Positions 1-64,000 of a DNA stretch of 64,000 bases are shown one piece after another. The notes under the pieces were generated by a model that had not been told where the DNA came from, ran no database searches, and saw only the letters and a list, made by a program, of their open reading frames with translations. The number at the start of each line of letters is the position of its first letter. Positions within the stretch are counted from its first letter, which is position 1. The translations under genes and the position numbers were made by a program. The DNA is from Candidatus Krumholzibacteriia bacterium (lineage in GTDB: Bacteria > Krumholzibacteriota > Krumholzibacteriia > Krumholzibacteriales > Krumholzibacteriaceae). The stretch covers positions 160,001 to 224,000 of the forward strand of contig CAWIIQ010000002.1 in the NCBI GenBank assembly GCA_963836185.1, written 5' to 3'.

Positions 1-608
1 CTGATATCCGATCCGATGTTCTGCACGGCGATACCGATCGCGACTCCGACCTTGTCGATAGTGTAGAGCGCTCCGACGTCGAACGCAGGTCCGCCCGCCG
101 TCCATTCATCGAGCTTCTCCTGGAAATACTTCGCGTTCGCCCCGATCGTCAATGACGGGACCGGTGTGAACCCGAGGCCGATGATGGCCTGGTAGTTGTT
201 GTTTTTGAGAGCCGTAGTCTCCATCCCGTACATGTCGTAGCCCTGGATGTCAGGACGGTATTCATATGTGAAGGAACCGGCCGCGACGAACTTGTCGCTG
301 AACCTGTGGTGCAGTGAGGCGTTGTTATACTTCGTATCCACCAGCCATTCGGAATGAAGAACGCCGAAACCGGTCCCCTCCATCAGTCCGAAGGACGCCG
401 GGTTTGCCAGCCAGTTGAACGGGTCCCCCCGCAGCGCGGCGCTGATCTCGCCCATGGCGATCGACTTGGCGCCTATCGCGCGCGTGAGGTATTCCGCTCC
501 GGTGCTGCCCGGGCCGTCCTGCGCGGATGCGCCAGAGGAAACGCACACGATCAGGAATATTCCCGTAATCAGAAGAGCCTGTGTTGTTATTCTTCGCGTG
601 TGTATCAT
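1..608 (-). CDS. PorV/PorQ-family outer-membrane protein (partial, runs off window start)
   Basis: Translated by hand, not in the ORF track: MIHTRRITTQALLITGIFLIVCVSSGASAQDGPGSTGAEYLTRAIGAKSIAMGE...NPA...FDVGALY...AVQNIG. Signal peptide, PorV-like GAxxxAMG...NPA motif, GGAG RBS. Confidence 0.8.
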   Translation of the reverse strand, partial: MIHTRRITTQALLITGIFLIVCVSSGASAQDGPGSTGAEYLTRAIGAKSIAMGEISAALRGDPFNWLANPASFGLMEGTGFGVLHSEWLVDTKYNNASLHHRFSDKFVAAGSFTYEYRPDIQGYDMYGMETTALKNNNYQAIIGLGFTPVPSLTIGANAKYFQEKLDEWTAGGPAFDVGALYTIDKVGVAIGIAVQNIGSDI

Positions 609-639
609 AGCGACTCCACTCTATATCATCTGGGCCTGA

Positions 640-1545
640 TCAGTTCACTATCATAATGGGGCGTCTCTCGACGAACTCTCCGCCGGAATCCCTGACGAGA
701 ACGTAATAGACGCCGCTCATCACCTGGGTGCCCTGGTTATTCGAACCGTTCCAGGTCAGCGAAGTGCTGCTGCCGACCCCGCTCTGCCAGACCTCGAGCC
801 CATTGCCGTTTATAACGGTGACCGTCCCGTCGGCGGGCAGGTTGTGCATGCTCATCGATCCCATGTCGGGATGATACGGTACCGGGAAAATGCTGAGCGC
901 CGGCGCGGAAAGAGGCGCCGGGTTCTCGCCGGTAAGCGATAGTGTATCTATAGCGGAGACGATAAGATTATCATCGCCGTCATACGCGACTGCCCTGACA
1001 TAGTATGTGCCCGGGAAAAGAAGATCATCGATCTGGTTGCTGTGCAATCCGTCGAACTGGTCATCATCCCACGCGGTCATCTGTTCCATGCTCATGTCAT
1101 TGTCGTACTGGACGAATCCGATCGTCGGGTCCTGTGAGGACCAGGTGACATCGCACGAGCCGTCCGTGCCGATAGACATATCCGTGATCCGGCATATATC
1201 CTTCATGGCCTCACCAGCCTCCTGCGGGATCGTCATTCCCGAAACGAGGTTCGAGAACGGGCTTCTGTTGCCGTAATTGTCCTTGGCGACGATCCTGTAG
1301 TAGTACCGGACCCCCTGATACCGTCCCGTGTCAGTGTATTCGAAGGTACTCGCGTTCACACTGTCAATTGCGGTGAAATTATTGTCCGGATCTATAGATC
1401 TGTAAATGACGTATCCCGTGACCGTGGGCTCCGGGTTGGGCGCCCAGTTCACAAGATAATCTGTAGTCGACTGAGCGAAGACAGGGGTGCCTGTCAATAG
1501 AAGGAGGCAACAGATCAGTGTTGTTTTTAAAATACCGTGTCTCAT
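640..1545 (-). CDS. Secreted fibronectin type III protein with T9SS CTD / FlgD-Ig-like C-terminal domain
   Basis: Signal peptide; FN3 motifs W..N.E..V.GY.IYRS and YYYRIVA.D..GN.S; C-terminal IFPVPY...WNG.N..G..V.SGVYYV. Confidence 0.8.
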   Translation of the reverse strand: MRHGILKTTLICCLLLLTGTPVFAQSTTDYLVNWAPNPEPTVTGYVIYRSIDPDNNFTAIDSVNASTFEYTDTGRYQGVRYYYRIVAKDNYGNRSPFSNLVSGMTIPQEAGEAMKDICRITDMSIGTDGSCDVTWSSQDPTIGFVQYDNDMSMEQMTAWDDDQFDGLHSNQIDDLLFPGTYYVRAVAYDGDDNLIVSAIDTLSLTGENPAPLSAPALSIFPVPYHPDMGSMSMHNLPADGTVTVINGNGLEVWQSGVGSSTSLTWNGSNNQGTQVMSGVYYVLVRDSGGEFVERRPIMIVN

Positions 1546-2012
1546 GATCTCACTCCGTTGTAACCTTATCGGGGCAATGTTTCAATGATGATTTAGTCAT
1601 GCCGCTCAATTTTCCAGTTCAAAAGTGAAAGTTGAATTGCATTTTGAAACATCCGAACCGAGTCTCCTTTCCACGAACCCCTGTTTGAATTGTGTGAAAA
1701 CCCTTCCTCGTGATTCCTACCCGTTACCCGTCATGCCTAATCAATCCGACTTCATGCCCGTTTTCCTGACAGGGTCTTCACTTCGTTTTTCATAAGTATC
1801 CTGGCGGTGTAAGGCAAGTGCAAAATGTTCGCCATTCCGGCGTGTCCGGCCAGGTTGACCCATAACGTATTAAGGTGCAGGTATATGGAGAGAATAAAAA
1901 AAGATGCGGCCCGGACAGGTTTGAGTGCGCCTGGTTCTTCAAAGTTCGCAACCGCTTGAATTTATAGGTAATTACACCCAGTGAAAAGGCCCTAGTGTGA
2001 TATTCCCAGTCT

Positions 2013-3893
2013 TTATTCCTGGTCTGTGCCGTATGCGTCACGATTCTTCTCCGCCCACTCCAGCATCCCCTTCCGCGGCCACACGATGATGTAATGGACA
2101 GGCTTGTACTTGCCTTCCATGATGAGCAATGTCCGTTGCGGCGAGTTGGCAGCCGCCAGCCTAAGGTCCTGTTCGCTCGTTCCGATCGGATATACCCTTC
2201 CGCCGTTCTGCTCGGGTATCTGCCTGAGGTGAGCCAGCCCGGGGCTGAGCTCCTCGAGCAGCGGATCGTAGAACCAGCTTCCCCCGATCATTCCCTTTAT
2301 CCGTGGATAGCGTTTCAGGAGATCGGCGATATTGAGGTAGCAGCGGATCCATCCTTCCTTGCTGAAGTTCTTTCTCAGGTACCTCATGTCGAGGTGGATA
2401 CTGTAGAAGGGCTTCAATCCCTTCATCTGCCTGACGGTATAGCTCAGTCCATCGATGAACTGCCCCACCCCGCCCGTGAACAGGAACTTGCTTCCGATCC
2501 CCGATTCTTCCACGAGGAACCCGACGGGGACCAGTCTAAGGCTGCAGACGGCCAGGTCCTTGCAGAACCGGTCTTTCCTGTAGTCGTAAAACTCATCCTC
2601 CATCAGGCCGAAATCTTCGATGATCCTCTCGAACCATTCGCCGTACAGCTTGTTGATCTTCTCCGGAAGACCCATGTTTTCCAGGATGGGGATCGAGTCC
2701 CTGATAAAATGCGCCATCGCCGTCTTCTGATACAGGGCGATGCCCCTGATCCCGCAGGATGCTTCAATATCATCAAACGCCGCCACAAGTTTCGGGCTGG
2801 TGTTCCGGTAGAAGTGTCGCCGCCTGTACGATCTCACTATCCCGGAGTATCGCTCGATCGGGTATTTCCGGAGGACATCCGGGGTGATCCGCAGGAGTTC
2901 CCCTTCGAGGGTTCCGATCGCCTCTTCGGCCCTGGCAGCGATGCCCGCCATCTCCGGAGTCGTCTTCCTGTATTTGTCCGCCCACGCTATCAGATCTTTC
3001 CTGTTCCACAGCATCATGTGGCCGGTCGGTCTGTACTTTCCCTCTTCGTACAATCTTTTTCTCGTCGGAGACTTCAACGTCGAGAGCCTTATGTCCCTCG
3101 CGCTGGAACCGGTCTTGAAGAATCGCGCGCGGCGCTTCTCGGGGCGTTCCCTGAGATAGGCCAGTCTCGGGCTGATCCTGCTGATCTCCGGATCATAGAA
3201 CCAGCTGACGGCGAATAACCCCTTGATCCGCGGATTGGCCTTCAGCATCTCGGCGACCCTGACAAAACAACGGTCACGTCCATCTGAGTTGAATTTGTCC
3301 AGATACCGCATATCCATATGTATGCCGTAGAAGGGGTGGAATCCCCTCGTTCCGATCACTGTTCGGTACATATAGCAGAAGAATTGCTTTATCCCGCCCG
3401 ACAGGAAATGTCTTCTGCTCAGGCCGGCTATCTCTGTCAGTTCACACCCGACCGGGGTCATACGCATGCTGCAGACCCCGAGGTCCTTGCAGAAGAAATC
3501 CTGCTCGTGATCATAGAACTCGTCCGGCTGTTTCGAGAAATCATCCACGATCCTCTCGAACCATTCGTAATAAAGCCCGGTGATATCGGCGGAGAAACTC
3601 GTAGAGGGAAGCCTGTCGATCGTCCTCTTGATAAAGGAAGCGAGGGCCAGCTTGTGATAGAGGGTGATGCCGGGCTGGCCGTATTCGGCCCTGATGCTCT
3701 CAAAGGCCGCCGTCAGCCTGAAGGGGAAATCCCTGTACAGGTACAGTTCGGGGAGCGACTCGATCTCATCTATATACATCTCGATGGGGAATTTCGTGAG
3801 AAAGTTCTCATCGAGCCTTTCGAGGCCCTCTTTAAACGAATCTATCCGGCTGTCGACAAGGGCTTCAGTCAGCATCAAAGGCTCCAGACGCAA
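2013..3893 (-). CDS. Protein of two tandem ~300-aa repeats, possibly a GNAT-like acyltransferase
   Basis: Each half carries FCKDLxVCSxRxxPVG, IHxDMRYL, SWFYDP and EGKY[RK]P. SWFYDP resembles the SWLLDP motif of GNAT_C-type acyltransferases. Confidence 0.6.
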   Translation of the reverse strand: MRLEPLMLTEALVDSRIDSFKEGLERLDENFLTKFPIEMYIDEIESLPELYLYRDFPFRLTAAFESIRAEYGQPGITLYHKLALASFIKRTIDRLPSTSFSADITGLYYEWFERIVDDFSKQPDEFYDHEQDFFCKDLGVCSMRMTPVGCELTEIAGLSRRHFLSGGIKQFFCYMYRTVIGTRGFHPFYGIHMDMRYLDKFNSDGRDRCFVRVAEMLKANPRIKGLFAVSWFYDPEISRISPRLAYLRERPEKRRARFFKTGSSARDIRLSTLKSPTRKRLYEEGKYRPTGHMMLWNRKDLIAWADKYRKTTPEMAGIAARAEEAIGTLEGELLRITPDVLRKYPIERYSGIVRSYRRRHFYRNTSPKLVAAFDDIEASCGIRGIALYQKTAMAHFIRDSIPILENMGLPEKINKLYGEWFERIIEDFGLMEDEFYDYRKDRFCKDLAVCSLRLVPVGFLVEESGIGSKFLFTGGVGQFIDGLSYTVRQMKGLKPFYSIHLDMRYLRKNFSKEGWIRCYLNIADLLKRYPRIKGMIGGSWFYDPLLEELSPGLAHLRQIPEQNGGRVYPIGTSEQDLRLAAANSPQRTLLIMEGKYKPVHYIIVWPRKGMLEWAEKNRDAYGTDQE

Positions 3894-4152
3894 AGGGGAA
3901 TCAATCAGATATTTAAAGTAATATCCCTATACGTTCAAGTAGATATTGGCTTGCACTGGTCCGAATATCGTTTATATTCGCAGCGACAGGGAAATTTTTC
4001 AGGCATTGTCGCGGGGGCCGGGTGTATAATCACTCAAGGTTCGTCCGGAAGGACGGAGGAATCCTGCGCAATCATGCGGATCTTCCCGGTGCGGACAGGT
4101 GTCCGGAGGGAAGGGACTACGCTCTAACCCCTATTGTTTTTATGCATTTGAA

Positions 4153-4168
4153 CGGCATACATATTGCA
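4153..4168 (+). promoter_or_regulatory. Putative sigma54 -24/-12 promoter
   Basis: CGGCATACATATTGCA (GG-N10-GC) upstream of ATG 4195. Confidence 0.6.
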
Positions 4169-4194
4169 ACCGAAACGGGAGGGGAGGTACAGCC

Positions 4195-5943
4195 ATGAAT
4201 AGGCTCCAGTATTGGATTTTTATAACTCTAATGATTCTTCCTCTTGCCGGGCTGCATGCGGAAAATTATTACATGTCGCCGGGTGGCGATAACGGCCGAA
4301 GCGGTTTATCGCCCGACTTGTCCTGGGCCACGATGCAGTATGCATCATCGCAGATGGGCGCCGGAGACACCCTGTTCATCATGGGCGGGACTTACAGCGA
4401 CGACCAGTATTTCCACAGGACGAACGGTACGGGAGGCGCTCCCGGAAGCCCGCTCGTCATAAAGGCATACGGGGACGAAGTCGCCATATTCCAGCGCACG
4501 GGCAGGAACGACAGACATCTTAATTACTACTTCTACTTCTATTACGGCACTGATTACGTGACGATCGATGGATTCAGCAGCCTGAATCCCTCGGATTCCC
4601 TGTACATCAAGCTCGAGGGTCACGAGGATGCTTCGTACGCGGTTCGTTTCCTCGGAGCGACCGGCGGGACCAACTGGTGCGAGCATATCACGGTCAGGGG
4701 GATCGAGATCGACGGCGATCACGAGTGGGATGCTCCGGGCGGCCTGCTCAGGTACGGTATCGGTACGACCTTCAGCAGGTATGTGTTGATAGAGAGCAAC
4801 TACATCCATCACATATACCACGCTACGGGAGACCTGCCAGGCGGTGACGGCACAGATCGCGCGCAGGGAACGGGAGAGGCGGTCTATCTACTCAGCACCG
4901 AGCTCTCGACAGTTCAGAAGAACACGGTGAAGTATGTGAATCATGCCGGGATGGCGTTCGGCCAGTACGCGAACCCCAGCGATCCGGTATGCAGGTACAA
5001 CAAGATCAGGTATAACCGCTGTGACATCTACTGGGGCGGCGGGATCTACCTGTTCCAGAACTGCGAATACAATCTTGTCGAGGGAAACGTCATCACTCAC
5101 TGCGGCGAGACCACGACAAAGACGAAGGGCGCCTTCTACATCGCCGGCTCAAACAACACGGTAAGAAGGAACGTCACCTACAATCCGATGGCGGGTGCGC
5201 TGGGCATGAAGGGGATGAGGTTCGAGGATTTCTGCTATATCGTGCAGAACAACCTCGTCTACAACAATACCTTCTTCGGCACGCAGAGCGACAATCTCGA
5301 GCTGGTCGTAAAGAACACCGGCGCGAATGCTTGTGCCGACGCGAGGATGAACGACAATTTCTTCGCGAACAACATCTTCTACAAGTCGTGGGGACTTACG
5401 GCGGATGTCGGCAGCAGGGCCGGAGAGCTGAAGCTGTACCTCTACGACGCGAGCGCGGAACATAACTGGATCACCCCCGACCAGTCAGGTGTATCGCCGG
5501 CCAGTACGCACTGGGGCGGCAACAGGTTCTATCACAACCTGATGCGCAAGGACGAGCATCCCGCCGACTGGAATCAGGTCATCATCTACGCCATGGACGG
5601 CGATTATGGAAGTATCTACACATACTCGATCGCCGATGCGCAGAACAACGACCCGATCGCCTGGCGGAACAACATCGGCGATATCCCGCAGCTGCTCAGC
5701 GAGGACCCCGACGCAGTATACGAAGGCTGGTGGCGCATCATGCCGGGCAGCCCGTGCGTGGATCGCGGTACGATAGTGGACGAGACGAACGGCGCGTACG
5801 TCGAGTCGCTGCACCCGGGATACGGCTGGGCAGGCCTGGACTATTCCGGCACGGCTCCCGATATCGGGGCGTACGAAACGGACCTTGAGAATCCGGCGCC
5901 GCTCAGCACACCGGTCCAGGGCCGCCTGCAGACCGGCGGGTAA
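4195..5943 (+). CDS. Secreted right-handed beta-helix (pectin-lyase-fold) protein
   Basis: GGAGG RBS before ATG 4195; signal peptide; YYMSP.G.N...G start; Asn-rich helix repeats; C-terminal SPCVD.G...PDIGAYE. Confidence 0.8.
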   Translation: MNRLQYWIFITLMILPLAGLHAENYYMSPGGDNGRSGLSPDLSWATMQYASSQMGAGDTLFIMGGTYSDDQYFHRTNGTGGAPGSPLVIKAYGDEVAIFQRTGRNDRHLNYYFYFYYGTDYVTIDGFSSLNPSDSLYIKLEGHEDASYAVRFLGATGGTNWCEHITVRGIEIDGDHEWDAPGGLLRYGIGTTFSRYVLIESNYIHHIYHATGDLPGGDGTDRAQGTGEAVYLLSTELSTVQKNTVKYVNHAGMAFGQYANPSDPVCRYNKIRYNRCDIYWGGGIYLFQNCEYNLVEGNVITHCGETTTKTKGAFYIAGSNNTVRRNVTYNPMAGALGMKGMRFEDFCYIVQNNLVYNNTFFGTQSDNLELVVKNTGANACADARMNDNFFANNIFYKSWGLTADVGSRAGELKLYLYDASAEHNWITPDQSGVSPASTHWGGNRFYHNLMRKDEHPADWNQVIIYAMDGDYGSIYTYSIADAQNNDPIAWRNNIGDIPQLLSEDPDAVYEGWWRIMPGSPCVDRGTIVDETNGAYVESLHPGYGWAGLDYSGTAPDIGAYETDLENPAPLSTPVQGRLQTGG

Positions 5944-6038
5944 GCCGAAGCGGACGGAGAAACGGAATTTCATGCAGGCTGCCGTATGCGCACTGGCGCG
6001 AATATCGGCAGCCTGTTATGCTTTCAGGGTGAATTTCC

Positions 6039-7166
6039 ATGAATGACAGCCGATTACCGATAAGAGTGATGTTTGTCGTGCCGTGCTTCGGGTACGGGGG
6101 CCTCGAGCAGGTCATCCTGAACATCGTGAGGGACCTGGACCGCTCGAGGTTTACGCCTTCGTTCTGCTCCCTTGTCGTTCCTGAGCCTGGCCTGTTCGAA
6201 GATCTTAAGGCACTCGACCTCGGATGCCACATCATCGAGAAGGGCGACGGCATAAAGCCTTCCCTGCCGCTGAAGCTCGGCAGGCTTTTCAGGGCCGAGC
6301 GGATAGACATCATAAATGCCCATGATATCGGCGCTACGATATATGCGGCGCCCGCTGCCCGGCTCGCCCGGACCCCCGCGTTCATCCACACCGATCACAG
6401 CCAGATCCTGGCGAAAACGAAATACCCAGGCGTCTACAGATGGATATGGAAGAACCTCGTCGATTACTCGATAACAGTCTCGGAGGATCTTGAGCGGCAC
6501 CTGGTCTCGAGGTACGGGGTGGATTCCGGCCTGGTACGCACAATACCGAACGGGATCGATACCGGCCGGTTCGCCGGCGGCGGAGGCACCGGCGAACTGC
6601 GGAAAGAACTCGGGATAAGCGAGGGGGACAGGGTGATAGGGACGATAGGGAGGTTGATGAGGCAGAAAGGGATGCCTTACCTGCTCGAGGCCTTCAGAAT
6701 ACTGCGGCAGGGAGCTTCCGATACGACACTGGTCATCGTGGGAGACGGCGAGGAGAGGGCCGGCCTCGAGCAGCGCGCCCGGGAACTCGGCATAAGCGAC
6801 AAGGTCGTCTTCGCGGGGATCCGCAGGGATATTCCCGATCTTCTCGCGATGTTCGACATCTTCACCCTCGCGTCGTTATGGGAGGGGCAGCCGATCACGA
6901 TCATGGAGGCGATGGCCGCGGGAAGGCCGATCGTCGCGACAGACGCGGGAGGCAGCGCGGAGGTCCTCGACGACGGAAGGTGCGGCATCATCGTGCCGGT
7001 CAAGGATCCCGGGGCCCTGGCCGGATCGATCCGGTCTCTCCTCGACGATCCGGAACTCGCGGGCAGGTTCGGCGAGCGGGCCCGGGAGCGCGCGGAGGCC
7101 GAGCTCAGCTCTGCCGCGATGACGAGGAAGTATGAAGATGTCTTCGGATCTGTCCACGGCAGGTGA
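6039..7166 (+). CDS. Glycosyltransferase family 4
   Basis: GGLEQV, IPNGID, GRL..QKG, SLWEGQPITIMEAMA.G.P motifs. Confidence 0.92.
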   Translation: MNDSRLPIRVMFVVPCFGYGGLEQVILNIVRDLDRSRFTPSFCSLVVPEPGLFEDLKALDLGCHIIEKGDGIKPSLPLKLGRLFRAERIDIINAHDIGATIYAAPAARLARTPAFIHTDHSQILAKTKYPGVYRWIWKNLVDYSITVSEDLERHLVSRYGVDSGLVRTIPNGIDTGRFAGGGGTGELRKELGISEGDRVIGTIGRLMRQKGMPYLLEAFRILRQGASDTTLVIVGDGEERAGLEQRARELGISDKVVFAGIRRDIPDLLAMFDIFTLASLWEGQPITIMEAMAAGRPIVATDAGGSAEVLDDGRCGIIVPVKDPGALAGSIRSLLDDPELAGRFGERARERAEAELSSAAMTRKYEDVFGSVHGR

Positions 7167-7184
7167 GGGAAAAAAGACTGGACA

Positions 7185-7200
7185 GGGTACGTAAGTTGCA
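7185..7200 (+). promoter_or_regulatory. Putative sigma54 promoter of the kinase-RtcB module
   Basis: GGGTACGTAAGTTGCA (GG-N10-GC with TTGC) in the intergenic gap. Confidence 0.45.
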
Positions 7201-7255
7201 TAAGATGGTCGATAATAGGAAGTTAATAGGGATTGTAGAGTAATCGACTACGACC

Positions 7256-8323
7256 ATGGATGATATTCACATCAAGCTGGGCTCGTTGCCCGTCCGGATA
7301 AGTTCAGACGACGGGGACTTTCTCGAGTATACCCTCAGCCATTTTGCGCCCGTGACGATCGATCCGCCTGCACGGTGCGCCGTCGAGGCGCGCTTCACCC
7401 GGGGCCCCTGCGAAGAGGAGCAGACCGCGCTTGCCCGGTACGACCGGATCGGCAGGGGGATCTACACCGATGGAAAGACTGTGATCTGGAACACGGTCCC
7501 GTATTTCCCCGCGATGACGATGAGCTTCCTGTTCGAGGGAGAGACGCTGGCCGTCAGGGCGTATCAGAATACTTCCGGATCGATGAAAAGCACGGTGAAG
7601 AATCTCGTCAGAGCGATCTACGGCCAGTCGGAGAGCAGGAGCGTCTTCTATTTCGAGCTGCTCTACTATCTCGTCTACTACCCGGTGTTCCGGATGCTTT
7701 CCGACAGGGGGATCCATGCTCTTCACGGCGGCGGGATAGAGGCGCGCGAGAAGCGCATCGTGGTGGTGGGGGCACAGGGAACAGGCAAGTCGACGCTCAT
7801 AGCCAACCTGCTCGCCGGGTCCGGTTCGCGTTTCCTCTCCGACAACATCATCCTTTTCGACAGCAGGAGGGTGTATTCATGTCATGAGCCGGTACGCCTC
7901 GATACAGGCATGCTGGATAATGATCCCCTGCTGAGGGAGATGGTGTCGAAGATCGACCTGGATGTGCCTCTAGGGCGGACGGCTGGAAATGTCCGCCGGG
8001 AATCGTATATCGAGTCGATGGAGCCGGATATATTCATCATACCGAGGATAACCCGGTCGGCGACATCGCTCGAACCGTGCACGAAAGAGGATGTAGTCCG
8101 AAAGGCATTGTATTTCAACAGTCTTGCCGACGAGGTAAGATCCTTCGATATATTCGCCTCGGTCCTCGGGCAGGTCTTTCCCCCGAAGCTGCCTCCCTGC
8201 AGCGGGGCAGAGGCCCTCAGCGCGCTTCTTGAGGGCAGGGAGTTATACGAACTCGGCATCGGATACGGTGAGGATCCCGGGGTGACCGCGCGTGCCTTCA
8301 TCGAGAGTGTGACCAATGAGTGA
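7256..8323 (+). CDS. HPr-kinase-related P-loop kinase
   Basis: LHGGG...GAQGTGKSTL...LSDN matches the HprK-type LH...GxxGxGKS...DD pattern. Confidence 0.75.
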   Translation: MDDIHIKLGSLPVRISSDDGDFLEYTLSHFAPVTIDPPARCAVEARFTRGPCEEEQTALARYDRIGRGIYTDGKTVIWNTVPYFPAMTMSFLFEGETLAVRAYQNTSGSMKSTVKNLVRAIYGQSESRSVFYFELLYYLVYYPVFRMLSDRGIHALHGGGIEAREKRIVVVGAQGTGKSTLIANLLAGSGSRFLSDNIILFDSRRVYSCHEPVRLDTGMLDNDPLLREMVSKIDLDVPLGRTAGNVRRESYIESMEPDIFIIPRITRSATSLEPCTKEDVVRKALYFNSLADEVRSFDIFASVLGQVFPPKLPPCSGAEALSALLEGRELYELGIGYGEDPGVTARAFIESVTNE

Positions 8324-9746
8324 TGACAAGATAAAGCTGCTCTTTGACGAGTCCTTCGATCCCGACGAGAGGCTGATCGCCTCGCTGAAGGATATAGCCG
8401 GTATCGACGACGTGCATATGGTAGTCGGCATGGTCGACCTGCACCTGAAGAAGAATACGGAGAATCCCTCGAGCGTCGCTATCGCGACGCGCGAGAGGCT
8501 CATCCCCAAGCTTTCAAGCGTGGCCCAGAACTGCGGGATGGCGATCGCGGCGACAAATCTCACGACGGGCGATGCCGGGGTGGAGAGGCTGGAGGAGCTC
8601 TTCGGCAGGATGAGGGCCGAGGATGACACGCTTATGCGGCACCCGGGGATGAGCGTCGAGGATATGAGAAGGGCCGCGTGCCTCGGAGCGCCCTGGGCGG
8701 CGGAAAAGGCGGGGCTCCCCGTTGATTTCCCGGAAAATATCGAGTTCGGGGGAGCCGTCGGCAGGACCGATCTGCTTTCGTGGAAGGAGCTCGGGAAACT
8801 GGTCCCGCGTTATTCCCTCGATCGCGGAAGGTACGGGTTCGGGGTGATTCCGGCCGGCAACCATTTCCTGGAGATACAGGCGGTGGACGAAGTGATCGAC
8901 GGGGAAGAATGCGAAAGGCATGGTATCCGCGAGAACGGGATCATGATAATGATCCATTCCGATGGAGGCCTCATATCAGACGATATAGGAAACCTGTACG
9001 GGAACCGGACGACCGCGAAGGGATACATCAGGGCTCTTTATAACGTAAGGAAGACGGCCCTGCATCTTCGCGACTGGCGGGGGGTGGAGAACTGGAAGGA
9101 AAAGAAGGAGTATTACTTCGGCGCTGGCAGGTATATCCAGATCTCCCCAGGGACGGATGAGGGGAAGCGGTTCCTCAAGGCGAAGGACCTTTCGATGAAT
9201 GCCGGGTATGCTTCGAGAGTGACTACGATGGGAAGGGTGAAGAGGCTCATGGGAGAGGTCTTCCCCGAGGGGCCGTTCGATATGCGACTGCTCTGCGATT
9301 TTTCACATAATTCTATTTTCCGCGAGACGATCGACGGCAGCCCCGTGTGGGTGCACCGTCACAACGCGTGCAGAGTCGTAGAAGGACAGCTCGTATTTCT
9401 GCCCGGATACAGTAATACATCTTCGTATATCTGCGCAGGTTCTTCCGGCGCCCGCGATTTCCTCAACACTATGGATCACGGGGCCGGGAAGACGATAGAC
9501 CGGTTGAAGAAGAAGGGACTCGTGCGTGAGCTCGGAAACGGACGCGTCACGAGGAGCTACAACAATGAGTCACCGGAACCGAAACAGGTCCCTCATGTGT
9601 CCGACGAAGGCATAGACGCGGTTATCGAATCACTGGGCCGTAACGATATCGTGAGGCCTGTCGCGAGGCTGAGGCCCATGGCCGGTTACCGCTATCTCTG
9701 GAAGGGCCGGCTGGCACGGGCACGAGAGAAGATAACGGCCGGCTAG
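8316..9746 (+). CDS. Diverged RtcB-family (GTP-dependent ligase) protein
   Basis: RtcB motifs in canonical order: DLH, NCGM, GNHFLEIQ, MIHS, SHN, VHR, LPG, HGAG, LRP. Start overlaps the kinase stop. Confidence 0.8.
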   Translation: MSDDKIKLLFDESFDPDERLIASLKDIAGIDDVHMVVGMVDLHLKKNTENPSSVAIATRERLIPKLSSVAQNCGMAIAATNLTTGDAGVERLEELFGRMRAEDDTLMRHPGMSVEDMRRAACLGAPWAAEKAGLPVDFPENIEFGGAVGRTDLLSWKELGKLVPRYSLDRGRYGFGVIPAGNHFLEIQAVDEVIDGEECERHGIRENGIMIMIHSDGGLISDDIGNLYGNRTTAKGYIRALYNVRKTALHLRDWRGVENWKEKKEYYFGAGRYIQISPGTDEGKRFLKAKDLSMNAGYASRVTTMGRVKRLMGEVFPEGPFDMRLLCDFSHNSIFRETIDGSPVWVHRHNACRVVEGQLVFLPGYSNTSSYICAGSSGARDFLNTMDHGAGKTIDRLKKKGLVRELGNGRVTRSYNNESPEPKQVPHVSDEGIDAVIESLGRNDIVRPVARLRPMAGYRYLWKGRLARAREKITAG

Positions 9747-9758
9747 GGCGCTGTAAGG

Positions 9759-10397
9759 GTGTTGTTGCGGACTATGAACCAGACTGGCGGCGGCGAATAT
9801 AAACTGCTCTTTCTCCTGCCCGTTTTCCCTGACACAGGCAGGGTCCTCCTGCTCGACATCGGATCAGACAGCCTGGAGCGGCGGCTCTCCGCAATGGGGA
9901 TAGAATGCCGCACGGGAAGCGTTGATGACGTGTCGCGGGATGACGCCGGCGCAGGCAGGTTCGATTTGATCGTCGCAGGCAGGATGCCGTCGGGCCGCCG
10001 GGCCATGGATATGTTCAAGCGATCGGTCGGCGGCCTTCTTACAGGTACCGGCTGGCTGGTCGTCGTCTCGCCGAACAGGTTCGGATACTCGAGGCTGGCG
10101 GGCAGAGGCGGGGGCGGCGCTGGCAGCTCGCTCGGCGCGATGCGGGGAATGGTTAGAAAGATGGGATTTACCGACATCCACATATATTCTCCGGTCCCGG
10201 ATACGGCCAATCCATCGGCCTTCATCTCGCTTTACGGATCGAATTCGCTCGAGTTCCTTCTCGGGCAGTTTCCCGATTTTATCTCGGCCCGGTCGGGCCC
10301 CGTAAGGGGTATCCTGTCGTTATTGATACGGACCGGCATATTCAGGTACGTCCAGAATTACTACGCGATAGTCGCCGGCGGGCGGGAACAGGTGTAA
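9759..10397 (+). CDS. Class I methyltransferase-fold protein, probably degenerate
   Basis: VLLLDIG, FDLIV and LL...GWLVVVSPNR pattern; glycine-rich SAM motif I is incomplete (DIGSDS). Confidence 0.5.
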   Translation: MLLRTMNQTGGGEYKLLFLLPVFPDTGRVLLLDIGSDSLERRLSAMGIECRTGSVDDVSRDDAGAGRFDLIVAGRMPSGRRAMDMFKRSVGGLLTGTGWLVVVSPNRFGYSRLAGRGGGGAGSSLGAMRGMVRKMGFTDIHIYSPVPDTANPSAFISLYGSNSLEFLLGQFPDFISARSGPVRGILSLLIRTGIFRYVQNYYAIVAGGREQV

Positions 10398-10411
10398 GAA
10401 ACAGGATCCGC

Positions 10412-11416
10412 ATGTTGTTCTATCTGAAAAATATGATCGCCGAACGCCTCGGTATCCGCGACACCGATGAAGCTGTGGTGACGAGGGTAGAGGCAGGCAC
10501 AAAAGCGGTCCTCTTCTTCTTCCTCGAGAGGGGAAGCATCGTGCCGTCTATCGTAGTCAAGGCGGCAAGCGATCCCCGTTTCAATGATGAGCTGCGCGGT
10601 GAAAGTGCGAACCTAGGATACCTCAGGGATATACTTTCAGATGGCCTGGGCGGCGGCGTTCCCGCAGTCGAGGCCGACGGGGAATGGATGGGGCTGTACT
10701 ACTACGCCCAGCGTTATTTTCCCGGTGTCATGCTCGACGAGACGATCGACGACGTCGAGCCTTCCGGGGAGGGGACTGGTCCCGGGAGGGGATTACGGGC
10801 CGCCTGGCGGTGGCTTGATGATTTCCAGGAAGCGACGGCGTCGGAGCCGGTCATGCTCGGCCGGTCCGGTCTCGATATCTTGTTCGGCTCGTACAGGGAA
10901 GCCTTCGCCCCGGAAGGGGACGAAGCGGCATATCTCGGCAGTCTCGAGAAGAGGCTGGCGGACCGCCATGAAGGGGAGACAGGCATGTCCGCCTGTCACG
11001 GGGACTTCTTTCCCGGGAATATCATCCTGTCCGGCGACCGGGTGACCGTGATCGACTGGCGGTTCCTGCGCAGGTCGTACAACCGGTTCTTCGATTTCTT
11101 CACCCTGCTCCTGACGTTTTACGCGTCCGAGGGTGGAGTGACCGACTATGATGATCACGAGGGGCATTTCAGGAGACTTTTCTTCGAGAAGCACTGGACC
11201 AACGATCTGTTCTCCGGTCTCTGCCGCGAGTTCCTGGAACGAAACGGGACCGATGCCGGACTGTTCGGACTGATGCTTGAACTGACCCTTCTCGAGTGGT
11301 CCGTCAGGGAGTTCAGATCCAGCGGAACGACAGGGGAGATGGACATCATCTGGCGCACGAGATTCCTGTACCACATGAATAACAGGGATCGCTTCATCCT
11401 CGGGAGCGTGGAGTAG
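10412..11416 (+). CDS. Aminoglycoside phosphotransferase / choline-kinase-like kinase
   Basis: VVK lysine, CHGDFFPGNI catalytic loop, VIDW metal-binding motif. Confidence 0.85.
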   Translation: MLFYLKNMIAERLGIRDTDEAVVTRVEAGTKAVLFFFLERGSIVPSIVVKAASDPRFNDELRGESANLGYLRDILSDGLGGGVPAVEADGEWMGLYYYAQRYFPGVMLDETIDDVEPSGEGTGPGRGLRAAWRWLDDFQEATASEPVMLGRSGLDILFGSYREAFAPEGDEAAYLGSLEKRLADRHEGETGMSACHGDFFPGNIILSGDRVTVIDWRFLRRSYNRFFDFFTLLLTFYASEGGVTDYDDHEGHFRRLFFEKHWTNDLFSGLCREFLERNGTDAGLFGLMLELTLLEWSVREFRSSGTTGEMDIIWRTRFLYHMNNRDRFILGSVE

Positions 11417-11419
11417 GCG

Positions 11420-13537
11420 ATGTCGAATGCGCGGAAAAAGATACGTATTTTCTCACCCCGGGAGATTGCTTTCAGGCTTTCCGAGAAGGTGCGTTTCCGC
11501 CGGGAGAGACGAGGGAAGAGGCCGCAGGTCGAGATCACGCGGGAATACCACGGCCTGAAGGACAGGTTTATACCCGTGGGGCTGTTTCCGTTCACGGGAG
11601 AGAAGGAATCGGTATGCGGCATGTGGCGCGAGGTTTTCCCCGGATCGGCAGAGGGAGAGATCGCTCTCGCTGACGGTATTCTGGAGAACCGTATTCCCGT
11701 CTTTTCGGAAAAGGTCGACTATGGCGACAGGGTGGACTGGCACCTTGATCCGGTCTCCGGGACGAGGTCGCCCGTGGTCTTCTACCGCGACATAGATACC
11801 TTCGATACATCGGTGGCGGGAGATCCCAAGCGTATCTGGGAACTCAACAGGCACGATTTCTTCATCCATCTCGGGAAGGCATACTGGATAAACGGCGATG
11901 TCAGGTATTTTGATAAATGGCGCGAATTGATCGTGTCGTGGGTGGAGGAGAACCCGTACCACATGGGGATCAACTGGGAGAGCAGCCTCGAGATGGCGTT
12001 CAGGTCGATCAACTGGATATGGTCGTCGTACTTCTTCGCGGACCGGCTGGAGGCCGACAGAGAGCTCCAGGAGCTGATTTTCGAGACTTTGTACCTGCAG
12101 GCGGACCATATCAGCAATCACCTCTCGTATTTTTTCAGTCCCAACACCCATCTGACAGGGGAGGCGCTGGGGCTCCTCTACATCGGCAGGGTGTATCCCG
12201 CGATGAAGCCCGCTGCCGCCTGGGTCTCGACGGCGGTCGATATCCTCGAAACGGAACTCGAAAAGCATATCCTCGAGGATGGCGGATATTTCGAGATGGC
12301 GACCTACTATCACAGGTACACGATCGATTTCTACCTGCATTTCTTTCTTCTTTCGGGCGGGGTCGACGGCCCGGGCCTGAAGAGGAGAGAGTATTTGAAG
12401 AAGATGGTCCGTCACCTCGTCCTTCTCTCGGAACCTGACGGGACTATTCCCCTGCTGGGCGATTCAGACGGCGGCCGGCTGCTGATGCTCGATGACCTGA
12501 AACGAAATGTCAGTGGCGCATGCTGCAGCGCGGCTGTGATACTGGGAGACGGTGAGCTCAAGTCGCTCTGCGGCTCCAGGTTCAGCGAGGAGACGATGTG
12601 GCTCCTCGGAACGGGGAGCAGGGAGAGGTTCGATGGACTGGCTGCCAGGCCGCCGGTACATTTCCATTCGATCAATGACAGTACGGGCCTGTACTGCTTC
12701 AGGAGCGGGATGACGGAGGATGACTCGTACACCCTGATCGACTGCGGTCCGCACGGCTGGAAGGGATGTGGGCACGCGCATGCCGACCTGCTCAGTTTCA
12801 TATGGTACAGCGGGGGGGAGATGGTACTGACCGATCCCGGCACCTTCACATATACAGGATCGCGGAGTATCCGCGATCAGTCCCGCAGCAGCTTGAGCCA
12901 CAACACCATCTCGGTCAACGGGCGCTCGCAGTCCGTTCCGGGAGAGCCGTTCAGGTGGAAGAGCGTCGCTGCCCCGAAATATGCCCGTGTCAGGGTAGAC
13001 AGGGAGTGCGGGAGGTTCGAGGGAGAGCACGACGCCTGGGAGGAGTTCGGCTGCGGCCACAGGAGATCGCTCTACTTCCTCGGCTCCTCCCTGACCGTGG
13101 TGATCGACGAGCTCAGCGTCTCCGGGCCGCTCGATTCGATCCTGTATAACCTGCAGTTCGGCGACGGGAAACTGAGCGAACTCAGCGGCGGCATTTTCAG
13201 GTTCGATGGAAAAGGGAGCGGCGGGAGCCGGTACGTAAGGATAATCGCCGGAGAAAAGGTCAGGGTCGACATCCGCGAGGGAGCGTTCTATCCTGACTAC
13301 GGGAAGAGGGTAGCGGCGCCGAGGCTCGAAGTGACAGCAGACCGCATCACCGAAGACCTGATGATCGTCACGCTGCTGAGCCCTGATGAGGAACTGGCCG
13401 GCAGTTTCCGGTGGAAGGATGGCCGCCGGATGGAAGGGTCCTCGCGGGCGGGCAGCTACATGCTGGAGTGCCGCGACAGAGAGATAATAGCTTTCAGGGA
13501 CGGAGAACAGGTTCTGCCTGGAAAGGTGCAGGCGTGA
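11420..13537 (+). CDS. Heparinase II/III family protein
   Basis: WELNRH, NPY..GINW, NTH...E, DGG..E...YH, GHAHAD.LS, DPG...Y, HNT motifs. Confidence 0.92.
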   Translation: MSNARKKIRIFSPREIAFRLSEKVRFRRERRGKRPQVEITREYHGLKDRFIPVGLFPFTGEKESVCGMWREVFPGSAEGEIALADGILENRIPVFSEKVDYGDRVDWHLDPVSGTRSPVVFYRDIDTFDTSVAGDPKRIWELNRHDFFIHLGKAYWINGDVRYFDKWRELIVSWVEENPYHMGINWESSLEMAFRSINWIWSSYFFADRLEADRELQELIFETLYLQADHISNHLSYFFSPNTHLTGEALGLLYIGRVYPAMKPAAAWVSTAVDILETELEKHILEDGGYFEMATYYHRYTIDFYLHFFLLSGGVDGPGLKRREYLKKMVRHLVLLSEPDGTIPLLGDSDGGRLLMLDDLKRNVSGACCSAAVILGDGELKSLCGSRFSEETMWLLGTGSRERFDGLAARPPVHFHSINDSTGLYCFRSGMTEDDSYTLIDCGPHGWKGCGHAHADLLSFIWYSGGEMVLTDPGTFTYTGSRSIRDQSRSSLSHNTISVNGRSQSVPGEPFRWKSVAAPKYARVRVDRECGRFEGEHDAWEEFGCGHRRSLYFLGSSLTVVIDELSVSGPLDSILYNLQFGDGKLSELSGGIFRFDGKGSGGSRYVRIIAGEKVRVDIREGAFYPDYGKRVAAPRLEVTADRITEDLMIVTLLSPDEELAGSFRWKDGRRMEGSSRAGSYMLECRDREIIAFRDGEQVLPGKVQA

Positions 13538-14646
13538 CGGTATCCGGCAGCGCGCAGACAGAGAACTATCCCGTACGGGAGGGATCCTCGCCGATGACCG
13601 GCCTGTACCTCTTCATCAAGAGGTCGTTCTACCGGGTCTGCAAGTGCCTCGGCCTGTTCAGCCTTGCCCGGCGCCGTGCGAGAGGAAAGCTCAGGATAAT
13701 AACCTACCACGGATTTTCGCTCGTCGACGAGAGCCGGTTCCTTCCGCGGACATTCATCGATCCTGCGACCTTCCACGAGCGTATGGCGCTGTTGAAGAGG
13801 AAAGGATTCAGCGTCCTCGGTCTGGAGGAGGCGCTCGGCCTGCTCTACGGCGGCGAGCTGCCGGCTGATCCGGTCGTTATCACTATCGACGATGGTTTCT
13901 ACAGCACATGGCGCGCCGCCTGGCCGGTCCTCAGGGAATTCTCCTATCCTGCGACCGTCTACGTGACTTCGTACTACGCGGTAAAAGAAAATCCCATATT
14001 CGGGCTCGCTGTCGATTACATATTCTGGAAGACCGACAGGACGGAATTCGATTCCGACGGCCTGGGACTGCCCTTCGGCGGCGTAATCCCGATCCGGGAT
14101 ACCCGTGAAAGATCTCTCGCCGCCAGGGATGTGATCTTCTTCGGCGAGAAGAGCCTGAGCGAGGAGGAACGGGTGGCCCTTTCGGAGAGGCTCGGAGAGA
14201 GGCTCGGGGTGGACTATTACGGGGCCCTCGCAGAGAGCCGGATACTGAGCATCATGAATGCCGGCGAGATCGGTGAACTTTCGAGGGCCGGCATCGACAT
14301 CGAGCTTCACACACATCGCCATGATATCGGCACGCGACGGGAGGACGCCGTGCGGGAGATAGGTGAATGCCGCGCCGTGCTCGAGCCCATCACCGGCAGG
14401 AAGCTGGAGCATTTCTGTTTTCCCGGCGGCCGGTGGTCCGGGAGCCATCAGGCGTGGCTCGAGGAACTAGGCATCCGGAGCGCCGCGACGTGCGACAGGG
14501 GACTGAACGATCGATCGACGTCGAGGTTCGGGCTCAAGCGTTTCGGTGACGACGCGGCCCTGTCGCGGATCGAATTCGAGGCAGAACTTTACGGTTTCGC
14601 GGAGGCCATAAGGTCCATCCAGGCCCGGCTGCGCCGGGGCAGCTGA
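13534..14646 (+). CDS. Polysaccharide deacetylase (NodB/CE4)
   Basis: IITYHG, ITIDDG, ELHTHRH, FCFPGG; GTG start overlaps the upstream TGA. Confidence 0.88.
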   Translation: MTVSGSAQTENYPVREGSSPMTGLYLFIKRSFYRVCKCLGLFSLARRRARGKLRIITYHGFSLVDESRFLPRTFIDPATFHERMALLKRKGFSVLGLEEALGLLYGGELPADPVVITIDDGFYSTWRAAWPVLREFSYPATVYVTSYYAVKENPIFGLAVDYIFWKTDRTEFDSDGLGLPFGGVIPIRDTRERSLAARDVIFFGEKSLSEEERVALSERLGERLGVDYYGALAESRILSIMNAGEIGELSRAGIDIELHTHRHDIGTRREDAVREIGECRAVLEPITGRKLEHFCFPGGRWSGSHQAWLEELGIRSAATCDRGLNDRSTSRFGLKRFGDDAALSRIEFEAELYGFAEAIRSIQARLRRGS

Positions 14647-14680
14647 AAAAAGTCGAAAGCCGCCGCATTTGAACGATAAG

Positions 14681-14696
14681 TGGCATCATTATTGAT
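14681..14696 (+). promoter_or_regulatory. Possible sigma54 promoter (variant -12)
   Basis: TGGCATCATTATTGAT upstream of asnB. Confidence 0.4.
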
Positions 14697-14745
14697 TGTC
14701 TGATATTTATTGCGGAGAAACAGGAAATCGGTCCGGGGGAGAACC

Positions 14746-16610
14746 ATGTGCGGCATATTCGGGATATATAGCCTGGACGGGCGCGGCGTCGATGAGCGGG
14801 AATCGGCGCGCATGCTCGATTTGCTGTCTCACAGGGGGCCCGACGGGAAAGGGACCTTCTGCGATGATCGAGTATTCCTCGGGCACGCGAGACTCAGCAT
14901 CATAGATGTCGAGGGAGGCAGCCAGCCGATCTTCAGCGAGGACGGGAACATCGCCATAGTCGGGAACGGCGAGATCTACAATCACGAGGAACTGCGGCGC
15001 GGCCTGATCAGCAGGGGGCACACTTTCAAGACGCGTTCCGATATCGAAGTGCTCGTTCACCTCTACGAAGAGGAGAAGGAGGGTTTTCTCGACAAGCTCA
15101 ACGGGATGTTCGCTTTCGCCATCTACGACAGGAGGGCGGGCGAGCTCTTCATCGCGCGTGACAGGATAGGGATCAAGCCGCTTTACTACTATTATGACGG
15201 CGGCAGACTGATCTTTTCATCCGAGATGAAGGCGATCATCAAGTCGGGACTTATCCCTCTCGAGGTAAACGATACCGTCGTATACCAGTTTCTCACGCTT
15301 CATTTTTCCGTGCCTCCTGATACCCTGATCAAGGGGATCCAGTCGCTGAGACCGGGTCATTACATCTTCGCCGGACGCGGGGAGCCGCAGCAGAAGCAGT
15401 ACTGGGATATCAGCCCCGACCCGGACGAACCGCCCCTGCCTCCCGCGGAGTCACTCCGGGAAGTCGAATCGCTTCTGATCGATTCGGTCGAGAAGAGACT
15501 GATGAGCGACGTGCCCCTCGGGCTTTATCTCAGCGGCGGGATAGACTCGAGCCTCATCGCCGCGCTGATGCACAATATGGTAGGCGACGGGATAAAGACC
15601 TTCTCTATCGGTTACCGCGAAAAGGAATACTCTGAGCTGCCCTGGGCGAAAAAGGTCAGCGAGATGATCTCCTCCGACCATACGGAAGTCATCGTCTCTC
15701 CTGACGAGATAAAGCACAATATCGAGGATGTCATATGGTACCGCGAGACACCGATCTCCGAGCCCGCTGATATCCCGATATTCATGCTCAGCCGGGCCGC
15801 GGCGAAGAAGGTCAAGGTCGTCCTTACCGGGGAGGGGGGGACGAGGTATTCGCAGGATACCACAAGTATGTCTTCGAGGACTGGGCGCGCAAAGCGGCGC
15901 TACTGAGGAATCCAGCCGCACGGGCGATGCTGATGAATCCCATGGCGCAGAAGATGTTTCCGCAGAGGATCAATACAGCCCTCGATCTCTTTTCGGAGAA
16001 GGACAGGTTTCGAAGGTACTACAGGTGGTTCAGCTATTTCAGGGACGAGGAGCTGCGCGGCATGGTCAAGCCCGGGAGGGCCGGATTCGTGTCGGGAAGG
16101 AACTTCTACAGGGAGATAGCTGGGGACAGGAGATTCAGGAACGGCCTCGACGAGATGCAGTATCTCGATGTCAAGGTATGGCTGCCCGATAACCTCCTTC
16201 TCAGGGGAGACAGGATGTCGATGGCTTCCGGCCTGGAGGCTCGTGTGCCCTTTCTCGATCACAGGCTCGTCGAGCTGAGCTATCGCCTCGGCATGTCGAT
16301 GAAGGTGAGGAAAAATTCAGGCAAGTACGTCATAAAGAAGATCGCCGAGAAATATCTTGATAAGGAAATAATCTACCGGAAAAAGGTTGGTTTCGCCGTG
16401 CCGGTCAGCGACTGGCTGCGGACCGACCTGAGGGATTTTCTGCAGGATCATCTGACGCGGAGCAATTCGTTCAGCGGAGGGATCTTCAGGAAAGAGAGTA
16501 TTGAGACGATGATCGACGACCATGCGTCAGGCAGGATGGACAACCACAAGAAGCTGTGGATCCTTCTTAACCTTGAGCTTTGGTACGACCAGTTCATCGG
16601 CGGCGCGTAA
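14746..16610 (+). pseudogene. asnB: Asparagine-synthase-like glutamine amidotransferase, frameshifted at a G7 tract (15834-15840)
   Basis: MCGIFG, HRGPD, NGEIYN, LSGGIDS in the first frame. LTGEGG|DEVFAGY needs one extra G. GLEARVPFLDH and RKKVGF follow in the second frame. Could be a sequencing error. Confidence 0.88.
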
Positions 16611-16628
16611 GACGCCGCAGGGAGAGCC

Positions 16629-17786
16629 ATGCTGACCGGCAGGGACATCATATGCTTCTCGAACGACTGGAGGAACGATCCGACCAGCAAGCACCAGATC
16701 ATGAAGATCCTTTCGAGGGAGAACAGGATAATCTGGGTCAATTCGATCGGCCTGAGGACCCCCACCATGGGCGCGGGAGACGCCAGGCGGATATTGAACA
16801 AGCTCAAGTCGTTCTTCCGCGGGATGGAAAGGGTCAATGAGAACCTGTACGTATACACGCCGATCGTCATCCCCTTCCACCGGATCGGGATCGTCCGCTC
16901 GATCAACGCGTTCATCCTCAAGCTCGCTCTCAACTCGTATATCCGCAGGCTCGGGATGAAAGACGTCATATGCTGGTCATATCTTCCCAACGCGGGCTAT
17001 ATAATAGAGAAGCTGAAACCGAAGACGATCGTTTATCACTGCGTGGACGAGTGGAGCAAGTTCTCATTCATCGATGACAGGATCGTCGAACAGGAGAGGG
17101 AGCTGTGCGAAATGTCCGATGTCGTCTTCGCTTCGGCGAGGACACTCTATGAGAGCAGAAAGCCTTACAATCCGAACACGCACTATATCCCGCACGGGGT
17201 CGACTACGAATATTTCCACGAGAGGAAAACGGCCGATTTGCCCCTTCCGGAGGATATGGCAGGTATCGGACACCCCATAGCGGGCTTCTTCGGCCTGATA
17301 CACGAGTGGATCGATCTCGACCTGCTCGCCCGTATCGCGAAGGATAATCCTGAAGTAAGCTTCGTCTACATCGGCAAGTATTCGGTCGATGTCGGCGCCG
17401 TCGACGCCTTCCCCAACACTCATTTCCTCGGGCAGAAGGAGTACAGCGAACTGATCGATTACGCGAAGCACTTCGATGTCGGGCTGATCCCCTTCAAGAT
17501 CAATGACCTGACCATCGCGGTGAATCCGATCAAGCTGAAGGAATACCTCGCTCTGGGGATCCCCGTCATTTCCGTCGGCCTCCCGGAAGTCAAGGCTTAC
17601 GGGCATGTCGTGCATGTGGCTGAAGACTACGGCCAGTTCGACAGTGCGCTGAAGGATGAGATCTCTGGCCGCCACAAGGTGACCTTCGAGCAGCTCGATG
17701 CCGTGGCGAGGGGGGAGACCTGGGACAGGAAGGTAGACGAGATATCCGGGATGATCACCGATGCGGAAGCGGGCCGCGACGGCTGA
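16629..17786 (+). CDS. Glycosyltransferase (GT4/TuaH-like)
   Basis: YHCVDE, HGVD, DVGLIPF, NPIKLKEYLA.G.PV. Confidence 0.9.
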   Translation: MLTGRDIICFSNDWRNDPTSKHQIMKILSRENRIIWVNSIGLRTPTMGAGDARRILNKLKSFFRGMERVNENLYVYTPIVIPFHRIGIVRSINAFILKLALNSYIRRLGMKDVICWSYLPNAGYIIEKLKPKTIVYHCVDEWSKFSFIDDRIVEQERELCEMSDVVFASARTLYESRKPYNPNTHYIPHGVDYEYFHERKTADLPLPEDMAGIGHPIAGFFGLIHEWIDLDLLARIAKDNPEVSFVYIGKYSVDVGAVDAFPNTHFLGQKEYSELIDYAKHFDVGLIPFKINDLTIAVNPIKLKEYLALGIPVISVGLPEVKAYGHVVHVAEDYGQFDSALKDEISGRHKVTFEQLDAVARGETWDRKVDEISGMITDAEAGRDG

Positions 17787-17791
17787 AGCCG

Positions 17792-18838
17792 CTACCCTGA
17801 CAGTAGATCCATGTAGAAATCGCAGACTGCGCCTATGTTGTCGCTGTGTGCTTCCGACGGGCCCCGGTCCGTTTCCGGCGCCTCGAGGAGCCTTTCGACA
17901 GCTTCACGCAGAGCCTCCGTATCGGAAAGCGGTATAAGGGTCACTTCGTCCGGGCGCATCCCCGTGTCGGTCGCGATGACCGGGGTTCCGAGGTGGATCG
18001 CCTCGCGCACCGATATGGCGTCCCCGTCATAAGCCGTCGTTCGCAGGAAGAGGTCGGCCCGGTCGATCATGTGCATCGTGACTGGATGCGGCACGTCCCC
18101 GCAGAGCATGATGTGGTCGGAGTACGGTTTCGAAGAGATCAGTTCCCTGAGCTCATCCTCGATGCTTCCCGATCCCACTATCACGAGGCCGGCGCCGGGA
18201 TGTCTCTCCAGTATCTTCCCGAGAACATCTATCTGTGACGGCAGTACGTATTCCGGCTCGAGCAGGCCCGCCGTGATGAGGACGGGACTGTGTCGGTCGA
18301 GGAATCCGCTGATCGGTTCCGGGACGGTCACGCTCTCATCGAGCGATGGCAGTTCGTAGGGCAGGATCAGCCTGATCCGCTCCCCGCCGACGCCGAACCT
18401 GATGAAGAGATCGACTATAGCCTCGTTGACAGCGATGATCCCGTCGAATCTTCTGAAGATGAATCCCCTGACCGTCGCGGGTGATGCGGTCTTTCCCTCC
18501 TTCGAGCCGGGGTAGCCGCCGGAATGGAAGGTCAGCACGGCCCTGCTTCCCCGCATCATGCAGCATACGAGGCTGAGCAGAAGCAGGCGGCCCGTGAGGT
18601 TGCCGCCGATATGAAGGTGGAGGATATCGTACTTGAGCTTCAGAAGAAGGCTTATCAGCTGAAGAGGATTTTTCGGATAGTAGAACCCGTCGCCGTCCTC
18701 GCCCCTGTGACGGGTAAGGTTGATGACTTCCGAGCTGTCACCGCGCGAGACGAGGCACTTGTGGATAGCCACGAGATTGTACTGCACACCGCCGTGTGGA
18801 GGTGGCAGGGGACCAAGTTGCAGGATTCTCATAGCCAT
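17792..18838 (-). CDS. Glycosyltransferase family 4
   Basis: GPLPPPHGGV, TFHSG, YDGDAISVREA..LGTPVIATD. Confidence 0.9.
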   Translation of the reverse strand: MAMRILQLGPLPPPHGGVQYNLVAIHKCLVSRGDSSEVINLTRHRGEDGDGFYYPKNPLQLISLLLKLKYDILHLHIGGNLTGRLLLLSLVCCMMRGSRAVLTFHSGGYPGSKEGKTASPATVRGFIFRRFDGIIAVNEAIVDLFIRFGVGGERIRLILPYELPSLDESVTVPEPISGFLDRHSPVLITAGLLEPEYVLPSQIDVLGKILERHPGAGLVIVGSGSIEDELRELISSKPYSDHIMLCGDVPHPVTMHMIDRADLFLRTTAYDGDAISVREAIHLGTPVIATDTGMRPDEVTLIPLSDTEALREAVERLLEAPETDRGPSEAHSDNIGAVCDFYMDLLSG

Positions 18839-18841
18839 CGG

Positions 18842-21010
18842 TTATTTCAGCGAGGCGGCAACATCGATCGCGCGGGGACTGAGCGTACGAGCCGACTCGA
18901 GCATGCGCAGCGCGCCGATAGTAGCTCTGGCACCGTCAACGACGGTGATATCGGGGGCTTCGCCTTTCCTTAAGCTTGTGATAAACGATTTCATCTGTTC
19001 GTCATAGCCCTTGTCGGGGAACATCTTCTTCGATGTTTTGATGGCGCCTCTCTTTACCAGAAGGCTTTTAAAATCCTCTGTGATATAAGCGCCGCCCTGC
19101 GTGAATACCTCGACCCGCTCTCCACCTGAAGTGCGGCTGCCGACCGTGCAGTATGTGAAGTTTCCGATAGAGCCGTCGGCAAATTGGAAACTCGCCGTCA
19201 TGTTATTCATCCCGATCGGCTCATCGTTTCCCATCGGGAGGCTGAATGCCGACACCCCGACAGGTTCAGACCCGGTGAGCCAGTACATAAGGTCGACGAA
19301 ATGGACCGCCTCCCCGAGGATCGCCCCGCCGAACTCCGGGTCCGCGCCCCAGAAAGATCCCGCGAGGCCGGGGGAGTTTATCCGGCAGTTCATCACAGCC
19401 GGCCCGGGCCTGCGGTCGACGTGACGCTTCATGGCCTTGTAGAAAGGCGCGAAACGTCTGTTGAATCCGACAAAGATCTGTTTCCCCGTCTCCTCGACCG
19501 CCTTGTACAGCAGGCGGCACTCCTCTTCAGTCAGGGCCATCGGCTTCTCGAGGAAGACATGCTTGCCCGCGTTCAGGGCGGCGAGAGCCTGGTCGAAGTG
19601 GAACTGGTGCCGGCTGACGATCATTATCATGTCCGTATCTTTATCCCTGAGCAGCTCATCGTAATCGGTGGTGCAGTATGACGCCCCGAACCGGGAGGCG
19701 TATGTCCTCCCGCGCACCCCGCTCGCCGAATAGACGGCGTGCAGTTTAGCTCCACGGGCCTTTTTCAATCCCGGCAGGTGGGCCCATCTCGCGATATTTC
19801 CCGCCCCTGCGAGAGCGACACGAAGATCGCCTCCGCCTGTGGCGGGAGAGAGCTCGAGTTTTCTGAGCGGATCGAAAGAGGCGTCGGGCCGGGGTGAATC
19901 GGCAGCGGGATATTTCAGGAGTACCGCGAGGCTGCCCCCCGCGGGATCGAGTATCGTATCGTAGGCAGCCGTAGCCTCATCGAGAGAGAACTCGTGGGTG
20001 ATCATCGGCTGGAGCTGGACCGCGCCGGTCTCGATCAGCCTGAGGAATTCCTCCATGTTGCGGTTCTCTGTCCAGCGCACGTAAGGCAGGGGGTAGTCTA
20101 CCCCGTGTTTCTCGTACTTCTCGTCATAGCTGCCCGGGCCGTATGCCCTGGCCATGAAGAGCCTTATCTCTTTCATGTACATGGGACCGTAGGGGAAGCT
20201 CAGGTCGACAGCGCCGACGTTAACGACCCTGCCCCTGTCCCTGCAGATCTCGACCGCCTGAACGGCGGGTGCGGCGGATTTGGCGGCAGCGGCTATTATC
20301 GAGCAGTCCACACCTCTGCCATCGGTCAGCGACTTGACCGAGTCGAGGAGGGAGTCTCCGCCCAGCAGCGTGTGGTCCGCGCCGAGCTTTTTCGCGAGAT
20401 CGATGCGGTCCTGCATAAGGTCGACCGCGATCACTACGCCGCCGTTTATCCTGACCAGCTGTGAGATCAGCTGCCCGACGATTCCCTGGCCGATGATGGC
20501 CACGGTCTCGCCCAGGCCTATATTTGCTATCCTGACCGCGTTCATCGCGATGCTTCCGAGTGTCGTGAAACAGGCATGCTCGAACGGAACTGCGTCCGGG
20601 ACCCGCGCGACAAGGTTGCGCCCGGTGATTATCGTCTCGGCGTGGCCGGTGCCTTCTCCGCCGTATGCCACACGCTCGCCGACCTCCAGGTCCCTTACCG
20701 TCTCATGCTTGTCGACCACGATGCCCGCCCCGGAGTAACCGAGTGCGGCAAGAGCGTCGAACTTGGCCATGACCTCGGAGATCGTGCTGACCGGGTTCGA
20801 TATCTTCATCACTTCCCAGATGAGTTTGAGCTGGGAGGGGTCCTCGGCGACTTCCTTTATTACCGCGTCCTGGTGGATGCTGGCGGTCTCCGTCCCGCTG
20901 CTGATCAGCGAGAAGATCGGTTTTATGAGGACGTGGTGTGGTGACGCGACAGGGTCCGGAACTTCCTCGACGATGATATCCCTGAATCCTTTTCGTACGA
21001 CCTGCTTCAT
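18842..21010 (-). CDS. Bi-domain oxidoreductase (MDR-like plus Gfo/Idh/MocA)
   Basis: SLISSGTE, LGYS.AG, GQGIVG, YGPG.YD, then GAGNIA, EKPM, GFNRRF, GEAVHF. Confidence 0.9.
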   Translation of the reverse strand: MKQVVRKGFRDIIVEEVPDPVASPHHVLIKPIFSLISSGTETASIHQDAVIKEVAEDPSQLKLIWEVMKISNPVSTISEVMAKFDALAALGYSGAGIVVDKHETVRDLEVGERVAYGGEGTGHAETIITGRNLVARVPDAVPFEHACFTTLGSIAMNAVRIANIGLGETVAIIGQGIVGQLISQLVRINGGVVIAVDLMQDRIDLAKKLGADHTLLGGDSLLDSVKSLTDGRGVDCSIIAAAAKSAAPAVQAVEICRDRGRVVNVGAVDLSFPYGPMYMKEIRLFMARAYGPGSYDEKYEKHGVDYPLPYVRWTENRNMEEFLRLIETGAVQLQPMITHEFSLDEATAAYDTILDPAGGSLAVLLKYPAADSPRPDASFDPLRKLELSPATGGGDLRVALAGAGNIARWAHLPGLKKARGAKLHAVYSASGVRGRTYASRFGASYCTTDYDELLRDKDTDMIMIVSRHQFHFDQALAALNAGKHVFLEKPMALTEEECRLLYKAVEETGKQIFVGFNRRFAPFYKAMKRHVDRRPGPAVMNCRINSPGLAGSFWGADPEFGGAILGEAVHFVDLMYWLTGSEPVGVSAFSLPMGNDEPIGMNNMTASFQFADGSIGNFTYCTVGSRTSGGERVEVFTQGGAYITEDFKSLLVKRGAIKTSKKMFPDKGYDEQMKSFITSLRKGEAPDITVVDGARATIGALRMLESARTLSPRAIDVAASLK

Positions 21011-21211
21011 TTTTAATTCACCCTTGTGATTGTGGTATTTTTCCCTGGAATGCTTTCCGGCTGCGTAAAATCCTGCTGTGCGTGATTCGAACGGACGCTA
21101 CCAGAACAGTAAATATACAGCAAGAAAAATACCATGCGGCACGTAAAAGGCGATACCGGCAGGAGTAAGGGCCTTTCAGCGCCTTCACCTGTGTGAAAAA
21201 ACTTGTTGCCA

Positions 21212-21227
21212 TGGCATAATTCTTGAT
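21212..21227 (+). promoter_or_regulatory. Possible sigma54 promoter (variant -12)
   Basis: TGGCATAATTCTTGAT upstream of the acyltransferase. Confidence 0.4.
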
Positions 21228-21313
21228 ATAACCTGACTCTGCGGAACGGTTATAATTGATGTAATTGTAAGGGGTTGATGAGATCGCTCCGGTATAACGG
21301 CCGGCGGGTGAAG

Positions 21314-22087
21314 ATGAATATCGAAGAGTTCAAGACGAAGATCAAGAGGAGGGAGTCGCCCTTCTACGACCGGCTCTACCGGATCGCGAAGTCGGGGCAG
21401 CAGATGGAGATGCCGTATATCCCCGGGCTGCATGATCTCGGTTATCACGAACGGAAGTTCAGGGTATCGGCCTGGCGTTCGTTCTGGCGCGTCGTCTACC
21501 ATCAGCCTCTCTTCCGCAGCAGATGCGTCGAGTGCGGAAAGCATCTCTTTATCGACAACACCGGACAGGGCCTTCCCTTCATAGAGGGCAACCTCAAGAT
21601 CCATATCGGGGATAACGTTTTTCTCTACGACAGGATCACCCTGGCGGGCCTTACTGTTTCCGATGATCCCGTTCTTACCATAGGTGACAATACGGAGATC
21701 GGGATGCCGCTCGCGATAATGGTGGGCAGCGAAGTGACTATCGGTTCGAACTGCCTGATCGCGTGCTCTCTTATCACGGACAATCCAGGACACAACCTAG
21801 ACTACAAGAAGAGGTTCCAGAAGCTGCACAAGATCCTCATCGGCAAGGTCAAGATAGGCAACTATGTCCTGGCGGCCCATCAGTCGATGATAGTCGGCAA
21901 CGTTACGATCGGCGATGGAGCAGTGATAGGTGTGAACAGCGTTGTGACCACAGACATACCGCCGTTCTGCGTGGTCGCCGGCAATCCGGCGAGGATTGTG
22001 AAAAAGCTTCGTTTCCCGAAGGAGATGCGAGAGGTGCTCGGGGAGGAAGAGTACCAGAAGTATCTCGATGCCGAGATCCAGCCCTGA
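21314..22087 (+). CDS. Hexapeptide-repeat (LbH) acyltransferase
   Basis: IGDN repeats and VTIGDGAVIGVNSVVTTDIP...VAGNPAR. Confidence 0.9.
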   Translation: MNIEEFKTKIKRRESPFYDRLYRIAKSGQQMEMPYIPGLHDLGYHERKFRVSAWRSFWRVVYHQPLFRSRCVECGKHLFIDNTGQGLPFIEGNLKIHIGDNVFLYDRITLAGLTVSDDPVLTIGDNTEIGMPLAIMVGSEVTIGSNCLIACSLITDNPGHNLDYKKRFQKLHKILIGKVKIGNYVLAAHQSMIVGNVTIGDGAVIGVNSVVTTDIPPFCVVAGNPARIVKKLRFPKEMREVLGEEEYQKYLDAEIQP

Positions 22088-22135
22088 CGGGAGAGGACCG
22101 GCGCTCCATCATTCCACATCACATTTCCAGCCGGA

Positions 22136-23512
22136 TCAGATGTATACCATGGCAAGGAACTTGTAGAGCACTATGCTGAAGCCGATTATGGCTATGATGA
22201 AGAGGATGTCTTTCTGGGTGAAGCCGCGGTTCTGCCTGACCGGAGGTTCACAGAACCTCAACAGAAGAGTTACAAGGGCGAAGATGATATACAGGACAGG
22301 GGTGTAGGCCTGGGAGAGGAAGACGGCGCTCGAGAGGAATCCGATCAGCGAGAGCTGGAGGATCTTCGCGTACTTGACGTAGATCTCACTGCCGTTTTTT
22401 TCTACTGCCCTGAGTCCGGCATAACTCGAGTATATAAGCGCGAGCCATACGCCGTATCCGAGGAAGCCCAGTTCAGACATGCACTGGATGAAAGCGCTGT
22501 GCGCGGCGCGTATGTGGTAAGCCTGGAAGTTAGCCGGCCCGACGCCGAACAACGGGTGCCCTTTGAGCATGACCAGCCCGGATATCCATGCATTCACCCT
22601 GCCGCTCGCGGAGGCCTCGTAAGGAGAGACATTGCCCATCCTGCTCGGCGCTAGTACCAGCGCGACTCCGATAAAGAGAACGCCCGTGACGATCCCCTTG
22701 AGCAGTCCCCACCTCTTGACGGCAAAGACCGAGAGGATGACGATCAGCGCGACATATCCTCCTCTTGAGTTCGTGTAGTAGATAGCGGCAAGGAGCAGGA
22801 GCGAGACGACCAGCAGCAGCATCTTCCGCTGCCTGCTGATCGAGGAGTCGAACAGGTTTATCAGTATGAACGGGATGAAGGCGTTGATCGCCAGGGCGTA
22901 GTCGTTCGGGTCGCCGAACAGGCCTACCCAGTGTATCCTGCCCAGGATCGGTGTGATTCCCGCCAGGTCGTACCCCCTGAAGTGCATGATCAGACCGTTT
23001 ATCGCGAGGGCGATGGTACAGCCGACGAGTGTCCAGCAGACCATGCGGAACTGGTCAAAGTTTGTAGTGAGGTTCACCATGATCATAAACAGCAGGAATA
23101 CGGTCAGCACTACATAGACTCCCTGCCAGTCGGGCGCTACGCCGAGGTTCACGATATGGCTGATGAATACGAGCCCGAGAAACAGCATCATAAGGATGCT
23201 GTTCCGCGAAGAGGCTATACTCATGGGCTCCTTGCGGAACACCTTGTGCACGATGAATGTGACGATGATAAGAACGGCGAGAAAGAGCATCACGCGCAGT
23301 TTCTGGAGAGCGGGGAAGATCAGCTGAAACTGAGCATAGATCATGATGATGTAGAGGATCAGCCCGGAGAAAGGCCGGAAAAACACCATCGCGCCGAGGG
23401 CCGCCGCTCCCATCAATCCAGCCGCGGCGGGAACAGAAGCCATCGCGACCAGCGAAGCGACTGCCGCCAGGACGACGAACAGGATGATTACTAATGGAGC
23501 GCTCTTTTTCAT
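22136..23512 (-). CDS. O-antigen ligase / Wzy_C family membrane protein
   Basis: Many TM helices; GDPNDYA, TNSRGG, SASGR..AW, HPLFGVG, AHS...E.G. Confidence 0.88.
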   Translation of the reverse strand: MKKSAPLVIILFVVLAAVASLVAMASVPAAAGLMGAAALGAMVFFRPFSGLILYIIMIYAQFQLIFPALQKLRVMLFLAVLIIVTFIVHKVFRKEPMSIASSRNSILMMLFLGLVFISHIVNLGVAPDWQGVYVVLTVFLLFMIMVNLTTNFDQFRMVCWTLVGCTIALAINGLIMHFRGYDLAGITPILGRIHWVGLFGDPNDYALAINAFIPFILINLFDSSISRQRKMLLLVVSLLLLAAIYYTNSRGGYVALIVILSVFAVKRWGLLKGIVTGVLFIGVALVLAPSRMGNVSPYEASASGRVNAWISGLVMLKGHPLFGVGPANFQAYHIRAAHSAFIQCMSELGFLGYGVWLALIYSSYAGLRAVEKNGSEIYVKYAKILQLSLIGFLSSAVFLSQAYTPVLYIIFALVTLLLRFCEPPVRQNRGFTQKDILFIIAIIGFSIVLYKFLAMVYI

Positions 23513-23525
23513 ATCGTTATTGCCG

Positions 23526-24650
23526 TCACTTCTTCCACCTCGCGTCGGCTCCACCTGTCATGTGAGTATACAGCGCGGCGACCGCGGCGGCATTCATTGA
23601 TATGAATACGGAGATGAAGTTGACCACCCTGTTGCTTTTCAGGCGGGCCGACTTCAGCGCGGCGGTGCCGATCGCGTACAGCGCCGCCTGCAGGATGAAC
23701 AGCATCCGGTACGGCGCTGACTCGATCATAGCCGACGATACCAGAGCCAGGATCATGCAGTAAGGGACGAGAAGCCTGAAGAGCTTGTGGGACACAGTCT
23801 GGAAGAATATCCTGTTCCGGTGAGGGTCGAAGAGCCAGTGGTTGCGCTCGAAAAGCTGGAAGTTGCCTGCCAGCGTCCTGACTTTTCTCCTGAATTCCAG
23901 CCCGATCTCCAGTGAAGCGGTGTCGTACGCTACGGCATCGCTGTCGAAGGTGACGCGGTACCCTTTCCTGAAAGCTCTCAGCGGGATCTCGATGTCGTCG
24001 AGGATCGTGTCGTCCGGTATTTCCTCGATCAACTCGCGGCGTATGGCGTAGATGGCGCCTGTGACTCCGAGGGTCGAGTCGACGTCGCTCTCCGATCTCC
24101 TCAGGATCTTCTCGTAGTGCCAGTATATCCCGACGCTTTTTTCCGTGATGTCGGTCGGCGACATGAATACGAGCTCGCCGCTCACCGCTCCGATCTCCGG
24201 ATCGTCGAAATTCCTGGCCAGCTTGCGCAGCGCGTCCGGTTCGTACATCTGCCTCGTGTCGGAGAATACGACGAGGCCGCTCTCGCACCCTTTTACGGCG
24301 ACGTTTATCTGGTGCGGTTTCCCGCGGTTGACGTCGTCTCTTATAAGGGTGATATCGTCGTATTCTTCGAGGATCGCGGTGGTCCCGTCGGTCGATCCGT
24401 CCGAGACGATGCGGACCGAGAAGAGACCGGCCGGATAATCGAGTTTCCGGCAGTTGTCGATCTTTTCCCTGATGATCCGTTCCTCGTTGTGGGCGATGAT
24501 TATCATCGTGATCGAGGGAAGCTCTTCAGCGCCGCCATGACGGGCGGGACGCCTCCCCTTCAGCCTTCCCGCCATGTAGATGATGGCAGGATAGAGGATA
24601 TACGTGTAGACGATAAACAGCACCGAAAACCAGAATGCGAACCGGATCAC
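23526..24650 (-). CDS. Glycosyltransferase family 2 (cellulose-synthase-like)
   Basis: AHNEE, SDGSTD, FSD, TGAIYAIRR, LDD, RKVR...GN.Q. Confidence 0.92.
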   Translation of the reverse strand: MIRFAFWFSVLFIVYTYILYPAIIYMAGRLKGRRPARHGGAEELPSITMIIIAHNEERIIREKIDNCRKLDYPAGLFSVRIVSDGSTDGTTAILEEYDDITLIRDDVNRGKPHQINVAVKGCESGLVVFSDTRQMYEPDALRKLARNFDDPEIGAVSGELVFMSPTDITEKSVGIYWHYEKILRRSESDVDSTLGVTGAIYAIRRELIEEIPDDTILDDIEIPLRAFRKGYRVTFDSDAVAYDTASLEIGLEFRRKVRTLAGNFQLFERNHWLFDPHRNRIFFQTVSHKLFRLLVPYCMILALVSSAMIESAPYRMLFILQAALYAIGTAALKSARLKSNRVVNFISVFISMNAAAVAALYTHMTGGADARWKK

Positions 24651-24682
24651 CTTGCAAGCCTCCTGTGGCCGACGGCCGTATG

Positions 24683-25696
24683 TCAGTCGTCAGCCTGTTC
24701 GATCGCTTTGGCCAGGCCTTTTCTCACGTTCTGGACAAGTTTGGCGTTGGTCTCTTCCTCTAGGCGTTCGATGGCCTCTTCACGTTCCATGTATCCTCCG
24801 CGTACGAGACCGGCCAGCTCGAACGCGTACGGATGGTAACCGAACCGCTCCTTGTGGACATCGATCCCGAGGGAGTTGAGCTGACAGTTCGTCGAGTTTG
24901 GATCGGTGTCGTCCGGCTTTTTCCATCCGAACGACTTGATCTTCTCCAGGATCTCTCTCTCATCGTATTCGAGGAATGCCAGCGGGCTGACGTTATGCGG
25001 GAAGCGATCTTCCATGGCGAAGTGCTCCTCGGTCAGGAAGTAGTTATCTATCTCCGGCCCCACGACGGCGTGCATCGGCCCGGTGAGCTGTTCCTGCATT
25101 CCCCTGATCATCGAGGGATTGTTCGGGAAGATCGACGCTTCGATGGGAGCCTGTCCCGGCGACCACCCGTAAGTGATCAGGGGGATGTTTCCCTCGATCG
25201 CCAGGCGGAGCGCTATGAACTTAACGATCCCCATGCAGGTCGTGCATATCGAACTGGCCCTCTCGAGCCCTTTTTCGGTGTAGATGTCCTCGTCGGCGCA
25301 CCGGAGGAAGAGCTTGCTGATCAGGTCGAGGCGAGGCTTAAAGATGATGTGGTCGATGCCGAGTCCCTCGACGACCTTGCGCGAGTTCTCGAGCGACTGG
25401 GGTGAGACGAATCCGTTGTCCATCGTCATGGCGAGGATCGACAGGTCGTACTCTTTTTTCAGGACGGCCATGGTATACGTCGAGTCCTTGCCGCCGCTGT
25501 ATGCCATCAGGGCGTCATAGCCGCCCTTGCGTTTCTTGCTTTCGAGAAGCTTCTCGAACTTGCCCCTGTACTTCTCCATCGATTGCTTGAGCCGTTCGAC
25601 ACCGCGGAACCGCCTGCAGAAATTACAGGCCCCTTCGTCGTCGAACTGGATTCCGGGGAATGTCTCGGGCAGTACGCATTTCGTGCATCTTATCAT
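24683..25696 (-). CDS. N-acetyl-sugar amidotransferase-like N-type ATP pyrophosphatase
   Basis: CxxC...CxxC N-terminus, PP-loop SGGKDS, CxxC, STNC. Confidence 0.75.
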   Translation of the reverse strand: MIRCTKCVLPETFPGIQFDDEGACNFCRRFRGVERLKQSMEKYRGKFEKLLESKKRKGGYDALMAYSGGKDSTYTMAVLKKEYDLSILAMTMDNGFVSPQSLENSRKVVEGLGIDHIIFKPRLDLISKLFLRCADEDIYTEKGLERASSICTTCMGIVKFIALRLAIEGNIPLITYGWSPGQAPIEASIFPNNPSMIRGMQEQLTGPMHAVVGPEIDNYFLTEEHFAMEDRFPHNVSPLAFLEYDEREILEKIKSFGWKKPDDTDPNSTNCQLNSLGIDVHKERFGYHPYAFELAGLVRGGYMEREEAIERLEEETNAKLVQNVRKGLAKAIEQADD

Positions 25697-25733
25697 CTCG
25701 TTTCCTTTCGTATCGCCGGCTGCGCGCCGGCGG

Positions 25734-26711
25734 TCATCTCATGATGAGCTCGGGAGCGGGCGGCATCGATCTGAGCATTGCCGTAGCGCTTTCCTTTCGC
25801 TCGAAATCTTTCCATGCCCTTGCGACCTGATCGATCGTCATTCCGAGCGATTCCGCGGTCTCTTCCTGGGGAATGCCGTTTCGCCGCGCGTAGAGGATCA
25901 TGTCGGCTGTATCGTAGGACATGCAGAAATAAAAATCCTTGTCGCTCACGGGGAGGCTGTACGTGTCGGGGCTGGGCGTCCTGTCAAGGACCTCCTGAGG
26001 CACCCCGAGATACTCCCCTAGCTTGAATACCTGGCTCTTGTACAGGTTCGTCAGGGGCTCGATATCGACGCCGCCATCACCGTACTTCACGAAGAATCCC
26101 TGTACCGTCTCTGGCAGGTTGGTCGTGCCGCAGACGATGTAGTAGCGTTTTTCGGCCTCGTAGTAAAGCTGGGTCATCCTGACTCTCTGCTTGACGTCGT
26201 TTGCGGCCATCATCGCGAGGTAATCGTCGCGAGCGAGCCGCTTCGATTCTATATCTCCACCCGGCATCTCGAGTTCGAGGTAATATGCGCTTATCCTGTC
26301 CCTGTCGAGCAGGTCCTGGGGAAGGGTAAGCCTGAATCTCTGTCCATCCTCGTAGTCGCTGAAGTACTTTCTGACGATCGTGTTTCTCACGTCGTAGACC
26401 CCGAAGGCCTCGACCATCGGGGTGATCTCGACTTCTTCGCACGCTATGCCGATCTCTGCGGCCACCGAACTGCCGTACTCGCGGCTGACGGGATCGGAGT
26501 CTTTCTCGGGCAGGAGCACGCCGAATACCCTGTCGGCGCCCAGGGCCCGCACGGAGAGCGCGGCCGCGACGGTCGAATCGATGCCGCCGCTGAGGCCTAT
26601 GATTATTCCTTTTCTCCTGAACACGCCCGTGACCTGCTCTCGTATGAAATCCACGAGCTGCCCGGCGACTTTTTCTGCGTCGAAATCAAGAACGCTTCTA
26701 TCGAATACCAT
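25734..26711 (-). CDS. NadE-like amide ligase, ACP-cluster paralog 1
   Basis: GLSGGIDS, KQRVRM, GTTN, FVKYGDG, LYKSQV, PSPDT; large insertion relative to housekeeping NadE. Confidence 0.85.
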   Translation of the reverse strand: MVFDRSVLDFDAEKVAGQLVDFIREQVTGVFRRKGIIIGLSGGIDSTVAAALSVRALGADRVFGVLLPEKDSDPVSREYGSSVAAEIGIACEEVEITPMVEAFGVYDVRNTIVRKYFSDYEDGQRFRLTLPQDLLDRDRISAYYLELEMPGGDIESKRLARDDYLAMMAANDVKQRVRMTQLYYEAEKRYYIVCGTTNLPETVQGFFVKYGDGGVDIEPLTNLYKSQVFKLGEYLGVPQEVLDRTPSPDTYSLPVSDKDFYFCMSYDTADMILYARRNGIPQEETAESLGMTIDQVARAWKDFERKESATAMLRSMPPAPELIMR

Positions 26712-28282
26712 TATTTCAATCCCTTCTTCGTGATCTTTCCCGAAGAGGTCATCGGAAGCGAATCGCGTATTTCTATCTTCCCAGGGACCATGAAGTCCTC
26801 CAGGCTGGCGCTGCAGTGGGCGAGTATCTCTTTCTCGGAAAGCTCCGAGCCCTCGCGCAGCACGACGAATCCTTTTATCGCCTCACCGAGCAGGTCGTCG
26901 GGCACGCCGATCACGGCGGCTTCGACAATCCCGTCCAGGGCGTAGAGCACGCTCTCCACCTCTTTCGGGCTGACCTTCTCACCCCTGCTCTTTATGATAT
27001 CGTCCTTCCTCGACACGAAGTAGAGAAAACCTTCCTCGTCCATCCTGAAGAGGTCTCCCGTGTAGAGTGATTTCTCCCATGGAAAGAGCCCCGCACGCAG
27101 CATCTCCGCCGTCTCCCCGGGCCGTTCCCAGTATCCCTGCATCACGTTCGGTCCCCGCACTACCAGCTCGCCGGTCACGTCCGGTTCCTCGATCAGACGG
27201 CCCTTTTCATCGATGAGGTAGACCTCCTCGTTCGGCATTCCCTTTCCTACTGATGCCGGCCTGCGCTCCAGCTCCGCCGGCGGCAGGTAGGAGACCCGCT
27301 TGCACTCGGTCAGGCCGTACATCGAGTATATCGATGCGCCCGGGAAGATCCGCTGCAGCCCCCTTATATGGCTGACCGGAAGGGCCGCGGCAGTGTTGGT
27401 CAGATATCTCAGCGATGGAAACTCTTCCGTCTCGAGCTCCTTGAGTTGAAGGAGGATCGCCGACATCGTCGGCACTATCGGAAAGCCCGTCACGTTTTCT
27501 TTCTGGAGCAGATTGATCGCCTGGTAAGTATAGTTGAATGATTTCTCGAGTACGACCGTTCCGCCGAACTGGGCCGCCATTATGATCTGGTAGAGGCCGT
27601 AGTCGAACGACATGGCGAGGACGCTCAGGATGATATCGTCCTCAGTGTTATCGAGGTAGGTCGTGATCGATGTGGAGGCCGAGACCATGTTCGTATGTGT
27701 CAGCATCACACCTTTTGGATCGCCTGTGGTTCCCGACGTGTAGACCAGCGCGGCGAGATCGATATCGATCGACCGTCTTTCGGGTCTCGAGTCGTCCTCG
27801 ACTGAAAGAGCTTCTTCCCATTCGATGAGTCTCATCCCGGCCGGCGCCTCTTCCCGGATCCCGTCGCGCATCTTTCCGGCGACGATCAGTGTGTCGAGGG
27901 AGGGGACGGTCCCGATGGCAGCCGAGACAGTCTTCCACCTCGAAGAATGAGTTATCAGAGCTGTGGCGCGGCAGTCGTTGAGTATGAATCCGGCCTTGGC
28001 GGCTTTGGTCGTAGGGTTGATCACGAGAAAGGTCGCGTCCGCCTTCAGGATCGCCCATATCGAGATCACGGCCTCGACCGAGTTGTACGCGAGAACGGCG
28101 ACTCGGTCGTGATACCCCACTCCGCTGCCGGTCAGCGTGCGTGCGAGCCTGTTGGCGCGGCTTTCGATCTCGGAGAAGGTCAGTCGTTCGTCGCCGCATA
28201 TCAGGGCAGTCTTGCCGGGCAGCCTGTCGGCGCTTCTTTCGAGGAATTCTTGCAGCAGCATAACCGGATTCCACGGCGTCAA
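26711..28282 (-). CDS. Class I adenylate-forming ligase, copy 1
   Basis: YTSGTTGDPKG, MYGLTE, TGD, RKDDIIKSRG, SGK. Confidence 0.92.
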   Translation of the reverse strand: MTPWNPVMLLQEFLERSADRLPGKTALICGDERLTFSEIESRANRLARTLTGSGVGYHDRVAVLAYNSVEAVISIWAILKADATFLVINPTTKAAKAGFILNDCRATALITHSSRWKTVSAAIGTVPSLDTLIVAGKMRDGIREEAPAGMRLIEWEEALSVEDDSRPERRSIDIDLAALVYTSGTTGDPKGVMLTHTNMVSASTSITTYLDNTEDDIILSVLAMSFDYGLYQIIMAAQFGGTVVLEKSFNYTYQAINLLQKENVTGFPIVPTMSAILLQLKELETEEFPSLRYLTNTAAALPVSHIRGLQRIFPGASIYSMYGLTECKRVSYLPPAELERRPASVGKGMPNEEVYLIDEKGRLIEEPDVTGELVVRGPNVMQGYWERPGETAEMLRAGLFPWEKSLYTGDLFRMDEEGFLYFVSRKDDIIKSRGEKVSPKEVESVLYALDGIVEAAVIGVPDDLLGEAIKGFVVLREGSELSEKEILAHCSASLEDFMVPGKIEIRDSLPMTSSGKITKKGLK

Positions 28283-28533
28283 GCCGTCGTCTGAGTCTTC
28301 CTGCTTATATAAGCAACGAGTTTGTTTACCGATTCGAAATTATCGGGAATCAGTTCCTTGTCCGCCACCTCTAACCCGAACTCATCCTCGATGAACCCGA
28401 CGACCTCGAGCACACCTGTCGAATCTATGATTCCCACATCGAAGAAGAGATCGTCGTCGTCGAGCGAGGCATCCTCGCTGCCGAACATGAAATTTTCGAT
28501 GATGAAATTCCTGAGTTTCTCTTTCGTATCCAA
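28279..28533 (-). CDS. Acyl carrier protein, copy 1
   Basis: Acidic 84 aa protein with GIIDSTGVLE phosphopantetheine motif. Confidence 0.92.
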   Translation of the reverse strand: MDTKEKLRNFIIENFMFGSEDASLDDDDLFFDVGIIDSTGVLEVVGFIEDEFGLEVADKELIPDNFESVNKLVAYISRKTQTTA

Positions 28534-28673
28534 TTAGTTCTCCTTGGTTTTCATCTGCCGGCCTCTGTCGGATCGCAGAGGAAATCATCCATATGCGGGA
28601 TTCTACAGTACTTGCGTTCATAAGCAAGAAAAAGTCCAAGCAGGGCCTTATAATGGCGGGAAGAACAGGTTTT

Positions 28674-29289
28674 TCAGGAGAGAAACGGATTTTCCGATTT
28701 TTCCTCGTCGATCGAGGTCGCCGGCCCGTGTCCCGCGTAGACGACCGTATCTCCGGGAAGCGAGAACAGCTCCCGCCGGATCGAGGCGAGGATAGTCTCC
28801 ATGTCGCCTCCGAAGAAGTCTGTTCTGCCGATAGAGCGGGCAAAGAGAGTGTCCCCGACGAATACCGCCCCGTCGAAGAGCAGGCAGATGCCGCCTTTCG
28901 TATGCCCCGGGGTGTGCAGCACCTTTCCGCTCTCACCGCCGAACTCGATCGTATCGCCCGCCGAGAGGCTCCGAGCGATCGATACGTTCTCGGGGCTGCC
29001 CAGGCCCCACATCGGGGCGTCGGCTACTGACATCTCGAGGGTTTCGAGGTCGTCGCCATGCATCGCGACATCGATCCCGTATCCGGCAGCCAGTTCGGCC
29101 GCGGAGACCATGTGGTCGCTGTGTCCGTGCGTCAGCACTATCAGGACGGGCCTGACGCCTGAGCGCTCGATATGATCCCTGATCCTCTCCGGGTTACCGC
29201 CCGGATCGATGATGATCGCCTCGCCAGCTGTCGGAGACTACGTAACAGTTTGTCGCCAGCGGCCCGACGACCAGGGTCTCTATCCGCAT
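28674..29289 (-). pseudogene. MBL-fold metallo-hydrolase (glyoxalase II-like), frameshifted near 29228
   Basis: MRIETLVVGPLATNCYVVSD in one frame; GEAIIIDPGG...THGHSDH...HTPGHT...GDTLF...GHG in another. Confidence 0.85.
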
Positions 29290-29298
29290 CGTGTTCCT

Positions 29299-29499
29299 CT
29301 ATTCTTCATCGGGGCACTCAAGCGCCCCGGTGGGACATACAAGAGCCGCCCGCCCGCAGGGGCGGCATCGCTCGGGGTATACCCGAAGGGTCATTCCCTC
29401 GATGATGAGCGCTTCGCTCGGGCAGACGGCAGAACAGGCGCCGCAGACAATGCAACTGGTGCGGTCTATTACTATTTGCGGCTTCGTATCTTTCATCAA
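29299..29499 (-). CDS. 2x[4Fe-4S] ferredoxin
   Basis: CIVCGACSAVCP and CRPCGRAALVCP. Confidence 0.85.
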   Translation of the reverse strand: MMKDTKPQIVIDRTSCIVCGACSAVCPSEALIIEGMTLRVYPERCRPCGRAALVCPTGALECPDEE

Positions 29500-29501
29500 T
29501 C

Positions 29502-30702
29502 TTACCTCTTTACGAGGGCGGTTACAAGCCTGAAGAGAAGTCCCGGACGCGTCGCCGCGAGGACACGCAGCATCTTGAGCGGATCGACGCCTGTAGCGGT
29601 GATCAGGCCCGGTGTATCCTTCAGCCTCGAGATCACCTTCTCCATCTCGTCGTCATCCATCGAGTAGAACGACCTGGCGGCCTGCCAGAAGATCTCGTTG
29701 GTTCTTCCTGTCGACCGCTTCCATCTCTTCGTATACCTGCCGAGGCTTCGCGACGATACATCCTCATCTTCGATGGCCTCGACGATCGTCTCCGCCGCGA
29801 GATCGGCCCCTTCGAGCGCGTTGATGATGCCTCCGCCCGAGAAAGCGTTGTTCTGGTTGGCCGCTTCGCCGACCGCTACAAATCCGCCGGCCGCGAGCGA
29901 GGGAAGCCCCCTGGCAACGACCGAGCCTCCGACGACCAGCCTGTCTCGCTCCGCTCCCGGGCAGCGACTCTCGAGGAACCGCTCAAGATAGTCGATCGCC
30001 TTGACGCCGCCGGCCATCGCGGGATTTACGCCGAGACCGATATTGGCTCTGCCCGGTCCCTTGGGGAATACCCAGGCGTACCCTCCGGGGGCGTAGCGCC
30101 GCCCGAGATGGAACTCTATCCTGCTCTCTACGGAATCTATCCCTTCGACGAGATACTGCGCCGCAGACATGACCTCGTGAGGATGGTAGGCGCCTTTGAG
30201 GCCCGCCCAGCGGGGTGATATCGATTCGACGCCGTCCGCTCCGGCCGTCACGAGGGCGCCGGCTGAATAGTTCCGGCCGCTGGCGAGGTCGGTGATCTCC
30301 ACGCCCTTTATCCTGTGATCGTTTCTCAGCAGCCCTGTGACCTGGTGGGATGTCCGCAACTCCGCTCCCGCTTCGACGGCGAGATCGGCGAGCCTGCCGG
30401 TCGAAACGCTCGCGATCGACGATGAATCCGACACCGCGTTTCTCAGCCTCGAACCACCTGCCCCTTGGAGAGACGACGGCGAATCCTTCGATGGTCGATG
30501 AAATCAGGTCGTCATCGAGTTCGAGGAAGCGTTCGACATCCTCGCGCGGGCCGATGCCCTCGGCGCACCTCACAGGGAAGCCTATCTTCTTTCTTTTTTC
30601 AAGAAGGAGGGTCGAGAGCCCCGCACTGGCGGTGAGCGCGGCGGTCCTGGAACCGGCGGGACCGGCTCCTATGACGATGACATCGAAATTCTCGTCAAGC
30701 AT
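29502..30702 (-). pseudogene. Geranylgeranyl reductase family FAD oxidoreductase, frameshifted near 30398
   Basis: GAGPAG, RCAEG, DRERFD in frame 1; RLADLA..AGA, ADG, PGGYAWVFPKG, GEAA, GGGI in frame 2. Confidence 0.88.
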
Positions 30703-31466
30703 CAGAAATAGTACTGGAGACCGATAGCCAGGCAGAGCCCGGAATAGTCGATGTCGAAGTTTGCGTCATGGATCTTGAACTTGCTCTGCGTCATCTGGAA
30801 CCGGCCGTCGATAGTGGCGCCCCACTTGTTCGATATATAGTAGTTGATCCCGAACTGGGCGTAGACGCCCGGCTCGAAGCTCGTCTCGGTGACATTCTCG
30901 TTAGGGGTGTCCAGGACCGTTCCATCATCTTCCGTGAAGGTCGATTCAAGCTTCTCATAGGGGATTACCCCCGAGAAGCCGCCGCCGATGTACGGCGCGA
31001 TCTTCTGAACCTCGGGCTTGATCATATAGTACAGAAATCCCAGGTCGATAGAGAACAGATATGTCGAGAGTGTCCTTTCCGACGTTACATAGACAGGCGG
31101 ATCGGTGATCGTGTACAGCTCGCCATTGCCATCGGCGCTGAGATAGGCGAAATTGAAGTTTGTCACCAGAAAGTGGTTGGGAGAGACCTGTCTCTGGTAC
31201 CCGGCCCTCATATAGAACGATGTCGACCAGTCTTCCCACGATTCGGAGCCGCCGCGCAGCTCCGCATAGTTGCTGAGATGCTCGGTCAGGTACTGGTGAT
31301 CCGGCCCGTCGAGAAACCCGACGAACAGATTTATCCCGTTCATCGGGATTGCGCCGAAGTACTTCTTCTGCTTGTAGAGTGAAGACTGGCCAGAAACTTC
31401 GGCTGTGGAAAATATCACGAGCAGCGCAATAACGATCGGAAAGGATTTTCTCATCAGAACTCCCAT
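30702..31466 (-). CDS. Outer-membrane beta-barrel protein
   Basis: Signal peptide, amphipathic strands, PYIGGG, C-terminal GLQYYF. Confidence 0.75.
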   Translation of the reverse strand: MGVLMRKSFPIVIALLVIFSTAEVSGQSSLYKQKKYFGAIPMNGINLFVGFLDGPDHQYLTEHLSNYAELRGGSESWEDWSTSFYMRAGYQRQVSPNHFLVTNFNFAYLSADGNGELYTITDPPVYVTSERTLSTYLFSIDLGFLYYMIKPEVQKIAPYIGGGFSGVIPYEKLESTFTEDDGTVLDTPNENVTETSFEPGVYAQFGINYYISNKWGATIDGRFQMTQSKFKIHDANFDIDYSGLCLAIGLQYYF

Positions 31467-31511
31467 TCTCAGCGGTGGCGGGGTCGTCTTTGACGTCGTA
31501 TTTGCCCTTTA

Positions 31512-31540
31512 AATCTAACTATAGAGAGCCATCAAGTCAA
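31512..31540 (-). promoter_or_regulatory. Putative sigma70 promoter
   Basis: TTGACT-N17-TAGATT on the minus strand. Confidence 0.4.
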
Positions 31541-31550
31541 TCAGGGACTG

Positions 31551-31904
31551 TCAGTACGAGTCGTTCGGGACGAGGCAGAGGAATCGCAGCGCCTCTTTGC
31601 CCGTGTTGACGAACTGATGCTCTCTGCCGGGCGGCACGAGGATGAACCACCCCTTCTCGAACGGTCTTCGGGCGCCTTCAAACTTCAGCTCTCCCTTTCC
31701 GTCGACGATGTAGACCTCATGTTCCCAGTCATGGGTGTGGAGGGGGGAATGCCCCCCGGGAGCGACCTCGAAGAGCCGCATGGCGAATCCGGGGGCGCCG
31801 TCTTCTTTCGAGATGAGCCACCTTATCGATACTCCCTCGACTCCATCCATCTCTACCTTGCTGGCGCAGACATCGAGCGCTTTCATCATCTTGAGCCCTG
31901 ACAT
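31551..31904 (-). CDS. Cupin domain protein
   Basis: PGG.SP.H.H..EHE and PG.EH.F.N. Confidence 0.9.
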   Translation of the reverse strand: MSGLKMMKALDVCASKVEMDGVEGVSIRWLISKEDGAPGFAMRLFEVAPGGHSPLHTHDWEHEVYIVDGKGELKFEGARRPFEKGWFILVPPGREHQFVNTGKEALRFLCLVPNDSY

Positions 31905-32014
31905 ATCAATGCTCCTTTCGACAGTATGGTATTTTCTTGACGATAACCGATGGAGGACAGCGGTTCAATATCCACTTGCGATAAAAGACGCGCGGGTACA
32001 TGATTTCTACCGTT

Positions 32015-32497
32015 ATGAAAGAGATAGTCTTCGTATGTACCGGTAACATGTGCCGCAGCCCGATGGCGGAGGGCCTTCTCCGCTTCGCGCTTCCGCCCGG
32101 ATGGAGAGATGAGGTGACCGTTTCCTCGGCCGGTACCCACGCATGGGACGGTCAGCCCGCCTCGACTCTGGCAGTGACGGTAATGAAGGAGAAGGGGATC
32201 GACATCTCTGGACACAGGGCGCGGCAAGTCACACCCGATATGATCAACAAGGCTTCGCTCGTCGTCGCACTTGCGGGAAACCACCTCGGGTATATGGAGG
32301 CGCTGGTCCCGGGGGCCGGTGAATGGATGATCCTGCTCGGATCGCTCGATGCCGAACGCGGGGATAAGGACGTCCGCGATCCGATAGGGGGCAGCCTCGA
32401 GGATTACAGGGGCGCGCGAGACGATATCGCCCATCTCATCGTACTCCTGCTGAATTACGTCGGTGAAAGATTTGGACTTCCCGGTGACAGAGACTGA
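32015..32497 (+). CDS. Low-molecular-weight protein Tyr/Arg phosphatase
   Basis: FVCTGNMCRSPMAE, SAG, DP.G. Confidence 0.92.
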   Translation: MKEIVFVCTGNMCRSPMAEGLLRFALPPGWRDEVTVSSAGTHAWDGQPASTLAVTVMKEKGIDISGHRARQVTPDMINKASLVVALAGNHLGYMEALVPGAGEWMILLGSLDAERGDKDVRDPIGGSLEDYRGARDDIAHLIVLLLNYVGERFGLPGDRD

Positions 32498-32712
32498 CCC
32501 TGTATATTCTCTTATAAACAAACGTATTACATCGTCTGCCCGGCCTTTTATCCGGTATTCTGGAAATTACTGCGAAAAATGGATTTTTTGGTTGCCCGCC
32601 GTGAGGATTTATTCATATAATAAATCGGGTCGTGAACTGGAATCACGGTTCTGATAGGTGATTTTCCCGCGATACACGATCCGTATTCACTGGTTCCAAA
32701 AGGAGAATAGAG

Positions 32713-33633
32713 ATGGGTATTCCGAAGTCCGACAAGATCTGGATGGACGGCAAGTTCGTCGACTGGGATGACGCGAACATTCATGTATGCTCGCATGTCG
32801 TACATTACGGCACGTGCCTGTTCGAGGGCATCCGATGTTACAAGACGAGCAAGGGCCCGGCGGTCTTCAGGCTCGAGCCGCATATCAAGAGGCTCTACAA
32901 CTCATCGAAGATGTACCGGATGGAACCTGAGATGCCGATGGCTGACTTCATGGAGGCGTGCTTCGAGACGATCAGGGTCAACAAGATGGAGGAATGCTAC
33001 ATCAGGCCGGTCGTCTATCGCGGCTACGACTCTCTGGGCGTCAACCCGTTCCCCAACCCGATAAACATGTTCATCGTCGTGTGGGAATGGGGCAAGTACC
33101 TCGGTCCCGAAGCGCTCGAGCAGGGCGTTGACGTGATGGTCTCGAGCTGGGACCGTATAGCGCCGAACACCCTTCCCGCCCTGGCCAAGAGCGGCGCTAA
33201 CTACATGAACTCGCAGCTGATCAAGATGGAAGCGATCGTAAACGGTTACGTCGAGGGCATAGCGCTCGACGCGGGCGGATACGTCAGCGAGGGCAGCGGC
33301 GAGAATATCTTTCTCGTACAGGACGGCAAGCTGTACACTCCGCCTCTGGGCGCGAGCGTGCTTCCGGGTATCACCCGCAACACGACCATAGAGCTGGCTC
33401 AGGATCTCGGCTACGAGGTCATCGAGAAACTGGTCCCGCGCGAGATGCTCTACACCGCCGACGAGGTCTTCTTCACCGGGACGGCGGCGGAGATCTCGCC
33501 GATCAGAAGCGTCGACAAGATCCAGGTAGGAGAGGGCAGGCGCGGCCCCATCACGAAGGAGCTGCAGGACCTGTTCTTCAAGATGCTCAATGCTGAAGTC
33601 GACAAGTACATGCATTGGCTCGACTTCGTATAG
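32713..33633 (+). CDS. ilvE: Branched-chain amino acid aminotransferase
   Basis: HYG..FEGIR, YIRP, AKSGANY, EGSGEN, LPGITR, TGTAAE. Confidence 0.96.
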   Translation: MGIPKSDKIWMDGKFVDWDDANIHVCSHVVHYGTCLFEGIRCYKTSKGPAVFRLEPHIKRLYNSSKMYRMEPEMPMADFMEACFETIRVNKMEECYIRPVVYRGYDSLGVNPFPNPINMFIVVWEWGKYLGPEALEQGVDVMVSSWDRIAPNTLPALAKSGANYMNSQLIKMEAIVNGYVEGIALDAGGYVSEGSGENIFLVQDGKLYTPPLGASVLPGITRNTTIELAQDLGYEVIEKLVPREMLYTADEVFFTGTAAEISPIRSVDKIQVGEGRRGPITKELQDLFFKMLNAEVDKYMHWLDFV

Positions 33634-33702
33634 TCGAGATTGTAATATCGGCTTTGCGCGGATAGATGAGGACACGTTTTTCCTTCTTGAAAGGATAGTG
33701 TC

Positions 33703-34146
33703 TTGAAGATCGCAATCGGTTCCGATCATCGAGGCTACTCCCTCAAGGAACGGATCAAGAAACTGCTTGCCGGCGACGGTCACGAGATCGTCGATGTCGG
33801 CACGGACAGTGAGGATTCGACGGATTACCCCGATTACGCCATTCCGGTAGCGGAGAAGACCGCAGGCGGGGAGGTTGACCGGGGTATCGTCATATGCGGC
33901 TCGGGTATAGGCATATCGATAGCTGCCAACAAGGTCGACGGCGCGAGGGCGGCCCTCGTCTGGACGGTCGACCAGGCCAGGATGACGAGGCTGCACAACG
34001 ATTCGAATGTACTCGCTCTCGCGGAAGCCATGATGGACAACGAGCAGCTCGATGAGATCGTGCGAGTATGGATCGATACCGGGTTCGAGGGGGGGCGCCA
34101 CCAGAGGCGCGTCGACAAGATCACCGACTACGAAAAAAACAGGTAG
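33703..34146 (+). CDS. rpiB: Ribose-5-phosphate isomerase B
   Basis: GSDHRG, DYPD, CGSGIG, ANK, HND.N, GGRH.RR. Confidence 0.96.
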
Positions 34147-34181
34147 AGGCCGGGCGGCAGCCCGGGAGAGGGGCATTGAAG

Positions 34182-35438
34182 ATGCTGTACGACGAGAACC
34201 TGTTCCCATATCTCGAGAAGACAGATCCCGAGATAATGGAGACGATGCGGGGAGAGCTGGCCAGGCAGCAGGGGCAGCTCGAGCTTATAGCGAGCGAGAA
34301 TTTTACGAGCAGGGCCGTCATGGCCGCACTGAGCAACCCGATGCAGAACAAGTATGCCGAAGGGTATCCCCGCAAGCGGTACTACCGCGGTTGCAAGTGG
34401 GTAGACAGGGCGGAGGACATCGCGCGCGACCGTGCGAAGGAGCTCTTCGGAGCCGAGTACGCCAATGTTCAGCCTCACTCGGGTACCCAGGCCAATATCT
34501 CGGCCTACCTCGCTCTTATCAAGCCGGGCGATACGATGATGGGACTGAGCCTTTCGCACGGCGGCCATCTCTCGCACGGCCACCCGGTCAACTTCTCCGG
34601 CATGTTCTACAATGTCGTTCCGTACGAGGTCGATCCGGAAACGAAAGTCCTCAACTATGACAGTATCGAGAAACAGGCGAACGAGGTTAAGCCCAAGCTG
34701 CTCGTCGCCGGCGCGAGCGCATACCCGAGGTTCTGGGACTGGGAACGCCTGCGCGCTATATGCGACGGCGTGGGAGCGATGCTGATGGTCGACATCGCCC
34801 ATATCGCCGGCCTCATAGCGGCGGACGTCCACCCGAGCCCCGTTCCTTTCGCCGACATAGTCACATCGACGACACACAAGACCCTTCGCGGCCCGCGCGG
34901 AGGACTGATACTCTGCCGCGAGCAGTACGCGAAGGATGTCGACAAGTACAACTTCCCCGGCACGCAGGGCGGGCCCTTCATGCACGCCATCGCTGCGAAA
35001 GCTGTCTGCTTCAAGGAAGCGATGTCGGATGAGTTCAAGCAGTACCAGCGGCAGACGGTGGACAACGCGGCCAGGCTCGCCGCGGTGGTGATGGAGAAGG
35101 GGTACGACGTCGTCAGCGGCGGCACCGACAACCATCTCTTCCTCGTCGACCTGACGGCTAAGGGACTTACCGGCAAGGAGGCGGCGAAGGCGCTGCACAA
35201 GGCCGGTATCACGGTAAACAAGAACACAGTCCCGTTTGACAAGCAGAGCCCTTTCGTGACATCGGGGATCCGCGTAGGGACGCCGGCTCTGACGACGCGG
35301 GGGATGAAGGAGCCCGAGATGGACGAGGTCGGAGGCCTGATGGCCGAGGTCCTCGGGGACCTCGAGAACGCCGACGTGATCGAATCGGTAAAGATCAGGG
35401 TGGCGGACCTTACGAAGAGGTTCCCGCTGTACGAATAG
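34182..35438 (+). CDS. glyA: Serine hydroxymethyltransferase
   Basis: [39 protein letters not shown]. Confidence 0.97.
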
Positions 35439-35450
35439 AGGAGATGCCTG

Positions 35451-35915
35451 GTGAAGAGGCCGACCTGGGACGAGTACTTCATGAAGATCACCCTTCTGGT
35501 GGCGGAGCGGTCCACATGCATGAGGCGCATGGTCGGGGCGATCATCGTGAAGGACAAGAAGATCGTCTCTACCGGTTACAACGGGGCGCCCAAGGGCCTG
35601 AAACACTGCCTCGAGGTCGGCTGCCTGCGCGATGAGATGGGTGTGCCGTCCGGAGAGCGTCATGAACTCTGCCGCGGTGCCCACGCCGAGCAGAACGCGA
35701 TCATCCAGGCGGCGGGAAGCGGCACGAACATGGATGGCGCGACGATGTACTGTACCGATTCACCATGTTCCACCTGCACGAAGATGATCATAAACTCCGG
35801 CATCAGGCGGCTGGTGCTCGGCAAGAAATATCCCGATGAGCTCGGCGAGAAGCTCATCCGCGAATCGGGGATCGAGACGGTCTATCTCGCGCTCGAGGCG
35901 GTATCCGGCAGTTGA
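35451..35915 (+). CDS. dCMP deaminase (ComEB-like)
   Basis: RPTWDEYFM, TGYNG, HAEQNA, PCSTC. Confidence 0.92.
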   Translation: MKRPTWDEYFMKITLLVAERSTCMRRMVGAIIVKDKKIVSTGYNGAPKGLKHCLEVGCLRDEMGVPSGERHELCRGAHAEQNAIIQAAGSGTNMDGATMYCTDSPCSTCTKMIINSGIRRLVLGKKYPDELGEKLIRESGIETVYLALEAVSGS

Positions 35916-35950
35916 TCCGGGGACCGGGAGGCTCAACACGGAGGCGGATA

Positions 35951-36409
35951 ATGCGCTGCCCCTCCTGCGGACACGAGGAAGACAAGGTCGTCGACAGCAG
36001 GTCGACGAAGGAGAACTCCGCGGTGCGAAGGCGCCGCGAATGCCTTTCCTGCGGACATCGATTCACCACTTACGAGTATGTCGAGCTCAGGCCCTTCATG
36101 GTCGTCAAAAAGGACGGCCGCAGGGAACACTACTCGCGTGAGAAGATCCTCAGCGGACTCCTGAGGGCGTGCGAGAAACGTCCCGTTTCAATGGAGACGC
36201 TGGAGAAACTTGTCGACGAGGTGGAGAAGTCCGTTTCGGCCAACGTTCGTGACGAGGTCCCGACCACAGAGATCGGAAACGAAGTGATGAAGCGCCTCGC
36301 CAGACTCGACCAGGTCGCCTATGTCAGGTTCGCCTCTGTCTATCGCGACTTCAAGGACGTCCAGCAGTTCCTCATGGAACTGCGCGGACTGCTGGAGAGC
36401 GGTGACTAG
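35951..36409 (+). CDS. nrdR: Transcriptional repressor NrdR
   Basis: MRCPSC, VVDSR, RRRREC..C..RFTTYE, ATP cone, VAYVRFASVY. Confidence 0.97.
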   Translation: MRCPSCGHEEDKVVDSRSTKENSAVRRRRECLSCGHRFTTYEYVELRPFMVVKKDGRREHYSREKILSGLLRACEKRPVSMETLEKLVDEVEKSVSANVRDEVPTTEIGNEVMKRLARLDQVAYVRFASVYRDFKDVQQFLMELRGLLESGD

Positions 36410-36527
36410 GCTGCCGGAGCGTAGCGATGCGATTGCCGCTTTCCCATTCGAATCGAATCATGTAGATTATCTCTGTACAAGTACGTAATGGGACCCCCCC
36501 CCGATCTATCCTGGAGGTGCACAGGAC

Positions 36528-37382
36528 ATGACCAGAACAGTTTCTCGCTCCACTGTCTGTCTATTGCTGTTTTCGATCTTTATCGTTCCTGCTGTTTCCG
36601 GCCTGATATCGTCCGCGACGGCGCAGGAGGGAGAGCTGGTGACTCTCCGCTTCGCTCCAGAAGAGGGCAGGTTGTTCAAGTACAAGGGGGATTCCCGGAC
36701 CCAGAGATACTTCGGTGCGTTCAGTTTCGAGACGATCACGGGGCAGGAGCTCGAGATGTCGCTTCTCGAATTGCTGGAAAACGAGAATTTCAGGATGTCG
36801 GTGACCTTCACGAAATCGTCGACCAAGATGATGAGGATGGGTGACCTGATCGAGCAGGAACCGCGTATCAAACCCGAGGGCAGGACGGTCAAGGTGGAAG
36901 TCAGCCCGAAGGGCGAGGTCGTAGAAGCGCTAGGATTTATAATGGGCGTCAAAAAGGGCCGTCCTCTCGATACCTATATGGAGAAGTGGTTTTTCGAGCT
37001 GCCCGAGGAACCGGTCGGCAAGGGATCGACCTGGACCGTTCCGATAGATGAGGAGACACCGGGCGAGGGTGGCGAGGTCTATTCGGTCAAGGGAGCGGCA
37101 GAGTTCGAACTGAAGAAGATCGAAAAAAAGAACGGCATAATGGCCGCCGAGATAGAGGTAAAGGCCGAAGTGGAGATCCATTCGGACGGTGCGATGGGAA
37201 TGTTCGACGCTACTGCCAAGTCGAAAAAGAAGGTATACATAGCCATCGATGGCGGATATATCATCGAGGCGGATTCGAGTAACGAGGTCAAGGGCAAGAT
37301 GATCAGCGCGGACGCTAACGGCAAGGAGACCGAGAACGACGTCACCATGGTCGAGTCCGACAAGATAAAGCTGGAGAAGTAG
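36528..37382 (+). CDS. Secreted hypothetical protein
   Basis: Signal peptide ending ATA-Q; LP..PV..G..W motif; beta-rich composition. Confidence 0.65.
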   Translation: MTRTVSRSTVCLLLFSIFIVPAVSGLISSATAQEGELVTLRFAPEEGRLFKYKGDSRTQRYFGAFSFETITGQELEMSLLELLENENFRMSVTFTKSSTKMMRMGDLIEQEPRIKPEGRTVKVEVSPKGEVVEALGFIMGVKKGRPLDTYMEKWFFELPEEPVGKGSTWTVPIDEETPGEGGEVYSVKGAAEFELKKIEKKNGIMAAEIEVKAEVEIHSDGAMGMFDATAKSKKKVYIAIDGGYIIEADSSNEVKGKMISADANGKETENDVTMVESDKIKLEK

Positions 37383-37404
37383 GCCGTCCGGCCGGGGAGG
37401 CGCG

Positions 37405-38172
37405 TTGTCCGAAAATGGAGAGAAACTCAGGGAGATGGGATTTCTCGATCATCTCCTTGAATTGCGGGCGACTATCATATGGATCCTGTCCGTTTGGCTT
37501 GGTTCCTCGATCATACTCTGGTTTTTCTCCGGCTATCTGCTCGAGTTTATTCTCTCGACCATTCCGGTCGAGAGCCTATATTTCAACGCTCCGATAGAAG
37601 CTTTTATGGTGAGGCTCAAGCTGAGTTTCATCACGGGGGCGCTTATTGCATTCCCGTTCGCTCTTTTCAAGCTCTGGTCCTTCATCTCGCCCGGTCTCTT
37701 TTCCCGCGAAAAACGGGTCATTATCCCGATGATCGCTCCATCGGCGATCCTCTTCTATACCGGAGCGCTGTTTGCCTACTGGGTGATGGTGCCGATCGTC
37801 CTGGGATTCCTTCTAAAGTTCGGGACCGACACGCTCGAGCCGCTCATATCGGTATCGAAGTACTTCGAGTTCGTTGCCCGGCTCTGCTTCGCCTTCGGGG
37901 TGGTCTTCCAGCTTCCACTGGCTATAATCTTCCTCACCTGGATCGGTGTCGTGTCGCCGAGGACGTTGCTTCGCAAGTGGCGCTACGCGATCGTGATCAT
38001 CTTCATCACGGGCGCCGTGCTTACACCTCCCGATCCGGCGTCGCAGCTGCTGATGGCGGTCCCGCTGGTGTTTCTCTTCATGGGAAGCGTCCTGCTCTCG
38101 CTCATATTCGAGAAGAAGAGGAAGCAGCGGGAAGAGGAGCGTGAGGCGGAGGAAGAGGGCGAGGAGGAATGA
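37405..38172 (+). CDS. tatC: Twin-arginine translocase subunit TatC
   Basis: DHLLELR, FISPGL..RE, FQLP, TPPD..SQ. Confidence 0.95.
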   Translation: MSENGEKLREMGFLDHLLELRATIIWILSVWLGSSIILWFFSGYLLEFILSTIPVESLYFNAPIEAFMVRLKLSFITGALIAFPFALFKLWSFISPGLFSREKRVIIPMIAPSAILFYTGALFAYWVMVPIVLGFLLKFGTDTLEPLISVSKYFEFVARLCFAFGVVFQLPLAIIFLTWIGVVSPRTLLRKWRYAIVIIFITGAVLTPPDPASQLLMAVPLVFLFMGSVLLSLIFEKKRKQREEEREAEEEGEEE

Positions 38173-39149
38173 GACTCGCATCAGGGAAGACGATGAAGTC
38201 TCTCGGGATAGTGGCGCTCCTCGCGGCCGTTTTTCTTCTTCTGCTCTTTCTCGACAGGTTCAAATTTGAATCCAGGACATTATTCATGTATGCCGTGCGG
38301 AATTTCGGCCATCTCCCGCTGTTCGGCGCTATCGCTGTTATCCTGTTTTGGATATTGCAGTTATCAGTGGGGCATCGTTTAGGCGCACTGCCCTGTTATC
38401 TTTTTGCCTGGCTCGGGGCCGTCGGTCTTGGCGCTGTTTCGGAATACCTTCAGATATCCACCGGACGTAACGCGGACCTGATGGACTGGGCCTATGATAT
38501 CGCCGGGGCGACCTCGTTTCTCGCCCTCTACTATTCTGTCGATCCCCGGATACCGGAAGGGTGGAAGCCGTCGCGGGATAAGTACAGAACGCCGGTCCGT
38601 ATCGCGGCTCTTCTGATAATACTGGGAGCCGGGATCCCGATGATCACGGGAGCCGCAGCAAGCAGGCTTCACAGAAGTTCGTTCCCGGAGATGCATTCCT
38701 TCGAAAACCGTCTTGAGAAGATGTTCATCAAAACGCCATACGCTGAGCTGGAATTTACCGATCCTCCGGACGAATGGTCTGGCCACGGCTCGCGGGTCGC
38801 CAGGGTCACGTTCCTGCCGGCGAAGTATCCGGGCCTGGCCTTTATCGGGCCCTGGCCCGACTGGCGCGATTATCAGACGCTGACATTCGATGTATTCTCG
38901 CTGGCCGCATCTCCGGTATCCCTTAACCTGATGATCAAGGATAACGAGACCGCGAGTTTTAACGACAGATATAACGGTGAACTGCGGATCCTTCCGGGGC
39001 TGAATGAGATCAGGATACTTCTTTCGGAGATAGAGAACGCCCCGGCAGACAGAAAGCTCGACCTCTCGTCGGTCCATGCGGTCCACCTGTTTCTCATCGA
39101 ACCACAGCAGCCGCTGATCCTCTATATCGACGATCTGTTCCTGGAGTGA
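38169..39149 (+). CDS. VanZ-family membrane protein with C-terminal carbohydrate-binding-like domain
   Basis: GH..LF, SE..Q..TGR.AD..D; soluble tail with DW.DY..L.FDV, PG.NEI.I, YIDD. Confidence 0.75.
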   Translation: MRLASGKTMKSLGIVALLAAVFLLLLFLDRFKFESRTLFMYAVRNFGHLPLFGAIAVILFWILQLSVGHRLGALPCYLFAWLGAVGLGAVSEYLQISTGRNADLMDWAYDIAGATSFLALYYSVDPRIPEGWKPSRDKYRTPVRIAALLIILGAGIPMITGAAASRLHRSSFPEMHSFENRLEKMFIKTPYAELEFTDPPDEWSGHGSRVARVTFLPAKYPGLAFIGPWPDWRDYQTLTFDVFSLAASPVSLNLMIKDNETASFNDRYNGELRILPGLNEIRILLSEIENAPADRKLDLSSVHAVHLFLIEPQQPLILYIDDLFLE

Positions 39150-39164
39150 GCTGTTCCCGGACGA

Positions 39165-40154
39165 CTATCCCGCGTACCCGGCCCAGTCACGTTCAATCGC
39201 GTGAGGAAGCTGCCGGATATGCTCGGTCGCCGCGTGCTTCGAGTCGAAATCACGGTAAGCGCGATCGATCTGCTCGGTCGTGAGTCCCAACTCTTCAGCT
39301 ACAGCATTGATATCCAGCTTGTATTCCCATGCGTAAAGAAGAGGGTCGAGGATGTCGAAAGGCAGGCAGAAATAGAAATCCTTGTCCGATACGGCAAGGC
39401 TGAAGGTGTCCGGGCTGGGGGTCCGGTCCATGATTTCTCTGGGAGACCCGAAGAAGTCGCCGAGCTGGTACATCTGTGTTTTGTAAAGATGTGACACGCA
39501 CTCGAAATCGGTTCCGCCATCGCCGAACTTGCAGAAATCACCGAGCAGGAACTCGGTCTTGTTTGTCGTCCCGGCTACCATATAGTTCATCTGCTCTCCC
39601 CGGAAATACAGGGCGATCATTCGTGAGCGGATCTTTACGTTGGCCGCTGCTGTGATGGCCAGGAACTGTTTCTTCGCCAGGCGTTTTTCCGCCTTGTCGC
39701 CTTTGCCGTTATCGATACGAAGCGTATAAAAATTGTAGCGGTCGACCTCGAGGAGGTTCTGTGGAAGGCTTATATTAAACTTGTAGCTTTCGTCGTACTG
39801 CGGGAAGATCGACTTGATGATCTCATCTCTCGTACTGTAGGAACCGAAGCTGTCTACAGCGCCGGTCAGGTCCATCGTCTCATGCTGGATGCCGAGATCG
39901 TCGATGACCATCCGGGCGAATTTTGCCGAATCGGGGCTTGAATCCTTTTCGGGAAGTATCATGCCGTAGACCTTGTCTTTTCCCACAGCTGCCACGGCCA
40001 GCGCGGCGACTACGGCGGAATCGATGCCCCCGCTGACGCCGACGATGATCCCGTCCCTTTTAGGCGTTCCTTTCGTCTGTGCCGACATGAACTCCTGAAC
40101 GATGGCGGCCTCGTGCTTAGTATCGATTTTGAGGATATCCCTGATCGGTTTCAT
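39165..40154 (-). CDS. NadE-like amide ligase, ACP-cluster paralog 2
   Basis: GVSGGIDS, KIRSRM, GTTN, KFGDG, LYKTQ, PSPDT; same insertion as paralog 1. Confidence 0.85.
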   Translation of the reverse strand: MKPIRDILKIDTKHEAAIVQEFMSAQTKGTPKRDGIIVGVSGGIDSAVVAALAVAAVGKDKVYGMILPEKDSSPDSAKFARMVIDDLGIQHETMDLTGAVDSFGSYSTRDEIIKSIFPQYDESYKFNISLPQNLLEVDRYNFYTLRIDNGKGDKAEKRLAKKQFLAITAAANVKIRSRMIALYFRGEQMNYMVAGTTNKTEFLLGDFCKFGDGGTDFECVSHLYKTQMYQLGDFFGSPREIMDRTPSPDTFSLAVSDKDFYFCLPFDILDPLLYAWEYKLDINAVAEELGLTTEQIDRAYRDFDSKHAATEHIRQLPHAIERDWAGYAG

Positions 40155-40176
40155 CAAAAGTCCTTTCTTCTTTCTG

Positions 40177-41727
40177 TCAACATTCACTTTTCAGTTTTTT
40201 CTTGTCGAGCTTGCCGGATTTCGTCTTGGGCAGCGACTGGGCAAATTCTATTATCTTGGGTATTTTATGTGTGGCGAGCCGTGCGCGGCAGAAATCCGAG
40301 ATATCCCTGGCGTCGGCATCGCACCCTTTCTTGTTGACGATCACGGCTTTTATCGCCTCTCCCAGCAGGGGATCATCGACTCCGAATACGGCGACTTCCA
40401 GGATCCCTTCGTCTTCGAGAATGCACTCCTCGACTTCCTTGACGCTTACTCGGTTGCCGCCCGTCTTGATGATCTCTTTCATGCGGCCAGTGACGAAGAT
40501 ATATCCGTCTTCGTCTTTCTTGGCCAGGTCGCCGGTGAAAAGGCGCCCGCCCCTGAGGACCTGGCGCTCTTCGTCCTCGTGGTTCCAGTAGCCCAGCATG
40601 ACATTGGGGCCGTCGACCACGATCTCGCCTTCCACGCCGGGAGGCAGTTCGTTCCCGTCTTCGTCACAGACCAGCACCGTTACTCCCGGAACGGGGATGC
40701 CGATCGATCCGAGCTTCTTCTCGAGCATGTCCGGGGGAAGCCAGGTTACGCGCGGAGCGGCCTCGGTCTGCCCGTACATTATGAAGATCTCTTTAGTCGG
40801 GAAGGCGTCGATGAGCTGCCTGACAACCTCCGGTGCCATCGCGCCGCCGGCCTGCGTGAAATATCTCAGCGACTTCAACTCACGTTTAGCAAAAGTCGAT
40901 TTGCCCATCAGGATCATGAAGTTCGAGGGAACTCCCGAGAAGCCCGTCACATTCTCGCTCTCCATCGTATCGAGTACTGCTTCCGGGTAGAGGAAGCGGT
41001 TATCGATCACTGTCCTGCCGCCGCAGCCGATGTGTGTGAGAAGCAGGGAATTGCCGTAGATGTAATAGAAGGGCAGGATGACCATTATGGCGTCTTCTTT
41101 TTCCAGCCTCAGGTACTCGATCGTCGCGATCGTATTGCTTACGAGGTTGCGGTGCGACAGCATGACGCCCTTCGGTTTGCCGGTGCTGCCAGAGGTATAA
41201 AAGATTGCGGCCAGGCTGTCTTCATCTGTTGTGCCTGCGGCAGTCCCGGAACATGTATCCGGCACCGCATCTTCCGTCAAGGTCACGACGGGCTCGACCA
41301 CCAGGTCATCACGGCCGGTACCGATCTTCTTGTTCGAAAAGACATGCTCGACGGGGGAGTTTCCGGCTACCAGTTCGGGAAGGATCCTGCGGTACCTCGA
41401 GTCGACCAGGAGGGCCTTGGCGTTACAATCCGCCAGGACGAATCTCAGGCTGTCCGCTCCGAGCGAAGTGTCAAGAGGTACAACCACGAATCCGGCCTTG
41501 AATACGGCAAAAAACGCGATGACGTATTCGATTGAATTTTCGAAGAGCACTCCGACCGGTGATCCCGCAGGGAGCGGGAGTTTTCCGAGATGGTCGGCCA
41601 GATGGCACGATGACCGGTAAAGCTGGTCGAAGGTCGTGTGTTTTCCGTCGTGCGATACTGCCGTCCTGTCGGCAAACAGTTTCACGCTTTCAGATAGCAA
41701 TTCAAATACAGTCATAATCCTGCTCAC
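40177..41727 (-). CDS. Class I adenylate-forming ligase, copy 2
   Basis: YTSGSTGKPKG, MYGQTE, TGD, GR.KEIIK.GG, SGK. Confidence 0.92.
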   Translation of the reverse strand: MSRIMTVFELLSESVKLFADRTAVSHDGKHTTFDQLYRSSCHLADHLGKLPLPAGSPVGVLFENSIEYVIAFFAVFKAGFVVVPLDTSLGADSLRFVLADCNAKALLVDSRYRRILPELVAGNSPVEHVFSNKKIGTGRDDLVVEPVVTLTEDAVPDTCSGTAAGTTDEDSLAAIFYTSGSTGKPKGVMLSHRNLVSNTIATIEYLRLEKEDAIMVILPFYYIYGNSLLLTHIGCGGRTVIDNRFLYPEAVLDTMESENVTGFSGVPSNFMILMGKSTFAKRELKSLRYFTQAGGAMAPEVVRQLIDAFPTKEIFIMYGQTEAAPRVTWLPPDMLEKKLGSIGIPVPGVTVLVCDEDGNELPPGVEGEIVVDGPNVMLGYWNHEDEERQVLRGGRLFTGDLAKKDEDGYIFVTGRMKEIIKTGGNRVSVKEVEECILEDEGILEVAVFGVDDPLLGEAIKAVIVNKKGCDADARDISDFCRARLATHKIPKIIEFAQSLPKTKSGKLDKKKLKSEC

Positions 41728-41761
41728 GTTCTTTTGTATGGATGGTCGGCTTAAGCCGCGG

Positions 41762-42019
41762 TCAGCCGAGTTTCCCTGATATGAAGACCACGAGGTTGTC
41801 TATTGAATCAAGATTAGCCGGAGTCATCTCGTCATCTTCAATAGTAAAGCCGTACTGTTCCTCGATAAAGGCGACCAGTTCCAGTACACCGGTGGAATCG
41901 ATTATGCCTTCCTGCATGAACGAATCGGAATCTCCGGGACATTCTTTTTCATCGCCCATCAGGAATAGTTCGATGATGAAGTCCTTGAGCTCCTTGCGAA
42001 TAGTATCCTGCTGTGTCAT
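41762..42019 (-). CDS. Acyl carrier protein, copy 2
   Basis: GIIDSTGVLE motif, identical to copy 1. Confidence 0.92.
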   Translation of the reverse strand: MTQQDTIRKELKDFIIELFLMGDEKECPGDSDSFMQEGIIDSTGVLELVAFIEEQYGFTIEDDEMTPANLDSIDNLVVFISGKLG

Positions 42020-42162
42020 AGCCAATATCTTACCTCTGCTTCTCGAGTGCTCTTATTGCCTTCAAACTCTTCCATTAAACTTATAGGCACAAAACCTGCC
42101 CTTGTCTATAAGTTTACCGGCTGCCGGTCCTGGCCCGGACAACCCGGTGTAAACAGGCTAAA

Positions 42163-42179
42163 TGCACACTGCGTGCCAA
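42163..42179 (-). promoter_or_regulatory. Putative sigma54 promoter of ACP cassette 2
   Basis: TTGGCACGCAGTGTGCA on the minus strand (TGGCACG, GG-N10-GC). Confidence 0.65.
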
Positions 42180-42412
42180 GATTAAGAAATATTATTGGTC
42201 TTTTATCAGAATGAGGTGGAACAGTTTTCGGGTATAATGGCGAAGCTTCGCTGATGGTTCAGGCGGGGTGATTCCGTCATGCTGTTGCTTCAGCCCCGGA
42301 ATCTTGACAATACAGGACATCTTATGATAGATTCCGGTCATCCGGGGCTGGCCGTCCCGGATAATACTTTTTCCGGCGCAAACGGAGAAAGGAAACCGGG
42401 TCACACACTTCT

Positions 42413-43417
42413 ATGAACGCCCTTGAATCAAAAGATCTCAGTATTTTCCAGGCTCCCGTCATCAGGGAGCTTGAAACGCTGGAGAGCGACCTGAAGGAAG
42501 CCCTGAGGTCGGACCTTCCGCTGCTGAGGGAGATCTCCGCGGCGCTCACCGAGGCGCCCGGCAAGAGGATCCGCCCCAATATGCTCTTTCTCGCATCACG
42601 GAGCGCCGGCGGCTCGCCTGAGAAAGCCGCTGTGGCGGCTCTGGCGGTAGAGTTGATCCACACGGCGACACTTCTTCATGATGATATCCTCGACGCTCAC
42701 ATGACACGCCGCGGCAGGCCGACAGTATTCGCGAGGTGGGGAGCGGACTCGGCGATGATTATGGGCGATTATCTCTTCTCGAAGGCTTTCGCGCGTCTCG
42801 GTGAAGCGAAGCTGGACTCGGCGATAGAGGTCCTCGCGAAGGTGACCAACCTGATGAGCCTGGGCGAGCTTATCCAGCTCCAGCACAGGAAAGACATAGA
42901 TGTCGATGAAGACAGCTATATGGAGATGATCTACCGGAAGACAGCGTCACTGTTCGCTGCTGCCGGCGAGTGTGGCGCGCTGACCGGAAACGGGTCGGAG
43001 AAATTCCGGGCGGAGTTCGCCAGCTTCGGCGAGAAGATCGGCCTGGCTTTCCAGATCACCGACGATCTGCTCGATTACCTCGCGGCAGACGTGCAGATCG
43101 GCAAGCCGATAGCGAGCGATTTCACCGAGGGAAGGGTTACCCTTCCCTTCATATCGGCCTACCGCAACGCCCCCGGGAAGAGCAGGGAGCGGGTCAGTGA
43201 GCTGTTTCACAGCAGCTTCAATGATGAGGCCCGATGGAACGAGGTCATCTCGTTTATCGGGGAGCATGGCGGGATCGAATACAGCCTCAAGAAAGCCCGC
43301 GAGCTTGGCGAGAAGGCGAAGGATGCCCTCGTCCCGGTCTCTCCATCGCCGGAGAAGGACGCTCTCTGCTTCGCCGCCGATTACATCGTACAGAGGATCG
43401 GCCCGTTTACCGCCTGA
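42413..43417 (+). CDS. Polyprenyl diphosphate synthase
   Basis: GKRIRP, LLHDDILD...RRG, GD, KTA, FQITDDLLD. Confidence 0.95.
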   Translation: MNALESKDLSIFQAPVIRELETLESDLKEALRSDLPLLREISAALTEAPGKRIRPNMLFLASRSAGGSPEKAAVAALAVELIHTATLLHDDILDAHMTRRGRPTVFARWGADSAMIMGDYLFSKAFARLGEAKLDSAIEVLAKVTNLMSLGELIQLQHRKDIDVDEDSYMEMIYRKTASLFAAAGECGALTGNGSEKFRAEFASFGEKIGLAFQITDDLLDYLAADVQIGKPIASDFTEGRVTLPFISAYRNAPGKSRERVSELFHSSFNDEARWNEVISFIGEHGGIEYSLKKARELGEKAKDALVPVSPSPEKDALCFAADYIVQRIGPFTA

Positions 43418-43469
43418 TGCATGTCTTTAACCCTGTATCCCGTACTTTGAAGGGTGTATAATCCCGCCG

Positions 43470-44471
43470 ATGATCTCCAGAAAGATAAGGGAAGCGCTAT
43501 TCTACGAAAAACTCGACGATGGCAGGGTCAGGTGCCGCCTATGCCCGAACCTGTGCGTGGTAGCCGACGGTTCCGCCGGCCGCTGCATGGTAAGGAAGAA
43601 CGAGTCAGGGATACTTAGGACCAATTCCTACGGCAACACTGTGACCGCCGCGATAGATCCGATCGAGAAGAAGCCTCTCTACCATTTCATGCCGGGAAGC
43701 CAGATCCTCTCGATCGGCCCGAACGGATGCACCCTCACATGCGACCACTGCCAGAACTGGCAGATCTCGCAGGAGCAGGCGCCGGTGAGGTACATCTCCC
43801 CGGAGGAACTTGTCGATCTCGGCGGGAGGGATGGATCGGTCGGCGTGGCGTTCACATACACCGAGCCGTTGATATGGTTCGAGTACCTTCTCGATGCGCT
43901 GCCACTTCTCACCGATGCCGGGCTCAAGTCGGTCCTGGTGACAAACGGCTACCTCAACGAGGAGCCGGCGCGCCGGATCGTCCCGCTGGCAGACGCGTTC
44001 AACATCGATCTGAAGGCGTTCGACGACAGTTTCTACCGGCAGTACTGCGGGGGGAGCATCGAACCGGTCAAGTCTTTCATAGAGCTGGCCGCCGGGCACG
44101 CGCATGTCGAGGTGACCTGCCTCGTCATACCCGGACTGAACGATAGAGAAGAGGAGATAGCGAAGATGGCGCGTTGGCTTTCAGATATCTCGCGGGAGAT
44201 CCCGCTCCATCTTTCACGTTTCTTTCCGCGTTTCAGGATGGATGGGCAGCCGCCCACGCCGCAGGAAACTCTCGAGATGGCGTTCAGGACCGCGCGGGAA
44301 TATCTTGATTATGTCTATGTCGGTAATATATTCATCGAAGGTACGGAGAACACCGTCTGCCCGTCATGCGGCGCCGACGCGATCCTCCGTTCCGGTTATT
44401 CGGCGCAGCTCCGCGCCGCGGGAGGCATATGTGCCTCGTGCGGCCATCACATAAAGGGGGTCTGGAGTTAA
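43470..44471 (+). CDS. amrS: AmmeMemoRadiSam system radical SAM enzyme
   Basis: C.LCP..C, DPIEKKPLYHF, GCTLTCDHCQNWQISQ, FTYTEP, YVYVGN. Confidence 0.92.
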   Translation: MISRKIREALFYEKLDDGRVRCRLCPNLCVVADGSAGRCMVRKNESGILRTNSYGNTVTAAIDPIEKKPLYHFMPGSQILSIGPNGCTLTCDHCQNWQISQEQAPVRYISPEELVDLGGRDGSVGVAFTYTEPLIWFEYLLDALPLLTDAGLKSVLVTNGYLNEEPARRIVPLADAFNIDLKAFDDSFYRQYCGGSIEPVKSFIELAAGHAHVEVTCLVIPGLNDREEEIAKMARWLSDISREIPLHLSRFFPRFRMDGQPPTPQETLEMAFRTAREYLDYVYVGNIFIEGTENTVCPSCGADAILRSGYSAQLRAAGGICASCGHHIKGVWS

Positions 44472-44846
44472 TTGAGTAAAGAGACACCAAAAAAGAAGGT
44501 CCAGCCGAAGGCTCTCGCGAGAAGGATCATCAAGGCCGTCTGGGACAAGAAGGCCGAGGATATCATCCTTCTCAACCTGAAGAAGATCTCCGGCGTGACC
44601 GACTATTTCGTGATATGCACGGCGGGAAGTGAGATCCACGCGAGAGTGCTCTCCGATGCCGTTTCGGACAAGCTCAAGGGGACGGACCTTATAGTCCATA
44701 TCGAGGGCCAGGAAGGCGGGCGATGGATACTGATCGACTGTTTCGACGTCGTCCTGCACATATTCGTGGCGGACGCCCGGGACTTCTACGGCCTCGAGAA
44801 ATTCTGGGGCGATGCCCCGAAGGAGGAATTTCCCGATGGCAAGTAG
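44472..44846 (+). CDS. rsfS: Ribosome silencing factor
   Basis: DKKAEDI, DYFVICT, EG...W.L.D..DVV.H, Y.LEK.W. Confidence 0.93.
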   Translation: MSKETPKKKVQPKALARRIIKAVWDKKAEDIILLNLKKISGVTDYFVICTAGSEIHARVLSDAVSDKLKGTDLIVHIEGQEGGRWILIDCFDVVLHIFVADARDFYGLEKFWGDAPKEEFPDGK

Positions 44847-46515
44847 AGGCGAAAACATCTTTTCGGCCAGGGAAGCCGTCACCGGAGCGATCGCTGCCGC
44901 CCTTGCGAAGCTCGATATCGAAGCGGACGAGGGATCGATTCAGCTCGAGCGTCCCAACGATCCCTCCCACGGCGACCTGAGCTGCAATATCGCCCTTATC
45001 CTGGCGAAAAAGACCGGTTCTAACCCGAGAGAGCTCGCCTCAAGGCTCGTCGAAGAGCTCGGGCTCGACGAATCTTTCATCGACAAGGTGGAGATCGCGG
45101 GGCCGGGATTCATCAACTTCTCTTTTTCAGACAGATATCTGACAGGACAGGTCGCCGCAATAAACAGGCTCGGAGATGCTTACGGGGACTCGAATCTCGG
45201 CAAAGGAAAAAAGATGCAGGTCGAGTTCGTGTCGGCCAATCCTACAGGCCCGCTCGTGATCGTGTCGGCCCGCTCGGCGGCCGTCGGCGCGTCGCTGGTC
45301 CACATCCTGAAGAAGGCCGGCTACGAAGTCGAGTCAGAGTATTATCTCAACGATGCCGGCAGCCAGGTGCGCAAGCTCGGGGCCTCGATGATGGCGAGGT
45401 TCAGGCAGAGGACCGGGGAGGAAGTGGAATTCCCCGAGGATGGATACCCGGGCCAGTACCTGATCGACCTTGCCGCGGAGATCCCCGAATGCGAGGGGCG
45501 CTCGTGGCTCGAGAAGCCGGGCGAAGACGCCGTCAAGGCATTCGGCGACTATACCCTCGATAAGATGATCGCCTGGATCAAAAAGGATCTCGATGGGTTC
45601 GGCGTCTCGTTCGACGTCTTCTTCAGGGAGTCGGCCCTGCATGCCGGGGGCGCCGAGATAGAAGAGGTCCTGGCCATGTACAGGGACAGGGGCTCGGTCT
45701 ACGAGGAAGAAGGGGCCGTCTGGTTCCGGTCGACCGACTACGGGGATGAGAAGGACCGAGTGCTCGTGCGGAGCGATGGGACACCTACATACTTTCTCGC
45801 CGACGCGGCGTATCATCTCAACAAGTTCAGACGCGGATTCGATCGTGTGATAAACATATTCGGGCCCGATCATCACGGGCATATCGCCAGGCTCAAGGCG
45901 GCAGCGGCCGTATTCGGAGCGCCGGATGACTGGCTCACCGTGCTGACTGTCCAATGGGTCCGGTTGATGGAGGACGGCAAACAGGTCAAGATGTCGAAGC
46001 GCGGGGGTGAGTTCGAGACACTCGCCGACCTGGTCACCGACGTCGGGGAGGATGCGGCGAAATTCTTCTTCCTGATGAGGAAGATGAGCGCTCATCTCGA
46101 TTTTAACCTGACGCTTGCCCGGAAGGAATCGGATGAGAACCCCGTTTATTACCTGCAGTACGCACACGCGAGGATATGCAGCGTCATCTCTTACGCGCAG
46201 GGCGAGGGAGTCGACTTCCCTGATGACAGTTCGTGTGTCGAGCTCCTCACCGAGCCCGAGGAGAAGGAGCTGATCAGGAATCTCGTCATCTTCCCTCACC
46301 TGATAGAGGGAGCAGCCGCGGCTAACGAGCCTCACAGGCTCACTACTTACGGGCAGCAGCTGGCAGGTTCATTCCACAGGTTCTACCACATATGCAGGAT
46401 AGTCTCCAGCGACACCCGTCTCAGCGGGGCCAGGCTGATGCTGGCAAGCGCGACGCGGATAGTCCTCTCGGAGACTCTGCGTCTGCTGGGGGTCTCGGCT
46501 CCCGAGCGGATGTAG
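44836..46515 (+). CDS. argS: Arginine--tRNA ligase
   Basis: HGD...N.A, AGPGFIN, EFVSANPTGP, DHHG, KMSKR.G, NPVYYLQYAHAR, APERM. Confidence 0.97.
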   Translation: MASRGENIFSAREAVTGAIAAALAKLDIEADEGSIQLERPNDPSHGDLSCNIALILAKKTGSNPRELASRLVEELGLDESFIDKVEIAGPGFINFSFSDRYLTGQVAAINRLGDAYGDSNLGKGKKMQVEFVSANPTGPLVIVSARSAAVGASLVHILKKAGYEVESEYYLNDAGSQVRKLGASMMARFRQRTGEEVEFPEDGYPGQYLIDLAAEIPECEGRSWLEKPGEDAVKAFGDYTLDKMIAWIKKDLDGFGVSFDVFFRESALHAGGAEIEEVLAMYRDRGSVYEEEGAVWFRSTDYGDEKDRVLVRSDGTPTYFLADAAYHLNKFRRGFDRVINIFGPDHHGHIARLKAAAAVFGAPDDWLTVLTVQWVRLMEDGKQVKMSKRGGEFETLADLVTDVGEDAAKFFFLMRKMSAHLDFNLTLARKESDENPVYYLQYAHARICSVISYAQGEGVDFPDDSSCVELLTEPEEKELIRNLVIFPHLIEGAAAANEPHRLTTYGQQLAGSFHRFYHICRIVSSDTRLSGARLMLASATRIVLSETLRLLGVSAPERM

Positions 46516-46550
46516 AACACAATTGAAATCGATACGAAGGGAGACACTCG

Positions 46551-47462
46551 ATGAGTCTGGTCATAGTCGGTTCTGTTGCATTCGATACGATAGAGACACC
46601 GCGAGGCAGGGCGGACAGGGCGATCGGAGGGTCGGCTGTATACTCGTCGATGATCGCGAGCAGATTCTGCGAGCCAAAGCTTGTCGGTGTCGTAGGTGAG
46701 GATTTCACGGCGGAACACAAGGCGATCCTCGAACAGAGGGGCGTCGACATCGAGGGACTCGAGACCGTAGCGGGCGGGAAGACATTCTTCTGGGAGGGCA
46801 GATACGGGGCCGATCCGAACGAGCGCGATACTATCGTGACAGAGCTCAACGTATTCGAAAGCTTCAGCCCGAAGCTGCCGGAGAGTTATCTTTCGGCGCG
46901 GTTCCTTTTTCTCGGCAATATCGATCCCGTACTCCAGCTCGCCGTTCTCGAGCAGTTTCCCGAGAAGCCGGTCACTGGTATCGACACGATGAATTTCTGG
47001 ATCGAGGGAAAGCCCGAAGAACTGCGCAGGGTCCTGGAGAAAGTCGACCTTGTATTCATCAACGACAGCGAGGCGAGGCAGCTAAGCGGCGAATCGAATC
47101 TTCTCGAGGCGGCAGGCACCGTCCTCACGATGGGGCCGAAGGTCGTCGTCATAAAGAAGGGCGAGCATGGGGCGCATCTTTTCACCCGGGGTTTCCAGTT
47201 CATCGCGCCGGCATTCCCCCTCGAGGACGTGCTCGATCCTACCGGCGCCGGGGATACCTTCGCCGGCGGGTTCATGGGATACCTCGCGTCGGCCGGCAAT
47301 ATGGAACACGAGACATTGAAGAAGGCGATGATCTACGGAACAGTCTCGGCCAGTTTCACCTGTGAAAGATTCTCCGTGGAGAGGCTTAAAACCCTCGAAA
47401 TCGACGAAATCACAGGGCGTTATAACACCCTTTCGGACATCACGAGGTTCGACAGGGAATAA
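46551..47462 (+). CDS. PfkB-family carbohydrate/nucleoside kinase
   Basis: GSVAFD.IETP, GGS, N..EA, DPTGAGDTFAGG. Confidence 0.92.
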   Translation: MSLVIVGSVAFDTIETPRGRADRAIGGSAVYSSMIASRFCEPKLVGVVGEDFTAEHKAILEQRGVDIEGLETVAGGKTFFWEGRYGADPNERDTIVTELNVFESFSPKLPESYLSARFLFLGNIDPVLQLAVLEQFPEKPVTGIDTMNFWIEGKPEELRRVLEKVDLVFINDSEARQLSGESNLLEAAGTVLTMGPKVVVIKKGEHGAHLFTRGFQFIAPAFPLEDVLDPTGAGDTFAGGFMGYLASAGNMEHETLKKAMIYGTVSASFTCERFSVERLKTLEIDEITGRYNTLSDITRFDRE

Positions 47463-47500
47463 CAGGGAATGTCATTCGCGCGGCCTGTTTCAGCCCGGAC

Positions 47501-47529
47501 TTGAGTTTTCCAACCGTTTGTGGTACAAT
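47501..47529 (+). promoter_or_regulatory. Putative sigma70 promoter
   Basis: TTGAGT-N17-TACAAT with extended TG. Confidence 0.5.
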
Positions 47530-47569
47530 GCATTAGTGATAGTTTACACCTGCATGCCGGAGGGATCGC

Positions 47570-48508
47570 ATGCGTGACGGATTCTCCGAACGGGAGATTG
47601 TATATAGAGCGGAGGACCTGATCCTCAGATTGAGGGACGTCAGGTCATGCCGTATCATCACCGATGAGACAGGCGCGATCAGCGAGATCCACGTCGTCGC
47701 TTCCTCTGACAGGCCTCCCAAGATGATAGCGCGTGATGTCGAGACGGCGCTCAAGGCCGAGCTGGACCTCGAGATCGATTACAGAAAGATCGGTGTCGTC
47801 CTGATGGATCCCGTGAGAAGGGACGAGCCGATGGAGGAAACGCAGCCTCTTGAAGAGAAGCCTTTCCGCGATACGGACGGAGATCCCGGCTTGACGGACG
47901 AACTAGTCGATGAACGTTTCATCGAAGCCGAACCGGATATAGAGCCTGAGACTCCCGCCGCGCCGTTTGTCGAAAGGCGCAAACCGGTCGCTCCGCCGGA
48001 GCCGGTCCACACGACCGTCCATATTCCGCTGCCGGAGATCCACGAAGAAGAGACTCCTGATATGGCCGGGGTAAAACTCGAGTTCCTCGAGAACGGTGTG
48101 AGGATAGGATTCCGCGGACTGAACCTCTCGATGGAAGAAGACCTGATCAAGGCCGAAGTCAGGCTGACGAGCAATGGCCTTGAGGTTATCGGCTGCGTGG
48201 ATGAGTGCTGCGGCAGCAGGCCCGTATTCGAGACGATCGCCACCGCCGCGGTGAAGGCCCTGGTGGAACTGCTTGACGAGGATTTTCATCTGTGTTTATC
48301 TGAAGTCAGAGAGCTGGAAATTAAGGGCCGCAAGGCTCTTGTAGCTGTGGTCGACATGATCCGGGGCCGTGAATCGAGCAGTTTTTCCGGATGCGCGTTT
48401 GTCGGCCGAGACTCCGGCGAGGCGGCAGTCATGGCTGTCCTCGACGCAGTAAACAGGCCATTCGGCAGATGGAAGTCAAGACGGGAAATCCACTATCGCA
48501 TAAGATAG
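47570..48508 (+). CDS. Hypothetical two-domain protein with Pro/Glu-rich linker
   Basis: N-domain EIHV...PK...RDVET; C-domain ending A.LDAVNR, reminiscent of the LeuA regulatory domain. Confidence 0.7.
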   Translation: MRDGFSEREIVYRAEDLILRLRDVRSCRIITDETGAISEIHVVASSDRPPKMIARDVETALKAELDLEIDYRKIGVVLMDPVRRDEPMEETQPLEEKPFRDTDGDPGLTDELVDERFIEAEPDIEPETPAAPFVERRKPVAPPEPVHTTVHIPLPEIHEEETPDMAGVKLEFLENGVRIGFRGLNLSMEEDLIKAEVRLTSNGLEVIGCVDECCGSRPVFETIATAAVKALVELLDEDFHLCLSEVRELEIKGRKALVAVVDMIRGRESSSFSGCAFVGRDSGEAAVMAVLDAVNRPFGRWKSRREIHYRIR

Positions 48509-48615
48509 AGCCGATCGAGTCCCTGTGGGTATTGCCCCTGATTCCATACCATTCTTCAAAAGCATTCCATTGTCGCCGTAAATGGGTATATATATCCATG
48601 CGGCGTTGTAAGTTA

Positions 48616-48632
48616 TTGGCATAAATACTGCA
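48616..48632 (+). promoter_or_regulatory. Putative sigma54 promoter of the HD-GYP gene
   Basis: TTGGCATAAATACTGCA (GG-N10-GC). Confidence 0.6.
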
Positions 48633-48709
48633 AGACAGCGCATGCAGACTGTCACATTCGGAGGGGAATACGTTTTGATACCTGACGATCGGTCAGCAGG
48701 TTTATCCGG

Positions 48710-50023
48710 ATGGAAGAGCAGAAAAAAGCTGGTATAGGATTCAAGGCATACTACACCCTGTATGTTATCGTGGGGTTTTTGTGCCTTGCCTGGTTTGCCG
48801 GTAATCTACCGGTTGGCCAGTGGCGTGACATAATTCTATTCATAATCCTGATCATAATCGCCGATTCGGTCCAGATATCCCTGCCGAGGGGCGGTGCGTC
48901 GATCTACGCATCCTCGCCGATAGACCTGGCCGGGATCATCCTCTTCGGGCCGGCGGTGATGGCCGTATGTGAGGCTGTTTCCACCCTGATAACCGAGGGG
49001 ATCTTCCAGCGAAGACCGATCATCAAGGTGCTCTTCAACATACCGCTTCTGGTAATGACAGTCGGTGCGTCCGGCCTGGTCTACCAATCTTTCGGCAGCC
49101 TTACTGACACGGATTCGCCGCTCTTCCTCGTGCCGCTCTTCGTGTCGGGTATGGTCTACTACCTGTTCAACACCTGGTCTGTCAGCGTGATCATATCTCT
49201 GAGAAGCTCGAAGAACCCGCTGCATGTCTGGAAACAGAACTACATGTGGAATTTCTTCCACATCCTCGCGTTCCTGCCGATCGGCGCGGTCATTGCGCTG
49301 CTCTACAAGAATTCGGGTGTGTGGACGATAGCCCTGTTTATAATCCCGCTTTTCCTGGCGAGGTACTCGTTTCAGCTCTACCTCGACATGCGTGAGACGC
49401 ATATCAATACAGTCGCGGCTCTGACATCGGCGATAGACGCTTCCGACCCCTTCACACACGGACATTCGTACAGAGTCTCCAAGTACGCGATGAGGATCGC
49501 GAGGGAGATGGGGATGTCGTCGAAGGATCTTGAGACTCTCGAGTACGCCTCACTTCTGCATGATATCGGGAAGATCGCCATCCAGAACGATGTCCTTCTC
49601 AAGGTCGGGCCGCTGACGGACGAGGAATGGGCGTCGCTGAGGTCCCATCCTGACATCGGCGCCGATATCGTCGAGCAGCTGAAGTTCCTCAAGGTCGCTG
49701 TCAACGTGATCCGCTGCCACCACGAGCGTCCTGACGGGACGGGCTATCCGAACGGGCTGAAGGAAGACGAGATCCCGATGCTCGCCCATATCCTCAATGT
49801 AGTAGACGCCTTCGACGCGATGACATCCGACAGGCCCTACAGGAAATGCCTGCCGATAGAGCGGGTCCTTGATGAGCTGCGCAGATACAGGGGCACCCAG
49901 TTCCACTCGAAGGTGACCGATATACTGCTTGAGATGTACTACAGAGGCGATTTCACGCTTATCGTCGAGACCGATGCGACCACTGAGATCTACGATTCGC
50001 TCGTCGAACACGTCCAGATCTGA
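48710..50023 (+). CDS. Membrane-anchored HD-GYP cyclic-dinucleotide phosphodiesterase
   Basis: Multi-TM N-terminus; GHS.RV, LHDIGK, HHERPDGTGYP, DAFDAMTSDRPYR. Confidence 0.93.
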   Translation: MEEQKKAGIGFKAYYTLYVIVGFLCLAWFAGNLPVGQWRDIILFIILIIIADSVQISLPRGGASIYASSPIDLAGIILFGPAVMAVCEAVSTLITEGIFQRRPIIKVLFNIPLLVMTVGASGLVYQSFGSLTDTDSPLFLVPLFVSGMVYYLFNTWSVSVIISLRSSKNPLHVWKQNYMWNFFHILAFLPIGAVIALLYKNSGVWTIALFIIPLFLARYSFQLYLDMRETHINTVAALTSAIDASDPFTHGHSYRVSKYAMRIAREMGMSSKDLETLEYASLLHDIGKIAIQNDVLLKVGPLTDEEWASLRSHPDIGADIVEQLKFLKVAVNVIRCHHERPDGTGYPNGLKEDEIPMLAHILNVVDAFDAMTSDRPYRKCLPIERVLDELRRYRGTQFHSKVTDILLEMYYRGDFTLIVETDATTEIYDSLVEHVQI

Positions 50024-50132
50024 CCAGCTCCCGCAAATCCTCAAACATCACTTTGAACACCGCCGTAGTTCGATTATAATACGCCGGTAGTCACTGGTAT
50101 ACGGAACCGGGCAATCGAAGAAAGGTCCGAGG

Positions 50133-51152
50133 TTGAGTTCAAAATACAAGGATTCGGGAGTCGATATAGACGCTGCCGGCAGGGCCCTGAAGGGAATAGG
50201 CGAACTGGTCCGCGGAACGTTCCGCAAGGAGGTCCTCTCGCAGGTCGGTAATTTCGGGGGACTTTTCACGATGCCGGAAGGGCTGAAGGAGCCCGTGCTT
50301 GTATCGAGCATCGACGGCGTAGGGACAAAACTGAGGCTTGCCTTCATGACAGGCAGGCACGATACCGTCGGAGAGGACCTCGTCAATCACTGTGTGAACG
50401 ACATCCTTGTCCAGGGGGCCGGACCACTCTTCTTCCTCGACTATTTCGGGTGCGGAAAGCTCGAGGGAGGCGTCATCGAAGCGGTAGTGGCAGGGCTTGC
50501 GAGGGGATGCAGCAATAACGGATGCGCCCTGATAGGCGGCGAGACGGCCGAGATGCCCGGATTCTACACTGTGGGCGAGTATGACCTTGCCGGCTGCATC
50601 ATCGGAGTGGTCGAGCGCGGCGAACTGATCACCGGCGAGAGGATAGAGGACGGGGACGAGGTCTGGGCCTTTCCCTCGAGCGGACTTCATACAAACGGGT
50701 ATTCACTTGCCAGAAATATCGTATTTGAGGATGCGGGGCTCGGTGTGGATGATGAGATACCGGGCGCGGGCGGCACCGTGGCCGACCTGCTGCTGGCGGT
50801 CCACAGGAGCTACCTCCAGGAGATCCGCGCGCTGAGGAAAGTCGCGGACGTAAGGGGGCTCGCGCATATCACGGGCGGCGGCCTTATCGACAATATCCCG
50901 AGGATCCTTCCCGAGGGAGTGGGAGTCGTCATAGAGAGATCCGCCTGGGAGACGCCACCGTTGTTCAGATGGCTTGCCGAAGCGGGCGCCGTGGATGATC
51001 TCGAGATGCACAGGGTCTTCAATATGGGTATCGGGATGATAGCGATCGTTCCCGCTACCGACTCTGAAAAGGTCCCAGGGGGCGAATATCGCTGGAATCC
51101 GATTAGAATCGGCCGGGTTTCCAGGGATGCAGGCGGCGTGGAACTGGGTTGA
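50133..51152 (+). CDS. purM: Phosphoribosylformylglycinamidine cyclo-ligase
   Basis: GVDID, DGVGTK, GGETAEMPG, SSGLHTNGYSL, HITGGG, FNMGIG. Confidence 0.97.
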   Translation: MSSKYKDSGVDIDAAGRALKGIGELVRGTFRKEVLSQVGNFGGLFTMPEGLKEPVLVSSIDGVGTKLRLAFMTGRHDTVGEDLVNHCVNDILVQGAGPLFFLDYFGCGKLEGGVIEAVVAGLARGCSNNGCALIGGETAEMPGFYTVGEYDLAGCIIGVVERGELITGERIEDGDEVWAFPSSGLHTNGYSLARNIVFEDAGLGVDDEIPGAGGTVADLLLAVHRSYLQEIRALRKVADVRGLAHITGGGLIDNIPRILPEGVGVVIERSAWETPPLFRWLAEAGAVDDLEMHRVFNMGIGMIAIVPATDSEKVPGGEYRWNPIRIGRVSRDAGGVELG

Positions 51153-51169
51153 GAGCCGGTCGACTGTTC

Positions 51170-51198
51170 TTGACAGCCTCAGGAACCGGTGATACGAT
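51170..51198 (+). promoter_or_regulatory. Putative sigma70 promoter of the STAS pair
   Basis: TTGACA-N17-TACGAT. Confidence 0.55.
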
Positions 51199-51307
51199 TC
51201 ACTCGCGGGGCATTTTCTGTTTGTCCCGGACTGCGGATATTCTTATTATAGTTGTAAGTACGTTTGAAAATAAAGAATAAGGGAACACCCAGAAGGAGGA
51301 GTTCGAG

Positions 51308-51649
51308 ATGCTGAACGTCTCTCAGAGAGATGAAGGTGGAGTCCTGATACTGGACCTCGAGGGACAGATCGATGGCGGACCCGAATCTGAGAAGATCCAG
51401 GAGATCATCAAGGCCAGTATTGAGGACGGGCAGAGGAAATTCCTGCTCAACCTCAAGGATGTCAAGTGGCTCAACTCTCTCGGAGCCGGTGTACTCATCG
51501 CTTCGTACGCGTCTGCCAAGAGAGAAGAGGCAGCTCTCAAGCTCCTGTCCGTTACAGATCGCGTGGGCGTCGTCCTGAAGACATGCGGGCTGATCCCGGA
51601 AGTATTCGAGACATTTGAAGACGAAGCCGAGGCCGTCACAAGTTTCTGA
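51308..51649 (+). CDS. STAS anti-sigma-factor antagonist
   Basis: LDLEG.ID, LNL..V.WLNS.GAG.L. Confidence 0.9.
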   Translation: MLNVSQRDEGGVLILDLEGQIDGGPESEKIQEIIKASIEDGQRKFLLNLKDVKWLNSLGAGVLIASYASAKREEAALKLLSVTDRVGVVLKTCGLIPEVFETFEDEAEAVTSF

Positions 51650-51692
51650 CCGGCACCTTTGCGGCTGGAGTTTTAGCAAAAAGGAAGACAGG

Positions 51693-52034
51693 ATGAAGAT
51701 CAAGAAGAAGGAAGTCGACGGAGTAACTGTTCTCGATCTGTCGGGTGAGATGTACGGCGGACCGGAGAACATGAAACTCGTCGATGTCGTCATGGAGCTT
51801 GCTGAAGCGGGAACGCTCGACTTGGTGATCAACCTCTCAAAGGTGAAGTGGATCTCGAGTACCGGCCTTGGGATCATGGTCTCCGCCAGGTCCAAGTTCG
51901 CGAAACTGGGTGGAGTCATCAAACTGTCGCATCCGAACGACAGGGTCCTGGGAATACTTCAGGTGACACGGCTGAATCTTATATTCGATGTATATGACAA
52001 TGAGAAGGAAGCTGTCGCAAGCCTTCAGAAGTGA
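51693..52034 (+). CDS. STAS anti-sigma-factor antagonist
   Basis: LDLSG, INL..V.WISSTGLG. Confidence 0.9.
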   Translation: MKIKKKEVDGVTVLDLSGEMYGGPENMKLVDVVMELAEAGTLDLVINLSKVKWISSTGLGIMVSARSKFAKLGGVIKLSHPNDRVLGILQVTRLNLIFDVYDNEKEAVASLQK

Positions 52035-52159
52035 TCGGTGAATAAAGGCGATAACTGGCTGTCTGTGAAAGCGGCCCGTTCCGCCCTGGACTGTCGGAAT
52101 AATAATTGTCAATACGATGCCCGGCGCCTGCCGGGCATTTTCTTTTTCGGAGGTGGAAA

Positions 52160-54211
52160 ATGGATCGAAGGACTGTTTCGTTAGCGGCACTGCTGGTCGC
52201 GGCGGGAATTGTTTTTACGGCGGTCTGCGCGGAAGGTGGAGAGGTACTGAGCGTTGAGAAATTCGCCTCGATGACACGCTGTTCCGATCCGCAGATATCT
52301 CCGGACGGGAAGAAGCTGGCCTTTGTAGTATCCGTACCTGATATAGAGGCTAACAGGAACAGAACGCATATCTGGATCGCGCCGCTAAGCGGTGGCGAAC
52401 CGAAGAAGTTCGTCTCCGGACAGGGGGCCGACTTCCATCCAAGGTGGTCGCCATCCGGGGACAGGATAGCGTTCGTTTCGACCAGAGGAGGTTCGTCTCA
52501 GATATGGGTCATACCCTCTACAGGCGGAGAAGCGGTCAAGTTGACCGATATTTCGACCGGCGCGCACGATCCTGTCTGGTCGCCTGACGGCGGAACGATA
52601 GCGTTCTATTCGTTTGTCTATTCCGACTGTCCCGATGACTCGTGCAATGTGTCGAGGGAAAAGGAGATGAGCGACGACCCTGTGAAAGCGAAGGTCATCG
52701 ACCATCTACTCTACAGGCACTGGGACACATGGAAGGACGGGAAGAGGAACCATCTCTTCATCGTAGACGTGGAATCAGGGGAAACGCGGGATCTGACCAC
52801 CGGGATCGACCGCGATTTTCCTCCCTTCCCCTGGGGCGGTTCGGGCGACTACACCTTCTCGCCCGACGGGAAGGAGATCTGCTGTGTCTCGAGGACGGGA
52901 GAGATGGAGGCGATCTCGACAGACACGGAGCTGTTCGTCATCGATCTCGTATCGGGAGAGATGAAGCAGCTGGGCGGAAATCCGGCGGCCGATGAATCGC
53001 CGGCGTACAGCCCGGATGGGCGTTATCTTGCCTGGCGGGCACAGGCAATCCCCGGATTCGAGGCCGACAGGTGGCGCCTGATGCTCATGGACAGGAAGAA
53101 CGGGGAAACGCGGGAACTCACCCCCGGTCTCGACAGATGGGTGACAGAATTCGTATGGGGTCCGCGGTCGAAGAAGATCTACTTTACAGCCGGTGACGAC
53201 GGCCACAAACCTCTCTTCAGCCTCGATGTGAAAAAGGGGAAGATCACGAAACTGGTCGATCGCTCCAATAACTTCCAGCCGCGGATATCACCCGACGGAA
53301 GGACGCTCGTATTCACGCGAAACAGTTTCGACTATCCTCACTCGGTCTGGAAGATCGGTTCGAAGGGCGGCGATCCCGTCCGGGTAACGGAGTTCAATCA
53401 GCCTGTACTTGAAGAATTAGAGCTCAATACCGCGGAGGACGTCAGATACAGGGGCGCCGATGGAGCGACGATACAGGCGTTTCTGATCAAACCTCCCGGT
53501 TTCGATCCTTCCCTGCGCTACCCGGCGATAATGCTCATCCACGGAGGCCCGCAGTCTGCCTTTATCGACATGTGGCTGACCAACTGGAACGCCCAGACCT
53601 TTGCGGCGGCGGGATACGTGATATTCATCCCCAACTTCCACGGCAGCGACGGGTTCGGCCAGGAGTTCGTCAACTCGATCAGCCGCGACTGGGGCGGAAA
53701 GTGCTACGAGGACATCATGATGGGGCTCGACTGGCTCGCCGAGCTCGACTATGTCGATCCCGGCAGGATCGGGGCGGCCGGAGCCTCTTACGGCGGATAC
53801 ATGGTCAACTGGCTCGCAGGACACACTGACAGGTTCGCGGCGCTGATCTCGATGGCCGGCGCGTTCAACCTTACAAGCAAGTACGGTGTCACCGAGGAAC
53901 TCTGGTTCCCCGAATGGGACCTCGGCGGGACGCCGTGGGACAATCCCGAGGATTACGAAAAATGGAGCCCGCATAATTATGCCGCGGCGTTCAGCACTCC
54001 GACGCTCGTCGTGCATGGTGAGCTTGACTACAGGGTGCCTGTAGGTGAAGGGCTGCAGATGTTCACGGCGCTGCAGAGACAGGGAGTGCCCTCCCGGCTT
54101 GTCTACTTCCCCGACGAGGGTCACTGGATACTGAAGCCGAAGAACAACATCTTCTACTACGGACAGTTTATCGGATGGATGGACCTCTACCTGAAGCAGG
54201 GGGAAGAATAA
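52160..54211 (+). CDS. S9 family (prolyl oligopeptidase-like) peptidase
   Basis: Signal peptide, PD40 SPDG repeats, HGGP, GASYGG, D.RV, EGH. Confidence 0.95.
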   Translation: MDRRTVSLAALLVAAGIVFTAVCAEGGEVLSVEKFASMTRCSDPQISPDGKKLAFVVSVPDIEANRNRTHIWIAPLSGGEPKKFVSGQGADFHPRWSPSGDRIAFVSTRGGSSQIWVIPSTGGEAVKLTDISTGAHDPVWSPDGGTIAFYSFVYSDCPDDSCNVSREKEMSDDPVKAKVIDHLLYRHWDTWKDGKRNHLFIVDVESGETRDLTTGIDRDFPPFPWGGSGDYTFSPDGKEICCVSRTGEMEAISTDTELFVIDLVSGEMKQLGGNPAADESPAYSPDGRYLAWRAQAIPGFEADRWRLMLMDRKNGETRELTPGLDRWVTEFVWGPRSKKIYFTAGDDGHKPLFSLDVKKGKITKLVDRSNNFQPRISPDGRTLVFTRNSFDYPHSVWKIGSKGGDPVRVTEFNQPVLEELELNTAEDVRYRGADGATIQAFLIKPPGFDPSLRYPAIMLIHGGPQSAFIDMWLTNWNAQTFAAAGYVIFIPNFHGSDGFGQEFVNSISRDWGGKCYEDIMMGLDWLAELDYVDPGRIGAAGASYGGYMVNWLAGHTDRFAALISMAGAFNLTSKYGVTEELWFPEWDLGGTPWDNPEDYEKWSPHNYAAAFSTPTLVVHGELDYRVPVGEGLQMFTALQRQGVPSRLVYFPDEGHWILKPKNNIFYYGQFIGWMDLYLKQGEE

Positions 54212-54235
54212 GGCTGGTCCTTGCGATAAAGCGGA

Positions 54236-55555
54236 TCAGTGCGGCTCCGCGCAGATGAGCCACTCCGGTACGGCGGCTATGCCGTACCGCTCGGAATCGC
54301 TGAGGTCGAGTGAGAATACTTCGCTCTGGTACTCGATGACGAACTTCTCCTCGTCGGAAGTCCCGGTGGCGTCGAGGACGACGAGTCTGTTCATCCGCGT
54401 GTCGATCAGGTAAAGATGGTCCCCGAGAACGGTGATGTCTCCCCAGCGGCCGGTCAGGTTGTTCGTTCCTCCGAAGTAATCGAAGAAATCGAACCATTTC
54501 GGCTCCACGTCCCACCCTGATTTGATCCGGGCGACACTTCTTGAGTTGCCGTTGCTGTCGACAGTGATATACAGGAACCCTTCACTGTCTACGCACATTC
54601 CTCTCGGTGAGCCGATGCCGGTATCAAGTGTGAATACCAGGTTGTCCGTGACTTCTCCCTTCCCGTCCCATTCGTTCCAGGAGATATTGTACAGCGGCCC
54701 GCTGCCGGTCGCGATAAAAAAGTCTCGCGATACCGGGTCCACGGCGAGGTTCTCATAGTTCACGATATAGTATTCAGCCAGCAGTACGGCTGGCACCCCG
54801 GGGCATCCGATCGTGTAGACGTTCGTGTTGCCGACAAGCAGCAGCACCCCGCCCATGTTGAACTCTATCTCGCTTCCGGTAAGTACGGGGAGCTCAGCGT
54901 ACTCCGTGAGGATCTTCGTGTCGGGCTCGACCTTGTAGACGTCCGTTTGTGTTGTGACGAACATCTCTCCTCTCGATGAAAAGTCGATATCGCGCAGAAT
55001 CAGGTCTGTCTCCAGCACCTTTTCCGTGGCCCCGGTCGCGGGGTCGAAATCGATCAGGACCGATCCGAGGCCCGTTATCATCGAGGAGGAGGTCGTCGTT
55101 ATGAATACGTGTCCGCCGGGCCACTGGCACGCACTCTCAGGGCTCTCCTCTGTGCAGCCCAGCGCGTTGGCCGTATGATTGAATGTCGTGGAATCGGTGC
55201 CTGACCTGACCCCTGCCATCTGGGCGCCGGCTATCGCGCCCAGCCTGAAACGGGCCGAGGCATAGCCTTCCCTGTCAGTATACATATCCGGAGGGTCGAT
55301 CGCCGCTCCAGGATCTTCCGTGCTGAAGAATACGGGCGCGCCGAAGATCGGATTTCCGTTAAGATCGGTCACCCTGACGACCATCGGTTCAGGCAGGACC
55401 GCACCGACTCTCTCGGTCTGGCGGTTTCCGCTCGTGACCCTGATATTCGTGATGCCTTCGAGGTCCTCGTTCTTGGAATCATCGCAGGAGACGAGGATCA
55501 CAGAGGAAAGCAGCAGGATAAACAATATCGATACGATCTTGTATGCAGTGGTCAT
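54236..55555 (-). CDS. Lipoprotein with Ig-like domain and probable beta-propeller
   Basis: Lipobox LVSC; SGN.Q...VG..LP.P.VVRV.D..GNP..G..V.F; repeated strand motifs. Confidence 0.7.
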   Translation of the reverse strand: MTTAYKIVSILFILLLSSVILVSCDDSKNEDLEGITNIRVTSGNRQTERVGAVLPEPMVVRVTDLNGNPIFGAPVFFSTEDPGAAIDPPDMYTDREGYASARFRLGAIAGAQMAGVRSGTDSTTFNHTANALGCTEESPESACQWPGGHVFITTTSSSMITGLGSVLIDFDPATGATEKVLETDLILRDIDFSSRGEMFVTTQTDVYKVEPDTKILTEYAELPVLTGSEIEFNMGGVLLLVGNTNVYTIGCPGVPAVLLAEYYIVNYENLAVDPVSRDFFIATGSGPLYNISWNEWDGKGEVTDNLVFTLDTGIGSPRGMCVDSEGFLYITVDSNGNSRSVARIKSGWDVEPKWFDFFDYFGGTNNLTGRWGDITVLGDHLYLIDTRMNRLVVLDATGTSDEEKFVIEYQSEVFSLDLSDSERYGIAAVPEWLICAEPH

Positions 55556-55723
55556 AACAGGACACCATCCTTCGTCAGTATCCCCGGAGCATCGTTCATT
55601 ATCGAGACTCTATGAGAATCAGGCGCCCGCGTCAACGATGATAAGCAAAAACTTCTTTGAACGACCGCCCCGACATATGTAAAGTCAGGGGCAGGTGACA
55701 GATGTCGTTAACAAGGAGGGTGC

Positions 55724-57304
55724 GTGGACGGCAGCGGATTCGCTTACCCATGGATCGTGAAGCGCGACATTGATGGCTTCTTCGGGCTGGCTATAGACAA
55801 TCTCATACAGTTTCTCCTCATCGCGGCGCTCTGCCCCGTCATCGCGGGCATCCCGGCGGAATTCGTGTTTACCAGGATAATGCCCGGTGCGGCGCTCTCG
55901 GTGATCATCGGCAACCTTTTCTATTCGTGGCAGGCGAGGAAACTCGCCGAAAAGGAAAAGAGAGCGGACGTTACCGCTCTTCCGTACGGGATCAACACGG
56001 TGAGCCTCTTCGCCTACCTCATCTTCATAATGGGGCCTGTATACAGAGAAACGGGAAGCTACGAGATGGCGTGGAAAGTCGGTCTGCTGGCATGCTTCGG
56101 CAGCGGCATCATCGAATTCGCCGGAGCTTTCTGCGTCGATATCCTCAGGCGCATCACTCCGAGGGCGGCGCTGCTCTCGACCCTGGCTGGTATAGCGATC
56201 ACCTTCATATCGATGGATTTTGCATTCCAGACATTCGAAAAGCCGCTGATAGCAATGCTGCCCCTCGCGATAATACTCATCCAGTACTTTTCGAAGGTGC
56301 GGTTCCCGTTCGGCCTTCCCGGCGGAGCTGTAGCCCTGGCCGCGGGGACACTGCTGGCCTGGGCGTTCGGGCTTATGGATGCGGGAGCGGTCTCCGGGGC
56401 GGCTGCGCAGGTCGGATTCTACGGGCCGAGATTCGCCGGCGCCGACCTGTTTGAAGTGATGAGGAGCCCCTACCTGTGGAAGTATTTCTCGATCATCATC
56501 CCGATGGCGGTGTTCAACGTCCTCGGATCGTTGCAGAACCTCGAGTCCGCGGAGGCGGCAGGTGACAGGTATGAGACGAGGCCCTCGCTGGCAGTCAACG
56601 GCATAGGCACCCTGATCGCCTCGTTATTCGGCTCCTGCTTCCCCACGACATTATATATCGGGCACCCGGGCTGGAAGGGGCTCGGCGCGAGGACGGGATA
56701 CTCGGTCCTCAACGGTATCTTCTTCGCCGTCGTCGCCCTATTCGGGCTGGTCCGGCTGATCAATACGATCGTTCCTATGGAGGCGGGTATTGCGATCGTC
56801 CTCTGGATAGGGATAATCATCTCGGCGCAGGCGTTTCAGGCTACGCCGAGGAATCACGCGCCAGCGGTAGTGGTCGGGCTGTTTCCCGCCTTCGCCGCAT
56901 GGGGAATCAATCTCCTCAAGCTCGGTTATCAGGGAGCGGGGACGACCCTGTCGGAGGAGGCCGCGAAGGGAGTGCCGATCAACGGATTCATGGGGATGCT
57001 CGCGCTGGAGCGCGGATTCATATTCACATCGATGATGCTTGCCGCGATCAGCGTCTTCCTGATAGAGAGGGAGTTCCGCAAGGCATCGCTCTGGTCGCTC
57101 GCCGCGGCGGTCATGGCGTTCTTCGGAGTGATCCACACATACGAGTTCTCAGGGAACGAGACGGTCAGTGTCCTGGGCTGGAACACCGGCGGGCCATGGG
57201 CATTCGGTTACTTATGCTTCGCCGCAGTTTTCATGGTCTTTTTTCTATGGGAAAGATCAGTCAGGAAACGTTCTGGAGAGGGGCTCGAGATCCAGGATCA
57301 CTGA
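55724..57304 (+). CDS. NCS2-like membrane permease
   Basis: DIDGFFGL..DN, TALPYGINT, ESAEAAGD, YIGHPGWK; many TM helices. Confidence 0.85.
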   Translation: MDGSGFAYPWIVKRDIDGFFGLAIDNLIQFLLIAALCPVIAGIPAEFVFTRIMPGAALSVIIGNLFYSWQARKLAEKEKRADVTALPYGINTVSLFAYLIFIMGPVYRETGSYEMAWKVGLLACFGSGIIEFAGAFCVDILRRITPRAALLSTLAGIAITFISMDFAFQTFEKPLIAMLPLAIILIQYFSKVRFPFGLPGGAVALAAGTLLAWAFGLMDAGAVSGAAAQVGFYGPRFAGADLFEVMRSPYLWKYFSIIIPMAVFNVLGSLQNLESAEAAGDRYETRPSLAVNGIGTLIASLFGSCFPTTLYIGHPGWKGLGARTGYSVLNGIFFAVVALFGLVRLINTIVPMEAGIAIVLWIGIIISAQAFQATPRNHAPAVVVGLFPAFAAWGINLLKLGYQGAGTTLSEEAAKGVPINGFMGMLALERGFIFTSMMLAAISVFLIEREFRKASLWSLAAAVMAFFGVIHTYEFSGNETVSVLGWNTGGPWAFGYLCFAAVFMVFFLWERSVRKRSGEGLEIQDH

Positions 57305-57313
57305 CTTTCAGGG

Positions 57314-57440
57314 GATAAAAAGGCGCGCCTGCCGTGAGGCAGGCGCGAGACAAGCAATGATGGGCCCATTTGATGTCAGTTATGTAGTAATCCAAAGATG
57401 TCAGGTCTTCAAGCAACCCCTCGGAACCTATTGCTAATCG
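57314..57440 (-). ncRNA. Candidate small RNA (~125 nt)
   Basis: Bounded by a near-consensus sigma70 promoter and an intrinsic terminator; no ORF that closes inside it. Confidence 0.55.
57315..57347 (-). terminator. Intrinsic terminator
   Basis: Perfect 10-bp stem CGCGCCTGCC/GGCAGGCGCG (57324-57347), followed on the minus strand by CCTTTTTAT. Confidence 0.8.
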
Positions 57441-57446
57441 TGAGGG

Positions 57447-57475
57447 AGTATACCATAATCAGCCTTTTTTGTCAA
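57447..57475 (-). promoter_or_regulatory. sigma70 promoter of the candidate sRNA
   Basis: TTGACA-N17-TATACT with extended TG on the minus strand. Confidence 0.75.
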
Positions 57476-57538
57476 TATAGATTAACACTAAAGCCAGATA
57501 TTACAACAAGTTGAGTGGTTATACCTACTCCGCCCCGG

Positions 57539-57567
57539 TTGACAATAATCCCCGGTACTGGTATAAT
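57539..57567 (+). promoter_or_regulatory. Consensus sigma70 promoter
   Basis: TTGACA-N17-TATAAT with extended TG. Confidence 0.8.
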
Positions 57568-57672
57568 CCATTCCGACGTTTGAACATACAGCGGTACATT
57601 CCAGATGCCGCTTGAGATCGCGAAAAGGGGGGACACTTTCGTCTTCCCGTTTCTGCATCCGGGGGGGCGGAA

Positions 57673-58683
57673 GTGCCGGACGCCGTAGTCCGGTCAAGCG
57701 GCTCAACCGATATGCGGAAAGACAACTCGCCCGTCTTTATCACCTCTGATCCTGCCACGCGGGACCTTCTCGCTGATATCCGCAGAATAGCCGGATTTCC
57801 CGTCCCGGTCCTCGTAACAGGGGAGTCAGGCACCGGCAAGGAAGTCATCGCCAGGATGATCCACAGGTGGAGCGGCAGGGGGAGGGGGCCGTTTATACCC
57901 GTAAATGCCTCTACTCTTCGAGGAGATCTTCTGGAAAGCTCCCTTTTCGGCCATTCAAGAGGAGCATTCACAGGAGCTGTTGCAAGGCATTCCGGTCTTG
58001 CGGCCGCGGCTGACACAGGCACCCTGTTCCTGGACGAAATCGGTGAAATGGATCCCGGGGCCCAGGCAAGACTCCTCAGGTTTCTCGATTCGGGGGAGTA
58101 CCTTCCCGTCGGTGAGAGTGTAGCCAGGAGATCGAATGCCAGGGTGATTGCAGCGACCAACCGCGATCTTCTTTCCGAGATCTCGAGAGGCCGGTTCAGA
58201 GCTGATCTCTATTACAGACTGTCGGTAGCCGTGTTCAGGATCCCGCCGCTCCGGGACCGGAGGGAAGACATCCTCCCGCTTGCCATGCATTTCATCGACA
58301 GCCTGATTTCGGAATTCGCTCTTCCGGCAGTATCGCTCTCCGATGAAGCAGTGAATCTATTGAAGTCATACGACTGGTCGGGCAATGTCCGTCAGCTTCG
58401 AAACGAGATCACCGCCTCGTTCCTGAGAAAAGCGGGCGGCAGGATCGAGATGACGGATCTGTCACGGGACCTGCTCGAAACATCTCTGGAATATTCCGAA
58501 GGATACGGCGGCAGTCTCGATGCCAGGCTCATGAGGTACGAGAGGCGGGAGATGCTCGATGCCCTGCGCGCCGCGGGCTCGAACTGCAGCCGCGCTGCCG
58601 AGATCCTCGGCCTGAAGAGGACGACGCTTCTTTACAGGATGCAAAGGCACGGGATAGTGCTGAGAGAGAAGCAGAAAGACTGA
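57673..58683 (+). CDS. sigma54 activator lacking an N-terminal sensor domain
   Basis: GESGTGKE, GAFTGA, FLDEIG, FRADLYYRL, W.GNVRQL, Fis-type HTH; start may be 57712. Confidence 0.9.
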   Translation: MPDAVVRSSGSTDMRKDNSPVFITSDPATRDLLADIRRIAGFPVPVLVTGESGTGKEVIARMIHRWSGRGRGPFIPVNASTLRGDLLESSLFGHSRGAFTGAVARHSGLAAAADTGTLFLDEIGEMDPGAQARLLRFLDSGEYLPVGESVARRSNARVIAATNRDLLSEISRGRFRADLYYRLSVAVFRIPPLRDRREDILPLAMHFIDSLISEFALPAVSLSDEAVNLLKSYDWSGNVRQLRNEITASFLRKAGGRIEMTDLSRDLLETSLEYSEGYGGSLDARLMRYERREMLDALRAAGSNCSRAAEILGLKRTTLLYRMQRHGIVLREKQKD

Positions 58684-58771
58684 TATCGTTTTTCTTGCAG
58701 AAGCCGGGTTCAGGGTCGATAATCATCATATAACCGATCACATTCTGGCACTGAACGATGGAGTTGTGAAG

Positions 58772-59974
58772 ATGGCGAATATCAACAAGATAAAAGGCAG
58801 GATAGCGATCCTCACCGGAGGAGGGGACGTCCCCGGTCTGAATCCCGCGATAAGAAGTGTCACGATAAGGGCGATACGCGAAGGATATGAGGTCATAGGC
58901 ATAAGGCATGGATGGTCCGGGATGATCGAGATCGTCCGTGATAAGGAAGCCGACAACAGTAGAAATTACGAATTCCTCACCGAGGCCATGGTCAACAAGA
59001 TCGGCCGTTCGGGCGGCACCTTCCTGCACAGCTCGCGGACCCGGCCTAGCAATGTGCCGGCCAGAAACGTTCCCGATCATCTCAAGGATACCTACAGCGA
59101 CGAGATGAACGACCTGACCCCCGAGGTCCTGAAGAACCTCGACTTTCTCGGTATCGACTACCTGATCCCAATCGGAGGCGACGATACTCTGAGCTATGGA
59201 GTGAGTCTGCATCACGAGGGCGTCAAGGTCATCGCGATCCCCAAGACAATGGACAACGACGTGCCCGGCACCGACTACTGCCTCGGATTCAGTACGTGCG
59301 TCACGAGGACGATCCAGATGACGAACAGTCTTCGTACTTCGGCTGGTTCCCACGAGCGGTTCCTCGTTATCGAGGTCTTTGGCAGGTACGCTGGATTCAC
59401 GGCCCTGCTGCCGACCATGGCAGGTGCGGCAAACCGCTGCGTCATCCCGGAACACCCCTTTAATATGGAGAGGCTGTGTGAACTTCTCGTCGAGGACTGG
59501 ACCACGAATCCGAGCCATTACTCGGTCGTGCTCGTATCCGAGGGAGCCATGCCCGAGGGTGAGGAGATGGTATTCGAGGACTGTGAGCAGGATGCCTACG
59601 GGCACAAGAAGCTCGGCGGCAACAGCGACTTTATATCGAAGAAACTCAAGGAGATCTCCCCGAAATACCATGGCGGGAGAAGGATCAACGTCATCAACCA
59701 GAGGCTCGGGTATCTCGTACGATGCGGCGACCCCGATGCCATCGATTCGATAGTGCCTATGGCCTTCGGCAATCTGGCGCTCAACCTGATCCTGGAAGGT
59801 ACATCCGGGCGCCTGATCGCCCTGAAGAACGGTCGGTACGACAACGTTCCAATAGAGATAGTGACGAGTTTCAAGAAGGTCGTCGATGTCGATCAGTATT
59901 ACAATACTGACCGTTTGCGCCCCTTCTACAAGAGTTTTGAGGCCAAGCCGCTCTTTATAATGGCGAGCGACTGA
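58772..59974 (+). CDS. 6-phosphofructokinase, PPi-dependent signature
   Basis: TGGGDVPG.N, GGT.L.SSR, GGDD, PKTMDND, EVFGR.AG. Confidence 0.9.
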   Translation: MANINKIKGRIAILTGGGDVPGLNPAIRSVTIRAIREGYEVIGIRHGWSGMIEIVRDKEADNSRNYEFLTEAMVNKIGRSGGTFLHSSRTRPSNVPARNVPDHLKDTYSDEMNDLTPEVLKNLDFLGIDYLIPIGGDDTLSYGVSLHHEGVKVIAIPKTMDNDVPGTDYCLGFSTCVTRTIQMTNSLRTSAGSHERFLVIEVFGRYAGFTALLPTMAGAANRCVIPEHPFNMERLCELLVEDWTTNPSHYSVVLVSEGAMPEGEEMVFEDCEQDAYGHKKLGGNSDFISKKLKEISPKYHGGRRINVINQRLGYLVRCGDPDAIDSIVPMAFGNLALNLILEGTSGRLIALKNGRYDNVPIEIVTSFKKVVDVDQYYNTDRLRPFYKSFEAKPLFIMASD

Positions 59975-59980
59975 TCCGGA

Positions 59981-60463
59981 TCACAACTTGTATCCGAATT
60001 TTCTCAGGATGTCGTGCCGCCAGGCCTTTCCCTCGTCATCCTCGATGCCTTTCGGCTTCTCCCCGTCTATGACGCCGAGGATCCCCCGTCCCTGCTTTGA
60101 TTCGGCAACGATGACTTCTACCGGGTTGGCAGTCGCGCAGAATATCCCGCAGACTTCAGGCACCGCTTTTACGGCGTTGAGGATGTTGATAGGGAAGGCA
60201 TCCTTCATGAAGATGATAAATGAGTGGCCCGCGCTGATTGCGGTAGCGTTGTTTGTCGCCAGCTCGATCATCTCCTGATCGTTTCCGGAGAATCGGATCA
60301 GGCAGTCTCCTGATGCTTCGCAGAAGGCTATCCCGAACTTGATCCCGGCAGCGGATGATATGGCGGTCTCGTGCAGATCCTCGACAGTTTTAATAAAATG
60401 TGACTGGCCGAGGATGAAGTTGATCTCCGACGGCTTCTCGATCTTTACCGTCTTAAGTTCCAT
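59981..60463 (-). CDS. Adenosine-specific kinase / DUF355 family protein
   Basis: GQSHFIKTVEDL, AFCEASG, GH.F, CATANP, GVIDG, GYKL. Confidence 0.88.
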   Translation of the reverse strand: MELKTVKIEKPSEINFILGQSHFIKTVEDLHETAISSAAGIKFGIAFCEASGDCLIRFSGNDQEMIELATNNATAISAGHSFIIFMKDAFPINILNAVKAVPEVCGIFCATANPVEVIVAESKQGRGILGVIDGEKPKGIEDDEGKAWRHDILRKFGYKL

Positions 60464-60495
60464 AGTCAACCTCCATCGCTGATTGCAGTGGCAGG

Positions 60496-62145
60496 CTATT
60501 TCTTCTTCTTGTTCAGGCCGTACTGCTTGATCTTATTATGCAGATGCTGCCTCGTCACGTCGAGCAGTTCCGCGGCCTTCGTGATCTTTCCGCCCGTTTC
60601 TTCCAGGGCCTCGATGATGATCTGTTTCTCGACTATTCGTATCTTCTCTTTGAGAGTACCTCCGGCATCTATCGTTCCCAGGACACCGTCGCTGCGGCCG
60701 AGCTGCGGGAAGTGGCTGGCCGCGAGGACCGTCGAGTCTCCACACAGGGCGAGCGCCCGCTCTATGGTGTTCTCCAGCTCCCTGACATTGCCTGGCCAGG
60801 AGCTGGACAATATCATCTTCATCGCGCTTGATTCGATCTCCATCTCACCCTTGTCCATCTTGGCGGCATATTTCTCGAGGAAATGCAGGGTCAGGGGCAG
60901 GATGTCCTCCTGCCTCTCGTTCAGGGGAGGGATGCCGACCGGTACCACGTTCAGCCTGTAGAAGAGGTCCTGGCGGAATCTGCCGGCCGTTATGTCCTCG
61001 GAAAGGTCGCGGTTTGTAGCGGCTATGACCCGGACGTCCACATTACGCACGGTGTTTTCCCCGACTCTTCTTATCTCGCCTTCCTGGAGCGCCCGCAGAA
61101 GCTTCACCTGCAGGGGCAGCGGCATGTCCCCGATCTCGTCGAGGAACAGTGTGCCTCCGCTCGCGGTCTCGAAGAGGCCGGGCTTGTCGCTCACCGCGCC
61201 TGTGAAAGAGCCCTTCTTGTGGCCGAAGAGCTCGCTCTCCAGGAGCTCCGGCGCCATCGCACCGCAGTTGATCGTTACAAGCTGGTTCGTCTTGCGGGGC
61301 CCATTGAAATGTATCGCCTTAGCGATCAGTTCCTTACCTGTTCCCGTGGCTCCAGTGATCAGAACGGTCGTGTCGAACGGCGAGATCTTCCTTATCGTGC
61401 TGAAGATCTCCATCATCGGCTTACTCTTGCCGATGATGCCGGAGAATTCGTACTTCTCGGATAGTACGGCCCTGAGCTCGAGATTTTCCCTCGCGAGGTT
61501 CTCCTTCGACATAATCAATTCGCCGTGGAGCCGGGCGTTCTCGATTGCGATCGCCGCCTGCACGGCAAAGGCGGAGAATATCGGCATGTCTTCCTGCTCT
61601 ATCTCTATGCTGAGCCTGCTGGCATCGGTGTAGATTACACCGATGACTGAATCGTCACGCATGAGGGGGAGGCAGATCGCCGTTTTCAGCTGCAGGTCTA
61701 GGACACTTTCCTGGTCCTTGTATCTGCCGTTTTTATCGATATCGGAGATGAAGAGGGGTTTGCCTTTATCGGCGGCCTCTCCGATGATCGTATGGCTCAC
61801 CTCGAAATCGCTCTCTCCGAGGTTCTGCTGCCTGCTGTCCCTGGCGATCCTGAACTCGAGCTCGCCGGTCTTGTTGCTGAGCATGAGGAATCCACGGTCC
61901 ATCTCGGCGATCTTAATCGTTGAATCGACAATATGCGACAGGAGCTCGTTGAGATTGAGTGTCGAGTTCATCGCCTTGGTGATCTCGGTCAACATCTCGA
62001 GTTTGCGCACCCGGTGCTGGCTGTTAGCTAGCTGACCGGAAAGGTCCTTGCTCTGACGGACAGCTTCTGATCCCTCGAGCTTCTCGAGATCACTTTCCAC
62101 GTCCGCAAAAAAATCTTCAGGTGCATCTTTCTTTTTTGTGCTCAT
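60496..62145 (-). CDS. GAF-domain sigma54-dependent Fis-family activator
   Basis: GAF domain, GATGTGKE, ESELFGH, GSFTGA, WPGNVRELEN, HTH. Confidence 0.95.
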   Translation of the reverse strand: MSTKKKDAPEDFFADVESDLEKLEGSEAVRQSKDLSGQLANSQHRVRKLEMLTEITKAMNSTLNLNELLSHIVDSTIKIAEMDRGFLMLSNKTGELEFRIARDSRQQNLGESDFEVSHTIIGEAADKGKPLFISDIDKNGRYKDQESVLDLQLKTAICLPLMRDDSVIGVIYTDASRLSIEIEQEDMPIFSAFAVQAAIAIENARLHGELIMSKENLARENLELRAVLSEKYEFSGIIGKSKPMMEIFSTIRKISPFDTTVLITGATGTGKELIAKAIHFNGPRKTNQLVTINCGAMAPELLESELFGHKKGSFTGAVSDKPGLFETASGGTLFLDEIGDMPLPLQVKLLRALQEGEIRRVGENTVRNVDVRVIAATNRDLSEDITAGRFRQDLFYRLNVVPVGIPPLNERQEDILPLTLHFLEKYAAKMDKGEMEIESSAMKMILSSSWPGNVRELENTIERALALCGDSTVLAASHFPQLGRSDGVLGTIDAGGTLKEKIRIVEKQIIIEALEETGGKITKAAELLDVTRQHLHNKIKQYGLNKKKK

Positions 62146-62246
62146 CCTGCCGGAACCCCCCTTTGTCCGGTCACTGACCTCTGGGCCTGTATTATCAACA
62201 GGTTACACCGGTCATTATGGTCGATCCTGACTGGGCTGGATCGTAG

Positions 62247-62509
62247 TGTAAAAAACAGTTTACTGGCAATCAATCCTGCCGCAAGGTATGTGCCACCATC
62301 AAGCGAATAAGAATATAGTGCGTAACTATCATTAATAGAGACAGATAACCCAAACATTAACGCCGGCCTCCGGAGGTGTCTTCGCTTGACAAGCCCTATT
62401 TAGGTAAAGAATGCTTTACAAGCCCACAGTCAATATTAGTTAACCATCTGTTAAATCATATGATGCTTCACTGTAAAGTAATTATAGCATATGTAAACAA
62501 AAGTTTCCA
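62247..62509. promoter_or_regulatory. Cluster of TGTAAA-N6-TTTACA-like palindromes
   Basis: 62247-62264, 62403-62420 and 62492-62509 each match 11/12; 62472-62489 matches 9/12. Confidence 0.6.
62281..62295 (-). promoter_or_regulatory. sigma54 promoter of the GAF activator
   Basis: TGGCACATACCTTGC, full consensus TGGCAC-N5-TTGC. Confidence 0.75.
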
Positions 62510-62705
62510 CTTTATATCTTAAAATATTACATCACAGCCGATTTCGTTTACAAAATTACACAAGCTGGCGACTGACTTGACCTGGCTATCACGGATATGG
62601 TAGAATTGTATAACAAGAAAGCGATGCTTCAGGCGGTTTGATACAGGGTAGTTCGCTCAGGTAATTGAAATCCGGTCGCGATTGTGTGCGACAGGAGCGA
62701 TGCTA

Positions 62706-63071
62706 ATGAGAATCTGTATCAGTCGCCTCTTTTCTTATTCTGTCCTGGCTCTGATTGTCGCCATTTTTCTGCTTTCGCTCTCCAGTGCGGCATATGCCAG
62801 GTCTCCCAGAACAGGAATCTATTCGATCTTCGATGATATCGTCGAGGCTGACCCAGGCGAAGATCCGCATCTGAAGGTCGACCCTGTGGTGGAATACGGG
62901 ATTCCCCTGTATCTGCCTGAAGGGACATCCTTATCTATGACAGATCGTGTGGACAAGGAGATTACAGGGGGACATAAGGCCACTGGTTACAAGGCAGGGA
63001 CGGGAAGATCCCGCGTGAAAACTAAATTGTTGAATACGCTGCAGATCCTGTTCGGACCATTATTCAGATAG
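62706..63071 (+). CDS. Small secreted protein
   Basis: AGGAG RBS; signal peptide ending AYA; acidic ADPGEDPH segment. Confidence 0.6.
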   Translation: MRICISRLFSYSVLALIVAIFLLSLSSAAYARSPRTGIYSIFDDIVEADPGEDPHLKVDPVVEYGIPLYLPEGTSLSMTDRVDKEITGGHKATGYKAGTGRSRVKTKLLNTLQILFGPLFR

Positions 63072-63090
63072 TCCGGAGCCGACCGACACC

Positions 63091-64000
63091 ATGCGTAAAC
63101 GACACGAGTCCGTGGAAAGGTATATATCCCATGCGCAGGGCCACCAGGCCACCGGTGACTACCGGAGTGCGCTCAAATCGGCGAGAGACGCGTTGACCGC
63201 TATCGAGGGGCAACCAGTCTCGTTCGAGATGGAGTCGCGCGTCCTGCTGCTGGCGGCGAGGAACGCGTACTATCTCAGCGGATTCGATGAATGTACGATC
63301 TACCTCGATATGCTCAGCGAACTCATACGATCCGTCAGTGTCGATGCCAGCTGCGAGCGTTATGAAGCGTCTGTGATCAGGGCGAACATTTTCAGGCGGC
63401 AGGGGGAATACCGTGCCGCGCTCGATGTGTTAAGCGACATCGACGGATCGGTCGAAAGCTGCCTGGCAGGGGCTCTGACGGGAGAGAAGTATCTTATCGA
63501 AGGTGCGTGTCACTACTTTCTGAAGGATACTCACCGCGCGAAGGAAATACTGGAAACCGCCCTCGGACTTACTGCCGGCGTATCGAGCTGGAAACTGAGG
63601 GCCAGGGTCCTGACGATGATGGGGCTTGTCCTCAGGCGCCTCGGATTCATGAGGAAAGCCGCTGACGACCTGCGCAGGGCCGCTGCCGCATGTTCAAAGA
63701 ACAATGACGAATATGGTCTTGCCGCCGCGCTCCTCAATCTCGGGATAACGCAATACCACGTCGGCGACATCGAGGCTGCAGAAAGATCCTTTATAAAGGC
63801 CTCTGCGCTCTTTGAACGCATCAACTGGCATATCGGAAGATGCAGATGCCTCATCGCCCTCGGAAACACAGCCAGGATGAGGGAAGCGCTCGATGAAGCG
63901 CTGGAACTCTACTCGGACGCATCCAGGCTCGCGAAGGAGCAGACATACCAGCGTGAGCTGGCGCAGTCCCTCTCGGGTATCGCTTCGCTCCACACAAGCA
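63091..64000 (+). CDS. TPR-repeat protein (partial, runs off window end)
   Basis: Translated by hand, open from ATG 63091: MRKRHESVERY...ARVLTMMGLV...ALLNLGITQYHVGD..AA..SF.KA...CLIALGN. Confidence 0.8.
   Translation, partial: MRKRHESVERYISHAQGHQATGDYRSALKSARDALTAIEGQPVSFEMESRVLLLAARNAYYLSGFDECTIYLDMLSELIRSVSVDASCERYEASVIRANIFRRQGEYRAALDVLSDIDGSVESCLAGALTGEKYLIEGACHYFLKDTHRAKEILETALGLTAGVSSWKLRARVLTMMGLVLRRLGFMRKAADDLRRAAAACSKNNDEYGLAAALLNLGITQYHVGDIEAAERSFIKASALFERINWHIGRCRCLIALGNTARMREALDEALELYSDASRLAKEQTYQRELAQSLSGIASLHTS

Follow-up and report, generated by a model that had tools for sequence, protein, structure and literature searches.

Organization of the locus

The window, which is the whole stretch of 64,000 nucleotides analysed here from a Candidatus Krumholzibacteriia bacterium, carries four consecutive genes for an HprK/PEPCK-fold protein, a divergent RtcB-fold enzyme, a methyltransferase-like protein and a kinase of the APH/choline-kinase fold (genes 1 to 4, Table 1). 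An earlier note had described these genes as a co-directional module located between a GT4 glycosyltransferase gene and a heparinase II/III-like gene. This observation is confirmed: the four genes lie on the same strand with an overlap of 8 nt and gaps of 12 and 14 nt, and the identity of both flanking genes is borne out by the open reading frames and by Pfam. Probably, the true start of gene 3 is the ATG at 9774, which fits the 207 aa of an identical database protein (P0280), and the gap before gene 3 would then be 27 nt. The same four-gene order is present in two other loci (G007 and L172, 36-59% identity), indicating that the arrangement is conserved and not due to chance. Promoter and terminator scans gave a signal at chance level.

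The assignment of the module to a polysaccharide operon is supported by the GT4 genes, a deacetylase, an asparagine-synthase-like amidotransferase, a Wzy_C protein and a GT2 gene in the window. Moreover, a Wzx-like flippase gene is located just to the left of the window (G000:C2:158040-159617). The heparinase II/III-like gene is not conserved with the RtcB-like genes, since its cluster was found in 3 of 89 loci. As the note had stated, RtcA, RtcR, archease and Ro are absent among the 19 window proteins scanned (positions 2016 to 26711), and no PF01137 (RtcA) match was detected anywhere in the genome, which is 92.5% complete.

Table 1. Genes of the module, flanking genes and active-site residues of the gene 2 product
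Feature	Position	Strand	Description
GT4 glycosyltransferase, context, 5' of the module	6039..7166	+	PF00534 E 1e-43
Gene 1, HprK/PEPCK-fold P-loop protein, 355 aa	7256..8323	+	TIGR04352 HprK-related E 3e-7, far below cut-off
Gene 2, divergent RtcB-fold enzyme, 476 aa	8316..9746	+	PF01139 RtcB E 1e-42, 147 bits
Gene 3, methyltransferase-like protein, 212 aa from GTG	9759..10397	+	no Pfam/NCBIfam match
Gene 4, APH/choline-kinase-fold phosphotransferase, 334 aa	10412..11416	+	PF01636 APH E 4e-10
Heparinase II/III-like gene, context	11420..13537	+	PF07940, PF16889
Gene 2, residues kept (P. horikoshii numbering = window)			D65=D41, C98=C73, N202/H203=N182/H183, E206=E186, H234=H214, H329/N330=H331/N332, H404=H388
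Gene 2, residues changed (P. horikoshii -> window)			D95->A70, R238->G218, K351->H349, R408->K392, K480->R459
Gene 2, clade-specific features			K45, E49, R231, ~25-aa insert after H214

A distinct RtcB-like clade associated with glycan loci

Both the PF01139 match and a Foldseek search with the AF2 model of gene 2 (pLDDT 91.8; RtcB TM 0.65, E 4e-29; every significant match an RtcB) show that the RtcB fold is present, at 22-28% identity to solved RtcBs and to the control loci. A separate canonical rtcB was found on another contig of the genome, and the protein encoded in the window is not the RNA ligase of this organism. In the RtcB phylogeny, gene 2 falls in a separate and diverse clade (SH-aLRT 100), whose members are often just 30-35% identical to one another; the tree rules out a recent duplication of the genome's own rtcB. 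The clade has a patchy distribution over many bacteria, and four of the five carrier genomes checked lack another RtcB. A single sequence cluster, to which the named actinobacterial genomes belong, accounts for 49 of the 63 clade loci. The control set came from a contig scan with a pattern common to all RtcBs, which gave 80 loci, 7 of them from the clade and the other 73 used as controls; a clade-specific pattern had no matches in viral contigs. Because gene calling missed many GC-rich HprK-like genes and genes of ~145 aa, locus counts were taken from six-frame profile searches.

Glycan genes were present within 5 kb in 61/63 clade loci and in 0/69 canonical loci, as compared with a genome background of 14%, and they accompany all seven clusters defined at 45% identity. 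Conversely, archease-like genes were near none of the 63 clade loci and near 29 of 69 controls. A GT4 gene lies within 10 kb in each of the 28 long clade loci, and large secreted-type proteins are encoded in 31 of 89 loci. Two sister-clade loci (G081 and G195) show the order GT4 or contig edge, RtcB-like, HprK-like, histidine phosphatase and GT4. Two deep relatives (G088 and G074) lie among methyltransferase, radical SAM and Mur-ligase-like genes, with no glycosyltransferase, Wzx or Wzy profile match within 5 kb. Altogether, the clade very probably has a glycan-related role of some kind.

The earlier note had also proposed a route independent of CDP-alcohol donors. However, in three loci a CDP-alcohol phosphotransferase gene accompanies the RtcB-like gene, in one case with just 228 nt upstream. 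The route may therefore still involve nucleotide-activated donors. This pairing suggests donor synthesis rather than independence.

The active site is partly conserved and partly rebuilt

The gene 2 product shares with the RtcB RNA ligases, which join 3'-phosphate and 5'-OH ends (P. horikoshii PH1602, E. coli RtcB and human RTCB; PF01139) the His nucleophile and its Asp, the metal-1 ligands, Asn202/His203 and the guanine-reading Glu206, but it differs by the replacement of Asp95, Lys351 and Arg238, by an insert of ~25 aa, by its glycan-locus context and by an HprK/PEPCK-fold partner in place of archease. The guanylylated His404 and the metal-1 ligands Cys98, His234 and His329 are 94-99% conserved in 95 core sequences of the clade (H404 95%, D65 95%, C98 94%, H203 100%, H234 99%, H329 98%, E206 98%, S385 98%). 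At the three replaced positions, the commonest residues in this set are Ser for D95 (58%), Gly for R238 (75%) and His for K351 (81%). Asp95 was found in 1 of 118 homologues having a residue there, against 88% of 52 canonical rows. Lys351 of the HRKG motif, which contacts the gamma-phosphate and corresponds to human K375, is lost, with HRHN in 120/120 of the homologues listed. Arg238 is present in 100% of the canonical rows. Regarding guanine recognition, Glu206 is kept, whereas Lys480, replaced by Arg in the window protein, is retained by 63% of the core sequences; Gln194, Glu446 and Tyr451 are not conserved in the clade.

The residue census shows that RNA-strand contacts are lost in the clade. 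Arg238 holds the 5'-OH strand of the RNA; when this residue is lost, sealing becomes slower by 200-fold and guanylylation by 3-fold (PMC8051266). Asp95 is a metal-2 ligand (PMC9745838), and the equivalent change in human RTCB, D119A, leaves weak guanylylation and no ligation (PMC10944509). In the human enzyme the gamma-phosphate is held by D119, N354 and K375 (PMC10944509), and two of these three residues are changed in the clade, so that GTP-driven activation may be poor. Plain GTP-driven ligation, as initially envisaged, can therefore not be assumed.

RtcB-like proteins have no transmembrane segment. In the window protein the insert has a charge of +2 (clade median, +6) and a hydrophobic moment barely unlike that of canonical RtcBs, which makes its reading as a putative membrane-binding element weak.

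The conserved partner and the fusion proteins

The conserved core of these loci is the RtcB-like gene together with the gene for an HprK/PEPCK-fold protein. Of the 27 loci in which the sequence extends >5 kb to either side, 25 have an HprK-like gene within 10 kb, and the other two have a CDP-alcohol phosphotransferase instead. In 32/61 loci the HprK-like gene is directly upstream of the RtcB-like gene. Fusions of the two proteins occur in two lineages, one belonging to the core (P0125) and the other a sister lineage (P0190/P0265), and gene 1 is homologous to the N-terminal half of P0125 and P0265. In locus L183 the fusion is a single 888-aa ORF between a GT2 gene and a Wzx gene. In another RtcB-like homologue (P0165) the fusion partner is a Wzx flippase. 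When longer fused forms were sought, the only matches were four intein-containing canonical RtcBs, which is weak evidence since the search missed a known 996-aa fusion.

Gene 1 has the HPrK/PEPCK fold: it matches the profiles of HPr kinase (1jb1, E 1e-5) and PEPCK, and the top Foldseek matches of its AF2 model (pLDDT 92.5) are PEPCKs (TM 0.51, E 2e-8, ~415 columns). It carries His157, GxGK(S/T)T at 175-180 and Asp196-Asn197. The HPr kinase signature of His, P-loop and DD is therefore incomplete, the second Asp being Asn in 38/38 homologues, and the P-loop Lys is replaced by Arg in 7 of the 38. The partner may therefore lack hydroxyl-kinase activity. TIGR04352 is matched by 17/38 family members, with 30 bits for the window protein against a cut-off of 200. 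The proposal that the kinases create a phosphomonoester finds support in the coupling or fusion of a kinase-fold partner to the RtcB-like enzyme, but the invariant Asn and the PEPCK-like whole fold leave hydroxyl-kinase activity uncertain.

The PsmK/PsmN (pseudomycoidin), LppK/LppN and TIGR04352 HPr-rel-A systems likewise combine an HprK-fold protein with a nucleotide-transfer enzyme, often in polysaccharide loci, and PsmN is required to place hexose on the phosphate (PMC6993621). The gene 1-2 pair differs in that the transferase slot is taken by an RtcB fold, that no RRE or precursor was seen among the neighbours scanned, and that gene 1 has DN in place of DD and lies far under the TIGR04352 cut-off.

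Genes 3 and 4 form an optional pair

The four genes had been regarded as one module. Their order is conserved in relatives, but the APH gene and the methyltransferase-like gene are optional, and 29 of 63 clade loci have an APH gene within 5 kb. Gene 4 has the HGDxxxxN and metal-binding DW motifs; the latter is DWR in the window protein and DWE in 28/35 APH homologues, which were chosen by their HGDxxxxN motif. In 37 of 42 loci, APH is immediately preceded by gene 3 or by a candidate remnant of ~145 aa. The assignment of this ~145-aa ORF as a remnant draws mainly on its position and on intermediate forms in loci L148 and L169; the profile comparison with gene 3 was weak (probability 4.7%, P 0.009).

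The nearest named Atlas clusters to gene 3 are methyltransferases (0.86-0.89), which is a lead only. A methyltransferase function is not supported by the sequence, which lacks a conserved SAM-binding motif, no glycine loop being conserved in 12 close homologues; the motif I region reads LLDIGSD in the window and LLDIESD, FLDFEPG and FAGVEMS in homologues. Gene 3 probably encodes a partner of the APH kinase that has no catalytic activity of its own. The pair recalls WbdD, a methyltransferase-kinase that terminates O-antigen chains, in that a glycan locus carries a methyltransferase-like gene next to one for a kinase-fold protein. The module differs from it by the missing SAM motif, by a methyltransferase-like protein that appears shrunk to ~145 aa in relatives and by Wzx/Wzy-type loci. 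The lack of this motif led us to reject a WbdD-like methyl-phosphate cap.

A putative role in surface-glycan synthesis

The functional interpretation of the earlier note is partly supported. Taking together the clade, its residue changes, its neighbourhood and its fusions, we consider, with a probability of about 0.4, that these proteins carry out the GDP-activation of a phosphorylated sugar or polyol, which is finally incorporated in a glycan as a phosphodiester. The RtcB-like enzyme, within Wzx/Wzy-type loci, would work on glycan precursors and not on RNA. GMP would be loaded on His388 and handed to a small phosphorylated sugar or polyol. The predicted sources of this compound are the HprK/PEPCK-fold partner and, in loci that have it, the APH kinase. 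The phospho-group of the resulting GDP-linked donor would finish as a phosphodiester on a lipid-linked repeat unit. We infer His-GMP chemistry from the conservation of the nucleophile, the metal-1 ligands and most of the guanine contacts, while the loss of RNA contacts and the rebuilt gamma-phosphate subsite point to a non-RNA substrate; the absence of transmembrane segments and the fusion to the Wzx C-terminus suggest action in the cytoplasm before flipping.

The most speculative steps are the last and the first. In loci that encode no other phosphotransferase, the RtcB-like enzyme might itself carry out the final transfer; where a CDP-alcohol phosphotransferase is adjacent, the latter might do so. 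Activation without Asp95 might depend on the new Lys45, Glu49 and His349, on the partner, in the way that archease assists RTCB, or on a diphosphate donor in place of GTP.

The LicA/LicC/LicD phosphocholine pathway and IPCT/DIPPS are nucleotide-activated alcohol-phosphate routes. The module resembles them by its APH/choline-kinase-fold kinase, by the CDP-alcohol phosphotransferase of three loci and by the predicted phosphodiester, but it has no cytidylyltransferase or LicD gene, and its predicted activator is RtcB-fold, His-GMP based and guanine-reading. PsmK/PsmN provide a precedent for an HprK-like kinase and a nucleotidyltransferase giving hexose on phosphate (PMC6993621). That the RtcB fold serves as a stand-alone phosphodiester-forming glycan enzyme, working with a PEPCK-fold partner through His-GMP and joining to a lipid-linked repeat unit beside a flippase, is a more doubtful proposition.

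The pathway could also stop at the donor. HddA, GmhB and HddC lead to GDP-heptose through a kinase and then a guanylyltransferase; likewise, the partner and the RtcB-like enzyme might only make an unusual GDP-sugar for the neighbouring GT4, giving a polymer without phosphate. This is rather unlikely, even if the GT4 genes of all long loci, the gene order in G081 and G195 and the loss of the acceptor-strand contacts required for joining would agree with it: GT4 genes are a common feature of glycan loci of every kind, the gamma-phosphate site required for GTP use is degraded, and the Wzx fusion and the basic/aromatic insert would better suit membrane work than soluble synthesis. Alternatively, the enzyme, lacking Asp95, may form no bonds and instead cleave a sugar phosphate that is cyclic or linked to a nucleotide, or it may bind a guanine nucleotide and thereby regulate the partner and the flippase. 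E. coli RtcB D75A reportedly keeps cyclic phosphodiesterase activity, the partner's catalytic motif is weakened too, and loss of the equivalent Asp cripples guanylylation in human RTCB (PMC10944509). We nevertheless regard this as quite unlikely, as His404, Asp65, five other metal or phosphate residues and Glu206/Ser385 remain 82-100% conserved among proteins of 30-35% identity, which would be more than binding alone usually needs.

The precedent of PsmK/PsmN, which add hexose to phospho-Ser (PMC6993621), raises a further alternative, in which the HprK-like protein phosphorylates Ser/Thr of a protein encoded in the locus; the RtcB-like enzyme, in the slot taken by PsmN in lasso-peptide clusters, then attaches a glycan to this phosphate. 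Cassettes of HprK and an NTP-transferase do occur in capsule loci (PMC13381572), and large secreted-type proteins are encoded in some of the clade's loci. Such protein or peptide phosphoglycosylation is improbable, however: the PqqD/RRE family and PF14907 were absent among the 87 neighbours scanned, a set from ORFs of at least 65 aa (most neighbours beyond it were labelled by cluster), PsmK is inactivated when two Asp residues are both mutated (PMC6993621) and the partner has Asn at one of these positions, and the partner's PEPCK-like N-terminal domain suggests a small-molecule substrate. Finally, an ordinary RNA-repair ligase hitchhiking in mobile glycan loci would account for the RtcB fold, the intact nucleophile, the patchy distribution and the carrier genomes devoid of another RtcB. 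The loss of D95, R238 and K351, the absence of archease-like neighbours, the fusions with a flippase and with the kinase-fold partner, and the canonical copy in the same genome make this very improbable.

In the literature searched, all RtcB activities concern RNA or DNA ends, and no RtcB-type route putting phosphate links into a glycan was found. A large clade that lies in polysaccharide loci and has its own partner besides a rebuilt active site points to an unknown surface-glycan step and a new use of His-GMP chemistry. A stand-alone phosphodiester-forming role of the RtcB fold would, if true, be the first non-nucleic-acid chemistry of the RtcB family and a new way of making phosphate-linked surface polymers, across many phyla. 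The current label 'RNA-splicing ligase RtcB' hides the genes of this clade, one of which is carried by a cultured organism, Kribbella hippodromi JCM 15572 (locus L005).

A conserved RtcB-like system in glycan loci

As the earlier note had it, four closely spaced, co-directional genes follow a GT4 gene and are followed by a heparinase II/III-like one, and the ORF coordinates agree with this arrangement, including the overlap and both gaps (see the table). They encode an HprK/PEPCK-fold protein (the partner), an RtcB-like enzyme, a third protein and an APH-fold kinase. The setting is indeed a polysaccharide locus, with GT4s, GT2, deacetylase, amidotransferases and Wzy_C in the window and a Wzx-like gene directly left of its edge. 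The GC content of the module is that of its flanks, and all four proteins lack a clear transmembrane segment (maximum 19-residue hydropathy 1.05-1.54).

Coordinates of the module and of other features (window positions unless prefixed by a locus name)
Feature	Position	Strand	Remark
Gene 1, HprK/PEPCK-fold	7256-8323	+	8-nt overlap with gene 2
Gene 2, RtcB-like	8316-9746	+	12-nt gap to gene 3
Gene 3	9759-10397	+	14-nt gap to gene 4; may start at 9774
Gene 4, APH	10412-11416	+	
626-aa two-half protein	2013-3893	-	
Split amidotransferase	14710-15906, 15927-16610		frameshift near 15835-15840, at G run
NAD-synthetase-like + acyl-CoA-ligase-like set	24683-28533	-	
NAD-synthetase-like + acyl-CoA-ligase-like set	39165-41727		
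Geranylgeranyl-reductase-like gene	29502-30702	-	
CDP-alcohol phosphotransferase	L164:10473-11270		
CDP-alcohol phosphotransferase	L180:1667-2518		
CDP-alcohol phosphotransferase	L121:11500-12360		
Basic 56-77-aa protein	L114:1044-1271		
Basic 56-77-aa protein	L127, L171, L118, L143, L156, L140, L179		
Deeper RtcB-like lineage	L232:6068-7489		genome G088
Deeper RtcB-like lineage	L233:9067-10512		genome G074

A clade separate from canonical RtcB

A separate canonical rtcB, which the earlier note had proposed to look for, is present: PF01139 is found in two genes of the genome, one on contig C1 (E 5e-154) and gene 2 of the window (E 1e-42). The former is preceded by a 145-aa ORF that, from its motifs, we take to be archease, and a search of this genome (92.5% complete) found no RtcA. 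The window protein is very probably not the RNA ligase of the cell.

A protein search gave 359 matches at E<=1e-10 (8000 candidates scored); in the best 120 of them, 17 besides the query were 47-81% identical and the others 32-38%. Searching 50%-identity representatives with a profile gave at least 150 matches, mostly further divergent forms. An IQ-TREE tree was built from 52 chosen rows, with SH-aLRT support and no bootstrap; its 22 canonical rows were mostly archaeal-type, with 2 other bacterial ones, and left out PrfH-linked RtcB2 and the Myxococcus paralogues. A branch of length 0.72 (support 100) separates all 30 non-canonical rows from the rest, and another of 0.53 (support 100) sets off the 20 core rows, the window protein among them; the canonical copy of the genome groups within the canonical rows. 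The phylogeny proposed earlier thus places the window protein, on sequence grounds, in a separate clade.

The distribution of this clade is patchy. Counting this genome, the gene occurs in 2/41 relatives and, at E<=1e-45, in 8/201 genomes of the phylum; it occurs in none of six other genomes of the genus, and in 13/201 of the order around Kribbella hippodromi. Among the sources named are Actinomycetota, Acidobacteriota, Chloroflexota, Patescibacteria and Ca. Eisenbacteria. Another RtcB was missing in 4/5 carrier genomes checked. A deeper lineage without Asp95, in genomes G088 and G074, has methyltransferase, B12 radical SAM and Mur-ligase-like neighbours and no HprK-like gene within 17-20 kb.

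Gene neighbourhood and partner

A clade-specific pattern, which matched once in the window, never in 100 shuffles and never in the canonical loci set, yielded at least 80 metagenome loci; 80 of these, 7 genome loci, the locus of genome G007 and the window gave 89. A Pfam run on 87 selected neighbours put names to the clusters that recur (Wzx, Wzy_C, Wzz, Bac_transf, DegT, NDP-sugar dehydratase, GT4, GT2, APH and CDP-alcohol phosphotransferase), from which profiles were built and searched in all six frames. In the 63 loci whose flanks reached 3 kb or more (26 shorter ones excluded), a glycan gene lay within 5 kb in 61, against 0/69 canonical controls, which were not taxon-matched (4/73 excluded); 49/63 had two or more glycan families. 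Random 11.4-kb windows of this genome gave 14% and 6%, respectively. Archease-like genes showed the reverse (0/63 versus 29/69). The test loci also served to train the glycan profiles, yet these find 37 GT4, 7 Wzx and 14 dehydratase genes genome-wide; at 45% identity, 49/63 loci fall into a single cluster, and glycan genes occur in all seven clusters. The link to glycan loci, anticipated in the earlier note, is strong.

Within the proposed four-gene module, the RtcB-like and HprK-like genes are the recurrent pair, while APH is optional (within 5 kb in 29/63 loci). The gene-1 family lies within 10 kb in 25/27 loci having more than 5 kb on both sides, and immediately upstream in 32/61. The two are fused in the 885-aa protein P0125 (four full-length cluster members; in L183 the fusion is one 888-aa ORF flanked by GT2 and Wzx genes) and, in a sister lineage, in P0190/P0265; P0165 (two cluster members) joins Wzx to an RtcB-like domain. 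Sister-clade loci of G081 and G195 hold RtcB-like, HprK-like, histidine phosphatase and GT4 genes.

The partner profile matches HPr kinase and PEPCK, and its structure model matches PEPCK across both domains. All 38 partners examined share His157, the P-loop glycines, Asn197, Asp202, Glu211 and Glu293; the P-loop Lys is Arg in 7/38. One family member weakly matches the FomB phosphonate monophosphate kinase family (E 1e-4), a hint that the fold may allow phosphate-on-phosphate transfer.

A rebuilt active site

The AF2 model of the RtcB-like protein (pLDDT 91.8) had structural matches to RtcB only. We compared 52 canonical, 95 core and 37 sister sequences (P. horikoshii numbering). The core keeps D65 (95%), C98 (94%), N202 (96%), H203 (100%), E206 (98%), H234 (99%), H329 (98%), N330 (82%), R350 (96%), S385 (98%) and H404 (95%). 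D95 is replaced, by Ser in 58% and by Ala in the window protein, R238 by Gly (75%) and K351 by His (81%); R190, Q194, R408, R412, E446 and Y451 are unconserved, the window protein having Arg at 190 and 412. Newly conserved are K45 (93% core, 97% sister), E49 (91% core) and R231 (96% core). After His234 comes a segment of 70 residues, versus 45 in canonical proteins, with a median net charge of +6 versus +1 (+2 in the window protein) and 10 aromatics versus 3.

According to published work, Asp95 serves as a metal-2 ligand, and guanine is read by Glu206/Lys480 (PMC9745838); the 5'-OH strand is held by Arg238, and in E. coli R189A the sealing step is 200-fold slower, against 3-fold for guanylylation (PMC8051266). 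Human D119, N354 and K375, converted to Pyrococcus numbers by a constant offset, bind phosphate at the gamma position, where archease supplies a third metal, and D119A leaves weak guanylylation and no ligation (PMC10944509). An overlap between the PPi site and that of the RNA 3'-phosphate has been proposed (PMC3458531). Read against these roles, the census shows that the enzyme retains the side of the alpha-phosphate, the nucleophile and guanine and has rebuilt gamma/3'-end and RNA acceptor sides.

Proposed function

Our best reading, at roughly 40%, is that the enzyme would transfer GMP from His-GMP to a small phosphorylated sugar or polyol; the resulting GDP-linked donor would then pass its phospho-group to a lipid-linked repeat, through the enzyme itself or a CDP-alcohol phosphotransferase. 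The main difficulty is the loss of Asp95. Synthesis of a GDP-sugar for use by GT4 might be considered, although we think it unlikely. A hydrolase or regulator seems somewhat less likely again.

PsmK/PsmN, in which an NTP transferase working with an HprK-like kinase is reported to place a hexose on phosphoserine (PMC6993621), is the nearest working precedent; similar cassettes are described in capsule loci (PMC13381572). A role in protein phosphoglycosylation is improbable, and an RNA ligase very improbable; a small share of the probability is given to no named reading. On three tested features the protein falls outside the RtcB RNA ligases, and its chemistry is probably a related one.

The system is real and conserved, and apparently undescribed: a search among open-access main texts listed no paper that places RtcB in a glycan locus. 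The word 'polysaccharide' does not occur in an RtcB review (PMC10630183), and a search of PMC13247085 for the residue terms yielded no passage.

Optional genes and other observations

No SAM glycine loop was found in gene 3, which the earlier note had called methyltransferase-like. Gene 3, or a conserved ~145-aa ORF weakly resembling its C-terminal half, directly precedes APH in 37/42 loci, and we read the two as a predicted kinase with a non-catalytic subunit. A basic 56-77-aa protein with a C-terminal hydrophobic helix replaces this ORF directly after the RtcB-like gene in several loci; the one member scanned had no Pfam match.

In the two long loci that lack the partner (L121, L164) and in the short L180, a CDP-alcohol phosphotransferase lies downstream, 17-20 nt from the RtcB-like gene in L164 and L180 and 1.1 kb in L121; a nucleotidyltransferase profile has no match in these three loci. 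Their RtcB-like proteins share a 13-row tree group with the window protein (support 93). CDP-alcohol phosphotransferases consume nucleotide-activated alcohol phosphates, which makes the RtcB-like enzyme a candidate supplier. The three phosphotransferases of these loci all have His at what we take to be the position of the last Asp of the family motif.

In L170 and L175, Wzx and a UbiA-family prenyltransferase follow the pair; further along L170 come an FAD oxidoreductase and a PEP-utilising enzyme. A metallo-beta-lactamase + Rieske protein, presumably of CMP-sialic-acid-hydroxylase-like architecture, recurs in five glycan loci (L105, L110, L171, L166, L178), adjoining an unannotated ~300-aa gene in three.

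Within the window, the asparagine-synthase-like amidotransferase gene is split; its G007 homologue is a single 621-aa ORF, and the split is either an assembly error or a pseudogene. The 626-aa protein of the glycan locus consists of two ~300-aa halves sharing 43% identity and has no Pfam or NCBIfam match. A gene presumed from its motifs to be geranylgeranyl-reductase-like is apparently broken across two frames. The minus-strand NAD-synthetase-like set also includes an N-acetyl sugar amidotransferase and a small carrier-protein-like ORF, and is kept beside the module in G007.

What the first reader, a model, noticed from the sequence alone, without database searches (positions are those of the whole stretch)
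8316..9746. RtcB active site selectively rewired
Retained: DxH, the Cys of NCG, GNH, the His of HS, HN and the guanylylated His of HGAG. Changed relative to canonical motifs as I recall them: D-I-x-C to A-Q-N-C (metal Asp lost), HSGSRG to HSDGGL (Arg lost, new Asp), RKGA to RHNA, PGSMG to PGYSN, and the terminal Lys motif is altered. Keeping the nucleotidylation core while changing substrate-side residues suggests a new substrate or nucleotide rather than decay.
Basis: partly seen in the sequence, partly recalled or inferred. Interest (0 to 1): 0.75.

Follow-up and report, generated by a model that had tools for sequence, protein, structure and literature searches.

The report
RNA-ligase relative recruited to glycan synthesis
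This intact gene encodes a relative of the RNA-joining enzyme RtcB that lacks residues known to be needed for sealing RNA, travels with a predicted kinase in sugar-polymer gene clusters of several bacterial phyla, and likely activates a phosphorylated building block for a cell-surface polysaccharide, which would be a job outside nucleic acids for this enzyme family.

Summary
Observation confirmed. 8316-9746 is an intact 476-aa RtcB-fold gene under purifying selection. It keeps the His nucleophile, its Asp partner, the Mn1 ligands and guanine-reading Glu, but lacks Pyrococcus Asp95, Arg238 and Lys351. These losses mark a whole clade: among 228 divergent relatives Asp95 is kept in 4, Arg238 in 10, Lys351 in 9, against 77 of 77 canonical RtcBs; 217 gained a new Lys. 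The 'HSD' Asp is only subclade-specific. The genome has a separate canonical archease-rtcB pair. The clade sits in Wzx/Wzy or GT4 glycan operons beside a PEPCK/HPrK-fold P-loop protein (46 of 48 full-length loci; 0 of 73 canonical loci), and is fused to that protein or to a Wzx flippase in some records. Published D95A and R189A mutants lose sealing more than guanylylation. Best reading: a kinase-coupled His-GMP guanylyltransferase making a GDP-activated glycan building block (0.35); with self-catalysed phosphodiester transfer or cyclisation, about 0.63. Substrate unknown; no activity tested. Not found in six literature searches. This scan noted the same family earlier on three other genomes.

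The parts
8316..9746 (+). RtcB-fold protein, 476 aa, divergent clade; no transmembrane segment found, so probably cytoplasmic
8436..8474 (+). D41-x-H43-x-K45-xxx-E49-x-P-S-S motif: canonical D65/H67 plus clade-specific Lys (217 of 228 divergent rows, 0 of 77 canonical) and Glu
8523..8534 (+). A70-Q-N-C73: Mn2 ligand Asp95 absent, bridging Cys98 kept
   Evidence: roles from PMC9745838 passages
8859..8873 (+). N182-H183-F184-x-E186: triphosphate, Mn2 and guanine contacts kept
8955..8969 (+). H214-S-D-G-G218: Mn1 His kept, 5'-OH-strand Arg238 absent; Asp216 subclade-specific
   Evidence: PMC8051266
8991..9143 (+). Basic, aromatic helical insertion (median 50 residues, net +8, 8 aromatics in HRHN rows; 26 residues, net 0, 2 aromatics in canonical rows) with conserved R231 and H250; membrane or polyanion contact is a guess
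9306..9311 (+). H331-N332: Mn1 His329 and Asn330 kept
9354..9365 (+). H-R-H349-N350 in place of canonical H-R-K351-G352
9477..9488 (+). H388-G-A-G: nucleophile His404 equivalent, predicted to carry GMP
7256..8323 (+). Partner gene, 355 aa, two-domain PEPCK/HPr-kinase-fold P-loop protein (LH...GAQGTGKST...SDN...EPxR); stop overlaps the RtcB-like start by 8 bases
6039..7166 (+). GT4 glycosyltransferase, homolog of the GT4 found in 46 of 48 full-length related loci
9759..10397 (+). 212-aa protein, no Pfam hit; weak methyltransferase-like leads (Atlas scores 0.86-0.89); 39% identical to the gene at the same place in L003
10412..11416 (+). APH-family phosphotransferase with HGDF...N and D motifs; homolog of the kinase in 45 of 48 full-length related loci
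11420..17786 (+). Rest of the co-oriented operon: heparinase II/III-like protein, polysaccharide deacetylase, AsnB-type amidotransferase (split by a frameshift), GT4-like glycosyltransferase
4099..5943 (+). Beta-helix protein upstream; also present in L003 and L004, and beta-helix proteins recur in other loci

Best explanation
The gene encodes an RtcB-fold protein that keeps the nucleophilic histidine and the first metal site but lacks the residues that seal RNA, and it likely works as a kinase-coupled guanylyltransferase that turns a phosphorylated small building block into a GDP-activated donor for a cell-surface polysaccharide. Shown: fold, residue pattern, purifying selection, operon context, fusions. 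Inferred step 1: His388 attacks the alpha-phosphate of GTP (Mn bound by Cys73, His214, His331; new Lys45 and/or His349 may stand in for the lost Asp95 site), giving His-GMP and PPi. Inferred step 2: the upstream PEPCK/HPrK-fold protein, with or without the downstream APH-type kinase, supplies a phosphorylated sugar or metabolite X-P. Inferred step 3: GMP moves to X-P, giving X-ppG. Inferred step 4: X-ppG is released and used by a neighbouring glycosyltransferase (usually GT4) to build or decorate the lipid-linked repeat unit before export. X is unknown.
For: All eight core residues (D65, C98, N202, H203, E206, H234, H329, H404 equivalents) are present together in 146 of 155 HRHN rows and 50 of 73 other divergent rows. 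D95, R238 and K351 are kept in 4, 10 and 9 of 228 divergent rows and no row keeps two of them; 77 of 77 canonical rows keep all three. Both losses with published tests spare guanylylation more than sealing: E. coli R189A (=R238) slows sealing 200-fold but guanylylation 3-fold (PMC8051266); Pyrococcus D95A cannot ligate, and archease restores only its 3'-phosphate guanylylation (PMC3973293). Context: of 48 related loci with full flanks, kinase partner 46, GT4 46, APH kinase 45, Wzz 44, sugar dehydratase 44, DegT 43, Wzy 40, Wzx 33; partner in 12 of 13 non-actinobacterial loci, the 13th cut at the contig edge; partner in 6 of 7 divergent and 0 of 73 canonical metagenome loci. Partner-RtcB fusions P0142 and P0206 and Wzx-RtcB fusion P0146, each seen in more than one record. 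The conserved actinobacterial cluster has two kinase-type genes and no Pfam nucleotidyltransferase, LicD, Stealth or TagF among its conserved genes (two genes unannotated). One deep-branch locus adds a histidine phosphatase and three GT4 genes around the pair (L091), resembling kinase-phosphatase-guanylyltransferase routes (recalled). The RNA-repair role is filled elsewhere: canonical rtcB with archease directly upstream on another contig; a second, canonical-scoring RtcB in 8 of 11 genomes checked.
Against: No activity, substrate or product was measured. D95A alone inactivates Pyrococcus RtcB, and what replaces Asp95 is not shown, because model coordinates could not be inspected. The partner has Asn at the second Asp of the HPrK/PEPCK DD motif in 33 of 33 rows, so it may not be an ordinary kinase. 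The guanine pocket is partly remodelled (Y451 to D in 86%, K480 kept in 54% of HRHN rows). The partner is missing from two full-length loci (L009, L039) and from deep-branch L092. Two Anaerolineae/Thermoflexia loci show GT2 and Wzx but no GT4 in the DNA held. Three of 11 genomes have only the divergent copy. 67 of the 80 genome loci are actinobacterial kin, so the counts are not independent.
Confidence: 0.35

Rival explanations
1. Same activation (His-GMP, then X-ppG), but the enzyme itself completes the RtcB cycle: a hydroxyl (or amine) of the lipid-linked repeat unit attacks X-ppG, releasing GMP and leaving a phosphodiester-linked substituent or bridge, i.e. activation and transfer in one protein.
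For: Asn202, which anchors the attacking OH in RtcB, is kept in 99% of HRHN rows. A basic, aromatic insertion replaces the 5'-OH-strand groove and a Wzx fusion exists, both fitting work at the membrane on a lipid-linked acceptor. No LicD, Stealth or TagF among conserved cluster genes.
Against: Asn202 is also needed for guanylylation. D95A blocks sealing even with archease. The insertion's hydrophobic moment (0.55) is no higher than the canonical segment's (0.56), and P0206/P0217 lack the insertion.
Confidence: 0.22
2. The fold was kept for other chemistry or for binding only: a metal-dependent phosphoesterase or phosphotransferase, use of a different nucleotide or an NDP-sugar, or a catalytically weak scaffold or regulator of the glycan machinery.
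For: Loss of a metal ligand that is essential in Pyrococcus RtcB; partner DD-to-DN change; remodelled guanine pocket; N330 varies in the deeper branches.
Against: Nucleophile His, its Asp partner, Mn1 ligands and Glu206 are conserved together across sequences only 25-35% identical, which is what a working His-NMP cycle predicts.
Confidence: 0.2
3. A specialised nucleic-acid enzyme (RNA or DNA capping, or ligation of an unusual end) that rides in variable polysaccharide loci, with the P-loop partner acting as an end-healing kinase.
For: RtcB caps DNA 3'-phosphates and Myxococcus paralogs differ in capping and ligation (PMC10630183 passages). Loss of R238 would fit capping without sealing. The basic insertion could bind nucleic acid. 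Three of 11 genomes have no other RtcB.
Against: Context is glycan genes in several phyla with different gene orders, and fusion to a flippase. No archease, RtcA, PrfH or nuclease among conserved neighbours; no Rfam RNA in 1-30000; no PADLOC match; no clade member among phage, plasmid or viral records. R238, H242, K351 lost and R408/R412 not conserved.
Confidence: 0.1
4. The kinase phosphorylates a sugar of the repeat unit, the RtcB-like enzyme guanylylates that phosphate and a neighbouring hydroxyl attacks it, giving a sugar cyclic phosphate.
For: Released RNA-ppG is expected to cyclise by intramolecular attack (PMC3973293); an internal nucleophile needs no Arg238; a galactose 4,6-cyclophosphate exists in a bacterial capsule (PMC3210612 passages).
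Against: No link was found between any cyclic-phosphate glycan and this gene family (search listed none); no polymer structure is known for the loci examined.
Confidence: 0.06
5. A decaying RtcB duplicate that landed in a polysaccharide locus.
For: Canonical copy present elsewhere; distribution is patchy (6 of 151 genomes in the own phylum, 0 of 5 same-genus genomes).
Against: Intact ORF, dN/dS well below 1, clade-wide fixed substitutions and gains, conserved operon position.
Confidence: 0.02

Closest known systems
RtcB 3'-phosphate/5'-OH RNA ligase (P. horikoshii PH1602, E. coli RtcB, human RTCB; Pfam PF01139)
   Same: Fold (Foldseek TM 0.67, E 1e-29), nucleophile His and its Asp partner, Mn1 ligands, His203, Asn202, Glu206, Phe204, Ser385.
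   Different: Lacks Asp95, Arg238, His242, Lys351, Glu446/Tyr451 loop; adds Lys45, Glu49, His349-Asn350 and a basic aromatic insertion; about 22-25% identity; glycan operons instead of archease/RtcA/PrfH neighbours; separate branch of the tree.
Capping-prone or specialised RtcB paralogs (Myxococcus RtcB3, RtcB2-PrfH)
   Same: Paralogs that use the His-GMP step with altered outcomes (review passages).
   Different: They act on nucleic acids; the query scores far below the PrfH-linked model cut-offs (103 vs 407 and 79.5 vs 271.8 bits). Their sequences were not compared here.
Kinase plus nucleotidyltransferase donor routes in glycan and cofactor synthesis (AmgK-MurU, HddA-GmhB-HddC, LicA-LicC-LicD, CofC-CofD; all recalled, no call)
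   Same: Logic only: phosphorylate a small unit, activate it as an NDP derivative, transfer it.
   Different: Those activating enzymes are unrelated folds; here an RtcB fold with a predicted covalent His-GMP would do the activation.
HPr kinase / PEP carboxykinase clan, HprK-related kinases A and B (for the partner 7256-8323)
   Same: Whole-chain match to PEPCK (Z 16.3, rmsd 4.3, 283 residues) and C-domain match to HPrK (Z 13.3, rmsd 2.8, 128 residues); His and Walker A kept.
   Different: DN for DD; far below TIGR04352/TIGR04355 cut-offs (29.7 and 19.6 vs 200 bits); no Pfam family above cut-off.

Membership tests
RtcB superfamily (fold) | RtcB fold and Pfam PF01139 above cut-off | tested here: met
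   147 bits vs cut-off 27; Foldseek top matches all RtcB
Canonical RtcB RNA ligase | Nucleophile His404 with Asp65 | tested here: met
   H388 and D41
Canonical RtcB RNA ligase | Mn1 ligands Cys98, His234, His329 | tested here: met
   C73, H214, H331 (roles)
Canonical RtcB RNA ligase | Mn2 ligands Asp95, Cys98, His203 | tested here: not met
   Ala70 at Asp95; Asp in 4 of 228 divergent rows vs 77 of 77 canonical
Canonical RtcB RNA ligase | 5'-OH strand contacts Arg238 and His242 | tested here: not met
   Gly218 and Asp222 (roles)
Canonical RtcB RNA ligase | Conserved HRKG and HGAGR-xxx-R basic residues | tested here: not met
   HRHN; K392 for R408; R396 kept here but R408/R412 only 25%/44% in HRHN rows
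Canonical RtcB RNA ligase | Guanine contacts Glu206, Phe204, Lys480 | tested here: inconclusive
   E186 and F184 kept; Arg459 for Lys480; Tyr451 replaced by Asp
Canonical RtcB RNA ligase | GTP- and Mn-dependent joining of 3'-phosphate to 5'-OH RNA | not testable with these tools
   needs an assay
Canonical RtcB RNA ligase | RNA-repair gene context (archease, RtcA, PrfH) | tested here: not met
   archease lies beside the other copy; conserved neighbours here are glycan genes
PrfH-associated RtcB2 (TIGR03073, NF007153) | Score above curated cut-off | tested here: not met
   79.5 vs 271.8 and 103.1 vs 407 bits
HPr(Ser) kinase/phosphorylase (partner gene) | PEPCK/HPrK fold with Walker A | tested here: met
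HPr(Ser) kinase/phosphorylase (partner gene) | DD signature (recalled) and TIGR00679 score | tested here: not met
   DN in 33 of 33 rows; TIGR00679 matched by 3 of 33 at best E 1e-4
NDP-donor-forming nucleotidyltransferase of glycan synthesis (works-like claim) | Forms NDP-X from NTP and X-phosphate | not testable with these tools
   inferred from residues and context only

The most novel reading that the evidence does not exclude
A widespread, undescribed two-gene module, PEPCK-fold kinase plus RtcB-fold His-GMP enzyme, is a new route to phosphate-activated glycan chemistry: it makes a nucleotide-activated building block or directly installs a phosphodiester (or cyclic phosphate) on bacterial surface polysaccharides, the first RtcB-family enzyme acting on something other than nucleic acid.
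Probability: 0.6. Interest if true: 0.9.

Novelty: new variant of a known kind. Interest (0 to 1): 0.76.

Why it matters
Every RtcB described in the papers read here acts on RNA or DNA ends. A clade at least as diverse as the canonical sample in the tree, hidden under the annotation 'RNA-splicing ligase RtcB', appears to have moved His-GMP chemistry into polysaccharide synthesis. If true it adds a new class of donor-forming or phosphodiester-forming enzyme to glycobiology, predicts undescribed surface polymers in culturable soil actinobacteria (Terrabacter, Kribbella, Intrasporangium, Humibacillus), corrects database annotations, and shows how RtcB chemistry can run without Asp95, which bears on the open question of what the second metal and archease do. 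The claim is directly testable with one purified protein and one knockout.

Tried and rejected
Complex prediction of the RtcB-like protein with the partner: no answer, score 0.00, controls not folded; not used as evidence. Search for longer fused forms returned only four intein-containing RtcBs; the fusions came from the representative search instead. Viral contigs: 109 pattern hits, none confirmed. Phage and plasmid records: 72 and 116 matches, the 15 listed of each at 22-26% identity, taken as canonical-type. PADLOC: no match for the RtcB-like protein. Rfam: none in 1-30000. Homology of 9759-10397 to the small conserved actinobacterial gene: inconclusive, hhalign probability 0.7%. Amphipathicity of the insertion: no excess over canonical, so membrane binding stays a guess. 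'HSD Asp as replacement ligand': rejected as a family feature. Maximum-likelihood tree did not finish; FastTree used, no rooting or clade test run, P0209 left out as frameshifted. Actinoplanes EPS clusters (PMC13390465, parts 1-2 of 6): none lists an RtcB domain. Five primary papers were not held (Maughan and Shuman 2015 and 2016, Englert 2012, Desai 2013, Burroughs and Aravind 2016), so an earlier mention of this clade there or in supplements is not excluded. A search for the HPrK catalytic Asp gave nothing relevant; that role is recalled.
Full report
1. The observation. The ORF at 8316-9746 (+) is intact, 476 aa. It scores 147 bits on Pfam RtcB (cut-off 27) and below every NCBIfam RtcB model's cut-off. 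An AlphaFold2 model from a 60-sequence alignment is confident (pLDDT 93.4, pTM 0.92) and its Foldseek matches with low E-values are RtcB structures (4dwq E 1.2e-29, TM 0.67). Pyrococcus numbering was transferred through the genome's own canonical RtcB. Kept: D65, H67, C98, N202, H203, F204, E206, H234, H329, N330, G379, S385, H404. Changed: D95 to Ala70, R238 to Gly218, H242 to Asp222, K351-G352 to His349-Asn350, S380-M381-G382 to Tyr-Ser-Asn, R408 to Lys, Y451 to Asp, K480 to Arg.

2. It is a clade, not a broken gene. The word-index search found 409 relatives among 7998 candidates and listed 120: 17 at 47-81% identity, the rest at 32-38%. All 120 have HRHN, and 1 of the 118 covering the site has Asp at D95. 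The full HMMER search found 1245 representatives and listed 150. I aligned 305 sequences of at least 420 aa (shorter rows dropped): 74 canonical (73 metagenome loci plus the own copy), 3 canonical-like hits, 155 with HN at 349-350 and 73 other divergent rows (the HRHN group is defined by that motif, so its 100% there is circular). Among the 228 divergent rows D95 is kept in 4, R238 in 10, K351 in 9, never two together, and 217 have a new Lys at position 45; 77 of 77 canonical rows keep all three and none has the Lys. A FastTree tree of 154 rows puts the 26 canonical rows on one side of a branch with support 100, the 128 divergent rows on the other; it is unrooted and untested for clades. E. 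coli RtcB has D75, R189, K299, PGSMG, R341, R345. dN/dS is about 0.21 and 0.23 against L003 and L004 (dS near saturation) and median 0.138 (0.036-0.311) in 149 pairs above 80% identity. New features: K45, E49, S52, S53, R231, H250 at 95-100% in HRHN rows and an insertion after H214 of median 50 residues, net +8, eight aromatics, against 26, 0 and 2 in canonical rows; its hydrophobic moment is unremarkable.

3. Surroundings. In the window the gene lies in a tight co-oriented run: beta-helix protein, GT4, P-loop partner (8-base overlap), RtcB-like, 212-aa unknown with weak methyltransferase leads, APH-type kinase, heparinase II/III-like, deacetylase, AsnB-type amidotransferase, GT4-like; further GT4, GT2, acetyltransferase, Wzy_C and WbuX genes follow to 28 kb. 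The canonical rtcB is on another contig with archease directly upstream. A GTDB scan confirmed 200 relatives and returned the best 80, 67 of them actinobacterial by record title. In the 48 loci with full flanks: partner 46, GT4 46, APH 45, Wzz 44, sugar dehydratase 44, DegT 43, Wzy 40, Wzx 33, initiating sugar transferase 30; partner in 67 of all 80. It is directly upstream in 14 loci plus the window and elsewhere in the operon in 53. Of 13 non-actinobacterial loci 12 have it; the 13th is cut at the contig end. Acidobacterial loci read GT4, ABC transporter, partner, RtcB-like, GT4, AsnB; two Chloroflexota loci have GT2, Wzx and a UbiA-type gene. A metagenome scan returned 80 loci, which supplied a control: partner in 6 of 7 divergent loci (the seventh is cut) and 0 of 73 canonical loci, 32 of which exceed 10 kb. 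Exceptions: L009, L039, L092. Fusions: partner-RtcB in P0142 (four 885-aa records, Chloroflexota) and P0206 (two records), on different branches of the tree; Wzx-RtcB in P0146 (two records, Eisenbacteria, 13 hydrophobic segments). Distribution is patchy: 6 of 151 genomes in the own phylum, 2 of 351 and 6 of 351 in two other phyla, 5 of 201 in one actinobacterial family, each count including its centre genome. A second, canonical-scoring RtcB occurs in 8 of 11 genomes checked.

4. The partner. Its model (pLDDT 92.5) matches PEP carboxykinase over the whole chain (Z 16.3, rmsd 4.3, 283 residues) and HPr kinase over the C-domain (Z 13.3, rmsd 2.8, 128 residues). His157, Walker A, Asp196-Asn197, Glu-Pro-x-Arg and Glu293 are invariant or nearly so in 33 rows. 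It is far below the HprK-related models' cut-offs; Atlas neighbours are unnamed. The Asn replaces an Asp recalled as the base or metal ligand in HPrK and PEPCK; this may mean an already anionic acceptor or a weakened kinase (inference).

5. Mechanism. From passages of PMC9745838: Mn1 is held by C98, H234, H329; Mn2 by D95, C98, H203; E206 and K480 read guanine. From the whole text of PMC8051266: R238 binds two phosphates of the 5'-OH strand, H242, R190 and Q194 also contact it; E. coli R189A slows sealing 200-fold and guanylylation 3-fold; N202 anchors the 5'-OH and is needed for guanylylation. From passages of PMC3973293: D95A is inactive alone, archease restores its 3'-phosphate guanylylation but not ligation; K480A tolerates ATP; released RNA-ppG is expected to cyclise. 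The clade has therefore kept what is needed to form His-GMP and pass GMP to a phosphate, and lost what holds and seals an RNA strand. Placed beside one or two kinase-type genes and glycosyltransferases, in clusters whose conserved genes include no recognised nucleotidyltransferase or phosphotransferase of LicD, Stealth or TagF type (two genes unannotated), the simplest role is to guanylylate the kinase product. I put 0.35 on release of a GDP-activated donor, 0.22 on transfer by the same enzyme to a glycan hydroxyl, 0.06 on cyclisation (together about 0.63), 0.2 on other chemistry or binding only, 0.1 on a nucleic-acid substrate, 0.02 on decay. Against: D95A kills the Pyrococcus enzyme and the substitute is not shown; the nucleotide could differ; nothing was assayed; most loci are related actinobacteria.

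6. Comparison with what is known. It is a member of the RtcB fold family and fails the tests for a canonical ligase (Mn2 Asp, Arg238, HRKG, context). It would work like kinase-plus-nucleotidyltransferase donor routes (AmgK-MurU, HddA-GmhB-HddC, LicA-C-D, CofC-CofD; recalled, not tested), with an unrelated fold. Reviews read in part (PMC10630183 abstract, section 6 and passages; PMC8131947 passages; PMC13247085 passages) mention only RNA and DNA substrates in what I saw. Six full-text searches, judged from their listings, showed no description of an RtcB in polysaccharide loci: RtcB with glycosyltransferase and gene cluster (3 papers), with HPr kinase (1), with polysaccharide biosynthesis and paralog (1), with gene neighborhoods, RNA repair, divergent, clade (27, 15 listed), with exopolysaccharide, flippase, kinase, Wzy (177, the 20 listed have no RtcB mention) and with capping terms (14, 12 listed). 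Five primary papers were not held, and subscription journals and supplements were not seen, so a prior mention is not excluded. This scan's notes describe the same family on three other genomes; my reading was recorded before seeing them and they are not counted as evidence; their glycosyltransferase fusion claim was not checked.

7. Verdict. Real, conserved and unexplained by the literature searched: a neofunctionalised RtcB clade tied to a PEPCK-fold partner in glycan operons across at least four phyla. New variant of a known enzyme kind by fold and predicted chemistry; a new kind of pathway if the glycan role holds (about 0.6). Interest 0.76.

Noticed in passing
window 14710-16610 (+), junction near 15830-15840: AsnB-type amidotransferase is split into two frames at a run of G; relatives L003 and L004 carry a single ORF of about 620 aa. 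Sequencing error in a homopolymer or a phase-variable tract.
   Followed up: partly
window 2013-3893 (-): 626-aa protein with no Pfam or NCBIfam hit, made of two tandem copies of a 300-residue domain (43% identity, E 2e-88), beside the glycan locus.
   Followed up: partly
window 640-1545 (-) and 4099-5943 (+): Two probably secreted proteins share a short C-terminal stretch (G/LENPAPLSA/TP); the first has a weak FlgD/T9SS-type tail.
   Followed up: no
window 25734-26711 (-) and 39165-40187 (-), with 26711-28282 and 40177-41727: Two separate NadE-like plus AMP-dependent ligase gene pairs (exosortase-associated ligase type), one next to a WbuX-type amidotransferase.
   Followed up: no
P0007: One close ortholog (63% identity) has Asp at the Asp95-equivalent position while keeping all other clade changes; a natural control for the role of the second metal site.
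   Followed up: no
L091 (G063) 8200-19998 and L096, L097: Deep-branch members sit with several APH-type kinases, GT4 genes, a two-component system, an outer-membrane efflux protein and an ABC exporter; L091 has a histidine phosphatase directly before the partner gene.
   Followed up: partly
L092 (G075) 4782-12211: Deep-branch member without the partner kinase, next to a B12 radical SAM enzyme, a methyltransferase and a MurD-like ligase; may be a second context.
   Followed up: partly
L097 7211-11424: Partner-kinase match lies in an ORF that begins like a sigma factor, and the RtcB-like gene is in two frames; possible decay or assembly error.
   Followed up: no
cluster 25 in actinobacterial loci, e.g. 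L063:19027-20052: Conserved 340-aa probable lipoprotein without Pfam hit in 31 of 48 full-length loci.
   Followed up: no

Follow-up and report, generated by a model that had tools for sequence, protein, structure and literature searches.

The window, the whole stretch of 64,000 nucleotides analyzed here, belongs to a Candidatus Krumholzibacteriota MAG that is 92.5% complete. It contains a minus-strand run of six genes, from an ACP to a Wzy_C gene, with an acyltransferase gene facing its end:

28279-28533, minus strand: ACP A (PF00550), with Ser38 in the motif GIIDSTG
26711-28282, minus strand: AMP-ligase A (PF00501/PF13193)
25734-26711, minus strand: NadE-like A, an ATP-pyrophosphatase of the PRK00876 subfamily, clade II
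24683-25696, minus strand: SGGKDS protein, a stand-alone AMDH-domain homologue
23526-24650, minus strand: GT2 glycosyltransferase, part of the gene run of the cassette
22136-23554, minus strand: Wzy_C polymerase or O-antigen-ligase-like protein, which closes the run
21275-22087, plus strand: LbH hexapeptide acyltransferase, convergent to the run, a candidate acyl transferase

The spacings from ACP A to Wzy_C are -4, -1, 37, 32 and -29 bases. The original prediction had described the ACP, ligase, NadE-like and SGGKDS genes as running into GT2 and Wzy_C, and this tight run is borne out, with all gaps below 40 bases. Since the LbH gene is convergent, the run ends at Wzy_C. Promoter and terminator counts are at the shuffle level. 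No RNA sequencing run is listed for this DNA, and the DNA runs listed have small shares only. The best NCBIfam match of AMP-ligase A is TIGR03098, at 466 bits below the cut-off of 592. NadE-like A passes both NF002048/PRK00876 (384 bits, cut-off 313) and TIGR00552, and the SGGKDS protein reaches 146 bits with TIGR03573, below the cut-off of 203.

Related genes and further acyltransferase leads lie elsewhere in the window:

41762-42025, minus strand: ACP B, matching ACP A at 47%
40177-41727, minus strand: ligase B, without the amine-binding Asp and with the Arg in a longer loop
39165-40187, minus strand: NadE-like B, clade II, matching NadE-like A at 45%
14710-16610, plus strand: AsnB-type amidotransferase whose frame is broken by a shift of one base in a G run near 15830
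2013-3893, minus strand: 626-aa protein with an apparent internal duplication, GNAT_C/NAT_N-like by language-model features; a candidate acyl transferase, as a lead only

The first three genes form a second ACP–ligase–NadE-like unit at 39165-42025, whose ACP and ligase had been overlooked earlier. Another gene of the SGGKDS type is located 2-3 kb ahead of the window start. The four ATP-pyrophosphatases counted in the original prediction are all real genes (AsnB, NadE-like A, NadE-like B and the SGGKDS protein), but its grouping of the window AsnB with the cassette fails: in a FastTree tree of the N-terminal part only, the window copy falls outside the 58-row clade of cassette AsnB proteins (support 98). 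The plus-strand ORFs at 2094-3218 and 3318-4127 were rejected as shadow frames of the gene at 2013-3893.

Among PDB entries, the pocket region of ligase A matches VinN far better than any other (E 4.5e-28, next match 1.6e-8). The VinN pocket residues named in the accessible text of PMC11253843, D230, F231, S299, K330 and R331, correspond to D227, Y228, T297, K328 and R329 of ligase A, where M321 also lines the pocket. Ligase A thus has the aspartate of position 230, bulky residues at 231 and 299, and a short loop carrying the Lys-Arg pair. The set of Asp, Lys and short-loop Arg recurs in 68 of 123 aligned ligases, S. meliloti SMb20650 among them. This VinN-type pocket makes it likely that ligase A and SMb20650 load aspartate by its β-carboxyl group, and the ACP-tethered acid proposed earlier can be refined to a likely aspartate. 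This genome gave no hit for glutamate mutase (PF06368), which speaks against 3-methylaspartate and not against aspartate. Ligase B is predicted from its own residues to take a non-amino dicarboxylate.

A fatty or other simple acid, giving an acyl amide unrelated to aspartate as the cassette product, is a very unlikely substrate. Ramos-Vega in 2009 reportedly described C12/C18 acylation of SMb20651. Generic acyl-CoA ligase annotations would suit such a substrate, as would the missing glutamate mutase, although the latter tells against 3-methylaspartate only. According to the accessible text of PMC7232532, SMb20650 acylates SMb20651 in vivo, and acylated SMb20651 is formed in E. coli with SMb20650; however, the same text reports that SMb20650 does not stand in for FadD, either on oleate or in the recycling of fatty acids, and the pocket Asp and Lys-Arg pair are those of VinN. 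The aspartate prediction for SMb20650, an enzyme of a laboratory strain, makes a question standing since 2009 directly testable.

The NadE-like proteins have the N-type ATP-pyrophosphatase fold, the SGGxDS motif and the catalytic Arg, Thr, Glu and Lys residues, which are invariant across 148 rows. In a FastTree tree with 12 outgroup rows, all 148 rows, including the S. meliloti protein, form one PRK00876/SMb20649-type group (support 100) that divides into two clades, and both window copies fall in clade II. The family differs from canonical NadE by an insert of about 50 residues (at least 68 residues, compared with 14-20 in 23 canonical rows), and PF02540 matches in two pieces, not as one compact synthetase domain. 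The C-terminal Lys position is Leu in 126 of the 148 rows and Lys in 22 of the 23 canonical rows. The C-terminal (H/Y/F)KR motif, which we take to function in NaAD binding by NadE, is not kept. R176, K209 and D216 (numbering here), presumably the NaAD-binding residues of single-domain NadE, show little or no variation across the family, which leaves room for NaAD use.

The genomic setting points away from NAD synthesis. The housekeeping copy that the original prediction proposed to look for is present: a canonical glutamine-dependent nadE is encoded separately in this genome. The same holds for 73 of 75 phylum genomes with a NadE-like paralogue, so the NadE-like proteins are extra copies; no canonical gene was found in the two others, both drafts (G029, 96% complete in 80 contigs; G076, 90% complete in 100 contigs). 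In a sample of 80 NadE-like loci taken from GTDB genomes, a related ligase lies within 8 kb in 64 and an ACP in 60, whereas an ACP is absent from all 11 canonical nadE loci, and the only ligase near any of them is a distant one (25%) at about 5 kb. This linkage exceeds chance and, with two natural ligase–NadE-like fusions among the 120 longer matches listed, agrees with the tie to ACP and ligase seen at first. Solo NadE-like loci were considered as housekeeping genes and rejected, since canonical nadE and a separate unit were found: among five such genomes, AsnB–ACP–ligase lies elsewhere in four and AsnB–ACP in the fifth. The predicted complex of a NadE-like dimer with ACP scores 0.40 (best control 0.00) on a scale on which 116 of 157 solved pairs attain the mark, as do 2 of 215 mismatched ones, and scores of 0.60 or less are wrong more often than right unless the pairing is likely beforehand. 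Its runs share at least 86% of contacts, with partner pLDDT of at least 79, and the model lends weak support to action on the carrier. NadE-like A is a predicted ACP-acid amidase.

Working NAD or NMN synthetases that merely travel with the cassette are the least probable of the readings considered, and a highly improbable one. The NF002048 and TIGR00552 scores, the fold and the retained core residues would all fit, as would the two drafts and several genomes with a NadE-like gene but no ACP nearby, and the NadE of Francisella did become an NMN synthetase (PMC3376133). These points are set against the separate canonical genes, the ACP units of the solo genomes, and the family-wide insert, Lys loss and ligase fusions.

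The SGGKDS protein carries an N-terminal CxxC/CxxC tetracysteine (C4, C7, C24, C27), the PP-loop SGGKDS and an additional Cys set, C151/C154/C271. It matches an A-domain-inserted domain at 29% identity (E 1e-39), and the matching Roseovarius domain has the CysH motifs of Suppl. Fig. 10 of PMC7966384; the AMDH pairwise scores refer to NRPS-embedded homologues, and CysH itself was compared by eye against the alignment of that paper. The homology covers the full length and includes SGGKD as well as the conserved Cys pattern, and in the tree the protein clusters with AMDH rows (SH-aLRT 98), outside the WbuX rows. It is a stand-alone ORF and not an insertion in an Asn-specific A domain; its fused relatives carry the domain after the ligase, and each of the 12 longer homologues is fused to a ligase. 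The code of the Streptomyces A domain gave no firm substrate. AMDH acts on carrier-bound Asn, which it dehydrates or isomerises (PMC7966384). The SGGKDS protein therefore likely belongs to the AMDH domains that act on carriers and not to the sugar amidotransferases; the gene itself was correctly called, and its label of amidotransferase is refined accordingly.

One of the ATP-pyrophosphatases might instead act on a sugar, either coupling the carrier acid to a sugar amine or converting an N-acyl sugar to an amidine in the manner of WbuX/PseA. We consider this unlikely. The best fold match of the SGGKDS model is WbuX-type 8WEX (E 4e-15, TM 0.68-0.70), the tetracysteine and PP-loop are those of WbuX/WbpG, and the cassette has no dedicated transferase that stays with it across the loci compared. 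However, hisH and hisF were not found in this genome, HisF homologues occur in only three of the scanned cassette loci, and the AMDH grouping and ligase fusions point to action at the carrier. The Bacillus version, SGG with ACP, lies in a PKS-like cluster (KS, FabZ, FabG); no sugar gene occurs in the 21 kb examined.

The partners of the two NadE-like clades differ. In the NadE-seeded set (n=80), AsnB occurs with clade I in 44 loci, SGG with clade II in 10, both clades in three and all three in one; clade I with SGG occurs in none. In the SGG-seeded set (n=80), whose sampling enriches clade II, clade II occurs with SGG in 60 loci and AsnB with SGG without a NadE-like gene in four. These pairings suggest two slots, one for amidation (AsnB or clade II NadE) and one for amide tailoring (SGGKDS or clade I NadE). 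The AsnB/SGG split follows one deep NadE-like branch and is thus a single evolutionary contrast. The rule of clade I with AsnB and clade II with SGGKDS predicts an enzyme for each step.

With LbH counted, glycan genes lie within 8 kb in 35 of the 57 long loci of the NadE-seeded set and in 20 of the 23 long SGG-seeded ones; with LbH left out, the counts are 29 of 57 and 17 of 23. The recurrent neighbours are a priming GT, Wzc/Wza, GT4, an epimerase and a deacetylase, and the gene after the cassette varies in close relatives, often being GT2, Wzx or Wzy. A tblastn search of this genome did not find the GNAT, tandem α/β-hydrolase and FGHQSVG-motif proteins that accompany other copies. According to the accessible text of PMC10609480, N-acyl groups on bacterial amino sugars include aspart-4-yl, malyl and malonyl. 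It is rather improbable, more so than action on a sugar, that the carrier-bound unit arises in the proposed way and then becomes part of a small molecule, a lipid or a modified protein, with the glycan neighbourhood incidental. The Bacillus cluster would agree with such an end, as would the S. meliloti asnB-acp-ligase-nadE genes, which adjoin minCDE and have no glycan genes; in four genomes NadE-like and AsnB–ACP–ligase lie at separate sites, and a reference-based scan within 8 kb gave no glycan gene in 22 of the 57 long NadE-like loci. This end is opposed by the window genes, which run into GT2 and Wzy_C, and by the next genes and recurrent neighbours of the relatives.

The best explanation, to which we give an even chance, is that aspartate is loaded on the carrier, amidated by the NadE-like protein and tailored by the SGGKDS protein, and that the unit is placed on an amino sugar within a surface glycan. 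First, ligase A would form β-aspartyl-S-ACP, as its pocket residues indicate. Second, the NadE-like protein would adenylate the α-carboxylate and, with ammonia, give isoasparaginyl-S-ACP. Third, by homology to AMDH, the SGGKDS protein may activate the amide oxygen with ATP, yielding a nitrile, an amidine or Asn/isoAsn isomerisation. Finally, the gene context suggests that a transferase would pass the acyl group to the amino sugar. For ligase B the starting acid would be a non-amino dicarboxylate, with the later chemistry unchanged. A more speculative and rather doubtful extension is that a two-enzyme carboxylate–amide–nitrile line working on the carrier puts a cyano-bearing aspartate derivative (β-cyanoalanyl or an isomer) on the glycan, the NadE fold having been recruited twice, as AsnB substitute in clade II and as AMDH substitute in clade I. 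If this is true, thousands of NAD synthase annotations are wrong.

The cassette, spread over many bacterial phyla and some archaea and bearing the annotations fatty-acyl-CoA ligase and NAD synthase, is already known but uncharacterised, and its version with clade II and SGGKDS is a new variant. We found no paper giving its product; the accessible text of PMC7232532 names none for the S. meliloti cassette, and PMC11340318 draws no link to an ACP. The CysH AMDH domain resisted crystallisation and its mechanism is not known (PMC7966384); the large family of small stand-alone homologues could crystallise more easily.

Finally, we compared the cassette with known systems. The VinN/VinL pair of vicenistatin, which loads a β-amino acid onto a stand-alone carrier, shares with ligase A D230, an aromatic 231, Ser/Thr at 299, K330, R331 and the short loop; Phe231 and Ser299 are replaced by Tyr and Thr, and downstream lie ATP-pyrophosphatases instead of a macrolactam PKS. 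S. meliloti SMb20649-SMb20652 (nadE1, ligase, ACP, asnB) has the same core logic and ligase pocket, and the resemblance to the SMb20651 region noted at first proves to be orthology (ligase 52%, SMb20651 46%, NadE-like 38%); it combines a clade I NadE-like protein with AsnB, whereas the window joins clade II and SGGKDS to GT2/Wzy_C. Ammonia-dependent NadE has the fold and ATP/Mg residues in common with the NadE-like proteins, which differ by the insert, by the change of C-terminal Lys to Leu, and by being second or third genome copies, accompanying a canonical nadE, that are linked to the ligase loading the carrier and occur in fusions with it. WbuX/WbpG/PseA (8WEX) share the tetracysteine zinc motif, PP-loop and overall fold with the SGGKDS protein, which differs in its TIGR03573 score, missing hisH/hisF and tree group. 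The AMDH domains of CysH (cystobactamid) and AlbIV (albicidin) share SGGKDS, DNG, the central CxxC, STNC and the C-terminal H-x-Y...VRxG; these domains are inserted in Asn-specific A domains, whereas the SGGKDS type occurs as a separate gene or as a fusion at the C-terminus, and several core motifs of AMDH are changed in it, with YGWSPGQ in place of TGLSRGQ and no FYRY.

The original prediction placed an acyl carrier protein (ACP), AMP-ligase, NadE-like and SGGKDS run ahead of GT2 and Wzy_C, and these genes are all present, all on the minus strand. From ACP to Wzy_C the intergenic gaps are -4, -1, 37, 32 and -29 bases, and a convergent LbH acyltransferase gene ends the run. A second ACP–ligase–NadE-like set (unit B), of which that prediction named only the NadE-like protein, and a second SGGKDS-type gene are also found.

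28279-28533, minus strand: ACP, unit A
26711-28282, minus strand: AMP-ligase (ligase A), unit A
25734-26711, minus strand: NadE-like protein, unit A
24683-25696, minus strand: SGGKDS protein, unit A
23526-24650, minus strand: GT2, same gene run
22136-23554, minus strand: Wzy_C, same gene run
41762-42025: ACP, unit B
40177-41727: ligase (ligase B), unit B
39165-40187: NadE-like protein, unit B
G000:C2:156940-158040 of the source genome (L009:16940-18040), just before the window: SGGKDS-type (SGGRDS) gene facing a flippase gene

The wider window holds a polysaccharide locus with GT4s, a deacetylase, a heparinase-like protein, AsnB and a TuaH-like protein; named close homologues are mostly from Ca. 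Krumholzibacteriota. Within this polysaccharide run, 7256-11416 (plus strand) encodes an HprK-like P-loop protein, an RtcB-family ligase, one protein without assignment and an APH-like kinase. Frameshifts split AsnB (14710-16610, at a G run), a geranylgeranyl-reductase-like gene (29502-30702) and canonical nadE (G000:C3:~211300-212900), and are likely sequencing errors from long-read indels. The SGGRDS product shows 27% identity to the first SGGKDS protein and lies on a separate branch; the cassette is not adjacent to similar genes in most relatives' loci read.

The cassette (ACP and ligase with NadE-like protein, AsnB and/or SGGKDS protein) is real, widespread and uncharacterised. Aspartate would be carried as β-Asp-ACP, the NadE-like enzyme would amidate it, the SGGKDS enzyme, resembling the AMDH domain of CysH (cystobactamid) and AlbIV (albicidin), would tailor the amide, and the product would be delivered to the glycan; we give this whole sequence of steps about even chances.

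VinN, the vicenistatin adenylation enzyme, is the best single-domain PDB match of ligase A, and in the pocket region it leads the next match by 20 orders of magnitude. A review (PMC11253843) gives D230 for the amine, F231 with S299, and K330/R331 of a shortened loop as the VinN determinants for 3-methylaspartate/aspartate; in ligase A these correspond to D227, Y228, T297, K328 and R329, under an inferred shift between the numbering of the chain and that of the paper. Asp, Lys and short-loop Arg occur together in 68 of 123 aligned ligases, in 41 (the ligase B type) the Asp is missing and the Arg is kept on a loop that is longer; the remaining 14 belong to other types. Judged by these residues, ligase A likely loads aspartate, plain Asp being likelier than 3-methyl-Asp because a search of the source genome found no glutamate mutase. 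The S. meliloti ligase SMb20650 is 52% identical with the same pocket residues; it acylates its ACP in vivo and has no FadD role (PMC7232532). Loading of a fatty or other acid is very improbable.

The source genome has another, canonical nadE, nitrilase-fused and on a different contig. Among 121 phylum genomes, 75 carry the NadE-like subfamily NF002048 (E<=1e-40) and 117 canonical nadE (E<=1e-45). Both occur in 72 of the 75; in one more, canonical nadE is split over two short contigs, and no canonical copy was found in two drafts, 96% and 90% complete. The NadE-like proteins thus come in addition to canonical nadE. They keep the NadE fold and all ATP/Mg residues, with at least 68 residues at an insert site that holds 14-20 in 23 canonical rows, and Leu (126/148) at the C-terminal position that is Lys in 22/23 canonical rows. 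R176, K209 and D216, which we take to be the NaAD-contacting positions of single-domain NadE, are conserved, so by sequence alone NaAD may be a substrate. A related ligase lies within 8 kb at 64 of 80 GTDB NadE-like loci and an ACP at 60 (some contigs are short), against an ACP at 0 of 11 canonical loci; two natural ligase–NadE-like fusions occur among 120 longer matches listed. That these are true NAD/NMN synthetases is very improbable. The predicted NadE-like dimer–ACP complex (score 0.40 versus 0.00 for the best control) weakly favours interaction. Six relatives' loci have the NadE-like gene without cassette partners; four of five such genomes checked carry an AsnB–ACP–ligase unit elsewhere and the fifth AsnB–ACP.

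For the SGGKDS protein there are 2,931 homologues close to its own length; the 12 longer ones are all ligase fusions. It matches domains embedded in NRPS A domains (29%, E 1e-39), and the motifs of a Roseovarius AMDH-type domain agree almost letter for letter with those aligned for CysH AMDH in the PMC7966384 supplement. SGGKDS and AMDH rows cluster apart from WbuX, a sugar amidotransferase, in a 36-row tree (SH-aLRT 98, without bootstrap, with long branches and only two WbuX rows that do not form one side); the SGGRDS gene falls outside this group. By sequence, the SGGKDS protein is homologous to AMDH, a link not found in the literature searched. Its model matches 8WEX (WbuX type) first, then the TtuA/NcsA sulfurtransferases. 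C151, C154 and C271 do not vary across 25 homologues and have counterparts in AMDH; by analogy with the three-Cys Fe-S site of TtuA, we infer a putative site of this kind. In PMC7966384, AMDH dehydrates carrier-bound Asn to β-cyanoalanine or isomerises it to isoasparagine, the AMDH-bearing protein is brown and the mechanism is without explanation. A zinc motif and PP-loop are common to WbuX (features from PMC10607449) and the SGGKDS protein, which, unlike WbuX systems, is below the family cut-off and has no hisH/hisF found in the source genome, a half match. Action on a sugar instead of the carrier draws on this likeness and is unlikely. In 35 SGG-seeded loci of at least 8 kb, the ligase is present in 33, ACP in 32 and the NadE-like gene in 29. 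NRPSs with AMDH inserted in an Asn-code A domain occur at L015:9421-17469 (Roseovarius; neighbours for polysaccharide export, flippase and CMP-sugar) and L238:3952-11846 (preceded by an ACP gene); such embedded AMDH may be a second route of this chemistry to glycans.

Glycan genes were detected in 35 of 57 long NadE-seeded loci and in 20 of the 23 long ones seeded with SGG; leaving out LbH, the counts are 29 and 17. The genes that recur beside the cassette are those for LbH acyltransferases, GT4, epimerase, GNAT, priming GT, tandem hydrolases, Wzc and deacetylases. The Azospirillum copy is likewise part of a glycan locus; those of S. meliloti and Bacillus are not. A non-glycan end product is rated as distinctly unlikely. 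Aspart-4-yl, malyl and malonyl are known amino-sugar substituents (PMC10609480). For delivery to the glycan, no transferase constant across cassette loci was found; candidates in the window are the LbH gene and the GNAT_C-like protein at 2013-3893 (minus strand). The latter (626 aa, no Pfam match) appears as two GNAT_C/NAT_N-like halves (atlas score 0.93, a lead only), both matching one partial protein upstream of another cassette (L116). In relatives (L054:6371-8377 and L050:10984-13149, from a cluster of 14 loci) the opposite strand directly after the cassette carries a fused α/β-hydrolase pair, a candidate acyl transferase not found in the source genome. Near cassettes of clade I, proteins that have a signal peptide, an FGHQSVG motif and no Pfam match occur repeatedly (L145:6394-7509 and 12 other loci); by eye they look SGNH-like.

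Two clades make up the NadE-like tree: clade I, with 71 rows and a support of 94, holds the S. meliloti protein, and clade II, with 77 rows and a support of 90, holds both window copies. Fixed differences between the two include Q/D257 and K/E218. Partners, scored for AsnB and SGG at >=40% identity, were counted in three sets, not summed since a few loci recur: NadE-seeded (80), AsnB+I 44, SGG+II 10, I+II 3, AsnB+II+SGG 1, I alone 14, II alone 8; relatives (20), AsnB+I 3, SGG+II 8, I+II 1, alone 8; and SGG-seeded (80), SGG+II 60, AsnB+SGG without NadE-like 4, SGG alone 16. No locus in these sets combines clade I with SGG, or AsnB with clade II in the absence of SGG. The simplest reading of this pattern, whose main split is one branch of the tree, is two slots, amidation (AsnB or clade II) and amide tailoring (SGGKDS or clade I); it was not found in the literature searched. 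The window AsnB, considered as a cassette AsnB, falls outside the cassette-type clade and probably acts on the sugar backbone. Unit B may borrow SGGKDS, because it has only a clade II gene, whereas a congener's cassette has a clade I gene ahead of the ACP.

A Bacillus thuringiensis plasmid (L013:9690-20740) carries ACP, SGGKDS (annotated '7-cyano-7-deazaguanine synthase'), two ligases, two more carriers, KS, thioesterase, FabZ, FabG and AsnB, possibly for a new amide- or nitrile-bearing polyketide. A Streptomyces plasmid (L017:8190-14882) carries AsnB, an A-T module, an AMDH-like domain fused to a condensation domain, and an amino-acid racemase. Both pair AsnB with an SGG/AMDH protein, which fits the two slots, as do CysH and AlbIV, where Asn is loaded directly and AMDH alone is needed.

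Follow-up and report, generated by a model that had tools for sequence, protein, structure and literature searches.

A predicted small RNA gene with a duplicated unit complementary to a start-codon context in Candidatus Krumholzibacteriia

The window analysed here is a stretch of 64,000 nucleotides from the genome of a Candidatus Krumholzibacteriia bacterium (assembly GCA_963836185.1, contig CAWIIQ010000002.1, positions 160,001 to 224,000 of the forward strand), and all bare coordinates below count from its first letter. Between a nucleobase permease gene and the gene of a sigma54-type activator lies a predicted RNA gene on the minus strand, which converges on the former and diverges from the latter. 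In what follows, G000 denotes the genome studied, G001 to G006 its relatives of the same genus, and L022 a metagenome stretch that also carries the region. The features of the locus are:

55724..57304, plus strand: AzgA-like nucleobase permease, 526 aa, convergent neighbour (Atlas, 0.99 to clusters named AGZA-family xanthine/uracil permease)
57317..57441, minus strand: predicted non-coding RNA of about 123-125 nt, its start inferred at A57441 or the invariant G57439 and its end in the U-run
57317..57347, minus strand: intrinsic terminator, a perfect 10-bp GC hairpin (57347-57324) followed by CC and five U
57349..57358, minus strand: 3' arm of the closing stem, predicted to pair with 57430..57439
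57371..57390, minus strand: repeat unit 2, decayed here save its CUGACAUC tail, intact in G002, G004 and G006
57396..57416, minus strand: repeat unit 1, core UUGAAG-AC-CUGACAUC, predicted seed, intact in G000, G001, G003 and L022
57421..57424, minus strand: CCGA, which together with UCGG near the 3' end is predicted to form an inner stem, of which this genome has one pair broken
57430..57439, minus strand: 5' arm of the closing stem, GAU-U-AGCAAU, predicted to pair with 57358-57349, nearly invariant and with no compensatory change
57447..57455, minus strand: extended -10, TG-N-TATACT (TG at 57455-57454, kept in six of six aligned genomes; hexamer at 57452-57447)
57470..57475, minus strand: -35 hexamer TTGACA, a promoter motif unchanged in six of six aligned genomes
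57539..57567, plus strand: perfect sigma70-type promoter motif of the activator gene, divergent
57712..58683, plus strand: sigma54-type activator, divergent, without the N-terminal half of about 330 residues found in its orthologues

An initial annotation had proposed a stand-alone novel small RNA at this position, and the signals that it read are present. On the minus strand a TTGACA hexamer and an extended -10 are separated by a 17-nt spacer and together match 11 of 12 consensus bases (the other aligned genomes have TATACT, TATAAT, TACAAT or TATTAT as their -10 hexamer), the perfect GC hairpin and its U-tract are found where they had been placed, the body said to be AU-rich has a GC content of 43.6% compared with 55.6-57.5% for the six contigs of the genome, and the predicted transcript does converge on the permease gene, ending about 12 nt from its stop. 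Promoter-like sites number 4 within 2 kb (0.9 +/- 0.9 in shuffles) and terminator-like sites 3 (1.7 +/- 1.3 in shuffles), while genome-wide a perfect GC-rich hairpin with a T-run lies downstream of 3 of the 167 sites of the form TTGACA-N16-18-TAnnnT. The terminator hairpin is predicted with a pair probability of 1.0 in all seven homologues, and one compensatory change, from U-A to C-G, is seen in G003.

Conservation of the region is strong within the genus. A DNA search of 61 genomes matched the RNA region in five of the six other same-genus genomes (E 3e-35 or better), and returned short matches alone from the 54 more distant genomes (E 2.5e-4 or worse); the genus member with no match, G005, is 81% complete, and its permease is likewise unmatched and its activator matches weak. 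Metagenomes yielded three stretches with the region, two of them equal to G001 and G003 and one, L022, new. A covariance model run over 52 genomes of the order recovered the training genomes only (next best E 0.12), and with filters off it found nothing at 24 + 24 syntenic loci (best E 0.072 and 0.24). Furthermore, 21 viral contigs containing the 16 specified bases reached at best 12.8 bits, which we take as chance, and neither viral contigs carrying the 5' pattern nor plasmid or phage records gave a match. Among the genomes searched, the RNA is thus restricted to one genus.

In the five relatives, 76-80 nt of the 94-nt body are identical to G000 (81-85%), as are 20-23 of 24 nt of the terminator and 25-31 of 34 nt of the promoter, compared with 27-49 of 63 nt (43-78%) in the spacer between the two promoters and 39-47% at fourfold sites of the neighbouring gene, so that the body is conserved at about twice the neutral level. 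This purifying selection does not act on a conserved reading frame, since 1-nt indels, located differently in G000, G004 and G006, disrupt every frame. With regard to a type I antitoxin, for which the longer frames of the opposite strand were surveyed, an 89-codon plus-strand ORF overlaps the RNA and is broken by indels in relatives. It is highly improbable, given both the indels and the level of conservation, that the locus is a small peptide gene or what is left, without function, of the promoter and terminator of a lost gene, although a gene does lie between a like-oriented promoter and terminator at the same site in G021, G010 and G037. At the level of motifs, an intergenic position with its own promoter and intrinsic terminator, combined with selection in the absence of a frame, is among the features expected of a trans-encoded base-pairing small RNA, and we consider that the element is very probably a functional non-coding RNA gene whose transcript is predicted. 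The proposal of a stand-alone novel small RNA therefore holds with respect to conservation, retained promoter and terminator, frame-breaking indels and the lack of an Rfam family, and of the two roles that it offered for the repeat, a seed is tentatively preferred to a protein site.

The initial annotation recognised no known RNA family, and comparison with Rfam 15 agrees, the best hit within 55000-60000 having an E value of 2.8 and 16.5 bits against a cut-off of 59; nothing credible was returned from eight syntenic loci either. The genome's 6S RNA (RF00013, a hairpin of about 185 nt with a central bubble) lies elsewhere, at C1:1727883-1728068, with 75 bits. A retron msr-msd is rejected by the finding of reverse transcriptase PF00078 in none of five genomes, and a tracrRNA by a simple repeat scan that found no CRISPR array and by the lack of any genome match longer than 13 nt (16 with a mismatch). 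A box C/D-like guide or K-loop RNA is equally rejected, G001 and L022 having lost both boxes of unit 2. Our literature search found no noncoding-RNA paper on Krumholzibacteri or Latescibacter, and an unnamed earlier listing in a large RNA-motif survey may exist.

The initial annotation reported an 8-mer, CUGACAUC, twice in the body, and both copies are there (minus strand, 57404-57397 and 57379-57372). By itself, the doubled 8-mer is a weak signal, not much above chance: a repeated 8-mer occurs in 3396 of 37253 genomic 94-nt windows (9.1%), in 246 of 3048 GC-matched windows (8.1%) and in 3.2% of shuffles. However, CUGACAUC is the tail of a tandem duplication of about 21 nt, with a period of 26 nt, or of 25-27 nt across six of the seven sequences, and unit 1 of G000 matches unit 2 of G002 at 18 of 21 nt. 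The best 21-nt self-match was reached by none of 300 shuffles in G003 and G004, by 3 in G002, 8 in G001, 11 in L022, 49 in G000 and 149 in G006. Each of the seven homologues has exactly one intact copy of UUGAAG-NN-CUGACAUC, and the genomes that keep it in unit 2 (G002, G004 and G006) do not form one clade in three single-gene trees, whose support is weak. Given about six related lineages, every one of them would by chance have at least one intact unit with a probability of 0.19, and exactly one with a probability of 0.018. A single intact unit in every homologue suggests that one unit is the functional site and that the two are redundant. The repeat, read by the initial annotation as seeds or protein sites, is real, but its unit is of about 21 nt, and both 8-mers are perfect in just three of the seven homologues.

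In the consensus fold, the 5' end is paired with the stretch that immediately precedes the terminator (GAU/AUC, AGCAAU/AUUGCU and CCGA/UCGG), and about 50 weakly structured bases are predicted to form a loop between the paired ends. The closing pair probability is 0.53 in this genome and 1.0 in the other homologues, and the CUGACAUC tails are predicted to be about half unpaired (0.37-0.62). Paired cells make up 97% of the consensus fold, yet its columns hardly vary, and the covariation score is reached by 64 of 500 shuffles; the covariation check suggested with the initial annotation thus gave the fold no support, and with columns so nearly invariant the fold stands as a prediction.

That the sequence of the closing stem is near-invariant instead of covarying is a feature that a protein-binding RNA, acting as decoy or scaffold, could explain, in which UUGAA would sit in the loop of a small hairpin, CUGACAUC would form a single-stranded tail and the closing stem would serve as a docking site. 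Such a reading is helped by the bipartite core with its two free middle bases, by a weak hairpin of -4.1 to -5.8 kcal/mol that is predicted around UUGAA of unit 1 in all but one of the seven sequences, and by the conservation of candidate target starts, which is at baseline (see below). In its repeated motif, short length and own promoter and terminator, the RNA resembles CsrB and RsmZ. However, decoys of the CsrB type usually benefit from retaining all copies, whereas here one unit alone is kept intact; membership of the CsrB/Rsm sponges is further rejected by the absence of an array of GGA loops, and CsrA was found in none of five genomes. The predicted pairing of 5' and 3' ends around an open loop likewise recalls bacterial Y RNAs, a class rejected by the lack of an Rfam match and of a Ro60/TROVE gene in any of 41 family genomes. 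With no candidate partner at hand, and with the enrichment of complementary start codons described below left unexplained, we regard a protein-binding role as doubtful, though it is the main rival of the reading preferred below.

The permease itself has no Pfam or NCBIfam match, and is about 75-90% identical across the order. It was not found in G001 and G002, both of which have the RNA, there abutting a gene with an Ig-like domain; this loss may be recent, since L022, which is close to G001, retains the end of the permease gene. Proximity to the permease stop raises the prospect of action in cis, whereby convergent transcription or conditional read-through would damp permease mRNA, or the unit would insulate the activator from permease read-through in the manner of an antisense riboswitch or insulator. 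On the plus strand the hairpin lacks a U-run, and permease transcripts may therefore overlap the RNA; AGCAA, moreover, has two invariant UUGCU partners, and other genera have, at the same place and on the same strand, promoter-plus-structured units or a long stem with a U-run. We nevertheless judge action in cis improbable. The RNA persists in G001 and G002 without the permease (subject to the recency of that loss), a conserved loop sequence is unnecessary for an insulator, no riboswitch family is matched, and many genera have nothing at the syntenic site. The alternative AGCAA pairing is 4-13 kcal/mol worse, a bistable switch in which AGCAA alternates between the two UUGCU partners is disfavoured, and a transcriptional riboswitch or attenuator is rejected by the terminator's pair probability of 1.0 and by a convergent gene in four of six genomes. 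Retention of the RNA without the permease fits action in trans.

In other genera, the syntenic site is either empty, occupied by unrelated genes, or filled by structured units that are headed by a promoter and end in a long stem with a U-run. It is a variable insertion point, with differing genes or none just 3' of the permease in G009, G010, G021, G032, G034, G037 and G061. In four genera, a single-copy element of about 100 nt is found immediately 3' of the permease, on the strand opposite to it (L207 in G018, L208 in G014, L209 in G010 and L210 in G015), and consists of a 13-16-bp closing stem around about 70 variable nt, followed by a U-run; a search of 201 class genomes with this pattern found it in these four and in none of the remaining 197. 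The four elements are mutually related (z 3.1-6.7), score -1.7 to 2.95 in z when compared with the RNA described here, and gave no Rfam match in the three that were scanned. Additionally, G014 (L145:2850-3240), G015 (L155:305-535) and G018 (L157, minus strand) have promoter-headed, ORF-poor and strongly folding units of 200-350 nt, that of G014 with a 12-mer twice, 129 nt apart, and these are candidate ncRNAs in their own right.

On the other side of the RNA, the open frame of the activator spans 333-368 codons in the genus and in G008, as opposed to about 614-759 in most other genera (L128, L130-L152), where the long activators have a TPR-like N-terminal half. Such short activators may be constitutively active, or their control may lie at the level of RNA. 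Pairing of the small RNA with the activator leader was no better than that of shuffles. Upstream of the activator gene, a 28-nt stretch (57625-57652, plus strand) is identical in all five relatives (28/28) and is left over from the ancestral N-terminal coding sequence of the activator, corresponding to an R-G-D motif of full-length orthologues. Its frame relative to the activator is inconstant, and a plus-strand hairpin containing G-U pairs is predicted that would hide a purine run, making a cis-regulatory RNA born from coding DNA possible.

The position of the repeat, 150-330 bp upstream of the activator gene, also invites the idea that it acts as DNA, as a direct-repeat operator for the activator or another regulator within a short transcribed stretch of little function, and 26-bp direct repeats are possible protein sites. 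Nevertheless, the core is non-palindromic, the genome contains besides the repeat itself one near copy of the unit, which is not near any called start, and the paired ends and the terminator are conserved as well. The consensus spacing of sigma54-like promoters is GG-N10-GC, and the fit to this spacing is found in this genome only. An operator is accordingly very improbable, and even when DNA sites, a peptide and a remnant are taken jointly they would account for the locus with low probability.

The reading that we tentatively prefer, while giving it slightly less than an even chance, is that of a base-pairing small RNA with redundant seeds predicted to act at start codons. CUGACAUC is the reverse complement of G-AUG-UCA-G, and the corresponding context is enriched at gene starts. 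Using starts from a crude caller (2881 genes, 2147 with ATG), we find GATGTCAG at 13 of the 2147 ATG starts, where 5.2 would be expected (Poisson p 0.0027; fourth among 976 contexts), an enrichment that is valid if taken as one test of a motif chosen in advance and that fails correction for 976 contexts; at least two of the 13 starts are doubtful. Among starts with a Shine-Dalgarno sequence the count is 10 of 1232 against 3.4 expected. Wobble A occurs in 13 of 20 cases within the G..G context and in 29 of 110 elsewhere (p 0.0012), an effect absent from seven other fourfold codon families. Sites preceded by a Shine-Dalgarno sequence total 44 against 32.9 expected across the seven genus genomes, which as kin are not independent and of which G003 has no excess (4/24), and 28 against 40.6 and 7 against 17.7 expected in 35 other genomes (one genome being without a locus for the GC estimate). 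When the patterns are counted over the whole genome, the control GATGGCAG (10 vs 15) behaves like GATGTCAG (10 vs 14).

Several genes emerge as candidate targets. The 18-nt unit finds its best predicted duplex, among the 2881 called starts, at -22.3 kcal/mol, 3.3 below the next (ten shuffles gave -18.8 to -21.8): 14 bp, interrupted by one bulge, that span the start codon of a Tat-signal asparaginase-2-like gene (G000:C1:1072430), which is thus the best single candidate. In G004, G006 and G003 this predicted pairing drops to -15.3, -14.5 and -7.2 kcal/mol, respectively, while the RNA shows no change that would compensate, and the downstream half of the site is also constrained by the signal peptide. 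Further candidates are clpP, malic enzyme, signal peptidase I, ruvX and a lipoprotein gene. Among these, clpP begins with the site in four of five genus relatives and in none of 24 others, and malic enzyme does so in four of five genus relatives and in none of 13 others (11 more being without an assigned start). Directly upstream of the signal peptidase I gene lies a tRNA-Sec gene (G000:C1:1400422-1400519). Duplex scans with two 28-nt loop halves did no better than shuffles. Orthologues were recovered for 8 of the 13 site-starting genes, and their starts are not kept better than others, with 5/7 against 84/157 in G006 and 1/6 (2/7 including the lipoprotein site) against 26/66 in G003. The target prediction called for by the initial annotation has therefore a mixed outcome, in which the excess of GATGTCAG starts is suggestive of a seed role, but conservation of the target starts does not exceed the baseline.

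Under the preferred base-pairing model, the locus would be transcribed as a small RNA of about 125 nt, whose ends would pair so as to expose the duplicated UUGAAG-NN-CUGACAUC unit in an open loop; the unit would then pair with G-AUG-UCA-G start-codon regions of several mRNAs, and pairing at GAUGUCAG-start genes would block translation initiation. This would likely proceed without Hfq or ProQ, each of which, like CsrA, was found in none of five genomes.

Two groups of rhizobial RNAs offer the nearest parallels for this predicted working mode. As described in PMC10746234, the NfeR1/alpha-r14 trans-sRNAs of Sinorhizobium meliloti use redundant repeated seeds that pair at the translation initiation regions of several mRNAs, alpha-r14 RNAs having three hairpins with CCUCCUCCC anti-Shine-Dalgarno loops. 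The RNA described here would share their repeated and redundant short seeds, but it differs in having two tandem units of about 21 nt in one open loop, of which one is kept, in a unit that complements the start codon and codon 2 and not the Shine-Dalgarno sequence, and in showing no sequence likeness; membership of alpha-r14/NfeR1, as defined in PMC10746234, is rejected by the absence of the CCUCCUCCC motif from the sequence. EcpR1 of alpha-rhizobia is, according to PMC4414408, an Hfq-independent trans-sRNA with a conserved loop motif that pairs over the ribosome-binding site and start codon. It differs in its GC-rich 12-nt loop motif, its 5' hairpin and its Hfq-bearing host, and no sequence likeness is apparent.

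A fuller hypothesis, which we consider unlikely to be correct in all its parts, would be that of a chaperone-free small RNA of an uncultured lineage, with a seed directed at the start codon and codon 2 instead of the Shine-Dalgarno sequence, and with a regulon that includes clpP, signal peptidase I, malic enzyme, ruvX and the Tat-exported asparaginase. Those starts would have been acquired in the genus ancestor, and the seed would have been duplicated, with one copy then kept per lineage. The range of the RNA is narrow, being one genus among those searched, and no new kind of system is apparent. If the base-pairing reading is true, the element would constitute a new small RNA family whose seed is defined and whose targets are named, from a lineage in which Hfq, ProQ and CsrA were not found, and would provide a clear natural example of reciprocal loss after the duplication of a seed.
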